This document shows positions 1-32,000 of a stretch of 32,000 bases of DNA, piece by piece (within the stretch, counting starts at the first letter, position 1; each line of letters begins with the position of its first letter). The stretch comes from Haloferax volcanii DS2 (lineage in GTDB: Archaea; Halobacteriota; Halobacteria; Halobacteriales; Haloferacaceae), in the NCBI RefSeq assembly GCF_000025685.1, contig NC_013964.1, positions 30,001 to 62,000 on the forward strand. The letters run 5' to 3'. The notes under the pieces were generated by a model, which had not been told where the DNA came from, ran no database searches, and saw only the letters and a program-made list of their open reading frames with translations. The position numbers and the translations under genes were made by a program.

Positions 1-787
1 CGACGCGGACCTTCGGACGTTCGGTGACTTGGCTCGGGTGGCGAGTATCGCCCGGACCTCGGTCGACCGACTCGCCGCCGAACTGACCGAGGACGCCGAC
101 GTGGTCGACGACGCGTTCGTCGACCGGCACGCGACGGTTCCCGTCGACGCCGAGGAAATCTGGGCCGCGGGCGTCACCTACCAGATAAGCGAGCAAGCGC
201 GCGAGGAGGAGAGTTCCATGCCCGATATGTACTTCGACGTGTACGACGCCGACCGGCCGGAGGTTTTCTTCAAGGCCACGCCGTCTCGGACCGTCGAACC
301 GGGCGACGCCATCGGCGTCAGAGGCGACTCCGAATGGGACGTGCCGGAGCCCGAACTGGGTATCGTGCTTCGCCGGGGGGAAATCGTCGGCTACACCGTC
401 GGCAACGACGTGAGTAGTCGGTCGATAGAGGGCGAAAACCCGCTGTATCTCCCACAGGCGAAAGTGTACGACCGCTGTTGTTCCATCGGCCCGTGTGTGG
501 TGACGCCCGAAGACGTGGAGGACCCCCACGAGTTGGAGATGAGCATGACTATCGAGCGCGACGGCGAAGTCATCTACGACGACGCCACGAACACCAGCGA
601 GATGGTCCGCAGCTGCGACGAACTCGTGTCGTACTTCACGCGACACAACACGGTGCCCGAACTGGCGGTCATCCTGACGGGCACGTCGCTCGTCCCCGAA
701 CAGCCGTTCGACCTTCAAGAGGGTGACCACGTCGACATCACTATCGAGGGTATCGGAACCCTCTCGAACTCCGTCACCACCGTATGA
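1..787 (+). CDS. xacE: 2-keto-3-deoxy-xylonate/arabinonate dehydratase, fumarylacetoacetate hydrolase (FAH) family; 5' end cut by window edge
   Basis: The reading frame is open from position 2, with no stop before the listed TTG at 29, so the gene starts upstream of the window. The FAH/KdaD-like sequence includes [31 protein letters not shown] and LPQAKVYD. Its stop overlaps the xacA start (ATGA at 784-787). Its position next to xylose dehydrogenase matches the Haloferax xac cluster as I recall it. Confidence 0.75.
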
Positions 788-1956
788 GCCCCGCCCCCAC
801 CGACATCGTCGAGGAGTTCACGCGCCGCGACTGGCAGGGAGACGACGTGACGGGCACCGTGCGGGTCGCCATGATCGGCCTCGGCTGGTGGACCCGCGAC
901 GAGGCGATTCCCGCGGTCGAGGCGTCCGAGTTCTGCGAGACGACGGTCGTCGTCAGCAGTTCGAAGGAGAAAGCCGAGGGCGCGACGGCGTTGACCGAGT
1001 CGATAACCCACGGCCTCACCTACGACGAGTTCCACGAGGGGGTCGCCGCCGACGCCTACGACGCGGTGTACGTCGTCACGCCGAACGGTCTGCATCTCCC
1101 GTACGTCGAGACCGCCGCCGAGTTGGGGAAGGCGGTCCTCTGCGAGAAACCGCTGGAAGCGTCGGTCGAGCGGGCCGAAAAGCTCGTCGCCGCCTGCGAC
1201 CGCGCCGACGTGCCCCTGATGGTCGCCTATCGGATGCAGACCGAGCCGGCCGTCCGGCGCGCCCGCGAACTCGTCGAGGCCGGCGTCATCGGCGAGCCGG
1301 TGTTCGTCCACGGCCACATGTCCCAGCGCCTGCTCGACGAGGTCGTCCCCGACCCCGACCAGTGGCGGCTCGACCCCGAACTCTCCGGCGGCGCGACCGT
1401 CATGGACATCGGGCTCTACCCGCTGAACACCGCCCGGTTCGTCCTCGACGCCGACCCCGTCCGCGTCAGGGCGACCGCCCGCGTCGACGACGAGGCGTTC
1501 GAGGCCGTCGGCGACGAGCACGTCAGTTTCGGCGTCGACTTCGACGACGGCACGCTCGCGGTCTGCACCGCCAGCCAGTCGGCTTACCAGTTGAGCCACC
1601 TCCGGGTGACCGGCACCGAGGGCGAACTCGAAATCGAGCCCGCGTTCTACAACCGCCAAAAGCGGGGATTCCGACTGTCGTGGGGGGACCAGTCCGCCGA
1701 CTACGACTTCGAGCAGGTAAACCAGATGACGGAGGAGTTCGACTACTTCGCGTCCCGGCTCCTGTCGGATTCCGACCCCGCGCCCGACGGCGACCACGCG
1801 CTCGTGGACATGCGCGCGATGGACGCGATTTACGCCGCGGCGGAGCGCGGGACCGATGTCGCCGTCGACGCCGCCGACTCCGATTCCGCCGACTCCGATT
1901 CCGCCGACGCTGCCGCCGCCAACCACGACGCCGACCCCGATTCCGACGGGACGTAG
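784..1956 (+). CDS. xacA: D-xylose 1-dehydrogenase (NADP), Gfo/Idh/MocA family, with acidic repeat tail
   Basis: 390-aa ORF. It has an N-terminal Rossmann motif (VAMIGLGWW), the EKP motif (LCEKPLE) typical of Gfo/Idh/MocA, and a C-terminal D/S/A-rich tail. Synteny with xacE and xacC supports the call. Confidence 0.85.
1871..1908 (+). repeat. 15-bp tandem repeat (GCCGACTCCGATTCC x2.4) encoding ADSDS repeats in the xacA tail; degenerate third copy at 1930-1947
   Basis: Units at 1873-1887 and 1888-1902 are identical, with a partial unit at 1903-1908. GCCGACCCCGATTCCGAC at 1930-1947 differs by one base. Confidence 0.85.
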
Positions 1957-1985
1957 GACTCGATTCGGCGCGTCGTCGCCCGCAG

Positions 1986-1993
1986 TTTTATTA
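1986..1993 (+). promoter_or_regulatory. TATA-like box TTTTATTA, 23 nt before the ATG at 2017 (leaderless promoter candidate)
   Basis: This is the only AT-rich element in the 60-nt gap after xacA. It is flanked by the 9-nt direct repeat CCCGCAGTT (1979-1987 and 2002-2010). Confidence 0.4.
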
Positions 1994-2016
1994 TCGGGTT
2001 TCCCGCAGTTCCCCGC

Positions 2017-2994
2017 ATGATGTTCGGCATCCTCGGCACGGCAGGCATCGGCGTCAAATCGGTCATCCCCGCGGTGCAGGCGAGCGAGCACGAGGCGGCC
2101 GCCATCGCGTCCCGCGACGAGGCGCGAGCGAGCGCCGTCGCCGACGAACTCGGCATCCCCACCGCCTACGGCAGCTACGAGGCGCTGTTGGCCGACGACT
2201 CCCTCGACGCGGTTTACATCCCGCTCCCCAACGGCCTCCACGCCGACTGGGTTCGCGCGGCCGCCGACCGCGGGCTGCACGTCCTCTGCGAGAAGCCGCT
2301 GACCGCCAGCGCCGACGAGACGGCCGCCGTCTTCGACTACTGCGAGGACGCGGGCGTCACGTTGATGGAGGCGTTCATGTACCGCTTCCACCCGCTGACC
2401 GAGCGGGCCGCGGAACTCGTCGCGTCTGAGCTCGGCGCGGTCGTCTCTGTCACGTCGAACTTCTCGTTCCGCCTGCCCGACGGGGCCGACGACATCCGCA
2501 TCGACCCCGACCTCGCCGGCGGGAGCGTCATGGACGTGGGCTGCTACGCCGTCAGCGCGGCGCGACTCTTCCTCGGGACGCCCGACCGGGTGTACGCGAC
2601 CACGACCGACACGCGCGACTGCGGCGTCGACACCCGGATGTCGGGCGTCTTGGAGTACGACTCCGGCGCGACCGCCCGCGTCGAATCGTCGTTCGACACG
2701 CCCGAGACGCAGTACTACCGCGTCCAGACCACCGACGGCCGGCTGGAGGCGAACCCCGCGTTCAACGTCGACCCGACGGCCGCGGCCGAACTCACTTACG
2801 CGACCGACGGCCGCGTCGTCACGGAGACGTTCGACCCGACAGACAGCTACCGCCGCGAGGTCGAGGCGTTCGCCCGCGCCGTCGAGACCGGCGAGACGCC
2901 GCGCGTCGACCGCGAGGAATCCGTGTCGGTCATGCGGACCATCGACGCGATTTACGAGAGCGCCGAGACCGGGGCCGCAGTCGAGCTGGACTGA
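2017..2994 (+). CDS. Gfo/Idh/MocA family oxidoreductase of unknown substrate (HVO_B0029-like)
   Basis: 325-aa ORF with an N-terminal dinucleotide-binding fold (FGILGTAGIG) and the LCEKPL motif. It is a paralogous family to xacA but shorter and lacks the acidic tail. Confidence 0.8.
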   Translation: MMFGILGTAGIGVKSVIPAVQASEHEAAAIASRDEARASAVADELGIPTAYGSYEALLADDSLDAVYIPLPNGLHADWVRAAADRGLHVLCEKPLTASADETAAVFDYCEDAGVTLMEAFMYRFHPLTERAAELVASELGAVVSVTSNFSFRLPDGADDIRIDPDLAGGSVMDVGCYAVSAARLFLGTPDRVYATTTDTRDCGVDTRMSGVLEYDSGATARVESSFDTPETQYYRVQTTDGRLEANPAFNVDPTAAAELTYATDGRVVTETFDPTDSYRREVEAFARAVETGETPRVDREESVSVMRTIDAIYESAETGAAVELD

Positions 2995-3018
2995 CCGCCC
3001 GCCGCTGTCCGTTTCGAC

Positions 3019-3894
3019 TCACCCCAACCGAACGTCGGAGCGGAACTCGGGCCGCCCGGTCGCCGCCACGTCGAGGCGGAACAGCGCGCCCGCAGCGTCG
3101 CCGGTGCTCTCGTCGCCCTCGCCAGCGCTCCCGTCCCCGTCGCCGCCGGCGGTCGTCACGTAGAGCGAATCGAGGTCCGGCCCGCCGAAGGCGACGCTCG
3201 TCACCTTCTCCGTCGGCACGTCGAACCGGCCGAGTTCGGTGCCGTCGGCGTCGTACTCGACCACACAGCCGCCCTCCCAGCGGGCCGACCAGATGTGCCC
3301 CGCCGAATCGACCGTCATCCCGTCCGGTAGCCCCGGCGTCTCCGGCGATTCGACGAACCGCTCGCGGGCCGAGACGGCTCCCGTCTCTTCGTCGTAGGCG
3401 TACCGATAGACGGTGCGCGCCTCGGTTTCCGTGAAGTAGAATCGCTCGCGGTCGCGGGTGAATCCCATCCCGTTGGGGATTCCGACGCCGGTTTCGACCG
3501 TCGTCACCGTTCCGTCGGTGTCGAGGCGGAACAGCCGCCCGCCCGCCGTATCTGACGGCATCGTCCCGCAGAACACCCGCCCGGCGGGGTCGGCGATGAC
3601 GTCGTTGAACCGGGTCGGTGAGTCGACGATTCGCGCGCTTTCCCGGCGGTCGCCGTCGACGACGCGCCCGACGCGACCGCGGTCCATGAACGCTAGGAGC
3701 GACCCGTCGCGCTGTATCGTCACGCCGGCGATGACCGACGTTTCGACCGGACAGTCGTGCGCTCCGGTCTCGGGGTCGTAGCGGTGGAGTCGCCCGGATT
3801 CGATGTCTACCCAGTACAGCCGCTTCTCGTCGGGGTGCCAGACCGGTCCCTCGCCGAGTCGGCACGACGTGTCGACCACTCTCGTGACGGTCAT
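3019..3894 (-). CDS. xacC: pentonolactonase (xylono/arabinono-1,4-lactonase), SMP-30/gluconolactonase/LRE family
   Basis: The SMP-30 beta-propeller-like sequence includes LGEGPVWH, LYWVDI, RFNDVIADPAGR, PNGMGF and LYVTTA. The track ORF starts at 3960, but I prefer the internal ATG at 3894 (MTVTRVVD...). That start gives about 291 aa, typical of the family, and lies 23 nt after a TATA-like box at 3918-3924. Confidence 0.8.
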   Translation of the reverse strand: MTVTRVVDTSCRLGEGPVWHPDEKRLYWVDIESGRLHRYDPETGAHDCPVETSVIAGVTIQRDGSLLAFMDRGRVGRVVDGDRRESARIVDSPTRFNDVIADPAGRVFCGTMPSDTAGGRLFRLDTDGTVTTVETGVGIPNGMGFTRDRERFYFTETEARTVYRYAYDEETGAVSARERFVESPETPGLPDGMTVDSAGHIWSARWEGGCVVEYDADGTELGRFDVPTEKVTSVAFGGPDLDSLYVTTAGGDGDGSAGEGDESTGDAAGALFRLDVAATGRPEFRSDVRLG

Positions 3895-3914
3895 GAGCAA
3901 CCGTTCGGAACCGA

Positions 3915-3932
3915 CCGCAAAATACGCTTCCC
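3915..3932 (-). promoter_or_regulatory. xacC promoter candidate: GGGAAGCGTATTTTGCGG (minus strand), TATA-like TATTTTG 23 nt before ATG 3894
   Basis: The spacing fits a leaderless mRNA. It shares the GGAA..CGT + T/A-box arrangement with the promoters at 4821-4835 and 4860-4874. Confidence 0.4.
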
Positions 3933-4035
3933 TCGGGTTCGGGGCGCGGCACGCCGACACTGCGCCGCCGTGCTGCTACGCCACCGCGCCCCGTGTCGCC
4001 GTGCCGTCGCACCCCCGAACCCCCGTGCCCGCCGC

Positions 4036-4797
4036 TCAGAAGTGCGAGAGCTTGTCGCGTCGGTAGAGGTCGAGCGACAGCACGGTGTTCGGTGACCGCT
4101 GGCGGACCGCGTAGGCGATGGCGTCGGCCACCTCTATCGCCTCCGTCACTTCGCCCTCCTCGAACGACGCTTCGAGCGTCTCGCCGCTCTCGGAGCCGAA
4201 CTCGGTCCGAACCTCGGTCGGATTGACGCAGGTCACGCCGACGTTCTCCTCGCCGATGGACCCCTGCAGGCTCGACGCGAACCCGCGGACCCACCACTTC
4301 GTCGCGGCGTACACCGGGTTGTGCGGCCGCGGGTGGTTCCCCGACATGCTCCCGAGGAAGACGAGGTTGCCCTCGGACGCTTCGAGGTGCGGAAGCGCCT
4401 CTCTGGCCGTGTAGAACATCCCGTCGACGTTGACGCCGGTCATCAGGCGGTACTCCTCGTCGGTCAGCTCCGCGACCGGCTTGTCGATGCCGAGGCCGGC
4501 GTTACAGACGACGATGTCGAGCGAGCCGAACCGCTCGACGGTCGCGTCGACGAGCGCCCGGACCGCGTCGGAGTCGGTCACGTCCGTCGGCACGACGCTC
4601 ACGGCGGCGTCCGTGGCGTCACGAATCTCGTCAGCGAGCGATTCCAGTCGTTCGACTCTGCGGGCGGCGAGACACACGTCCGCGCCGTCCTCGGCGAGCA
4701 CGCGCGCGGTCGCCGCGCCGATTCCCGAACTCGCACCCGTGACGAGCGCCGTCCGGCCGTCGAGCGGGTCTTCCAAGGCGGTTGGTCGGTCGACCAT
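4036..4797 (-). CDS. short-chain dehydrogenase/reductase (SDR), substrate unknown (HVO_B0031-like)
   Basis: The C-terminal 253 aa of the 597-aa track ORF start at MVDRPTALEDPLDGRTALVTGASSGIGAA, which contains the TGxxxGxG cofactor motif. NAG and YxxxK (YAATKWW) motifs are present. The upstream 344 codons are antisense to xacB and Arg/Val/Asp-rich, so they are treated as shadow sequence. Confidence 0.8.
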   Translation of the reverse strand: MVDRPTALEDPLDGRTALVTGASSGIGAATARVLAEDGADVCLAARRVERLESLADEIRDATDAAVSVVPTDVTDSDAVRALVDATVERFGSLDIVVCNAGLGIDKPVAELTDEEYRLMTGVNVDGMFYTAREALPHLEASEGNLVFLGSMSGNHPRPHNPVYAATKWWVRGFASSLQGSIGEENVGVTCVNPTEVRTEFGSESGETLEASFEEGEVTEAIEVADAIAYAVRQRSPNTVLSLDLYRRDKLSHF

Positions 4798-4820
4798 ACG
4801 CCGTGATTGTGACCCTGCCG

Positions 4821-4835
4821 CATACGTGTTTCCCC
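4821..4835 (-). promoter_or_regulatory. SDR promoter candidate: GGGGAAACACGTATG (minus strand), 23 nt before ATG 4797
   Basis: This is the left arm of an inverted repeat (ACGTGTTTCC 4824-4833 / GGAACACGT 4860-4868) in the 99-nt divergent intergenic region. Confidence 0.35.
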
Positions 4836-4859
4836 ACGGGAATCTGGCGACGGACGCTT

Positions 4860-4874
4860 GGAACACGTTTATTA
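4860..4874 (+). promoter_or_regulatory. xacB promoter candidate: GGAACACGTTTATTA, TATA box TTTATTA 22 nt before ATG 4897
   Basis: A clear TATA-like box at leaderless spacing. It forms the right arm of the divergent-promoter inverted repeat. Confidence 0.5.
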
Positions 4875-4896
4875 GACTTCCGTCGATTGTCATCGT

Positions 4897-5661
4897 ATGG
4901 CACGTATTGCGGTCACCGGAGCGGCTGGTAACGTCGGGAGAGTCACGGTCGAAGCGCTGGCGTCGGACCACGACGTGACGCCCATCACGCATCGCGAGCG
5001 CGAGGGACTCGACAGCGTCATCCTCGACGTGCGCGACGAAGACGCGCTGACCGAGGCGTTCGAGGGCCACGACATCGTCGTCCACCTCGCGGCCAACCCG
5101 AACCCCGACGCGGCGTGGGACAGCGTCTACGAGGTCAACATCGGCGGCACGTACAACGTCTACGAGGCGGCGCTGGCGGCCGATATCGACCGACTCGTTT
5201 TCGCCAGCACGAACCACGTCCACCAGATGTACAACATCGCCGACGCGACCCGACCGGAGACGCTGGCGGCCGACGCCGAGGCGGTCGGCGTGTCGGACCC
5301 GCCGCGCCCCGACTCGTACTACGGCGTGAGCAAGGTGTTCGGTGAGGCGCTTGGCAACTACTACGCGGACCGACACGGACTGGAAGTGCTCAATCTCCGC
5401 ATCGGATGGCTCCTGACGGCCGACGAGGTCCGCGAGAAGATGGACGAAGAGGAGTCGGTCGCGCGCTACGTCCGCGCGATGTGGCTCAGCCCCGGCGACT
5501 GCGAACAGGGGATGCGCCGGGCCGTCGAGGCGTCGCTTCCCGATTCGCCGCTCGCGGTCAACCTCATCTCGGCGAACGACGACCGATATCTCTCGCTCAC
5601 GGAGACGATGCGCGCCATCGGCTACCGCCCGCGAGACAACTCGGCGACCGTCGTGGAGTGA
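4897..5661 (+). CDS. xacB: L-arabinose 1-dehydrogenase, NAD-dependent epimerase/dehydratase (extended SDR) family
   Basis: 254-aa ORF with the N-terminal motif VTGAAGNVG and YxxxK (YYGVSKVF). Its position in the xac island matches HVO_B0032 as I recall it. Confidence 0.8.
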   Translation: MARIAVTGAAGNVGRVTVEALASDHDVTPITHREREGLDSVILDVRDEDALTEAFEGHDIVVHLAANPNPDAAWDSVYEVNIGGTYNVYEAALAADIDRLVFASTNHVHQMYNIADATRPETLAADAEAVGVSDPPRPDSYYGVSKVFGEALGNYYADRHGLEVLNLRIGWLLTADEVREKMDEEESVARYVRAMWLSPGDCEQGMRRAVEASLPDSPLAVNLISANDDRYLSLTETMRAIGYRPRDNSATVVE

Positions 5662-5856
5662 GCGAGCGGGGCGGTGGCTGAGCGACCGTGGAGTGACGTT
5701 CGTCGATGCCGACGCACCGCTACTGCGAGTCGGTGTCGCGGGCGACGACGCACGACCCCGAACGGCGTCTCGTTCGCCTCTCGAAGGAGCGTTCAGGTTC
5801 TCGCGCGGTAGTTTTCGGGGCGAATCCATCGCGAAGCGCGTTGCTGGGACCCACCG

Positions 5857-5865
5857 TTTTTATAT
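5857..5865 (+). promoter_or_regulatory. xacG upstream TATA-like box TTTTTATAT; a second TATAT lies at 5887-5891
   Basis: There are two AT-rich boxes in an otherwise GC-rich 256-nt intergenic region. The proximal one is 26 nt before ATG 5918 (leaderless spacing). The distal one would give a roughly 30-nt leader. Confidence 0.4.
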
Positions 5866-5878
5866 CATCATCTGCTAT

Positions 5879-5899
5879 CCACAACCTATATGTGTGGGT
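5879..5899. promoter_or_regulatory. quasi-palindromic element CCACAACCTATATGTGTGGGT enclosing the proximal xacG TATA
   Basis: 16 of 21 positions are identical to CCACTACAAAAGTGTGTGGGT at 13068-13088 in the xacD/xacF control region. The arms CCACA / TGTGG are inverted repeats. Confidence 0.4.
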
Positions 5900-5917
5900 A
5901 GATAACATGGGTACTAC

Positions 5918-7297
5918 ATGGTCGAGCATGACAGTAGCGATGAAAGTGTAAACCGTCGAAAATATTTGAAGGCCCTGACCGTGGGTGCGGCCGCTGGCAT
6001 CGCGGGGTGTACCGGCGGTGGCGGAACCGAGACGGAGAGCACCGAGAGCGGAAACGGGAACGGTTCCGGCGGTTCCACCGACGACACCGAGACGAGCGGG
6101 AGCAGTTCCGGTGAGTCGTGGGACTCGCAACTCGAAGTGCTCCACGGGTGGGCCGGCGGCGACGGCGAGGCGGCGGTCACCGCGCTCATCGAGGCCTTCG
6201 AGGAGGAACATCCCGAGATGGATACGAACTTCCAGGCGGTCGGTGCGAGCGCGAACGTGAACCTCAACGCGACGATTCTTCGACGGCTCGCGAACAACAA
6301 CCCGATGAGCTCGTTCGCCAACTGGCCGGGGAAGAACCTCGAACGGTACTCGGGCGCACTGATGGACCTCGAAGCCGACGTGTGGGACGCCGAGGGATTC
6401 AAAGACACCATGCAGTCCCGCGCGGTGGAACTGTGTAAGTTCAACGACAAGATGCCGGCGGTCCCAATCGGGTCCCACCGGATGAACAACCTGTTCTACA
6501 ACACCGCCGTCTTCGAGGAGGCCGGCATCGACGCGTCGAGCCTCGATAGCGTCGACGCGCTCCTCGACGCGCTCGAAACCATCGACCAGAACACGGACGT
6601 GACGCCGATGGCGCAGGCGATGGTCGCGCCGTGGACGAACCTCCAGCTTTGGGCGCAGATTCTGACGAGCCAAAGCGGCGTCGAGGCGTACACGAACTTC
6701 ATCGAGGGCAACCCCGACAGGGCGGCCGTCGTGGAAGCGCTCGAGGCGCTGAAGACTATCAACGAGAACTACATCACCGCCGACGCCTCGTCTATTAGCT
6801 TCACGACGGCGGGCCAGAAGGTCATCTCGGGGAAGGCGGCCACCATCCACCAGGGGAACTGGGTCTACGGCATGTTCCGCGCCGACGACAGCTTCAACTA
6901 CAAAGAGCAGTGGGATTGGATACCGTTCCCGGGCACGGAAGGTATCTACTTCTACCACGTCGACTCCATCGTCGCGCCGAGCAACAACCCGAGCCGCGAG
7001 GAGACCATCGCGTGGCAGAAGTTCGTCGGCTCGAAGAAGGCCCAGATCGCCTTCAACAACCCCAAGGGGTCGGTTCCGCTCCGCACCGACATCGACCCGA
7101 GCGAACTGACCGACTTCCTCGCGATGACGTACGAGGACCTCACCGATTCGGAGGCCTACCCGCCGACCATCGCCCACGGGCTCGCAGTCACGCCCAAGAC
7201 GATGGGCGCGTGTAAGACCGCCTTCGGCGACAACTTCATGGGGCCGTTCAACGTCGAAGCCACCGCCGACGCGCTCGTCGCAGCGGTCTCGGAGTGA
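5918..7297 (+). CDS. xacG: ABC transporter (CUT1) sugar-binding lipoprotein for pentoses, Tat signal plus lipobox
   Basis: 459-aa ORF with a twin-arginine motif (NRRKYLK), a lipobox (IAGC) and a Thr/Ser/Gly/Glu-rich linker. It has an extracellular solute-binding family 1-like body and is followed by two permeases and two ATPases. Confidence 0.85.
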   Translation: MVEHDSSDESVNRRKYLKALTVGAAAGIAGCTGGGGTETESTESGNGNGSGGSTDDTETSGSSSGESWDSQLEVLHGWAGGDGEAAVTALIEAFEEEHPEMDTNFQAVGASANVNLNATILRRLANNNPMSSFANWPGKNLERYSGALMDLEADVWDAEGFKDTMQSRAVELCKFNDKMPAVPIGSHRMNNLFYNTAVFEEAGIDASSLDSVDALLDALETIDQNTDVTPMAQAMVAPWTNLQLWAQILTSQSGVEAYTNFIEGNPDRAAVVEALEALKTINENYITADASSISFTTAGQKVISGKAATIHQGNWVYGMFRADDSFNYKEQWDWIPFPGTEGIYFYHVDSIVAPSNNPSREETIAWQKFVGSKKAQIAFNNPKGSVPLRTDIDPSELTDFLAMTYEDLTDSEAYPPTIAHGLAVTPKTMGACKTAFGDNFMGPFNVEATADALVAAVSE

Positions 7298-7351
7298 GAC
7301 CTCGGCTGAAACTTCACCCTCATTATACACAAATAAAATATAGGTATATCC

Positions 7352-8305
7352 ATGGCTACACACGATAACACGGAGCACGTTTCTGACGCGACCGACGAGG
7401 CGGTCGGGTGGGAGTCGAAGCTCCGGTATTTCCTCAACAGCGACTTCGTCCGCTCCGCGCCGTACTGGGGAATCCCGTTCGTCCTCATGAGCATCGCCGT
7501 CTACGGTGGTACCGGCTACAACTTCGCCATCTCGTTTACGGACTACGAGGGCCTCGGGACTCCCGATTACTCCACGCTCGACTTGGAGATGTACGCACAG
7601 GCGCTGTCGAGCGACGCGTTCATCGCCGCCGCGCAGAACAATCTGGTCCTCCTCGTAGGCTTTACGACTATCTGTCTGGTGCTCGGCCTGTTCCTCGCAA
7701 TCCTGTTGGACCACGGCATCCGGTTTTCCGAGAAGTTCCAGACGGTCTATCTCCTCCCGATGAGCCTCTCGTTCGTCGTCACCGCGCAACTGTGGCTCTG
7801 GATGTTCAACGTCGAAAGCGGCATCCTCAACCTCGTCGTGACGACCCTCGGGTTCAATCCCGTAGACTGGCTGGGGAACCCATCAATCGCGCTCGGCGCG
7901 GTGATATTGGCCCTCATCTGGCAGTTCAGCGGATACACGATGGTCGTCTACCTCGCGGGGCTCCAGTCGATTCCCGACGACCAGTTCGAGGCGGCCCGCG
8001 TCGACGGCGCGAGCATCACTCGGACCTACCTCCGCATCATCGTCCCGCAACTGAAGGAGGCGTCCGTCAGCGCGGCCGTCGTGCTGATGGTGTTCGCGCT
8101 GAAGGCCTTCACCTTCCTGTACGCCCTCGTCGGTCGCTACCGCCCGCCGAACGGGACGGACATCCTGGCGACGCTCATGGTTCGCCGCGCGTTCAAGTTC
8201 GGTGAGTGGGCCTACTCGGCCGCCATCGCGACCATGCTTCTCATCATGGCGCTCGGCGTCATCGGACCGTACCTCTACTACCAGTACAAACAGGGGGGTC
8301 TCTGA
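7352..8305 (+). CDS. xacH: ABC sugar transporter permease (MalF/UgpA-like)
   Basis: 317-aa hydrophobic ORF with multiple TM segments and an EAA-loop-like region (DQFEAARVDGAS). Confidence 0.85.
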   Translation: MATHDNTEHVSDATDEAVGWESKLRYFLNSDFVRSAPYWGIPFVLMSIAVYGGTGYNFAISFTDYEGLGTPDYSTLDLEMYAQALSSDAFIAAAQNNLVLLVGFTTICLVLGLFLAILLDHGIRFSEKFQTVYLLPMSLSFVVTAQLWLWMFNVESGILNLVVTTLGFNPVDWLGNPSIALGAVILALIWQFSGYTMVVYLAGLQSIPDDQFEAARVDGASITRTYLRIIVPQLKEASVSAAVVLMVFALKAFTFLYALVGRYRPPNGTDILATLMVRRAFKFGEWAYSAAIATMLLIMALGVIGPYLYYQYKQGGL

Positions 8306-8307
8306 CC

Positions 8308-9237
8308 ATGTCACAGTCGTCATCCACAGGCAACTTCGACGTCGCATCGCTCGTCGAGGACGTGAACCTCCGGCGCGTCGCCCAGTACGCTCTCGTCGTG
8401 TTCTTCCTCGGGTTCTTCCTCGTCCCGCTGGAGACGGGAATCATGACCGCCATCAAGACGAACGAGTCGGTCGCTCGCTCGCTTCCCTTCGCGCCGCCGG
8501 TCGGTGAGGGTTTCACCCTCGGGAACATCCAGTTCGCCCTCGAACAGCTCTCGGGGTCGTTCTTCAACTCGCTCATCATGTCGATTCCGGCGACCATCGG
8601 GAGCGTCCTGTTCGGGAGCATGGCAGCCTACGGCCTCACGATGGTCAACTGGCGGGCGCAGATGGGTATGCTGATGCTGTTCGTCGTCGGCGTCTTCGTC
8701 CCCTATCAGGCCGTGTTGGTCCCGCTCGCACGCTTCTGGAACAACATCTTCCCGCTCGCGCGGATGATAGAGCCGATGGTGGCGTCGATACCCTTCTTCC
8801 AGGGGTACCACGCGGAACTCGTCCCCCTCGTCATCACCCATATCGCCTACGGGATTCCCATCTGTACGATACTGTTCCGGTCGTACTACCAGAGCCTCCC
8901 GAACTCGCTCGTGGAGGCCGGTAAAATCGACGGCGCGAGCATCACGAAGATTTACCGGCGCATCATCCTGCCCATCTCGAAGCCGATGTTCGGCGTCGTG
9001 TTCATCTACCAGTTCACGCAGATTTACAACGAGTTCCTCTTCGCGTTCACGCTCGTCACCGGGTCCGACGCGCCCGCAGCACCGGTCACGCTGGTGCTGC
9101 CCGCAATCGGGGCGTCGACTTCCGGCATCAACTTCGGTATCAGGATGTCCGCGGCGTTCCTCGCGGCGGTTCCGACGCTCATCCTGTACGTCGCGTTCGC
9201 CGAACAGTTCGCGAAGGGACTTCGCACGGAGGCCTGA
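8308..9237 (+). CDS. xacI: ABC sugar transporter permease (MalG/UgpE-like)
   Basis: Start chosen at ATG 8308 (MSQSSSTGNF...), 2 nt after the xacH stop. The track ORF start at 8206 lies inside xacH in another frame. An EAA-loop-like motif is present (LVEAGKIDGAS). Confidence 0.85.
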   Translation: MSQSSSTGNFDVASLVEDVNLRRVAQYALVVFFLGFFLVPLETGIMTAIKTNESVARSLPFAPPVGEGFTLGNIQFALEQLSGSFFNSLIMSIPATIGSVLFGSMAAYGLTMVNWRAQMGMLMLFVVGVFVPYQAVLVPLARFWNNIFPLARMIEPMVASIPFFQGYHAELVPLVITHIAYGIPICTILFRSYYQSLPNSLVEAGKIDGASITKIYRRIILPISKPMFGVVFIYQFTQIYNEFLFAFTLVTGSDAPAAPVTLVLPAIGASTSGINFGIRMSAAFLAAVPTLILYVAFAEQFAKGLRTEA

Positions 9238-9240
9238 CCC

Positions 9241-10392
9241 ATGGGACAGATTCAACTCACCGACCTGACGAAGCGCTTCGGCGACACGGTCGCCGTCGAC
9301 GACCTCTCGCTCGACATCGACGACGAGGAGTTCCTCGTGCTCGTCGGTCCCTCGGGGTGCGGCAAATCGACGACGCTCCGGATGCTCGCCGGCTTGGAGA
9401 CCCCGACCAGCGGGGACATCTACATCGGCGGGGACCACATGAACTACCGCGTCCCGCAGAACCGCGACATCGCGATGGTGTTTCAGGACTACGCGCTGTA
9501 CCCCCACATGACCGTCCGGCAGAACATCCGGTTCGGGCTCGAAGAAGAGGAGGGATACACGTCTGCGGAGCGCGACGAGCGCGTCGTCGAAGTCGCGGAG
9601 ACGCTCGGCATTGCCGACCTGCTTGACCGCAAGCCCGACGAACTCTCGGGCGGTCAGCAACAGCGGGTCGCGCTCGGGCGCGCCATCGTACGCGACCCCG
9701 AGGTGTTCCTGATGGACGAGCCGCTGTCCAACCTGGACGCCAAGCTCCGGGCGGAGATGCGCACCGAGCTCCAGAACCTGCAGGACCAACTCGCCGTCAC
9801 GACCGTCTACGTCACCCACAACCAGACGGAGGCGATGACGATGGCCGACCGTATCGCCGTCATGGACGACGGCGAACTCCAGCAGGTTGCCTCTCCCTTC
9901 GAGTGCTACCACGAGCCGAACAACCTGTTCGTCGCGGAGTTCATCGGCGAGCCGATGATAAACCTCGTCCGCGGAACGCGCTCGGAGTCGACGTTCGTCG
10001 GTGAACACTTCTCGTACCCGCTCGACGAGGACGTGATGGAGTCCGTCGACGACCGCGACGACTTCGTCTTGGGGGTGCGCCCCGAAGACATCGAAGTCGC
10101 CGACGCGGCCCCCGACGACGCCGCGCTCGACGATCACGATCTCCAGATGGACGTGACCGTCGTGGAGCCCCACGGCGACCAGAACGTCCTCCACCTCTCG
10201 CACCCGGACCAGCCCTCCGCCGACGACGCCCTGCAAGCGGTCACGGAGGGGATGCATCTCGTCACGCGGGGCGACCGCGTCACGGTGACGATTCCGCCGG
10301 ACAAGATTCACCTGTTCGACGCGGAGACCGGAACCGCGGTGCACAACCGACGTCACGACCAGGAAGCCGACTTCACACAACTCGAACAGTAG
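9241..10392 (+). CDS. xacJ: ABC transporter ATP-binding protein (MalK/UgpC-like), copy 1
   Basis: Walker A GPSGCGKST, signature LSGGQQQR, Walker B FLMDEPLS, H-loop VTHNQ, and a C-terminal regulatory/TOBE-like domain. 383 aa. Confidence 0.9.
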   Translation: MGQIQLTDLTKRFGDTVAVDDLSLDIDDEEFLVLVGPSGCGKSTTLRMLAGLETPTSGDIYIGGDHMNYRVPQNRDIAMVFQDYALYPHMTVRQNIRFGLEEEEGYTSAERDERVVEVAETLGIADLLDRKPDELSGGQQQRVALGRAIVRDPEVFLMDEPLSNLDAKLRAEMRTELQNLQDQLAVTTVYVTHNQTEAMTMADRIAVMDDGELQQVASPFECYHEPNNLFVAEFIGEPMINLVRGTRSESTFVGEHFSYPLDEDVMESVDDRDDFVLGVRPEDIEVADAAPDDAALDDHDLQMDVTVVEPHGDQNVLHLSHPDQPSADDALQAVTEGMHLVTRGDRVTVTIPPDKIHLFDAETGTAVHNRRHDQEADFTQLEQ

Positions 10393-10394
10393 CC

Positions 10395-11546
10395 ATGGCA
10401 CGATTGACACTCGACGACGTAACGAAGGTGTACACCGACGAGGGCGGCGGCGATATCGTCGCCGTCGAAGAGATATCGCTCGATATCGACGACGGGGAGT
10501 TCCTCGTGCTCGTCGGCCCCTCGGGCTGCGGGAAATCGACGACGCTCCGGATGATGGCGGGACTCGAAACCGTCACCGAGGGCGAACTCCGACTCGAAGA
10601 CCGCGTCCTCAACGGCGTGTCCGCGCAGGACCGGGACATCGCGATGGTGTTCCAGTCGTACGCGCTGTACCCGCACAAGAGCGTCCGCGGGAACATGTCG
10701 TTCGGCCTCGAAGAGTCGACCGGCCTGCCGGACGACGAGATACGCCAGCGGGTCGAGGAGACGACCGACATGCTCGGCATCAGCGACCTGCTCGACCGCA
10801 AGCCCGGACAGCTTTCGGGCGGCCAGCAACAACGGGTCGCCCTCGGACGCGCGATCGTGCGCGACCCCGAAGTGTTCCTGATGGACGAGCCGTTGTCCAA
10901 TCTGGACGCCAAACTGCGGGCGGAGATGCGGACCGAACTCCAGCGCCTGCAAGGCGAACTCGGCGTGACGACCGTCTACGTCACCCACGACCAGACCGAG
11001 GCGATGACGATGGGCGACCGCGTCGCCGTCCTCGACGACGGCGAACTCCAGCAGGTCGGCACGCCGCTGGACTGTTATCACCGGCCGAACAACCTGTTCG
11101 TCGCGGGCTTCATCGGCGAGCCGTCGATGAATCTCTTCGACGGGTCGCTTTCGGGCGACACCTTCCGCGGCGACGGCTTCGACTACCCGCTTTCGGGCGC
11201 GACCAGAGACCAACTCGGCGGCGCGAGCGGCCTCACGCTCGGCATCCGACCCGAGGACGTTACCGTTGGCGAGCGGCGCTCCGGCCAGCGCACCTTCGAC
11301 GCCGAAGTCGTCGTCGTCGAGCCGCAGGGGAACGAGAACGCCGTCCACCTTCGATTCGTCGACGGGGACGAGGGGACCCAGTTCACCGCGACAACCACCG
11401 GACAGTCGAGAGTCGAAGCGGGCGACCGCACGACCGTCTCGTTCCCCGAAGACGCGATTCACCTGTTCGACGGGGAGACCGGCGACGCGCTGAAGAACCG
11501 AGAGCTCCCGTCGAACCGCGCCATCGACGCGTTCGTCTCGAACTGA
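10395..11546 (+). CDS. xacK: ABC transporter ATP-binding protein (MalK/UgpC-like), copy 2
   Basis: It has the same motifs as xacJ and the same length (383 aa). A 44-aa block, LSGGQQQRVALGRAIVRDPEVFLMDEPLSNLDAKLRAEMRTELQ, is identical to xacJ but encoded with synonymous differences. Confidence 0.9.
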   Translation: MARLTLDDVTKVYTDEGGGDIVAVEEISLDIDDGEFLVLVGPSGCGKSTTLRMMAGLETVTEGELRLEDRVLNGVSAQDRDIAMVFQSYALYPHKSVRGNMSFGLEESTGLPDDEIRQRVEETTDMLGISDLLDRKPGQLSGGQQQRVALGRAIVRDPEVFLMDEPLSNLDAKLRAEMRTELQRLQGELGVTTVYVTHDQTEAMTMGDRVAVLDDGELQQVGTPLDCYHRPNNLFVAGFIGEPSMNLFDGSLSGDTFRGDGFDYPLSGATRDQLGGASGLTLGIRPEDVTVGERRSGQRTFDAEVVVVEPQGNENAVHLRFVDGDEGTQFTATTTGQSRVEAGDRTTVSFPEDAIHLFDGETGDALKNRELPSNRAIDAFVSN

Positions 11547-11553
11547 CCGGTCT

Positions 11554-11577
11554 CCGCGGTTTCCTTTTCGTCCGCGG
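11554..11577 (+). terminator. xacK terminator candidate: CCGCGG-tttccttttcgt-CCGCGG with T-rich tract
   Basis: It starts 8 nt after the xacK stop (11544-11546). It is a 6-bp GC stem with oligo-T runs, consistent with archaeal oligo-T termination. Confidence 0.3.
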
Positions 11578-11671
11578 TTCGCCCGCCGCTGTCAGCCGCC
11601 AGGTTATCTGCCGTCAGCGTCGCGACTGCAACCGCGAGTCGCGTCGCTCCGGTCTCGAACTCAAGCGAGTG

Positions 11672-11700
11672 AAAACGCGGCCGCGGCGGACGCGCCGCGG
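11672..11700 (-). terminator. xacD terminator candidate: 8-bp GC hairpin (CCGCGGCG-gacg-CGCCGCGG, 11681-11700) followed on the minus strand by TTTT (11672-11676 region)
   Basis: A perfect 8-bp stem seen in the sequence. A T4 run lies immediately 3' on the minus strand. It sits about 110-135 nt downstream of the xacD stop, in the convergent intergenic region. Confidence 0.35.
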
Positions 11701-11807
11701 GGCGAGAGATGCTCACGGTTCTCGCCCGCGGTGGTGCGTCCGGGTTATGGGTGTGGTATGTCAGGCTGTCGTGGCCGCTGTGGGACAGTCTCGCTCTCGG
11801 CGTCGGG

Positions 11808-13046
11808 TTACTCCTCGTCGAAGAGCGTCTCCCCTTCGACCATGTGTGCTTCGACGGCGTCGAGGTCGAGCGTCAGCCCGAGGCCGGGCTTTTCGGGAAT
11901 CTCCATGTGACCGTTCTGAATCAGGTCGTCCTCTTCGACGAGGTCCTCCCACCAGCCGAGCTGGTAGGAGTGGTATTCGAGGGCCAGCGAGTTCGGGATG
12001 GCCGCGGCGACCTGCGCGGAGGCCATCGTCCCGATGGGCGACGAGACGTTGTGCATCGCCACGGGGATGTAGTACATGTCCGCGAGGTCGGCAATCTTCC
12101 GCGTCTCGCGCATGCCGCCGACGCGGGGCAGGTCGGGCGCGATGATATCCACCGCCTGCGGTTCGAGCAGCGTCCGCTGGCCGAACTTCCGGTAGACGTT
12201 CTCACCGACCGCGATGGGCGTCGTCGTGGACTGCGTCACGAGCTTCTGCACGTCGTGGTTCTCCGGCGGCACGGGGTCTTCGAGCCACCACACGTCGTAG
12301 TCTTCCAGCTCGGACGCGAGGCGCTTGGCGCTCCCGCCGGTAAAGGACCAGTGGCAGTCGAACGCCACGTCCGCGCGGTCGCCGACGGCCTCGGTGACGG
12401 CCTCGACGATTTCGACCTTGTGGTCGATTTCGGGGTTTCGGAGGTGGCGGTTCGCGCGGTCCTTCTCGTGGCCCGAGGGCACGTCGAGGTCGAACTTGAT
12501 GGCGTCGTAGCCGAGTTCCTCGACCACGCGGACGCCCTCCTCGGCGCAGGCCTGCGGGTTGGCCTCGTCTTCGGTGTGGAGGTCGCAGTAGACGCGCACC
12601 TCGTCGCGGTACTTCCCGCCGACGAGTTGATAGGCGGGCACGTCGAGGAGCTTTCCGGCGACGTCGTGGAGCGCGATTTCGATGCCCGAGATGGCGGAGA
12701 TGACCTTGCCCGAGACGGAGCCCTCGCCGGACATCTTCTGGACGAGATGCTCGTACAGGCGGTCGATGTCGAGGGGGTTCTCGCCGACGAGGAACGGCTT
12801 CATCCGCTCGATGATGGCGGTGTCGCCGCCGCCCCAGTAGGCCTCGCCGGTGCCGACGACGCCCGCGTCGGTGTAGACGCGGACGAGAATCCACGGGTAG
12901 TTCCCGTCGACCATCGTCGTCTGTACGTCCGTGATTTCGGCGTCGCGGACGCCACCTCGCGGATTCGTGATGTCTATCGTCTCCGCGGACAGGTCGCGCA
13001 TCGTGTACTCCGCGTTCGGGTCGCTAAGCTTCGCTTGCTCAACCAT
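11808..13046 (-). CDS. xacD: D-xylonate/L-arabinonate dehydratase, enolase superfamily (mandelate racemase/muconate lactonizing enzyme family)
   Basis: 412-aa ORF with an MR/MLE-like N-terminal capping domain (VRVYTDAGVVGTGEAYWGG) and a barrel domain with acidic metal ligands (KFDLD, WLEDP). Synteny matches HVO_B0038A as recalled. Confidence 0.85.
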   Translation of the reverse strand: MVEQAKLSDPNAEYTMRDLSAETIDITNPRGGVRDAEITDVQTTMVDGNYPWILVRVYTDAGVVGTGEAYWGGGDTAIIERMKPFLVGENPLDIDRLYEHLVQKMSGEGSVSGKVISAISGIEIALHDVAGKLLDVPAYQLVGGKYRDEVRVYCDLHTEDEANPQACAEEGVRVVEELGYDAIKFDLDVPSGHEKDRANRHLRNPEIDHKVEIVEAVTEAVGDRADVAFDCHWSFTGGSAKRLASELEDYDVWWLEDPVPPENHDVQKLVTQSTTTPIAVGENVYRKFGQRTLLEPQAVDIIAPDLPRVGGMRETRKIADLADMYYIPVAMHNVSSPIGTMASAQVAAAIPNSLALEYHSYQLGWWEDLVEEDDLIQNGHMEIPEKPGLGLTLDLDAVEAHMVEGETLFDEE

Positions 13047-13067
13047 TGCGCACGTATATCTCGAAAG

Positions 13068-13088
13068 CCACTACAAAAGTGTGTGGGT
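13068..13088. promoter_or_regulatory. quasi-palindromic element CCACTACAAAAGTGTGTGGGT enclosing the xacD TATA-like box (minus-strand CTTTTGTAG)
   Basis: The TATA-like TTTTGTA (13078 to 13072 on the minus strand) lies 25 nt before ATG 13046. This is the partner of the element at 5879-5899. Confidence 0.4.
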
Positions 13089-13202
13089 CGGTAGTCCGTC
13101 ACTCACCCCGACGCGCGCTCCCGAACTCGCCCCGTCGTCGACAGCCAACAAATAGTGACAGCTTCGCAAGAGTTGTATGTCGGAAGACAGAACGTGTACC
13201 CG

Positions 13203-14651
13203 ATGACGGACCCTAGTAAAAACTACGTCAACGGTGAGTGGGTGACCTCGGAGACCGGCGAGACGACCGAGGTGACGAACCCCGCGAACCCGAGCGAAGT
13301 GGTCGCGGCGTATCAGCACTCGAACGAGAACGACGCCGCGGCGGCCGTCGACGCCGCCGTCGCGGCGGAAGACGAGTGGCGAAACACGCCCGGCCCCGAG
13401 CGCGGGCGCATCCTCCGCGAGGCGGGGACGCTCCTCGCCCAGCGGAAGGACGAACTGACGGAGATTCTCACCGCCGAAGAGGGGAAGGCGCGGCCCGAAG
13501 CGGCGGGCGAGGTACAGCGCGCCATCGACATCTTCCACTACTTCTCGTCGAAGGCCGCCGACCTCGGCGGCACGAAGAAGGGTGCGAGCGGGCCGAACAC
13601 GAACCTCTACACGCGACAGGAGCCGGTGGGTGTCGCGGCGCTCATCACGCCGTGGAACTACCCGATTGCGATTCCGGCGTGGAAGCTCGCCCCGGCGCTC
13701 GCCGCCGGCAACACCGTCGTCCTCAAGCCCGCCTCCATCGCGCCCGGCGTCGTCATCGAAATCGCCCGCGCGCTCGACGAGGCCGGCCTCCCGGACGGCG
13801 TCCTCAACGTCGTCACCGGACCCGGTAGCTCGGTCGGCAGCGAGTTCATCGGCAACGAGGGCACGGACCTCGTCTCCTTCACCGGCAGCAGTCAAGTCGG
13901 TGAGATGGTGTACGAGCAGGCCACAGACGCCGGCAAGCGCGTCCAGACCGAACTCGGCGGGAAGAACCCGACGCTCGTCGCGGACTCCGCGAACCCCGCC
14001 GAAGCCGCCGACATCGTCGCCAACGGCGGGTTCGGAACCACCGGCCAGTCGTGTACGGCCTGTTCCCGCGCCATCGTCCACGAGGACGTGTACGACGACT
14101 TCGTCGCCGAGCTCGTCGACCGCGCGGAGTCCCTCGACGTCGGCCCCGGTACCGACCACGAGATGGGCCCGCAGGTCAGCGAGTCCGAACTCTCCTCGAC
14201 GCTCGAATACATCGACATCGCCGAGGCCGAGGGCGCGACGCTCGTCGCCGGCGGCGGCGTCCCCGAGGGCGAGGCAGTCGAGACGGGTCATTTCGTCGAG
14301 CCGACGGTGTTCACCGACGTGGACCCCGACATGCGCATCGCACAGGAGGAGGTCTTCGGCCCGGTCGTCGCCGTCATCGAAGTGAGTGACTTCGACGAGG
14401 GGCTGGCGGTCGCGAACGACGTCGACTACGGCCTGTCTGCCAGTATCGTCACCGACGACCACACCGAGGCGAACCGCTTCGTCGACGAGGTCGAAGCCGG
14501 CGTGGTGAAGGTCAACGACAAGACGACCGGCCTCGAACTCCACGTCCCCTTCGGCGGGTTCAAGCGCTCCTCGTCCGAGACGTGGCGCGAGCAGGGCGAC
14601 GCCGGTCTCGACTTCTACACCATCGAAAAGACCGTCTACGACAGCTACTGA
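13203..14651 (+). CDS. xacF: alpha-ketoglutarate semialdehyde dehydrogenase (aldehyde dehydrogenase family)
   Basis: The ALDH family sequence includes ITPWNYP, VLKPA, ELGGKNP and a catalytic Cys context (GQSCTA). I prefer ATG 13203 (MTDPSKNYVNGEWV, 482 aa) over the GTG at 13155 listed in the track. A TTGTATG box lies 23 nt upstream of 13203. Confidence 0.85.
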   Translation: MTDPSKNYVNGEWVTSETGETTEVTNPANPSEVVAAYQHSNENDAAAAVDAAVAAEDEWRNTPGPERGRILREAGTLLAQRKDELTEILTAEEGKARPEAAGEVQRAIDIFHYFSSKAADLGGTKKGASGPNTNLYTRQEPVGVAALITPWNYPIAIPAWKLAPALAAGNTVVLKPASIAPGVVIEIARALDEAGLPDGVLNVVTGPGSSVGSEFIGNEGTDLVSFTGSSQVGEMVYEQATDAGKRVQTELGGKNPTLVADSANPAEAADIVANGGFGTTGQSCTACSRAIVHEDVYDDFVAELVDRAESLDVGPGTDHEMGPQVSESELSSTLEYIDIAEAEGATLVAGGGVPEGEAVETGHFVEPTVFTDVDPDMRIAQEEVFGPVVAVIEVSDFDEGLAVANDVDYGLSASIVTDDHTEANRFVDEVEAGVVKVNDKTTGLELHVPFGGFKRSSSETWREQGDAGLDFYTIEKTVYDSY

Positions 14652-14661
14652 GCGTCCCGCC

Positions 14662-14680
14662 CGGTCGCCGACGGCGACCG
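14662..14680 (+). terminator. xacF terminator candidate: perfect 9-bp-arm palindrome CGGTCGCCG-a-CGGCGACCG, T4 run at 14697-14700
   Basis: It starts 11 nt after the xacF stop (14649-14651). All 9 arm pairs are complementary by inspection. Confidence 0.35.
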
Positions 14681-14703
14681 TCTGCCATCACCTCGTTATT
14701 TTG

Positions 14704-14742
14704 CTCCCTCTTCTCTTCTCCTCTCCTCTCCTCTCCTCCTTC
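14704..14742. repeat. 39-nt uninterrupted polypyrimidine (C/T) tract containing (TCCTC)x4 at 14719-14738
   Basis: Every base from 14704 to 14742 on the plus strand is C or T. This is a homopurine/homopyrimidine microsatellite in the xacF/xacR convergent intergenic region. Confidence 0.9.
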
Positions 14743-14952
14743 GTGTCCCACCCCCGCCGATGCTGTTGTTCCGGCTCGACACCTTTCCATTCTCTATATC
14801 AGAATAGGATGGACGGAACTATTGTCGTGAAAATTACAAGCCTACTCGTGTAATTGTCTATCGTCGTCGTCCGTCGGGAACTACGTCAATACGGTCCTGC
14901 GTCGATGATTCGTGCGGAGCTGCTACTGTTCCGAGATAGCGAACGAGGGGCG

Positions 14953-15708
14953 TCAGTAGTTGATGTTGAGTTCGACGACGTTCGCCGCGCTCAGGACGCG
15001 TTCGGGAAGCGCCCCGTGGAGGTCTTCGTCGCTGACGCGGCTGGCCGGAGCGGAGACGCTGATGGCCCCGAGCACCTCGCCGGACGAGGATTTGATGGGT
15101 GCGGCGAGACAGCGCAGCCCTTCGAGACGCTCGCCGTCGTCGATGGCGTAGCCTCGCTCGCGAACTCCTTCGAGCACCTGAAACAGCTCTTGCCGCGTGC
15201 CGATGCTCTTCGGCGTCTTCTGTTCGAGTCCGTGACGCTCGATTATCTCGTCCACCCGCGACTCCGGGAGGTTCGCGAGAATCGCCTTCCCGAGCGCCGT
15301 CGTGTGTAGGTTCGTCCGAAGGCCCGCGTAGGTGTCGAGGTCCACGGCGTCGTCGCCTTTCGCTCGCATCAGGTAGACGCCCATCCCCTGTTCTTCGACG
15401 AGGAGGTTGGCGAGTTCGCCCGTGTCGGCGGCGAGCGATTTGACCTCTGGCTCGGCGACCTGATACACTTCCATCGACTTCCGACTGTGGCCGCCGACTT
15501 CGAGAAACTTCAACCCGACGCGGTAGTCGTCGCCGTCCTTGAGGACGTACCCGTGTTTCTGGAGCGTCGTCAGGTGGTTGTGGACCGCGCTCTTTCCCAT
15601 GTCGAGGTCGCCGGCCAGTTCCGTGACCCCGCAGGGTCCTTTCTGCATCAACTCCTCGACGAGCGCCAGCGTCTTTTCCGTGGTTCGTACCGGATGTTTG
15701 GCGTCCAT
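14953..15708 (-). CDS. xacR: IclR-family transcriptional regulator of pentose catabolism
   Basis: 251-aa ORF with an N-terminal winged HTH ([28 protein letters not shown]) and a C-terminal IclR effector domain. It lies adjacent to xacF as in the Haloferax xac island. Confidence 0.85.
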
Positions 15709-15727
15709 GATTATTCGTTATCAAGTA

Positions 15728-15744
15728 TCTGAATAAGTGTTCTG
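15728..15744 (-). promoter_or_regulatory. xacR promoter candidate: CAGAACACTTATTCAGA (minus strand), T/A box about 21 nt before ATG 15708
   Basis: It resembles the xacB module GGAACACGTTTATTAGA. It overlaps the imperfect palindrome TTATCAAGTATCTGAATAA (15718-15736). Confidence 0.4.
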
Positions 15745-16366
15745 GTCGGGAGAACGAGGCGCTGTGAACGCGGACTGTCGTTGAGGCGGGACCGCGGATG
15801 CTCTCGCAGCAGATACCTGTTTCACCAGCGGCCCCTTCGTCTCGGTGGACTGGCCGGCCGCCTCCCGTTGTCGGCAGTCTCTCGAACAGGGGTTTCACCA
15901 CGACCACCACTGTCCGTCCCTCGACTATCTCTCTTTCCTCAGTGGTTTTTCTTTTGAATCACAATATTGGAAGCGGTGAACTTCCGTTCCCATCTCATCA
16001 CCGCTCGTCTCTCGCCTTTACTTTTCTTCCACCTCTCCGTCGAAACAACATCCAGTGTTGTTCGGATGTTCTTGAAACTCCGGATTAACGCCCTTTGTGT
16101 CCTGATCGCTGTCTTCCCTGTCGTGTCTGTGACTGCTGGTTTCGTCTCGTAGCGTTGGCAGCGACTGGCAAGTGTAGACGCTTCCTCCTGCTGTTGTCGT
16201 GCAATTAATACGCACTACCATGTTGGATGTCTTTGACCCATCGTTCAGTTTCCGGCCCTCGCTCGTCGTGACTCGTAGTCGAGGACGAACGGTTGGCTCC
16301 ACGGTGGTGACTCGGCATCGGGGAGCGCCGTCGGCGGAGCCGACGTTTCGAGGCCCGCTCAGCGGG

Positions 16367-18205
16367 TCAGTCGTCCGCCGTGCCCGTCTGACTCGCGCCG
16401 TCCGGTCGCTCGTCCGCGACTTCGTAGAGCGCGTTCGTCACCGTTCCGTGTTCGGAAGCGTGCGGACGACCGGGGGAGTCGTCGTAGCCGTAGTCGAAGA
16501 TGCGGTTCCGGTTGAGACTGAGCTTCGTGAACTCCGGTCGGAGCAGGTCGAACAGGTCGAATCGCGATTGGAGTTCGGGGAACTGCGCTTGATAGTCGAG
16601 AACCGCGCGTCGCGCGTGCGTCCAGAACTCCCGTTCGGGGTACGACTCGTGTTCTTCGAGCACGTCGGCGACGTACCGGAGGACGCAGACGAACAGCCCG
16701 GAGAAGATAAACTGACAGAGCCCTTCGGGCGGCTCTTTCCGAAGCACGTCGTGCACGTCGTCGGGGAGCGATTCCAACTCCGGGAGCGACTGGTCGCTCA
16801 CGTTCACGTCGTCCGCGAAGTCCTTGACCGCGAGTCGCGTGGGGACGCCGTCTTCGACGACGAGGATGGTGTTTTGGCCGTGCGGGGAGAACACCGTTCC
16901 GTAGCGATAGAGGAAGTGCAGGAGCGGCGGCAAGACGGTGTCGAAGAACTCGCCCAGCCACTCGTCGAGGCTGAGCCCCGACTGTTCGACCAGCCGCGAG
17001 ACGAAGGGTTCGCCCGCACCGTCGACGTGCATCAGCGACGAGAGCGTAATCGCCCGTTCGTCGTCTTCGAGGAACGTGTAGATGGACTCCCGCCAGACCG
17101 CGCCCAGCAGTTCGTGGTACTGGTACGGCGACCCGTCGATGTCGGTGAAGTCCGCGTGGTCGTAGTTGAGCCCCGCAATCTCGCCGGGGAGAATCAACCC
17201 CTGCTCTTGGAGGAAGTCGTCTCGCTCGTAGATGCCTTTGATGTACTCCGTGACCGTCGGCGCGAGTTCGGTCCGCTCGCCGGGAAGCCCCCGCCAGACG
17301 AGCGTGTTGAGAATCCGCATCGGAACTTTCACGTGGTGTTTCTCGGCGTCGTCGACGTTGACGAAGGTCCGGACCGACTGTTGCGGGAGGTACTCGTCCG
17401 GCCCGTCGCCGAGCGGGACGATATCGCCGGCCGCGATGTGGTCGGGAAACAGCGGGACGACGGTGTGTTCCCACTGCCAGTCGTGCACCGGCATGAAGAA
17501 GTAGGCGTCCGGGTCGTACCCCTTCGCGTCGAGGCGGCTTCGGAAGCGCTCGTAGTGATCACCGAGTTCGCCGCTGACGAGCGAGTCGTGGTCGACCCCT
17601 TCGGCTCCGACGAACGTCGCGTGCTCCTTGCGGACCGCCGCCCACGAGAGCGTCACCGGCGCTTTGCGCTCGGGCGCGTACCGCTTGTAGTCGTCGTACC
17701 CCCAGCCGAGTCGCCCCTTGTTGTACGTAATCCACGGGTGGCCCTCCATCTCGCCTTCGAGGCGGGCGTAGTCGAGGTCCGTCGGGTCGAAGCCCCCCCG
17801 GTCCCGCTTTCGCGACTCGATGTGGGCGTCCGCGAGCAGCGTCCGCTTGTACTCGCGGACGAGGTTCCCCTCGGTCAGGCCGTCGAGGTCGGTCGTCTCT
17901 CCGAGGTCGCGAAGCAGTCGAAGGGGGTCACGGAGCGACTCCCACGTCCCGTCGGCCCGCCGCTCGACCGTGTCGCCGTAGACGTGGAGGCTGTCCATCA
18001 GCCGGTCGGCGGCCTCGAACCGGTAGCTCACCTCGCCGAGGTCGAACCGGTAGCCGTGGCGGTCGTCGCCGGCGTCGACCTTCCGCGGCTCGATTATCTC
18101 CTCGTAGGCGAACTCTTCGAGCATCTTCGTCAGGAGGCGGCGTTCGACCGTCTCCCAGACGTCTGCGTCCAGTGCGTCCCGTAGCGTGGTGTCGTTCGGA
18201 TTCAT
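16367..18205 (-). CDS. iucC: NIS siderophore synthetase, IucA/IucC family (IucC/RhbF-like)
   Basis: The IucA/IucC family sequence includes HPWITYNKGRLGW, HVKVPMRILNT and FSPHGQNT. Start set at ATG 18205 (MNPNDTTL...), 8 nt after the iucD stop. The 60 upstream codons of the track ORF overlap iucD and are Arg-rich. Confidence 0.85.
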   Translation of the reverse strand: MNPNDTTLRDALDADVWETVERRLLTKMLEEFAYEEIIEPRKVDAGDDRHGYRFDLGEVSYRFEAADRLMDSLHVYGDTVERRADGTWESLRDPLRLLRDLGETTDLDGLTEGNLVREYKRTLLADAHIESRKRDRGGFDPTDLDYARLEGEMEGHPWITYNKGRLGWGYDDYKRYAPERKAPVTLSWAAVRKEHATFVGAEGVDHDSLVSGELGDHYERFRSRLDAKGYDPDAYFFMPVHDWQWEHTVVPLFPDHIAAGDIVPLGDGPDEYLPQQSVRTFVNVDDAEKHHVKVPMRILNTLVWRGLPGERTELAPTVTEYIKGIYERDDFLQEQGLILPGEIAGLNYDHADFTDIDGSPYQYHELLGAVWRESIYTFLEDDERAITLSSLMHVDGAGEPFVSRLVEQSGLSLDEWLGEFFDTVLPPLLHFLYRYGTVFSPHGQNTILVVEDGVPTRLAVKDFADDVNVSDQSLPELESLPDDVHDVLRKEPPEGLCQFIFSGLFVCVLRYVADVLEEHESYPEREFWTHARRAVLDYQAQFPELQSRFDLFDLLRPEFTKLSLNRNRIFDYGYDDSPGRPHASEHGTVTNALYEVADERPDGASQTGTADD

Positions 18206-18213
18206 CGGTATCG

Positions 18214-19587
18214 TTAGTCGTCTTGCGTCGGCGTGGGTGGTGTCTCGCTTCCCTCGGCGCGGGAAGCGTTCGGTGCGTGGTCGAGGAACTGCGCCACCGA
18301 GAAGTCCTGAAAGACCGTGTCGACGTCGTCGGGATACACCTCGCGGCCGACGAGCCGGTTGACGAACTTCGCGTTCCGGTAGCAACCGAGGCCGAGGTCC
18401 GGGACCCCGACGCCGTGGGTGTGGACCTCGGCGTTCTGGAGGAACACGTCACCCGGTGCGTCGACCGCGAGCCGGTGGTCTTCGGTCACGCCGAACCGCC
18501 CCTGTTCGTCCCAGTCGATGGCGTCTTCCAGCGGTTCGAGGAACGCTGGAATCGGTCGCTCGTAGCCCGTTCCGAGAATCACGACCTCGCTCTCGTGGAC
18601 GAACGACTCCTCGGCCTGCCACTGGTGACAGTCGAGGGCGTACGCGTCGTTGACGGCCTCGATGTCGCGGACTTCGGTCATCGCAAACAGCCCCACGTCG
18701 GGGTCGCGGCCGCCGACGGAGCGCCGGTAGAGCAGGTCGTAAATCTCGGCGCTCGTCTCCGGGTCGATGCCCTTGTACAGCAGGTCCTGATTCGGGATGA
18801 GGTCGTCTTTCACCGCCTGCGGCAGGTCGTAGACGTACCGCTCGTACTCGGGGGTGAAGTGCTGGAGGCCGAGCTTCGAGTACTCCATGGGGAAAAACCC
18901 GTCAGAGCGAGTCAGCCAATCGAGCCGGTAGCCGTGGTCGGGCTGGCGCTCCAGGAGGTCCTGAAACACCTCGGCGGCACTCTGCCCGGACCCGACGACG
19001 GTGACCGTGTCCGCCTCCCCGACGCGCTCGCGGGAACCACGATACCGCGCCGTGTGGAACACGTCTTCGGTCGGGTGTCCACGGAGGTGTTTGGGGACGT
19101 GCGGCCGGGAGCCGATGCCGAGCGCGAGGTTCTCGGCGCGGTACTCGAAGCGGTCGCCGGTGTCCGGATTCCGCGCGGTGACCGCGTACCACTCCTCGCG
19201 GTCGTCCCAGCGAACCTCGGTCACTTCGCGTTCGAACCGGCAGGCGTCGAGTCGGTCGGCCACCCACCGGAGGTAGTCGTTGTACTCCCGCCGGGGAATC
19301 TGGAACGTCTCGTAGAAGTAGAACTCGTAGACGCGGCCGGTCTCCCGCAGGTAGTTGAGGTAGCTGTGGGGGCTCGTCGGGTCGGCCAGCGTCACGAGGT
19401 CCGCGAGGAACGGCACTTCCAGCGTCGTCCCCTCGATGAGCATCCCCTCGTGCCACGCGAACTCGGCGTCCCGTTCGAGGAACGCCGCGTCCACGTCCTC
19501 GGGCGCGCCGTCAAGCAGGGCCGCCAGCCCGAGGTTGAACGGGCCGAGACCGATTCCGACCACGTCGCGGACGCGGGGCTCGCTCAT
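18214..19587 (-). CDS. iucD: flavin-dependent amine N-hydroxylase (IucD/RhbE-like; lysine/ornithine N-monooxygenase family)
   Basis: N-terminal FAD motif VGIGLGPFNLGLA, a second dinucleotide motif VVGSGQSAAE, and a family-typical C-terminus. Start at ATG 19587 inside the 742-aa track ORF. It overlaps the iucB stop by 4 nt (ATGA). Confidence 0.85.
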   Translation of the reverse strand: MSEPRVRDVVGIGLGPFNLGLAALLDGAPEDVDAAFLERDAEFAWHEGMLIEGTTLEVPFLADLVTLADPTSPHSYLNYLRETGRVYEFYFYETFQIPRREYNDYLRWVADRLDACRFEREVTEVRWDDREEWYAVTARNPDTGDRFEYRAENLALGIGSRPHVPKHLRGHPTEDVFHTARYRGSRERVGEADTVTVVGSGQSAAEVFQDLLERQPDHGYRLDWLTRSDGFFPMEYSKLGLQHFTPEYERYVYDLPQAVKDDLIPNQDLLYKGIDPETSAEIYDLLYRRSVGGRDPDVGLFAMTEVRDIEAVNDAYALDCHQWQAEESFVHESEVVILGTGYERPIPAFLEPLEDAIDWDEQGRFGVTEDHRLAVDAPGDVFLQNAEVHTHGVGVPDLGLGCYRNAKFVNRLVGREVYPDDVDTVFQDFSVAQFLDHAPNASRAEGSETPPTPTQDD

Positions 19588-20225
19588 CGGCCCACCTCCG
19601 TCTCCGCATTCTCGGCCACCGTGTCGAAGAAGCGGTCGCGCTCGCAGTGCATCAACAGCGCCTCCTTGTCGGGGAGGTCGATGCGCCCCTGCGGCTCGTA
19701 GCCGCATCGCTCGAAGACGTGGATGACCCGCTCGTTTCGCACGTCCGGTTCGCTGACGACGCGAGTCGCGCCGGTCGCGCGGAACTGAAACGCCGTCATC
19801 GCCCGCAAGAGCGGTATCGAGTGGCCGTGTCCGAGATACTCCGGCGGCCCGATGAGAAGGTGGACGCCGCGGTCTTCGGGGGCGGCGTCGTAGCACGTGG
19901 CGACCACGTCGTCGGCCGCGCGGTACGCCTCCCAGTAGCTCATGGGGGTGTGGTCGAGCAGGCCGACGTACGGCGTGAGATGGTCGTCGGCCAACTTCTC
20001 GTCGAGTTTCGCCCGAAACGCCGGCTTCGGAAGGTCGAGTTGCCAGTACGGCTTCACGTGGTCCGAGCCGAGCCACGCGTGAAGGCGGTCGACGTCCAGC
20101 GCCGGGTCGACTTCCGCGAAGGCGATGGTCCGGTCGATGGTCTCGTCGCGGACGCGATACGCGTATTCGCGGCCGGCGTCGGCAGTCGCCGCGTTCGCGG
20201 TCGCGGTCGCCGGTGCGTCGGTCAT
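19584..20225 (-). CDS. iucB: siderophore N-acetyltransferase (IucB/RhbD-like, GNAT-related)
   Basis: Start at ATG 20225 (MTDAPATAT...), forming an ATGA overlap with the iucA stop. The sequence (HLLIGPPEYLGHGH, RVVSEPDVRNERVIHVFERCGY) is typical of siderophore-biosynthesis acetyltransferases. Confidence 0.8.
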   Translation of the reverse strand: MTDAPATATANAATADAGREYAYRVRDETIDRTIAFAEVDPALDVDRLHAWLGSDHVKPYWQLDLPKPAFRAKLDEKLADDHLTPYVGLLDHTPMSYWEAYRAADDVVATCYDAAPEDRGVHLLIGPPEYLGHGHSIPLLRAMTAFQFRATGATRVVSEPDVRNERVIHVFERCGYEPQGRIDLPDKEALLMHCERDRFFDTVAENAETEVGR

Positions 20226-22003
20226 GGCGCTGGCACCTCCAGTTCCGTGACGAGCGGGTTGTCGATGTCGGCGTACACCGACTGGTTCGCCAGCGACCCC
20301 TCCAGCTCGTCCATGTCGTGGAACCGCGTGAGCAGGTTCGCCTTGCACGGAATCGTCGGGTTGGTGAGGAGGTCGTCGAGCAGCGACGACGACGGCCGGT
20401 CGTACTCACGGAGCGATTCGAGTTCGTCGCGGAGGACGCCAAGGAGGCGTCGCTCGTCCACCAGTCCGGCCGTGCCGAAGGCGTTGACGAGGCCGAAGGC
20501 GTTGTTGATGACGACGTAGTACCGGATGCGCTCGTCGGCGACGGCGTCCGGACAGACCGTGTCGGCGCGCTCGCCGATGCCGGGCAGGAGCGCGTCCACC
20601 TCGTCGTACATCGACTCGGGGAGGTAGTAGCCCTGATTGTCGCGGTAGCGGAACGTCTCGGGATAGCCCCCGTCGAGGGTCAGCACGCTGTTTTGCTGGT
20701 GGGCCTCGACGCCCAGCCCGCGTTCGAGATACAGCCACAGCACCGGTCGAACCGACAGTTCGAGATACTGTCTGAACCAGTCTTCTGCGACCGCCGGAGT
20801 GGCCCGTCCCTCGTGGTCGGCGATGCCCTCCACGAGCGTCGCCAGCCGCGACGACCCGTCGTCGAGGTGGTCCTGACAGAGGCCGACCACGGGCGTCGCG
20901 TTCGCCGCCGCGTTGCCGCGGAAGGGATTCTCGCGCAGGACCGTCTCGAAGCCGGACTCGCCGTCGCCGAGGTCGACCGTCAGATACGCCGGGTCGCGGA
21001 CGACGTCGAACGCCGGGAACCGGGATTCGAGGTCGCCGCCGAGTTCGGTGTCCAGCAGTTCGGTGATGGCGACGCCGCGCTCCAGTTCCGGGAGCTTGTT
21101 CGTCCGCTCGGAGTTGGTGACTTTGACGTTCAGCGACCCCTTGACCATGAACGGCGCGTCCGGGGCGTACAGCGTCCGCACCGACGAGGTAGGGTAGAAC
21201 TCCCGGCCGACTTGGCCGACGTATTCGAGGCCGTCGCCGAGGTGCGCTTGCACCTCGGGTTGCGAGCGGAGGTAGTCCGCCTGCCACGGGTGGACGGGAA
21301 GCAGCACCTCGTCGCCCTCGACGTGTTCGGTGACGAACGACTCGGGGACCGAGTCGTCCGCGCGGAGGGCCGACTTGACCCACTCGGCCGCCGACTCCTC
21401 GCGAGTGGAGTTCTGCGAGACGAACTCGGGGTCGGCGCTGAAGTATGCCAGCGGGAACGACCCGCGGAGTTCGGGCGCGTAGGCCCGCGACTCGTGAGCC
21501 GGGATACCCTGTCTGCTCTTGGGCGTCGGGTGGAGCGGGTGGCCGAAGACGAGCGACTGTTCGGCGTCGCGGAAGGTGGTGTCGAAGCCGTACAGTCGCT
21601 CCTCGTCGCCGCGCCGGGCCTCGACGAACCGCTCGATGTTCTGGCAGCTCTTGACGACCCGCAGGAGCAGTTCGTCGGCCGCGCCGGTTTCGTCGCGGTC
21701 GAGTCTGAGTTCGCTCGTGACGAGCGTCACGAGCACGGTGTAGTCGAGGGGGAACGTCTCGCCATCGGGAAGCCGGTAGACGCCGGGCAGGTCGAACTGG
21801 TGGCGACCCGTCGGCGACCGGTACGAAAGCGGGACGTAGAGGTCCACGCCCTGCTGAGAGAGCGGCGCGTGGACGACTACCTCGGCGTCCGCCTCGACCG
21901 GCACGTCCCCGGCTGGGACGACGGCGTAGTCCCCGGTCTCCCGGAGGTAGCAGTTCAGGAAGCTGTGTATCGTCGCTGACTCGGCTGTGTCGTTCGGATT
22001 CAT
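20222..22003 (-). CDS. iucA: NIS siderophore synthetase, IucA/IucC family (IucA/RhbC-like)
   Basis: IucA/IucC motifs include GHPLHPTPKSR, MVKGSLNVKVTNS and EAHQQNSV. Start at ATG 22003 (MNPNDTAES...), overlapping the bdb stop (ATGA). Confidence 0.85.
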   Translation of the reverse strand: MNPNDTAESATIHSFLNCYLRETGDYAVVPAGDVPVEADAEVVVHAPLSQQGVDLYVPLSYRSPTGRHQFDLPGVYRLPDGETFPLDYTVLVTLVTSELRLDRDETGAADELLLRVVKSCQNIERFVEARRGDEERLYGFDTTFRDAEQSLVFGHPLHPTPKSRQGIPAHESRAYAPELRGSFPLAYFSADPEFVSQNSTREESAAEWVKSALRADDSVPESFVTEHVEGDEVLLPVHPWQADYLRSQPEVQAHLGDGLEYVGQVGREFYPTSSVRTLYAPDAPFMVKGSLNVKVTNSERTNKLPELERGVAITELLDTELGGDLESRFPAFDVVRDPAYLTVDLGDGESGFETVLRENPFRGNAAANATPVVGLCQDHLDDGSSRLATLVEGIADHEGRATPAVAEDWFRQYLELSVRPVLWLYLERGLGVEAHQQNSVLTLDGGYPETFRYRDNQGYYLPESMYDEVDALLPGIGERADTVCPDAVADERIRYYVVINNAFGLVNAFGTAGLVDERRLLGVLRDELESLREYDRPSSSLLDDLLTNPTIPCKANLLTRFHDMDELEGSLANQSVYADIDNPLVTELEVPAP

Positions 22004-23565
22004 GCGTGTCGGTCGTCGGTCGTCGGTTCGAGAGCGGTTCCGCGGTCCGAAATCTCGCGCAGGAGGTCTCGGAGGTCCTCGCGCGTCGTTCGGGGGTTCA
22101 GGAGCGTCAGCTTCAGACACGTCTCGCCGTCGACGGTGGTGCGGGCCACCACGGCCTCGCCGTCGTCGAGGAGGGAGTCGCGGATGGCCTCGTTCAGGTC
22201 GTCGGCGCTCGGGCCGTTGACCGGGCCGTCGGCCGGGCCGCCGCCGTCTCGTCCGTGGTCGGGGACGTACCGGAACACGACGACGTTCAGGTCGGAGTCG
22301 TGGACGAGCCGCAGGTCGGGGTCGGCCTCGACGAGCCTCGCGGCGTCGGCGGCGAGGTCGATGGTGTACTCGACCATCGACGCCAGCCCCTCGCGGCCGA
22401 GCGCCTGCATCGTCACGAACGGTTTGAGCGCGTCGAATCGCCGGGTGGTCTGGACCGACTTCGAGACGAGGTTCGGCACGCCCGCGTCGTCGTCGCGCAC
22501 GGGGTTCAGATAGGCCGCGTTGCGGTCGATGAGGTCGTACGCCGACGCGTCGCGGACGAGCACCGCGCCGCAGCTAATCGGTTGGTAGAACAGCTTGTGG
22601 AAGTCGACCGCGACGGAGTCCGCGGCCTCGATGCCGGCGAGCTTGTCGGCGTGGTCGTCGCTCAGGGCGAGCGCGCCGCCCCACGCGGCGTCGACGTGGT
22701 ACCAGCAGTCGAGTTCGGCCGCGCGCTCGGCCAGCGGGCCTAACGGGTCGATGCTTCCGAAGTCCGTCTTTCCGGCGGTGGCGACGATTGCGAACGGGCG
22801 TTTCCCGCGCTCGCGGAGGTCCGCCACCGCCTCGTCGAACGCCGCCATCGACAGGCGGCGGTCGTCGTCGGTCGGGACGGTGACGACGGCGTTCTCGCCG
22901 AGGCCGAGGTGCGAAGCGGCCTGCGTGGCGGTGAAGTGGGCGTCGGCCGAACAGAGGATGCGCAGGTCCCGCGCCTCCGGCGGTAGCCCCTCGTGCTGGA
23001 CGTCGACGCCGTACTCCTCCAAAACGACCTTGTTGCGGGCGAGGAGCAGGCCGACGAAGTTCGACTGCGTGCCGCCGCTCGTGAACACGCCGTCGCCGTC
23101 CTCGTAGCCGAACAGGTCGCACAGCTCCCCGACGAACCGCCGTTCGAGCTGCGTCGCGGCGGGGCTCTGGTCCCACGAGTCCATCGACTGGTTCGTCGCC
23201 GTCAGGAGCGCTTCGGCCGCGAGCGCCGGAATCGTCGGCGGACACTGGAGGTGCGCGATGCAGGTCGGGTCGGACACGCCGACCGAGTTTCGCAGAATCG
23301 GCTCGGTGCGGTCGAGCGCCGCGGCCACGCCGTCGCCCTCGTGGGGCAGCATCTCGAACCGGGCGAGCGCGTCGTCGACTTCTTCGGGCGTCGCCCCCGA
23401 GTACGGCGTCGCCTCCGCGGCGAACTCGTCGAGGACGAGGTCGCACGCCCGCCGCATCGCGTCGCGGTAGCGCGCCCGGTCGTCGTCGTCGCCGCTCAGG
23501 AACCACTTCGCGGCGTCCGGTCGCGGGTCGCGGCGCTCGCCGTCGACATCGCCCACGCCGTTCAT
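22000..23565 (-). CDS. bdb: L-2,4-diaminobutyrate decarboxylase (group II PLP-dependent decarboxylase, RhbB-like)
   Basis: Group II decarboxylase sequence with the PLP-lysine context SVAVDFHKLFYQP. Start at ATG 23565 (MNGVGDVDG...), overlapping the dat stop (ATGA). Confidence 0.85.
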   Translation of the reverse strand: MNGVGDVDGERRDPRPDAAKWFLSGDDDDRARYRDAMRRACDLVLDEFAAEATPYSGATPEEVDDALARFEMLPHEGDGVAAALDRTEPILRNSVGVSDPTCIAHLQCPPTIPALAAEALLTATNQSMDSWDQSPAATQLERRFVGELCDLFGYEDGDGVFTSGGTQSNFVGLLLARNKVVLEEYGVDVQHEGLPPEARDLRILCSADAHFTATQAASHLGLGENAVVTVPTDDDRRLSMAAFDEAVADLRERGKRPFAIVATAGKTDFGSIDPLGPLAERAAELDCWYHVDAAWGGALALSDDHADKLAGIEAADSVAVDFHKLFYQPISCGAVLVRDASAYDLIDRNAAYLNPVRDDDAGVPNLVSKSVQTTRRFDALKPFVTMQALGREGLASMVEYTIDLAADAARLVEADPDLRLVHDSDLNVVVFRYVPDHGRDGGGPADGPVNGPSADDLNEAIRDSLLDDGEAVVARTTVDGETCLKLTLLNPRTTREDLRDLLREISDRGTALEPTTDDRHA

Positions 23566-24941
23566 GCGGCGACCTCCCGGCGGCCGTCGGCGTCGGCGTC
23601 CTCGATTGCGGCCTCGACGGCGTCCGCGAAGATGCTCCCGACGGCGTCCACGTCGCTCGGACTGACGACGAGCGGCGGGAGGAACCGGACGACGCTCCCG
23701 TGGCGGCCGCCGAGTTCGAGGATGAGGCCGCGGTCGAAACACGCCTCGCGGACGGCGTCAGCGAGGTCCGGATTCGCCGGGTAGCGCCCGCAGGCGTCGG
23801 ATTCGCCCGCGGGGTCGACGAGTTCGACGCCGAGCATCAGCCCGCGACCGCGCACGTCTCCGACGGCGTCGTGGGCGCGCTCGGTCGCGTCGAGGTGGCC
23901 GCGGAGCCGCTCGCCCATGCGCGCGGCGTGGTCGTCGAGGTCGTGTTCGAGGACGTGTTCGATGGTGGCGATACCGGCGGCCATCGCCAGCTGGTTTCCC
24001 CGGAAGGTGCCGGCGTGCGCACCCGGCTCCCAGACGTCGAGCGACTCGTCGTAGACGACGACCGAAAGCGGGAGCGACCCGCCGATGGCCTTCGAGAGCG
24101 TGACCGCGTCCGGGACGATGTCGGCGTGCTCGAAGGCGTACAGTTCGCCGGTCCGGCCGAGACCGGTCTGAATCTCGTCGACGACCAGCGGGATGTCGCG
24201 TTCGCGGGTCATCCGCCGCACCTCGCGGGTCCAGTCGTCGGGCGCGGGAATCGCGCCGCCCTCGCCCTGCACGAGTTCGACCACCATCCCCGCGGGCTCG
24301 GTGATGCCGCTTTCGGGGTCGTCGAGGGTGCGCTCGACGTACCGGGCGGCGAGTTCGTGGCACTCGTCGCCGCCGACGCCGAACGGACACCGATACTCGT
24401 ACGGATACGGAAGGTGGTGTACGTCGGGCATCAGGCCGGGGACGTTCTCCTTCGGGTCGGTGTCGCCCATCAGGCTCAGCGCGCCGTTGGTCATGCCGTG
24501 GTAGCCGCCCTGAAACCCGAGAACGCTCCGGTTGCCCGTCGCGGTTTTGACGAGTTTGAGCGCGGCCTCGACGGCGTCGGTCCCGGCGGGGCTACAAAAC
24601 TGCACCCGCGCGCTGTCAGCGAACTCGTCGGGGAGGCTGTCGAACAGCGTGTCGACGAACCGCTCCTTGACGGGCGTCGTGATGTCGAGGGTGTGGAGCG
24701 GGCGGTCCTCCGCGAGGACGCGTTCCATCGCCTCGACCACTCTCGGGTGGTTGTGTCCGAGCGCGAGCGTGCCGGCCCCCGCGAGGCAGTCGTAGTACTC
24801 CTCGCCGTCCATGTCGGTGACGGTGACGCCCGAGGCCTCCCGTATCGCGTGCGGGAGGTGTCGGGGATAGGTCCGCGCGCTCGACTCGCGGGCGGCCTGC
24901 TGTTCGAGCAACGCCTCGTTGCCGGCTGCCGGGTCGGTCAT
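23562..24941 (-). CDS. dat: L-2,4-diaminobutyrate:2-oxoglutarate aminotransferase (class III aminotransferase, RhbA-like)
   Basis: 459-aa class III aminotransferase (GFQGGYHG, DEIQTGLGRTG, LSKAIGG PLP-lysine context). It is preceded by a GGAGG Shine-Dalgarno-like element (24950-24954 on the minus strand), 8 nt before the ATG. Confidence 0.85.
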   Translation of the reverse strand: MTDPAAGNEALLEQQAARESSARTYPRHLPHAIREASGVTVTDMDGEEYYDCLAGAGTLALGHNHPRVVEAMERVLAEDRPLHTLDITTPVKERFVDTLFDSLPDEFADSARVQFCSPAGTDAVEAALKLVKTATGNRSVLGFQGGYHGMTNGALSLMGDTDPKENVPGLMPDVHHLPYPYEYRCPFGVGGDECHELAARYVERTLDDPESGITEPAGMVVELVQGEGGAIPAPDDWTREVRRMTRERDIPLVVDEIQTGLGRTGELYAFEHADIVPDAVTLSKAIGGSLPLSVVVYDESLDVWEPGAHAGTFRGNQLAMAAGIATIEHVLEHDLDDHAARMGERLRGHLDATERAHDAVGDVRGRGLMLGVELVDPAGESDACGRYPANPDLADAVREACFDRGLILELGGRHGSVVRFLPPLVVSPSDVDAVGSIFADAVEAAIEDADADGRREVAA

Positions 24942-24993
24942 CGCGCTTCCCTCCGTTGATTCGTCGTCAGTCTATCGCTGTCGAGCATGCATG

Positions 24994-25011
24994 TTTTAGG
25001 CCGGCCTAAAA
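24994..25011. promoter_or_regulatory. perfect 18-bp palindrome TTTTAGGCCGGCCTAAAA upstream of the dat operon (iron-box-like operator candidate, site 1)
   Basis: It is self-complementary over all 18 nt. On the minus strand it is preceded by the TATA-like CTTTTGTG (25020 to 25013) and followed after 1 nt by an ATG (24992). Confidence 0.55.
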
Positions 25012-25035
25012 GCACAAAAGGTTTACTGCAATCTG

Positions 25036-25050
25036 ATTTTCAGTGAAAAT
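25036..25050 (-). terminator. A/T-rich palindrome ATTTTCA-g-TGAAAAT with a T4 run on the minus strand; terminator candidate for the 25300-leftward transcript
   Basis: 7-bp arms seen in the sequence. The minus strand reads GAAATTTTCACTGAAAATC. It lies between the orphan promoter (site 2) and the dat promoter (site 1). Confidence 0.3.
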
Positions 25051-25192
25051 TTCGGGACAGCGCAACCGCTCGTCGGCCGCGACGACCGACTCGCGGCGAC
25101 CGGTCCTACGGTCCAGTTGGGTGCTCTTCCGACGGACGGAGTCGGTGGTCGGTCGCGTTCCGGGGTCCGCCCCGCCCCACCCCGCCGCGGAC

Positions 25193-25300
25193 TCACCTCG
25201 CTTTCGCTCGGCGGAACACCTCCATGAGCGGGGGTTCTCCCTCGACGAACCACGCTGCGGTGACCGCCGGGGACACGCCCATATCTTGGCTCACTGCCAT
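25193..25300 (-). CDS. hypothetical 35-aa small ORF (MAVSQDMGVSPAVTAAWFVEGEPPLMEVFRRAKAR) at the 5' end of a putative iron-regulated small transcript; it may instead be non-coding
   Basis: The ATG lies 2 nt after palindrome site 2, positioned like the binding-protein ATG relative to site 3 (1-nt offset). A TATA-like TTATCATA lies at -28..-21. Third codon positions are mostly G/C. It is too short for the supplied ORF track, and no homology is known to me. Confidence 0.25.
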   Translation of the reverse strand: MAVSQDMGVSPAVTAAWFVEGEPPLMEVFRRAKAR

Positions 25301-25302
25301 AT

Positions 25303-25320
25303 TTTTAGGATAGCCTAAAA
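25303..25320. promoter_or_regulatory. palindrome TTTTAGG-ATAG-CCTAAAA (iron-box-like operator candidate, site 2), orphan
   Basis: 7-bp perfect arms. The core TTAGGATAGCCTAA matches 13 of 14 positions of the first 14 nt of the DtxR consensus as I recall it (TTAGGTTAGCCTAACCTAA). It lies about 80 nt downstream of the binding-protein stop and is not upstream of any annotated gene. Confidence 0.5.
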
Positions 25321-25398
25321 TATGATAAGCGTTCTGGCGGGACGCGCCGCTTGACGGGTGGGCGAAGAGAGAAAGCGGGGCCGCGAACCCGGGGCGAG

Positions 25399-26601
25399 TT
25401 ACAGGTTCCCGTTGGCGATGTCCGCGACGCGCTGGGCGTCGAACAGGCGCTCGTCGGCGTCGTACAGGGTCCGCGCGAGGCGGTCCGTCACGACGAGGTT
25501 CGTGATGGGGCCCTGATAGAGCGCGCCGGCGCGGTAGACGTCGCCGTTCTGGACGGCGGTGAGTTCGCCCGCCACCTCGTGGTTTTCCATGAACGAGACC
25601 ACGGTGTTCTGGAACTCCTCGCGTGTCTTGGCCTCCTGTCCGCGCACGAGGAGCACTTCGGGGTCGACCTCAAGCAGCGTCTCGAAGTCGACCGCGCCGC
25701 GGTTGCTGTAGAAGTCCCGCACCTCGGTCGTCGCGAGCGCGTCGTTGACTTTCAGGTCGTTGAGATGCTTGAAGCTCGTCCCCTCGTCGATGACGTAGGG
25801 GTAGAACTCCTCTGGCTCGTCGCCGCCGGCCCAGACGACCGCGGCCGAGGGCCGCTCGCCCTGCGCGGGGACGACCGGCGCGAGGTTCGACTGGAACTCC
25901 TCGTGGACCTGTTCGAACGCCTCGAAGCGGTCCTCGCGCTGGAACACCTGCGCGAACTTCTCGAACGCCTCGTAGAGAGTGTAGTAGCGGTAGTCCTCGT
26001 GCCACGCGTAGCCGCGCGAGAAGATGCTGTTGCCGAAGAACGGCCCGACCTGCGTGCTGATTTCCTCGATGTCGGCCTCGCTCCACTGGCCGCGGTTCAG
26101 GAGGAAGTTCGGGTCGGCGATGTGCACGTCCGCGTTCAGCTCGTAGAACTGCTCTTTGCCGACGCCGCTGTCGCCCCACAGCTGGCGGATGGACGACTTG
26201 TCGACGCTCACGTCCGGAATCTCGTCGTAGTACTGCGTGTGGTACCGGCCGGGGAGCCAAACGCCCATCGGCGTGTCGAGCCCGAGCGCGACGCCCATGT
26301 CGGCCCAACTGCCGTTGTTCGCAATCCACGCCTCCGGGACCGAATCGAACGTGACCTCGCCGACCGGCTCTATCGACACCGAGTAGGACTCCGCCGCCTC
26401 GGTCGTCGTCTCTGTCTCGGTCTCCGTCGCCGCCTCGGTCGTCGCGGCCGTGGTCGTCTCGGGCTCGGACGCCGTCGTCGTCGTCTCCGACCCGCTCCCG
26501 CCGGTACAGCCGGCGAGCAGGCCGCCTGCGATGACCGCGCCGCCGTACTGGAGGTACTCGCGCCGCGTCGATTCCCGTCCGCTTTGTCCGTCGTTTGCCA
26601 T
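25399..26601 (-). CDS. iron(III)-siderophore ABC transporter substrate-binding lipoprotein (periplasmic binding protein, FecB/FhuD-type), Tat signal plus lipobox
   Basis: 400-aa ORF with a twin-arginine motif (STRREYLQY), a lipobox (LLAGC), a Thr/Glu/Ala-rich linker and a type-2 periplasmic-binding-protein-like body. It lies next to the siderophore operon. No cognate permease or ATPase is in the window. Confidence 0.85.
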   Translation of the reverse strand: MANDGQSGRESTRREYLQYGGAVIAGGLLAGCTGGSGSETTTTASEPETTTAATTEAATETETETTTEAAESYSVSIEPVGEVTFDSVPEAWIANNGSWADMGVALGLDTPMGVWLPGRYHTQYYDEIPDVSVDKSSIRQLWGDSGVGKEQFYELNADVHIADPNFLLNRGQWSEADIEEISTQVGPFFGNSIFSRGYAWHEDYRYYTLYEAFEKFAQVFQREDRFEAFEQVHEEFQSNLAPVVPAQGERPSAAVVWAGGDEPEEFYPYVIDEGTSFKHLNDLKVNDALATTEVRDFYSNRGAVDFETLLEVDPEVLLVRGQEAKTREEFQNTVVSFMENHEVAGELTAVQNGDVYRAGALYQGPITNLVVTDRLARTLYDADERLFDAQRVADIANGNL

Positions 26602-26604
26602 GTC

Positions 26605-26622
26605 TTTTAGGCCTCCCTAAAT
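26605..26622. promoter_or_regulatory. palindrome TTTTAGG-CCTC-CCTAAAT (iron-box-like operator candidate, site 3) between TATA and ATG of the binding-protein gene
   Basis: On the minus strand TTTAGG is at -20..-15 and CCTAAA at -10..-5 relative to ATG 26601. The TATA-like TTTTAA (26630 to 26625) lies 23 nt before the ATG. Confidence 0.55.
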
Positions 26623-26641
26623 GGTTAAAACGTCTTCGGAA

Positions 26642-26656
26642 TTTAGGCGAGCCTAA
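26642..26656. promoter_or_regulatory. degenerate palindrome TTTAGG-CGAG-CCTAA (site 4), upstream of the binding-protein TATA box
   Basis: Same arm sequences and 4-nt spacer as sites 1-3, with one arm one base shorter. Its centre lies 36 bp from the centre of site 3. Confidence 0.4.
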
Positions 26657-26689
26657 CTACCTTCGCGCGGGGCGGGGGAAGGAGGCGGC

Positions 26690-27502
26690 TCAGTCCGCCG
26701 CGTCGACGGGCGCTCTGACGGCGAGCACCGAGAGGTCCGAGTACGGCGTCGAGTCGGGGCCGCTCCCGCCGGCCGAATCGCGCAGGCCGCCGAGCGTGGT
26801 CCGGGTGATTCGCTCGTCGTCGTGGGTCAGTCGTTCGAGCACGAGCGCGTCCAGCGACGCGTCTGCGTCCGAATCGAGGAGGAACTCGGCGATGTCGCCC
26901 GGCATCCAGTCGAACGGTCGCGGCAGGACGAGCAGGTGGCGCTCGCCGGCCGCCTCGGCCAATCGGTCGAGGTCGGCGTCGAGCGACCCGCTTTTGTGGA
27001 GCGTGACGAACCGCGTGTCCTCCATCGGCGTCCGGGCGCGACTCGCGGCTATCTGGAGCGACGAGATGCCCGGAATCACCCGCACCGGTCGCTCGACGGT
27101 CCGCTGGACCTTTCCGAGGAACTGGTAGCCCGAGTGGTTCGGGTCACCCATGAGCACCGCCGTCCCCCGGTCGCCGGCCGCGACGCGCCGCCCGAACTCG
27201 GCCAGCGCGTCGGCCTCGTCGGCGTAGCCGCAGGTGAGCAGGTCGGCGTCGGTCTCGTCGGCGACGAAGTCGACGACCGTCTCGAAGCCGACGACCACGT
27301 CGGCCTCTCGAATCGCCTGCCGCCCGCGGGGCGTCAGATACTCAAGATTCCCGGGGCCGACGCCGACCGCGTAGACCGGCGCGTCGGCGTCCTCGCCGCC
27401 CCCGTCGGTTTCGTCGATGCTCGGTTCGGGCGCGGCCGCGGCGAACGCCGCCGGGTCAGGTCCCGAATCGAGGTCGTACGGGTCGCTCTCGTCCTCACTC
27501 AT
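26690..27502 (-). CDS. cbiE: tetrapyrrole (corrin) methyltransferase, most like cobalt-precorrin-7 C5-methyltransferase CbiE / CobL N-domain, with acidic N-terminal extension
   Basis: TP-methylase fold signature VGVGPGNLEYLT...ADVVVG. The size and C-terminus fit CbiE. It is translationally overlapped with cbiC (8 nt). The exact methyltransferase subtype is inferred, not proven. Confidence 0.65.
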   Translation of the reverse strand: MSEDESDPYDLDSGPDPAAFAAAAPEPSIDETDGGGEDADAPVYAVGVGPGNLEYLTPRGRQAIREADVVVGFETVVDFVADETDADLLTCGYADEADALAEFGRRVAAGDRGTAVLMGDPNHSGYQFLGKVQRTVERPVRVIPGISSLQIAASRARTPMEDTRFVTLHKSGSLDADLDRLAEAAGERHLLVLPRPFDWMPGDIAEFLLDSDADASLDALVLERLTHDDERITRTTLGGLRDSAGGSGPDSTPYSDLSVLAVRAPVDAAD

Positions 27503-28175
27503 GATTTGCGAGGTCCACGTCGCCGTTGCGAACGTCGCTGGCGACGTGAATCAGTTCGTTCGTGAGCGCGGCGGCGAGACCGCTTCCGCCGCGTTTCCCG
27601 ACGTTCGTCACCGCGGGCACGCCGTACTCGTCGGCTACGTCGCGGACGCGCTTCCTGCTTTCTTCGGCCTTCACGAAGCCGACGGGCGTCGCCACGACGG
27701 CCGCCGGTCGGGTTCCGTTCTCGATGCAGTCGCAGAGCGCCAACGCGGCGGTCGGCGCGTTGCCGACGACCGCGATAGCGCCGTCGTAGACGCCCTCCTT
27801 GTCGAGTTCGAGCACCGCGGCCGCGGTCCGGGTCATGCCCGTTTCGGCGGCGAGTTCGGCCCCGTTGCCGATTGCCTTCCGCACCTGGCAGTCGTGGCCG
27901 CGGCCGGTGATGCCGGCTTTCGCCATCGTGATGTCGGTCACGACGGGGCGCTCGTCGAGGACGGCCCTCGCGCCCGCGACGACCGGGTCGTTCTGGCACC
28001 GGATGAGGTGCTGGAACTCGATGTCGCCGGTCGAGTGGACTGCCTTCTGTCGGAGTCGGTCGTTAAGCGTCTCGTCGGGGACGAACGTCCGGACGATGTC
28101 CATGCTCGTCTCCGCGATGTCCATCGCTTCCTGCGTCGTCGCGCCGAGGTCGGCGTAGGCGTCTCGTTCAGTCAT
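27495..28175 (-). CDS. cbiC: cobalt-precorrin-8 methylmutase (CbiC/CobH)
   Basis: 226-aa ORF with CbiC/CobH features (HSTGD, VVGNAPTAL, GFV.A.ESK). It overlaps the cobN stop by 8 nt. Confidence 0.85.
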   Translation of the reverse strand: MTERDAYADLGATTQEAMDIAETSMDIVRTFVPDETLNDRLRQKAVHSTGDIEFQHLIRCQNDPVVAGARAVLDERPVVTDITMAKAGITGRGHDCQVRKAIGNGAELAAETGMTRTAAAVLELDKEGVYDGAIAVVGNAPTAALALCDCIENGTRPAAVVATPVGFVKAEESRKRVRDVADEYGVPAVTNVGKRGGSGLAAALTNELIHVASDVRNGDVDLANHE

Positions 28176-31100
28176 TGGATTGGGTCTGCGTCATCGCGTT
28201 CGTCGTGTTCGCTTCGAGGTCGCCTTCGACGGAGAGGTTGATGTCCTGCAACCGCTCTCTCACGTCGTCGTCGGCGTCCCACAGGTCGCGGTCGATGGCT
28301 TCGAGGAACGTCGCGGTGATGCTTTCGAGCGCCCACGGGTTCACGTCGCGCAGCCACTCCTGTCGGTCCTCGTCGAAGGCGTAGGCGTCCGCGAGGTGCT
28401 CCCAGAGCGTGTCGCTGACGACGCCCGTGGTCGCGTCCCAGCCGAGCGCGACGTCGACCGTGGTCGAGAGGTCGCCCGCGCCCTTGTAGCCGTGTTCCTC
28501 CATGCTGTCGAGCCAGTCGGGGTTGAGGACGCGCGCCCGCATCGCCTTGCGGACCTTCTCCTCGTTCGTGTAGACGCTGACGTTGTCGGGGTCGCTGGAG
28601 TCGCCGACGTACGAGGCCGGGTCGCTCCCGGAAATCTCACCGACCGCGGAGACGAACCCGCCGTGGAAGGCGTACCAGTCGGAGGAGTCGAACTCGTCCT
28701 GTTCGGCGGTGTCCTCGATTTTCACGGTCGCCTCGACCCCGCTCAAGCGGCGCTCGAAGGCGTCGTGAGCTTCGGTCACCTTGCCGCGACTCCCGAGGGC
28801 GTAGCCGCCCCACTGGACGAACACGTCCGCGAGGTCGCTCCGGTCGTCCCACTCGCCCTCGTCGACGGCCTTGTTCGTCCCCGCGCCGTAGCCGCCGGGC
28901 GTCGTCGTGAACACGCGGTGTTTGGCCAGTGTCTCGGCCTCGTCGGGGTCGACGCCCTCCGATTCGAACTCGGCGGCGTCCTCCTCGACGTGCTTTTTCA
29001 CGTAGTTCATCTCGTGGGGCTCGTCGAGGTCGACCACCGCGTCGACGGCGTCGTTGACGACGCTCGCGGCCTGCGGGAACGCGTCGCGGAACAGCCCCGA
29101 GACGCGGGTCGTCACGTCGATTCGCGGCCGGTCGAGGTCGTCCAGCGGAATCGGCTCCACGTCGTCGACGCGGCCCGCGTCGGTCCACACCGGTTCGACG
29201 CCCATGAACGCGAGCACCTGCGCGATGGTCTCGCCGCGGGTCCGGACCGTCGGCGTCCCCCACGCGACGACCCCGAACTCCTCGGGATACTCGCCGTGGT
29301 CGTCGTAGTGGCGGTCGAGGACGCCCTCGGCGACGCGCTCGCCGACGCTCCACGCCGGCTTGGCCGGGACTTTCCGCGGGTCAAGCGTGTAGAAGTTCCG
29401 CCCGGTCGGCAGCAGGTCCACCCCGCCGCGGGTCGGCGCGCCGGAGCCGCCGGGGCGGACGTACTCGCCGTCGAGGGCGTCGGCGGTCTGCGGAATCTCG
29501 TTTTCCGCGGCCGCGACTCGCGGGGCTGCCTCGTCGCAGATGAACGCCAGCACCTCGCGGAGGTCGTCGTGCGCGCCGCGCTTGGCCCGCGCGTCCCCGA
29601 GTTGGTCGATATCGACCACGAGCAGGTTCATGTTCACCTCGTCGTCGGGGCCGGCGTCGACCTCCGACTCGGGCACGTCGAAGTCGCGTTCCGCGAGTGC
29701 GGAGACCAGTTCGACGCACTGGTCGTAGACGCGGTCTGCGGCCTCCGAGAGATACATCCCGAGGTCGTCGTCGTACGTCCCCGGCTCGTCCCGCATCCGG
29801 TCGTAGTCGACGCCCATGACGCCCGCGACGCTCTCGCGGAGACTCGGCGTGTCCGCGTTCGGGAGGCGGGTGAGCGCGACGAGGTACTCCACGAGTCGGT
29901 CGTTTGCGGGCGGTTCGCCCATCGTGTGGAGGCCCATCCGAATCTGCGTCGTCTTCACGTCGGTCAGGTACTCGTGGACGCGCTCGACGAGTTCGTCGAA
30001 CTCGACTTCGGCCTCGTCGGAGCCGACATCGCCGTCCGCGCCGCGGATGGCCTCGGCGTCGTCGAACCCGAGTTCGGCCGCGAGGTCGAGGTCGTCGACC
30101 GCGTCGACGAGGAGTTCGCGGAGTTGGTCGCCGCGCTCGGGGCGGGCCTCGTCCATGCCGGCCTCGCGGTACTCGCGGGCGAGTTCCTCGAGGTCCGCGA
30201 GGTCGTCGTAGGTTCCCGCGGTGCGCATGACCGGCGTGAGGTAGTCCACGATGGCCGCGTACGACCGGCGCTTGGCCTGCGTCCCCTCGCCGGGGTTGTT
30301 GATGATGTACGGGTAGACGTTCGGGAGGTCCGAAACCAGTTGGTCCGGCGCGCTCTCGCCGTTCAGCCCGACGGTCTTGCCGGGGAGCCATTCGAGGCTG
30401 CCGTGGGTGCCGAGGTGGACCACGGCGTCGGCCTCGAACGACTCGCGGAGCCACGCGTAGAACGCCACGTAGTCGTGCGGCGGCTGGAGGTCCGAATCGT
30501 GGTACACCTTCGAGGGGTCCATCCCGAAGCCGCGCGGGGGCTGGACGGTCACGAGGACGTTCTCGAACTCGACGCCCGGAATGGCAAAGGGTCGCTCCGG
30601 CGGGTCGCCCCACTCCTCGACGACGTTGTCGCGGAAGCGGTCGTCGGCGTCAGCGAACCAGTCGGCGTACTGGTCGGGAGCCACCACGTCGACGCTCAGG
30701 TCCCGCACGTCCTCGGGGGCGACCCAGCGGTCGTCCAACGTCAACTGCGAGGTGAGGTCGTCGATGAGCGCCTGCCCGTCCGCGGGGAGGTCACCGACGG
30801 CGTAGCCCCGCTCCCGGAGTTCGGACAGGAGATTGACCGTGCTCTCGGGGCTGTCCATCCCGAAGGCCGTCCCGATGCCGTCGTCGCTCGGCGGGTAGTT
30901 GTGGAGGACGACCGCGACGTTCTTCTCGTCGTTCGGGAGGTGGCGGAGCCGCGCCCAGTTGACCGCGAGGCGGGCGACGTGGTCGACGCGGTCCTCGATG
31001 GGGAAGTGCTGTTTCGGCGCGCTCCCGACGCCCGCCTCGTCTTCCATCCGCTCTTTCCCGCTTATCGGGTGGGTGATGACGTTGCCGTCGAACTCGGGGA

Positions 31101-32000
31101 GCGCGACCGACAGCGCGAGTTCGAAGCCCATCACGCCCGTGTCGCTCGACTCGTACCGGCTTCGAGAGCGCATGGTCGTGATGGCCTGCAACACGGGGAC
31201 GCCGAGTTCGGTGAGGAACACGTCTTCGGCGGCCGACCCCTCGTCGTCGGCGTCGCGGCCCCGCTCGCTCATCGACAGCGAGAACATGAAGGAGCTGACG
31301 ACGGCGTCGACGACGGGGCCGTCGTCGTCCGAAAACCAGTTCCGGGCGACCCACTCGGCGTTCTCCTGTCCCTCCTCGTCGGTCGCGGGGTTGCAGAACG
31401 CGGGTAAGACGTTCGCGCCGAGCGATTCGAGGCGCTCCACGAGCGCGTCCACGTACCGGGTGTTCGCGTGCGTCCAGTGGGACTCGTAGAACCAGACGCC
31501 GATGGTCGGCTTGTCCGGGTCGTGCGTGTCGAGCAGTTCGTCGTACTCGACGCCGGGGTAGTCGGGGTGGTAGACGCCCTCTGTCGGGAGTTCGACAGGG
31601 TCGTCGACCTCGGTCTCGACGCCGGCGTACTCGGCGGCGAGGAACCGACAGAGGTTCTCGACGTTCACCGCGCCGCCGCGGTCGAGGTACTCGCAGACGC
31701 GCTCGCGGTCCGCGTCGGCGACGGTCGTGTCCCGGCGAGCGAAGGCGTCGCCCGTGGCCTTGACGACGAGCGGCACGCCCGCCGCTTCGAGTCGTTCGAC
31801 CGCGTGGTCGTAGCCGGGCATGCTGTCTTCGGCCCCGTGGAGCCAGAAGACGGCCGCCGTCGTCGACTCCAACTCGTCGACGAAGGCGTCCGCGTCGCTC
31901 ACGTCGTCCAAGTCGCTCGCGGAGCGGACGACGAGGTCGATTCCGTCGAGTCGGCGCGCGGCCCGCTGGACCGCGCCCAACTCGTTTTCGGTCGCTGTGT
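28168..32000 (-). CDS. cobN: cobaltochelatase subunit CobN (large subunit); N-terminus lies beyond the window edge
   Basis: More than 1270 aa of CobN/Mg-chelatase H-family sequence. The frame stays open from 31980 to the window end (upstream codons read ..TATENE before the listed Met), so the true start is outside the window. Confidence 0.9.
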   Translation of the reverse strand, partial: TATENELGAVQRAARRLDGIDLVVRSASDLDDVSDADAFVDELESTTAAVFWLHGAEDSMPGYDHAVERLEAAGVPLVVKATGDAFARRDTTVADADRERVCEYLDRGGAVNVENLCRFLAAEYAGVETEVDDPVELPTEGVYHPDYPGVEYDELLDTHDPDKPTIGVWFYESHWTHANTRYVDALVERLESLGANVLPAFCNPATDEEGQENAEWVARNWFSDDDGPVVDAVVSSFMFSLSMSERGRDADDEGSAAEDVFLTELGVPVLQAITTMRSRSRYESSDTGVMGFELALSVALPEFDGNVITHPISGKERMEDEAGVGSAPKQHFPIEDRVDHVARLAVNWARLRHLPNDEKNVAVVLHNYPPSDDGIGTAFGMDSPESTVNLLSELRERGYAVGDLPADGQALIDDLTSQLTLDDRWVAPEDVRDLSVDVVAPDQYADWFADADDRFRDNVVEEWGDPPERPFAIPGVEFENVLVTVQPPRGFGMDPSKVYHDSDLQPPHDYVAFYAWLRESFEADAVVHLGTHGSLEWLPGKTVGLNGESAPDQLVSDLPNVYPYIINNPGEGTQAKRRSYAAIVDYLTPVMRTAGTYDDLADLEELAREYREAGMDEARPERGDQLRELLVDAVDDLDLAAELGFDDAEAIRGADGDVGSDEAEVEFDELVERVHEYLTDVKTTQIRMGLHTMGEPPANDRLVEYLVALTRLPNADTPSLRESVAGVMGVDYDRMRDEPGTYDDDLGMYLSEAADRVYDQCVELVSALAERDFDVPESEVDAGPDDEVNMNLLVVDIDQLGDARAKRGAHDDLREVLAFICDEAAPRVAAAENEIPQTADALDGEYVRPGGSGAPTRGGVDLLPTGRNFYTLDPRKVPAKPAWSVGERVAEGVLDRHYDDHGEYPEEFGVVAWGTPTVRTRGETIAQVLAFMGVEPVWTDAGRVDDVEPIPLDDLDRPRIDVTTRVSGLFRDAFPQAASVVNDAVDAVVDLDEPHEMNYVKKHVEEDAAEFESEGVDPDEAETLAKHRVFTTTPGGYGAGTNKAVDEGEWDDRSDLADVFVQWGGYALGSRGKVTEAHDAFERRLSGVEATVKIEDTAEQDEFDSSDWYAFHGGFVSAVGEISGSDPASYVGDSSDPDNVSVYTNEEKVRKAMRARVLNPDWLDSMEEHGYKGAGDLSTTVDVALGWDATTGVVSDTLWEHLADAYAFDEDRQEWLRDVNPWALESITATFLEAIDRDLWDADDDVRERLQDINLSVEGDLEANTTNAMTQTQSND

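What the first reader, a model, noticed from the sequence alone, without database searches (positions are those of the whole stretch)
24994..26656. A TTTAGG-N4-CCTAAA palindrome recurs four times and sits between TATA box and start point of three leftward promoters: candidate archaeal iron-box operator
The four sites are as follows.
- Site 1: 24994-25011, TTTTAGGCCGGCCTAAAA, a perfect 18-mer.
- Site 2: 25303-25320, TTTTAGGATAGCCTAAAA.
- Site 3: 26605-26622, TTTTAGGCCTCCCTAAAT.
- Site 4: 26642-26656, TTTAGGCGAGCCTAA.
I saw this motif nowhere else in the 32 kb. On the minus strand, sites 1, 2 and 3 are each preceded directly by a T/A-rich TATA-like box (CTTTTGTG, TTATCATA, TTTTAA). Each is followed within 1-4 nt by an ATG (24992, 25300, 26601). 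The operator would therefore cover roughly -20 to -3 of a leaderless-type start. This placement is typical of repressors that block RNA polymerase recruitment, as described for MDR1, the DtxR homologue of Archaeoglobus. The site 2 core TTAGGATAGCCTAA matches 13 of 14 positions of the left part of the bacterial DtxR/IdeR consensus as I recall it. The genes served are iron-acquisition genes. No DtxR/Idr/SirR-type regulator gene lies in this window, so the regulator must be encoded elsewhere.
Basis: partly seen in the sequence, partly recalled or inferred. Interest (0 to 1): 0.75.

Follow-up and report, generated by a model that had tools for sequence, protein, structure and literature searches.

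The report
Known TroR iron-repressor operators, Haloferax siderophore locus
The four palindromes are real and are binding sites for the iron-sensing repressor TroR in front of siderophore and iron-uptake genes of Haloferax volcanii, but this motif and two of these sites were already published and tested in 2023, so the finding is correct and not new.

Summary
TTTAGG-N4-CCTAAA occurs at 24995-25010, 25304-25319 and 26606-26621 (exact) and at 26642-26657 (1 mismatch), nowhere else in the window; shuffles expect 0.

The window is the Haloferax volcanii pHV3 siderophore locus (iucABDC-bdb-dat plus binding protein HVO_B0047). The motif equals the published TroR (DtxR-family) ChIP-seq motif TTTAGGC-NNN-CCTAAAANAN. 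Sites 3 and 4 are the two motifs whose joint mutation abolished iron repression of P(hvo_B0047) (PMC10783522). Hence: already known.

New here:
- In 76 of 80 haloarchaeal sequences, a copy ends 2-7 nt before the binding-protein start codon. In 55, a second copy lies 34-37 bp upstream. The pair brackets a conserved BRE/TATA.
  - Site 4 is the distal partner of site 3, not a fourth promoter.
  - Site 2 heads a 35-codon remnant of an IucA/IucC paralogue that is intact in Hfx. gibbonsii.
  - dat is not leaderless and ATG 24992 is not conserved. The conserved ATG (24988) opens a 16-codon upstream ORF whose stop overlaps the dat start (ATGA). This arrangement occurs in 12 of 14 replicons against 0.5 expected.

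That upstream ORF is the only possibly new item.

The parts
26642..26657 (.). Site 4: distal operator of the binding-protein promoter (TTTAGGCGAGCCTAAC, 1 mismatch). It lies at -41 to -56 if +1 is the A of ATG 26601, directly upstream of the BRE-like element.
   Evidence: A second copy 34-37 bp upstream of the proximal one is present in 55 of 80 orthologous promoters. It is one of the two motifs in the 150 bp cloned and mutated in PMC10783522.
26634..26638 (-). BRE-like CGAAG of the binding-protein promoter (-37 to -33)
   Evidence: The consensus of 76 orthologous promoters shows CGaAa at this register. The haloarchaeal BRE consensus CGAAA is given in PMC4983044.
26625..26630 (-). TATA box TTTTAA of the binding-protein promoter (-29 to -24)
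   Evidence: The consensus tTTTaa lies 4-9 nt upstream of the proximal core in 76 promoters. The TATA consensus TTWT is given in PMC4983044.
26606..26621 (.). [quoted passage not shown]
   Evidence: In 76 of 80 sequences a copy ends 2-7 nt (mostly 4-5) before the start codon of the orthologue. The arms are nearly invariant (8 of 12 arm positions 76 of 76, the rest 59-74) and the centre is variable.
25399..26601 (-). Siderophore-type ABC substrate-binding protein (HVO_B0047 equivalent), 400 aa. Its N-terminus carries an STRREYL twin-arginine-like signal and an LAGC lipobox.
   Evidence: Pfam Peripla_BP_2, E 1.1e-16. Translation. The 457-nt gap to dat equals the published value for HVO_B0046/B0047 (PMC7407949).
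25323..25328 (-). TATA-like TTATCA preceding site 2
   Evidence: Same register as the consensus promoter. CTTAT is invariant in 8 Haloferax sequences.
25304..25319 (.). Site 2: operator of an orphan promoter (TTTAGGATAGCCTAAA)
   Evidence: Conserved in 8 Haloferax sequences. In Hfx. gibbonsii, Hfx. prahovense and Haloferax sp. Q22 the same site heads an IucA/IucC gene: 608 aa in gibbonsii, and two shifted pieces in prahovense.
25193..25300 (-). 35-codon ORF (MAVSQDMGVSPAVTAAWF...). It is the remnant of the 5' end of a lost IucA/IucC paralogue; only about the first 16 codons are homologous to the intact gene.
   Evidence: translation; alignment; the start codon is ATA in Hfx. chudinovii and there are indels in Hfx. 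massiliensis; window 25264-25405 and 24912-25101 align to the two flanks of the gibbonsii gene, with about 1.9 kb missing between them.
25014..25019 (-). TATA-like TTTTGT of the dat operon promoter
   Evidence: Same register (-9 to -4 from the core) as the 76-promoter consensus. Conserved in Haloferax.
24995..25010 (.). Site 1: operator of the dat-bdb-iucABDC promoter (TTTAGGCCGGCCTAAA; perfect 18-mer 24994-25011)
   Evidence: A site is conserved upstream of dat in 16 haloarchaeal replicons, often as a tandem pair. dat is derepressed in the troR deletion strain (PMC10783522).
24938..24988 (-). 16-codon upstream ORF (MLDSDRLTTNQRREAR*). It starts 6 nt after site 1, and its TGA overlaps the dat ATG (ATGA).
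   Evidence: translation; the same arrangement in 12 of 14 replicons from 9 genera, with unconserved peptides; 12 of 14 observed against 0.48 expected.
23562..24941 (-). dat (diaminobutyrate-2-oxoglutarate aminotransferase, HVO_B0046 equivalent), first gene of the hexacistronic siderophore operon
   Evidence: Pfam Aminotran_3, E 5e-87. ATGA overlap with bdb. An iron-repressed transcript of about 9 kb is reported in PMC7407949.

Best explanation
The four 16-bp palindromes are operators for the Fe-loaded DtxR-family repressor TroR of Haloferax volcanii, most likely one dimer per palindrome (inferred).

At the binding-protein gene, two operators 36 bp apart bracket the core promoter. The distal one (-41 to -56) abuts the BRE. 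The proximal one (-5 to -20) fills the gap between the TATA box and a leaderless start. When iron is sufficient, TroR occupies them and prevents assembly of the pre-initiation complex. At the proximal site this most plausibly works by blocking RNA polymerase recruitment, as shown for MDR1 (inferred). When iron is scarce, TroR leaves and transcription starts.

Site 1 does the same for the promoter of the dat-bdb-iucABDC siderophore operon. Its [18 protein letters not shown] begins at or next to ATG 24988 and carries a 16-codon upstream ORF that ends in the dat start codon.

Site 2 is the operator of a promoter whose gene, a third IucA/IucC synthetase, was deleted in the volcanii lineage.

Shown by others: TroR binding at this locus, iron- and TroR-dependent repression, and sufficiency of either of sites 3 and 4. 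Shown here: exact positions, chance expectation, conservation, and geometry relative to BRE/TATA. Inferred: transcription start points, one dimer per site, and the steric mechanism.
For: - Motif and chance: four copies against 0 expected.
- Gene context: siderophore synthesis genes and a Peripla_BP_2 binding protein.
- Identity with the published TroR ChIP-seq motif; reporter mutagenesis of the two motifs in the 150 bp upstream of hvo_B0047; dat derepressed only in the troR deletion strain (PMC10783522).
- HVO_B0047 protein is 5.2-fold up under iron starvation and its gene is preceded by 'DtxR binding motif I' (PMC11349517 supplement).
- The operon transcript is about 44-fold induced without iron (PMC7407949).
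- Window identity: the 457-nt dat/binding-protein gap and the ATGA overlaps match the published description. The nearest plasmids are Hfx. alexandrinus and Hfx. lucentense at 98.3-98.6%.
- Conservation: a copy 2-7 nt before the start codon in 76 of 80 sequences, and a tandem copy at 34-37 bp in 55.
- Consensus: distal site, CGaAa, tTTTaa, proximal site, 4 nt, ATG. The arms are nearly invariant (8 of 12 positions 76 of 76) and the centre variable, which fits base-specific protein contacts.
- Tandem 34-36 bp spacing also occurs at other promoters in the fetched loci.
- Operators upstream of dat in 16 replicons.
- MDR1 precedent for blocking RNA polymerase downstream of the TATA box (PMC2995911).
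Against: - No transcription start site is on record for these genes in the held dRNA-seq tables, so the positions relative to +1 are inferred from promoter geometry and the adjacent ATGs.
- I could not read the paper's peak and motif tables (not held). TroR occupancy of sites 1 and 2 individually, as opposed to the locus, is therefore not documented to me.
- 36 bp is about 3.4 helical turns, so the two dimers would sit on different faces. That argues against simple cooperative contact and leaves the role of the distal site open.
- No biochemical footprint of TroR is available to me.
Confidence: 0.92

Rival explanations
1. The palindromes are bound mainly by another regulator, either one of the other two DtxR paralogues (Idr, SirR) or an unrelated factor. 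TroR would then act only indirectly.
For: Hfx. volcanii has three DtxR paralogues, and TroR represses idr (PMC10783522). Paralogues of one family often recognise related palindromes.
Against: hvo_B0046 stays iron-repressed in the idr and sirR deletion strains and is derepressed only in the troR deletion strain. The motif was derived from TroR ChIP-seq peaks and was found in all 32 intergenic peaks. [quoted passage not shown] According to the same paper, SirR looks like a manganese regulator with its own motif.
Confidence: 0.04
2. The palindromes act as RNA hairpins, either as terminators of the upstream genes (site 4 lies 33 nt after the methyltransferase stop, site 2 lies 80 nt after the binding-protein stop) or as 5' structures, rather than as DNA operators.
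For: Each can form a 5-7 bp stem with a 4-nt loop, flanked by T and A runs. Two of them lie shortly after stop codons.
Against: Folding energies are weak and mostly no better than shuffles (z -0.1 to -2.2). Across 76 species the arms are kept as fixed sequence with no compensatory changes, while the loop-equivalent centre varies; this is the signature of sequence-specific protein recognition. The proximal copies sit upstream of the inferred start points and would not be transcribed from their own promoters. Mutation of the motifs changes iron regulation in a TroR-dependent way.
Confidence: 0.02
3. Site 2 is not a dead relic. It would be a working iron-regulated promoter that makes a long-leader version of the dat operon mRNA or a small iron-regulated RNA or peptide.
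For: The operator, TATA-like box and ATG of site 2 are intact and invariant in 8 Haloferax sequences, although the gene behind it is gone in 5 of them. The operon transcript was sized at about 9000 nt against 8600 nt of coding sequence (PMC7407949), which would leave room for a leader of about 360 nt. A gene caller placed a 29-aa ORF here.
Against: The start codon is ATA in Hfx. chudinovii and the frame is broken by indels in Hfx. massiliensis, so the peptide is not conserved. A T-rich palindrome, ATTTTCAGTGAAAAT (25036-25050), lies between site 2 and the dat promoter and could terminate such a transcript. Northern sizing at 9 kb cannot resolve 300 nt. The deletion may simply be recent.
Confidence: 0.3
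4. The recurrence is chance, or merely reflects AT-rich promoter DNA in a GC-rich genome.
For: Intergenic DNA of haloarchaea is AT-richer than coding DNA, and the motif is AT-rich.
Against: 0 of 100 shuffles gave even one match. The motif is positionally conserved in 76 of 80 sequences from many genera.
Confidence: 0.01

Closest known systems
TroR cis-regulatory motif of Haloferax volcanii (Martinez Pastor et al., Nucleic Acids Res 2023/2024, PMC10783522)
   Same: Same organism group, same locus and same sequence (TTTAGGC-NNN-CCTAAAANAN). The paper reports tandem copies 'about 30 bp apart' in P(hvo_B0047), iron-dependent repression requiring TroR, and either copy being sufficient. Sites 3 and 4 are those two copies.
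   Different: Nothing essential. In the text I could read, the paper does not place the motif relative to BRE, TATA and start point, and it treats P(hvo_B0047) as the operon promoter. It does not mention the separate operators in the 457-nt gap before dat (sites 1 and 2), the lost gene behind site 2, or the upstream ORF.
Haloarchaeal DtxR 'motif I' iron regulon from comparative genomics (Leyn and Rodionov, J Bacteriol 2015; known to me only through PMC11349517 and PMC10783522)
   Same: A conserved DtxR-type site upstream of siderophore-uptake binding proteins, including HVO_B0047, across haloarchaea. My scan of 79 species reproduces that conservation.
   Different: The paper itself is not held, so I could not compare its consensus or site list with these four sites.
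Bacterial DtxR/IdeR iron box, 19-bp TTAGGTTAGCCTAACCTAA (PMC7762939)
   Same: Same regulator family. It shares TTAGG/CCTAA arm pentamers, and a 14-bp stretch of the consensus (TTAGGTTAGCCTAA) matches site 2 at 13 of 14 positions. It has the same logic of Fe-dependent repression of siderophore genes by occlusion.
   Different: The archaeal unit is a 16-bp palindrome with TTAGG and CCTAA 4 bp apart, not 9 bp. The sites match only 12-15 of 19 positions. The bacterial box binds two dimers on opposite faces. Here two separate palindromes 36 bp apart flank an archaeal BRE/TATA instead of overlapping a sigma-70 promoter.
MDR1, metal-dependent DtxR-family repressor of Archaeoglobus fulgidus
   Same: An archaeal DtxR homologue whose operator lies downstream of the TATA box and which blocks RNA polymerase while TBP and TFB can still bind (as summarised in PMC2995911). 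The proximal sites here occupy the equivalent position.
   Different: The mechanism is not tested for TroR.

Membership tests
Haloarchaeal TroR (DtxR-family) operator | Sequence fits TTTAGGC-NNN-CCTAAAANAN | tested here: met
   Three exact and one 1-mismatch match to TTTAGG-N4-CCTAAA. Published motif from PMC10783522.
Haloarchaeal TroR (DtxR-family) operator | Lies in promoter regions of iron-uptake or siderophore genes | tested here: met
   Upstream of dat-bdb-iucABDC and of a Peripla_BP_2 binding protein. Site 2 lies upstream of an IucA/IucC gene in relatives.
Haloarchaeal TroR (DtxR-family) operator | Conserved at orthologous promoters in other haloarchaea | tested here: met
   76 of 80 binding-protein promoters and 16 dat promoters.
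Haloarchaeal TroR (DtxR-family) operator | Occupied by TroR in vivo under iron-replete conditions | not testable with these tools
   A ChIP-seq peak at the siderophore locus is reported in PMC10783522. The per-site tables are not held.
Haloarchaeal TroR (DtxR-family) operator | Mutation of the motif abolishes iron- and TroR-dependent repression | not testable with these tools
   Published for the two motifs of P(hvo_B0047), which are sites 3 and 4. Not reported for sites 1 and 2 in the text I could read.
Bacterial DtxR/IdeR 19-bp iron box | 19-bp interrupted palindrome TTAGGTTAGCCTAACCTAA (9-1-9) that binds two dimers | tested here: not met
   Best ungapped matches are 12, 15, 12 and 13 of 19. 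The symmetry unit is 16 bp, with the arms 5 bp closer together (consensus). It works like an iron box but is not that box.
MDR1-type repression (RNA polymerase exclusion downstream of TATA) | [quoted passage not shown] | tested here: inconclusive
   The geometry fits if +1 is the adjacent ATG: TATA at -29 to -24 and the core at -5 to -20. No mapped start site is available.
MDR1-type repression (RNA polymerase exclusion downstream of TATA) | Repressor blocks RNA polymerase but not TBP/TFB binding in vitro | not testable with these tools
   Needs in vitro transcription and footprinting with TroR.
Leaderless upstream ORF coupled to the main ORF by stop/start overlap | Start codon at the transcript 5' end, stop overlapping the downstream start, conserved in position but not in sequence | tested here: inconclusive
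   Position and overlap are conserved in 12 of 14 replicons against 0.48 expected. The 5' end and translation are not shown. Coupling at 4-nt overlaps in Hfx. volcanii is described in PMC7407949.

The most novel reading that the evidence does not exclude
The operator itself is known, so the most novel reading that remains concerns its immediate downstream partner. The TroR-controlled dat promoter would fire a transcript that starts with a leaderless mini-ORF of 16-26 codons. Its sequence is free to vary, but its stop is held on the dat start codon ((A/G)TGA) in at least nine haloarchaeal genera. Ribosomes that load at the 5' end would thus be handed to dat by termination-reinitiation, extending the chain of 4-nt overlaps through the whole siderophore operon. 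This would show how a bacterial operon acquired by lateral transfer was adapted to leaderless translation in haloarchaea. In addition, site 2 may still drive an iron-regulated orphan transcript.
Probability: 0.4. Interest if true: 0.45.

Novelty: already known. Interest (0 to 1): 0.22.

Why it matters
For the scan, it shows that the first-stage reader can recover a genuine, experimentally validated regulatory element from raw sequence. It adds no new biology about the operator.

The modest additions are these:
- A precise, widely conserved promoter architecture: distal operator, BRE, TATA, proximal operator, leaderless ATG, with 36-bp spacing. This gives a concrete steric model for TroR repression that the published work did not spell out.
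- The dat operon has its own operator-bearing promoter in the 457-nt gap, which has apparently not been tested.
- An orphan operator marks a lost synthetase gene.
- A conserved upstream ORF is fused by stop/start overlap to dat. It is cheaply testable and bears on how leadered genes are translated in haloarchaea.

Tried and rejected
- The collection of GTDB species-representative genomes (genome contigs) gave no 100% match for the binding protein; the best was 91%. pHV3 is not in the plasmid collection; the best hits were Hfx. alexandrinus and Hfx. lucentense at 98.3-98.6%. Identity with Hfx. volcanii therefore rests on three things: the 457-nt gap and overlap pattern that match PMC7407949, the closest relatives, and the exact protein being present in 343 blocks of sequencing runs.
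- The supplementary tables of the TroR paper are not held. The Leyn and Rodionov paper is not held.
- The held dRNA-seq supplement of PMC4983044 has no entry for HVO_B0045 to B0048, so no start sites could be taken from data.
- The metagenome scan with dat returned mostly bacterial homologues and only a few haloarchaeal loci. One of those (L086) has no site within 220 nt. Plasmid records were used instead.
- RNA-hairpin or terminator reading: weak energies and no covariation; rejected.
- Mobile-element or longer-repeat reading: no repeat unit extends beyond the palindrome plus the TATA region; rejected.
- A second, distal site upstream of site 1 in the window: the position 36 bp upstream matches only 4 of 12 arm bases (read); rejected. 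Other genera do have a tandem pair at dat.
- Treating the 35-codon ORF after site 2 as a small protein gene: rejected because of a lost start codon and indels in relatives, and because of homology to the 5' end of a full-length gene.
Full report
OBSERVATION. A pattern search for TTTAGGNNNNCCTAAA with up to one mismatch finds exactly four places (three exact, and 26642-26657 with one mismatch), against a mean of 0.00 in 100 dinucleotide-preserving shuffles. Relaxing to three mismatches adds only two weak matches, both inside coding sequence. No longer repeat unit surrounds the palindromes other than the adjoining T/A-rich boxes.

CONTEXT AND ORIGIN.
- The leftward genes are an Aminotran_3 protein (dat, 23562-24941), a PLP decarboxylase (bdb), two IucA/IucC synthetases, a GNAT acetyltransferase, a lysine/ornithine N-monooxygenase, a Peripla_BP_2 binding protein (25399-26601), and then CbiE-, CbiC- and CobN-type genes.
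- The left half of the window holds sugar-acid catabolism and ABC transport genes and an IclR regulator. No Fe_dep_repress/DtxR protein is encoded.
- The gap between dat and the binding-protein gene is 457 nt, and dat and bdb overlap as ATGA. Both match what Niessen and Soppa describe for HVO_B0046/B0047 on pHV3 of Haloferax volcanii (PMC7407949).
- The nearest plasmid records are Hfx. alexandrinus (98.6%) and Hfx. lucentense (98.3%). The exact binding protein occurs in 343 blocks of public sequencing runs.
- I therefore take the window to be Hfx. volcanii pHV3.

WHAT IS ALREADY PUBLISHED.
- Martinez Pastor et al. (PMC10783522) ran ChIP-seq of the DtxR-family factor TroR in Hfx. volcanii. [quoted passage not shown]
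- They showed that hvo_B0046 (dat) is iron-repressed in the parent, idr-deletion and sirR-deletion strains but constitutively high in the troR deletion strain.
- They fused the 150 bp upstream of hvo_B0047 to bgaH. The two tandem motifs there ('about 30 bp apart') were mutated singly and together. Either one suffices for 2- to 3.5-fold iron repression, and mutating both abolishes it. Within 150 bp upstream of ATG 26601 the window holds exactly sites 3 and 4, so these are the tested motifs.
- The proteome study PMC11349517 adds that HVO_B0047 rises 5.2-fold under iron starvation and is preceded by 'DtxR binding motif I'. It credits Leyn and Rodionov (2015) with the comparative-genomics prediction of this regulon. 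That paper is not held.
- The operon is transcribed as one mRNA of about 9 kb that is about 44-fold induced without iron.

WHAT I TESTED MYSELF: CONSERVATION AND GEOMETRY.
- Using the binding protein as bait, I fetched 79 loci from different haloarchaeal species at 46-91% identity. They span Haloferax, Halobellus, Haloarcula, Halorussus, Natrinema, Halorubrum, Halococcus and others.
- A copy of the motif (up to 2 mismatches) ends 2-7 nt before a start codon that opens an ORF of 300 aa or more in 76 of 80 sequences, window included. The spacer is 4 nt in 41 cases and 5 nt in 24.
- 55 of the 80 have a second copy 34-37 bp upstream; the spacing is 36 bp in 38 of them.
- Anchoring the 76 promoters on the proximal core gives this consensus: distal site, CGaAa, 3 nt, tTTTaa, 3 nt, TTTAGGc.aGCCTAAAa, about 4 nt, ATG. 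Eight of the 12 arm positions are identical in all 76 and the other four in 59-74, while the central bases vary.
- CGAAA and TTWT are the haloarchaeal BRE and TATA consensus (PMC4983044).
- In the window, taking the A of ATG 26601 as +1, the positions are: TATA TTTTAA at -29 to -24 (26625-26630), BRE-like CGAAG at -37 to -33 (26634-26638), site 3 at -5 to -20, and site 4 at -41 to -56.
- Sites 1 and 2 have T-rich boxes in the same register: TTTTGT at 25014-25019 and TTATCA at 25323-25328.
- The 34-36 bp tandem spacing also dominates at other promoters within the fetched loci, in 28 of 42 pairs.
- Fixed arm sequence without compensatory change, together with weak folding energies (z -0.1 to -2.2), argues against an RNA-hairpin or terminator role.

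MECHANISM.
- Shown (literature): TroR binds this locus when iron is sufficient and is needed for repression. Either of sites 3 and 4 suffices.
[quoted passage not shown] An occupied site there is expected to exclude RNA polymerase, as described for the DtxR homologue MDR1 of Archaeoglobus fulgidus and for LrpA (PMC2995911).
- The distal operator abuts the BRE and may hinder TFB or upstream contacts.
- 36 bp is about 3.4 turns, so the two bound proteins would lie on different faces. This fits two independent blocks better than a cooperative pair, and it fits the finding that either site alone works.
- One dimer per 16-bp palindrome is inferred from the comparison below.

RELATION TO THE BACTERIAL IRON BOX.
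- The DtxR/IdeR consensus is TTAGGTTAGCCTAACCTAA, bound by two dimers on opposite faces (PMC7762939).
Over 19 bases, however, the four sites reach only 12, 15, 12 and 13 matches.
- The archaeal unit has TTAGG and CCTAA 4 bp apart, not 9 bp. It equals one of the two overlapping 14-bp sub-sites of the bacterial box.
- It works like an iron box and is read by the same protein family, but it is not the 19-bp box.

(a) Site 2.
- In Hfx. gibbonsii, Hfx. prahovense and Haloferax sp. Q22, the same TATA, operator and ATG head an IucA/IucC gene. It is 608 aa in gibbonsii (L007 7297-9123) and appears as two shifted pieces in prahovense.
- That gene is 62.6% identical to the window's iucA and exists in addition to a true iucA orthologue (88% identical) after bdb.
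- In the window and its closest relatives, only the promoter and about 16 homologous codons remain, as a 35-codon ORF at 25193-25300. About 1.9 kb is missing between window 25264 and 25101.
- The start codon is ATA in Hfx. chudinovii, and indels break the frame in Hfx. massiliensis.
- Site 2 is therefore the operator of a promoter that has lost its gene. Whether it still fires is open.

(b) Site 1.
- dat starts at 24941, not near 24992. ATG 24992 opens six codons and is absent from close relatives.
- The conserved ATG is 24988. It opens MLDSDRLTTNQRREAR*, and its TGA is the ATGA of the dat start.

(c) Site 4 is the distal partner of site 3, not a separate promoter.

THE UPSTREAM ORF (NOTICED WHILE CHECKING SITE 1).
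- I collected dat upstream regions from 16 haloarchaeal replicons.
- In 12 of the 14 with dat annotated at the conserved start, an ATG or GTG 2-9 nt after the proximal operator opens an ORF of 16-26 codons. The peptide is not conserved, but the stop overlaps the dat start as ATGA or GTGA. The 12 are: the window; Hfx. gibbonsii, mediterranei and larsenii; Halomarina; Haloprofundus; Natronorubrum; Haladaptatus; Halomicrobium; Halobacterium salinarum pNRC200; Halarchaeum; and Halostella.
- The two Halorussus replicons have TGA-N-ATG instead.
- In Halogeometricum and Halostagnicola, the operator-adjacent ATG is annotated as the dat start itself, giving an N-terminal extension of about the same length.
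- Shuffling each leader while keeping the NTGA gives 0.48 expected cases against 12 observed.
- A GGAGG-like element also precedes dat in most of these sequences.
- Four-nucleotide overlaps signal translational coupling in Hfx. volcanii and run through the whole operon (PMC7407949). Ribo-seq work notes that many novel small ORFs in 5' UTRs end at or inside the next gene (PMC10117724).
- I found no mention of this particular ORF, but my literature access is partial. Its translation and the 5' end are untested.

VERDICT.
- The finding is real and correctly interpreted.
- As far as the operator is concerned it is already known, including direct mutagenesis of two of the four sites.
- The additions from this analysis are incremental: the exact promoter architecture and its breadth of conservation, the untested dat promoter operator, the fossil promoter, and the coupled upstream ORF.
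- Interest is low for the finding as given. The upstream ORF is the only element that might merit a small follow-up.

Noticed in passing
window 24938-24988 (-); also L007 9325-9375, L081, L164-L170, L172, L173: A short ORF of 16-26 codons with unconserved peptide sequence starts 2-9 nt after the proximal operator. Its stop overlaps the dat start codon ((A/G)TGA) in 12 of 14 replicons, against 0.48 expected. It is fused in frame with dat in Halogeometricum and Halostagnicola. In the two Halorussus replicons it ends TGA-N-ATG.
   Followed up: partly
window 25101-25300; L007 7297-9123; L006 7346-9203: The window holds the remnant (promoter, operator and about 16 codons) of a third IucA/IucC synthetase gene. 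The gene is intact in Hfx. gibbonsii and Haloferax sp. Q22. It appears as two shifted pieces in Hfx. prahovense, possibly decaying there too. Halomicrobium also has an IucA/IucC gene directly upstream of dat (L170).
   Followed up: partly
window 25036-25050: A perfect 7-1-7 palindrome, ATTTTCAGTGAAAAT, lies just upstream of the dat promoter's BRE region. It is only partly conserved in close Haloferax species. It may be a T-rich terminator for whatever comes from site 2, or a site for another factor.
   Followed up: no
L088 about 200-400 and L089 about 1380-1480 (bacterial, GC 0.39-0.43): Low-GC bacterial homologues of dat carry Fur-box-like GATAATCATTATC sequences upstream. The siderophore cluster is reported to have come to haloarchaea from Bacillaceae, so the iron control seems to have been rewired from Fur boxes to TroR boxes after transfer.
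   Followed up: no
loci L052-L057, L060-L063, L065-L068, L071, L078 (Natrinema and related genera): In these loci the binding-protein promoter has only the proximal operator and no copy 34-37 bp upstream. Most Haloferax, Haloarcula, Halorussus and Halorubrum loci have the tandem pair.
   Followed up: no
window 26392-26480 (within the binding-protein gene): There is a 12-nt periodic direct repeat (5 copies). It encodes a Thr/Glu/Ala-rich linker just after a twin-arginine-like signal (STRREYL) and an LAGC lipobox, which is typical of a secreted haloarchaeal lipoprotein.
   Followed up: no
window 1-15900: The left half of the window is unrelated to iron. It holds FAA-hydrolase, GFO/IDH/MocA oxidoreductases, an SMP-30 lactonase, a sugar ABC transporter (SBP_bac_1, two permeases, two MalK-type ATPases), an enolase-superfamily dehydratase, an aldehyde dehydrogenase and an IclR regulator (14953-15708). 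It looks like a sugar-acid catabolic cluster and has no TroR-type site.
   Followed up: no
PMC10783522 versus window 24941-25399: The TroR paper uses P(hvo_B0047) as 'the' promoter of the siderophore operon. However, the Northern data (a hexacistronic dat-to-iucC transcript and a 457-nt gap) and sites 1 and 2 in that gap indicate a separate operon promoter with its own operator. In the text I could read, this promoter has not been tested.
   Followed up: partly

Follow-up and report, generated by a model that had tools for sequence, protein, structure and literature searches.

A likely relic of a lost siderophore-synthetase gene with a surviving predicted TroR promoter beside the siderophore operon of Haloferax volcanii

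We found that the 457-nt gap between the siderophore-binding-protein gene HVO_B0047 and dat (HVO_B0046) of Haloferax volcanii DS2 is very probably the scar of a lost third siderophore-synthetase gene, a decaying relic whose regulated promoter has survived. The gap has the length published for the HVO_B0046-B0047 distance. All positions given here refer to the window, the 32,000-nt stretch of pHV3 that was analysed (NC_013964.1, 30,001 to 62,000), which is 98.7% identical to Hfx. alexandrinus pBNX82-1. A sequence-only reading of the same DNA had proposed that an orphan iron-box promoter in this gap drives either a leaderless micro-protein gene or an iron-repressed regulatory sRNA.

Origin and decay of the short open reading frame

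The 35-codon ORF that had been described on the minus strand of the gap is present (Table 1). In Hfx. gibbonsii ARA6, the homologous promoter, box, and leaderless ATG start a gene for a 608-aa IucA-type synthetase of the IucA/IucC family (WP_050460047.1), here called iucX. The encoded protein has an IucA_IucC domain at residues 158 to 393 and an FhuF domain at residues 424 to 584, its best PDB match is the aerobactin synthase IucA (5jm7, E = 6.6e-49), and it is 63% identical to the IucA encoded within the operon of the window. We also found iucX intact in Hfx. gibbonsii ATCC 33959 and Haloferax sp. Q22, and frameshifted by an 85-bp duplication in Hfx. prahovense. The gene has a dN/dS of 0.19, and between gibbonsii and Q22 the segments of the intact gene that are equivalent to the relic differ by 6 to 7%, with a dS of 0.17 to 0.19. 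The order of genes is binding protein, iucX, dat in ARA6, ATCC 33959, Q22, and prahovense. In the window, the scar takes the place of iucX between these two neighbours, and four other species (Hfx. alexandrinus, denitrificans, chudinovii, and massiliensis) have the same scar and order. A literature search on gibbonsii LR2-5 and siderophores found no paper.

Table 1. Positions of sequence features in and next to the gap between HVO_B0047 and dat (window coordinates)
Feature	Position	Strand	Remarks
Sites of the TTTAGGN4CCTAAA pattern	24995, 25304, 26606, 26642		Pattern scan of the whole window
Predicted TroR operator of the dat-bdb-iucABDC operon promoter	24995..25010	.	Neighbour of the relic, not part of it
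Two T-stretch termination sites	25015..25050	minus	ATTTTC/A, 3' end 25044; CCTTTT/G, 3' end 25015
Palindrome ATTTTCAgTGAAAAT	25036-25050		
iucX 3' UTR, retained	25045..25192	minus	Homologous to the gibbonsii iucX-dat spacer
Imperfect inverted repeat GTCGGCCGCGA/TCGCGGCGAC	25072 to about 25100	minus	Also given as GGTCGCCGCGA...TCGCGGCCGAC
Length-variable GGGGY tract (three G4 tracts)	~25167-25186	minus	
35-codon ORF MAVSQDMGVSPAVTAAWFVEGEPPLMEVFRRAKAR	25300 (ATG) to 25193	minus	
Last ~18 iucX codons and stop	25193..25255	minus	Relic AWFVEGEPPLMEVF..R and stop; iucX PLFVEVDNPLVTAFDGER and stop
Deletion junction, relic codons 14-15	25261-25256	minus	From the left GACGCG repeat
iucX codons 1-15, relic	25256..25300	minus	Leaderless ATG at 25300; relic MAVSQDMGVSPAVTA, iucX MATSRDIGRTPAADA
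Predicted TroR (DtxR-family) operator TTTAGGctatCCTAAA	25304..25319	.	-19..-4 from the ATG; exact pattern match
Operator arms	TTTAGG 25319-25314; CCTAAA 25309-25304	minus	
TATA-like element TTATCATA	25328-25321	minus	-28..-21 from the ATG
Predicted iucX core promoter	25320..25340	minus	BRE-like CCGCCAGAA, 25340-25332; TATA-like CTTATCATA, 25329-25321
HVO_B0047 3' end and terminator	25360..25398	minus	Hairpin GGGTTCGCGGCCC, then T-rich tail

The ORF of the window corresponds to iucX codons 1 to 15 joined in frame to the last ~18 codons of the gene, with two extra codons in the window ahead of the TGA at 25195-25193. When gap extension was free, a global alignment spread the scar across the intact gene and gave no information, so a single-split dynamic-programming alignment was used instead, and it placed one deletion of ~1,725 bp. 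In the intact gene, GACGCG repeats are found at offsets 39 and 1764, a spacing of 1,725 bp that is a multiple of 3. The relic is colinear with a virtual 1,725-bp deletion product and matches it at 58 to 60 of 87 nt and 14 of 29 aa, with neither value reached in 100,000 shuffles. These sequence comparisons show that the relic is homologous and syntenic to iucX, where the junction lies, and in which direction the event went. Insertion of iucX into an older small ORF was considered and rejected: the C-terminal half of the relic is homologous to the DNPLVT tail common to IucA paralogs, and the junction falls on direct repeats that are found in the intact gene.

Comparison of the relic among species shows, at the level of sequence, that the 35-codon ORF is decaying neutrally. 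Its divergence is 0.12 to 0.17 per site, compared to a dS of 0.15 for dat, and its dN/dS is 1.1 to 2.5, compared to 0.12 for dat. Substitutions are spread over the three codon positions without bias (6/8/4, 5/5/4, and similar counts). The start codon is lost in the Hfx. chudinovii relic (ATG to ATA), and in that of Hfx. massiliensis a 1-nt deletion shifts the frame and is followed by a 3-nt deletion, giving 24 codons with an unrelated tail. The window, alexandrinus, and denitrificans retain an intact ORF, and a Pfam search with the 35-aa peptide returned no match.

Operator and core promoter

A scan of the window for TTTAGG-N4-CCTAAA with at most two mismatches found four sites, compared to 0.09 expected, and none of 100 shuffles reached four. 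At the site within the gap, the minus strand from 25319 to 25300 reads TTTAGGctatCCTAAAAATA, and both arms equal those of the TroR motif exactly, which was published as TTTAGGC-NNN-CCTAAAANAN (PMC10783522). The single difference lies beside the left arm, where the published string has C and the window has T. This motif of TroR-regulon promoters is the "DtxR motif I" of Leyn & Rodionov 2015 (Martinez Pastor et al. 2023/24, PMC10783522). The TATA-like element, the two arms, and the ATG at 25300 all lie on the minus strand where they had been placed, in the layout TATA-like element, 1 nt, box, 3 nt, ATG. The sequence-only reading had likened this architecture to that of the binding-protein promoter, and the likeness holds: the latter has the matching arrangement TTTTAA, 3 nt, TTTAGGgaggCCTAAA, 4 nt, ATG, and P_HVO_B0047 was shown with reporters to be TroR and iron dependent (PMC10783522). 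A plus-strand match to a sigma-70-type pattern is also seen and is irrelevant, as the organism is an archaeon.

We also found that the promoter region is better preserved than the rest of the relic. Across four independent relic lineages, all 12 columns of the operator arms and 14 of the 17 columns of the BRE/TATA core are invariant, compared to 56% for the ORF columns and 42% for those of the 3' UTR. This promoter element also lies upstream of the intact iucX in gibbonsii and Q22 and of the prahovense copy. This evidence supports the prediction that 25304-25319 is a genuine operator for the iron regulator TroR within a promoter. By sequence, the conservation of operator and core promoter exceeds that of pure neutral decay, and either of them may have a residual function.

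RNA ends and structure of the downstream region

Published 3'-end mapping places the termination site of HVO_B0047 at pHV3 55360 (25360 in the window), 39 nt past the coding sequence and with complete coverage. The DNA at this site contains a terminator-like match, in which 19 of 28 columns are invariant in the relic species. Two further minus-strand ends with the T-stretch motif were mapped at pHV3 55044 and 55015, which are 25044 and 25015 in the window; for both, 3'UTRcompleteCov is 0, so that coverage breaks off between HVO_B0047 and these ends (Berkemer et al. 2020, SuppTable1). The first of these fits the earlier expectation of a short minus-strand RNA ending at the ATTTTCA oligo-T. Both ends were classed as secondary sites and assigned to HVO_B0047 (Berkemer et al. 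2020). Their classing as secondary implies that no transcription start site was listed between 25360 and 25044 in the iron-replete cultures, and their assignment to HVO_B0047 implies that the curated annotation used had no gene or sRNA in the interval.

The sequence-only reading had described the region downstream of the ORF as strongly self-complementary. The inverted repeat and the palindrome are present at the positions named there, and the repeat (25072-25101) is conserved in nine Haloferax loci, with an alignment-fold z of -7.6 compared to column shuffles. However, the 265-nt stretch as a whole folds no better than its dinucleotide shuffles (z = -1.38 on the minus strand and -0.71 on the plus strand). 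Among the relics, a stable consensus fold was obtained for the 3' part (z = -3.6 compared to column shuffles, a null that does not preserve dinucleotides), and no structural signal was found in the ORF part (z = -0.46). Compensatory pairs were not enriched compared to alignment shuffles (14 of 200 for the whole alignment and 146 of 200 for the 3' part), and in RNAalifold the covariation term added a net penalty (+5.56). An apparent support for covariation (0 of 500 shuffles) was discarded: the structure had come from the same alignment, and a column-shuffle control removed the covariation signal. The stability signal that is left after this control traces to the hairpin, which is also conserved downstream of the intact iucX and is inherited from the 3' UTR of the lost gene. 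The 3' UTR has many indels and is the least conserved part of the gap. The run of three G4 tracts that had been pointed out is there in the window, but it is variable in length and absent from other species. An Rfam scan of 24900-25450 gave no match at E <= 1.

Proposed history, alternatives, and meaning

We propose that iucX was a third NRPS-independent siderophore synthetase gene in an ancestor of the Hfx. volcanii/gibbonsii group. It would have stood between the siderophore-binding-protein gene and dat-bdb-iucABDC, under its own leaderless TroR-repressed promoter. In the lineage of the window, a 1,725-bp deletion between the in-frame GACGCG direct repeats would have taken codons 16 to 590, probably by slippage or microhomology-mediated recombination. 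The parts left behind would be the promoter, the operator, the ATG, 15 codons for the N-terminus and ~18 for the C-terminus, the stop codon, and the entire 3' UTR, including its T-stretch terminators. The promoter of the relic probably still fires. In the presence of iron, TroR would occupy the box, which lies between the TATA element and the start site, and block initiation; without iron, transcription would begin near 25300 and give junk RNAs of ~257 and 286 nt, with 3' ends at 25044 and 25015. Since such an RNA would be leaderless, it could be translated into a 35-aa peptide without function.

A different history, which we regard as unlikely, is that the promoter and operator of the relic were exapted and now serve the siderophore operon 309 bp downstream, where they may act as a second iron-regulated promoter by read-through or as an auxiliary TroR site together with the dat operator. 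The invariance of arms and core in four lineages, at a neutral divergence of ~0.15 and between flanks at 42 to 56%, speaks for such a role. The relic is co-directional with dat, with only T4 tracts in between; T-stretch termination is not absolute (95% for T5C; PMC7237163); and the operon transcript is ~9,000 nt long, compared to 8,600 nt of coding sequence. Against this, two mapped 3' ends lie ahead of dat, dat is served by a complete and conserved promoter, box, and leader of its own, and the conservation test was made post hoc on 4 lineages, among which gene conversion between neighbouring boxes is possible. Expression of HVO_B0046 is reported to be iron and TroR dependent (PMC10783522), and the siderophore-operon supplement of PMC11349517 says nothing about the gap. 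The broader proposal that the scar is not inert, with selection having kept the TroR operator and core promoter either as an extra iron input to the operon (an upstream promoter or auxiliary operator) or for an RNA or peptide that is being recruited to a new role, seems to us quite doubtful. If it were true, a recruited ~260- to 290-nt RNA specific to iron limitation, or a leaderless peptide, would be a regulatory RNA or micro-gene born from an archaeal deletion remnant.

The two products that had been suggested for the orphan promoter fare worse. An iron-repressed regulatory sRNA analogous to RyhB/PrrF, that is, an RNA of ~257 to 286 nt pairing with target mRNAs at low iron, would suit the predicted TroR control, the discrete T-stretch ends at 25044 and 25015 with their discontinuous coverage, and the stable consensus fold of the 3' part. 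We nevertheless consider it very improbable: the unit is a remnant of an IucA/IucC-family gene, the Rfam, single-sequence folding, and covariation tests were negative, the hairpin also follows the intact gene, and the body of the RNA would lie in the sequence of lowest conservation in the gap (42% invariant, with several indels). The sRNA and RNA-seq sets searched list no sRNA in the interval; an oxidative-stress sRNA list has no pHV3 entry there among the entries listed, and mixed RNA-seq supplements have none for the genes of the interval. The idea of a leaderless micro-protein gene with a functional 35-aa product is close to refuted, and we give it hardly any credence. Its ATG lies 3 nt past the operator, as in leaderless genes of the locus, the ORF is intact in three species, and automatic gene callers predicted it in assemblies of sequencing runs. 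In contrast, the ORF changes at the neutral rate, with its start lost in one species and its frame shifted in another, and it is the in-frame fusion of the two ends of a 608-codon enzyme gene rather than a dedicated micro-protein gene. Equally remote is a rightward plus-strand promoter at the box, which the palindromic operator had suggested and whose RNA would be antisense to the binding-protein gene at its 3' end. The BRE/TATA-like element is found, and conserved, on the minus-strand side only; left of the box is the start of the relic ORF, with no TATA element; the homologous gibbonsii promoter drives a minus-strand gene; and among the listed termination sites nearest the gap in the published table, all are on the minus strand and none on the plus strand.

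A relic of iucX explains why an orphan TroR site is found beside the siderophore operon of the main haloarchaeal model and why the gap there is, at 457 nt, unusually long. It also cautions against entering the 35-codon ORF in annotations as a gene or sRNA. Hfx. volcanii and its closest relatives would have lost a third IucA-type synthetase that gibbonsii and Q22 keep under purifying selection, and for this reason the siderophore chemistry of Hfx. volcanii may not represent the genus. With four independent lesions among ten species, this public-good locus has been eroded repeatedly. The surviving promoter offers a natural test case for how long an operator outlives its gene.

The predicted regulation of the relic resembles that of P_HVO_B0047. 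Both have the operator TTTAGG-N4-CCTAAA between a TATA-like element and a leaderless ATG, and in both TroR with iron is expected to repress. However, P_HVO_B0047 has two boxes ~30 bp apart and a real gene, and the relic has one box and only a gene remnant. Like RyhB and PrrF, the relic unit would give a short transcript under an iron-responsive repressor, but it is not homologous to either, has no known targets and no conserved seed, and has the inherited 3'-UTR hairpin as its only conserved structure. Its origin as a gene fragment is demonstrated. With the gene for WP_050460047.1, the relic has in common its position, promoter, operator, start codon, first 15 and last ~18 codons, stop codon, and 3' UTR. 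It differs in that it lacks the central 1,725 bp, which in iucX code for all of the IucA_IucC and FhuF-like catalytic body, and in that what remains evolves neutrally. As in other pseudogene or gene-remnant units that keep a promoter, function was lost by an internal deletion that spared the regulatory region and the terminator, and RNA is probably still made. Unlike the usual remnants of this kind, the in-frame deletion left a translatable leaderless mini-ORF, and the operator looks more conserved than neutral.

iucX and the deletion that left the relic

The gap between the siderophore-binding-protein gene (HVO_B0047) and dat, the first gene of the siderophore operon, carries on its minus strand all of the elements that the sequence-only reading had listed there: a TATA-like element, the arms of an iron box, an ATG, an open reading frame (ORF), and repeats. 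The gap size of 457 nt is the HVO_B0046-HVO_B0047 distance published for Hfx. volcanii. On the downstream side of dat are bdb, a pair of IucA/IucC genes, and a gene for a lysine/ornithine monooxygenase; cobalamin genes sit upstream of the binding-protein gene. Sequence identity of the region is 98.7% to Hfx. alexandrinus plasmid pBNX82-1 and 98.4% to Hfx. lucentense.

Features of the relic and its neighbors, in window coordinates unless marked pHV3
Feature	Position	Strand or context	Basis or remark
TATA-like TTATCATA	25328-25321	-	read from window sequence
TroR-box arms TTTAGG and CCTAAA	25319-25314 and 25309-25304	-	read from window sequence
Relic ORF, 35 codons	ATG at 25300, end at 25193	-	read from window sequence
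Imperfect inverted repeat within GC-rich stretch	25072-25100	-	read from window sequence
Three G4 runs	~25167-25186	-	read from window sequence
Palindrome ATTTTCAgTGAAAAT	25036-25050	-	read from window sequence
Conserved GC-rich inverted repeat GGTCGCCGCGA...TCGCGGCCGAC	25072-25101 (gibbonsii locus L002 ~2590-2620)	iucX 3' UTR	kept in intact and relic genomes
dat, class-III aminotransferase	23562-24941	-	domain annotation
Binding-protein gene, Peripla_BP_2	25399-26601	-	domain annotation
RNA 3' end, HVO_B0047's own terminator, 39 nt past gene	25360 (pHV3 55360)	-	coverage complete, mean 2,386; PMC7237163
RNA 3' end, ATTTTC/A	25044 (pHV3 55044)	-	3'UTRcompleteCov = 0; PMC7237163
RNA 3' end, CCTTTT/G	25015 (pHV3 55015)	-	3'UTRcompleteCov = 0; PMC7237163

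In Hfx. gibbonsii ARA6, an annotated IucA/IucC family gene, here called iucX, fills the same gap; its upstream sequence is ttcttatatg-t-TTTTAGGtcagCCTAAAacac-ATG, and its product begins with MATSRDIGRTPAADAAP and ends with FVEVDNPLVTAFDGER. We surveyed the locus in a single genome from each species, anchoring the scan on the binding protein and then running tblastn with iucX and dat. Between the binding-protein gene and dat, gibbonsii ARA6, gibbonsii ATCC 33959, and Haloferax sp. Q22 have an intact iucX; alexandrinus, denitrificans, chudinovii, and massiliensis have a short gap of ~440 to 460 nt, like that of the window. IucA_IucC and FhuF-like domains are present in the iucX product. Among solved structures, it is closest to the aerobactin synthase IucA (5jm7, E = 6.6e-49), and its full-length identity to the window's in-operon IucA is 63%. 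Intact iucX is under purifying selection (dN/dS 0.19 at dS 0.18). Orthologs with >90% identity were seen only within the gibbonsii group, and the remaining haloarchaeal matches, at 50 to 63% identity, were all the in-operon IucA.

By BLASTN, the window gap aligned with the gibbonsii gap in two blocks, the first ~190 nt (3' end of the binding-protein gene, promoter, box, and the beginning of the ORF, ~37 nt) and the last ~200 nt (distal 3' UTR and dat promoter). When scar and intact loci were aligned with one free split, 9 of 12 pairs gave a single deletion of 1,724 to 1,726 bp, and the other 3 gave 1,752 to 1,761 bp. The hexamer GACGCG stands at codons 14-15 of intact iucX (offset 39) and again 18 codons 5' of the stop (offset 1764), a spacing of exactly 1,725 bp and a multiple of three. 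A virtual deletion that removed one repeat and the intervening DNA yielded a 33-codon product, MATSRDIGRTPAADAPLFVEVDNPLVTAFDGER, with which the relic ORFs align ungapped across the first 87 nt. Nucleotide identity to this product was 58 to 60 of 87 in the window, denitrificans, and chudinovii, with the window's value reached by 0 of 100,000 shuffles, and the relic peptide shared 14 of 29 residues with it, again with no shuffle in 100,000 scoring as high. The relic N-terminus matches the iucX-specific one, unlike that of IucA (MNPNDTAES...), and its C-terminal part is the DNPLVT tail common to the paralogs; the event at the scar was therefore a deletion rather than an insertion. The stop codon also survives in the relic, as does a 3' UTR that, at 251 nt in the window, is close in length to the 271 nt of gibbonsii. 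At the level of sequence, these comparisons show that the relic arose by an in-frame, repeat-mediated deletion, and a junction common to all five scar-bearing genomes indicates one such event, followed by inheritance or transfer. Taken as a whole, the unit is what remains of an IucA-type NIS synthetase gene.

Fate of the reading frame and the 3' UTR

The relic ORF had been put forward as a possible micro-protein gene, a proposal that failed on evolutionary comparison: its dN/dS is 1.1 to 2.5 versus 0.12 for dat, ATA replaces both ATGs in chudinovii, and in massiliensis a 1-nt deletion, with a 3-nt deletion after it, shifts the frame to give an unrelated 24-codon product. Among the window, denitrificans, and chudinovii, the ORF has diverged at 12 to 17% of sites, equal to the synonymous divergence of the adjacent dat (dS 0.15), and the changes fall evenly across codon positions (6/8/4 and 5/5/4). 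The same 99 nt in intact iucX differ by only 6 to 7% between gibbonsii and Q22. These data show that the coding remnant is decaying neutrally, with its ORF not under selection.

The sRNA gene that was also proposed lacks the conservation expected of one: no part of the relic is less conserved than the 3' UTR remnant (42% invariant columns), and compensatory pairs are not enriched relative to whole-alignment column shuffles (10 versus 6.3; 14 of 200 shuffles as high), a negative outcome for the covariation check. An Rfam search of the relic interval found no matching family. RNAalifold gave the five relic sequences a covariation term of +5.56, a net penalty, and pair counts on its structure exceed within-column shuffles in a comparison that is circular, the structure being derived from the same alignment. 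The G4 tracts are a length-variable simple repeat, GGGGY (three tracts in the window, one more in alexandrinus, none in denitrificans, chudinovii, and massiliensis), and G-quadruplex potential there is not conserved among the five relic genomes; the denitrificans 3' UTR carries a 14-nt tandem duplication, GGTCGCCGCGAGTC, in the hairpin region (~7490-7520 of its locus, L004).

The strong self-complementarity noted earlier does not extend to the whole 265-nt putative transcript, which folds no better than dinucleotide shuffles (z = -1.38; plus strand, z = -0.71), and resides in one conserved inverted repeat. Consensus-fold stability stands out against whole-alignment column shuffles (z = -3.5); the signal is confined to the 3' part of the split alignment (z = -3.6), with none in the ORF part (z = -0.46), and when intact and relic loci from nine species were aligned, it traced to that repeat (z = -7.6). 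The element, an RNA hairpin or DNA palindrome, lies ~28 nt ahead of a mapped RNA 3' end and in gibbonsii forms a 12-bp hairpin with one G-U pair. Because the signal is found in intact and relic loci alike, the predicted hairpin is a feature inherited from the iucX 3' UTR and no hallmark of a new RNA gene.

The TroR box and transcription

With up to 2 mismatches, TTTAGGN4CCTAAA occurs at four sites in the 32 kb (24995, 25304, 26606, and 26642) against 0.09 expected, a count reached in 0 of 100 shuffles, and the palindrome is a non-chance feature; relaxing the search to 3 mismatches added just two further, poor, intragenic matches. Judged by its bases, the relic box is the published TroR motif, TTTAGGC-NNN-CCTAAAANAN (PMC10783522), of class TroR / DtxR-motif-I. 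TroR represses the siderophore genes when iron is present, and both boxes of P_HVO_B0047 were validated by reporter fusions (PMC10783522). The binding-protein promoter has the order TTTTAA, 3 nt, box, 4 nt, ATG, and we saw the same layout at the relic, as the sequence-only reading had stated; this comparison shows that in form and placement the retained putative operator is identical to validated TroR targets. Across four independent relic lineages, the operator arms are invariant at 12 of 12 positions, the extended box at 17 of 20, and the BRE/TATA core at 14 of 17. Given ~50 to 56% invariant background columns, the probability of fully invariant arms is ~1e-3 or less, in a post hoc test on four lineages to which gene conversion among neighboring boxes could also contribute. 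The relic promoter is conserved across these four lineages, and the main alternative to its being a simple leftover is that operator and promoter were retained because they still help to regulate the siderophore operon, which lies 309 bp downstream.

HVO_B0047 is followed on the minus strand by three RNA 3' ends, all with a T-stretch motif (Berkemer et al. 2020, PMC7237163). The first of them, at pHV3 55360, places the window at pHV3 30001-62000, an offset confirmed by the two distal ones, which coincide exactly with T-runs of the window sequence; RNA 3' ends do exist at inherited T-stretch terminators. By its authors' definition, 3'UTRcompleteCov marks sites that RNA-seq reads cover without a break from the coding region onward (PMC7237163), and its zero value means that these two ends are not shown to extend the HVO_B0047 mRNA; they are compatible with RNAs of ~257 and 286 nt from the relic promoter. 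Both are classed as secondary (PMC7237163), which implies that for iron-replete cultures no start site is listed between them and the first end. We lean toward a relic promoter that is active and TroR-repressed. With iron present, TroR would occupy the box at -19..-4 and block initiation; under iron limitation, transcription would start at or beside the ATG, and the RNA would end at 25044 or 25015. This leaderless RNA could be translated into a functionless 35-aa peptide, and some read-through into dat may occur.

The AT-rich sequence at the mapped 3' end (25036-25050, and the corresponding sites in the relic-species loci L004, L005, and L007) forms an inverted repeat in each relic species with different bases, ATTTTCAcTGAAAAT in the window and ATATTTTcactaAAAATAT in denitrificans, while species with the intact gene have TTATTATTCA in place of the T4 run at the homologous position.

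HVO_B0047 has its own efficient terminator, mapped with complete coverage, and the dat operon has its own TroR box (24995-25010) and leader; they are therefore separate transcription units, although P_HVO_B0047 (boxes 26606-26657) is described as the promoter 5' of the siderophore operon (PMC10783522). A 16-codon upstream ORF, MLDSDRLTTNQRREAR (24938-24988, minus strand), begins 5 to 6 nt past the dat box, and its TGA overlaps the dat ATG as ATGA. Since its frame is kept without indels in nine of nine Haloferax loci, with a variable peptide sequence, the first element of the siderophore operon may be a leaderless coupling ORF. A 6-codon ORF starting from an extra ATG at 24992 is also present in the window.

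Other lesions and significance

In Hfx. prahovense, iucX is disrupted by a perfect 85-bp tandem duplication that shifts the frame (copies at 8158-8241 and 8243-8326 of its locus, L009), which is either an independent inactivation of iucX or an assembly artifact. Strain LR2-5 of gibbonsii (locus L003, 3573-4037) retains the box and 147 iucX codons, followed by the xacR region, with the remaining cluster absent. The cluster is wholly absent from Hfx. marisrubri, where homology ends right past the binding-protein terminator and ~400 bp of AT-rich sequence replaces the cluster including the box (L006, 7225-7630). These last two are further independent losses at this locus, and the siderophore locus is repeatedly eroded within the genus.

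In the papers on this siderophore locus that we searched, neither the relic nor iucX came up, and the curated annotation used in 2020 has no gene in the gap (PMC7237163). Identifying the relic is useful for Haloferax iron biology and annotation; as a fresh instance of a familiar phenomenon, it is only mildly surprising.
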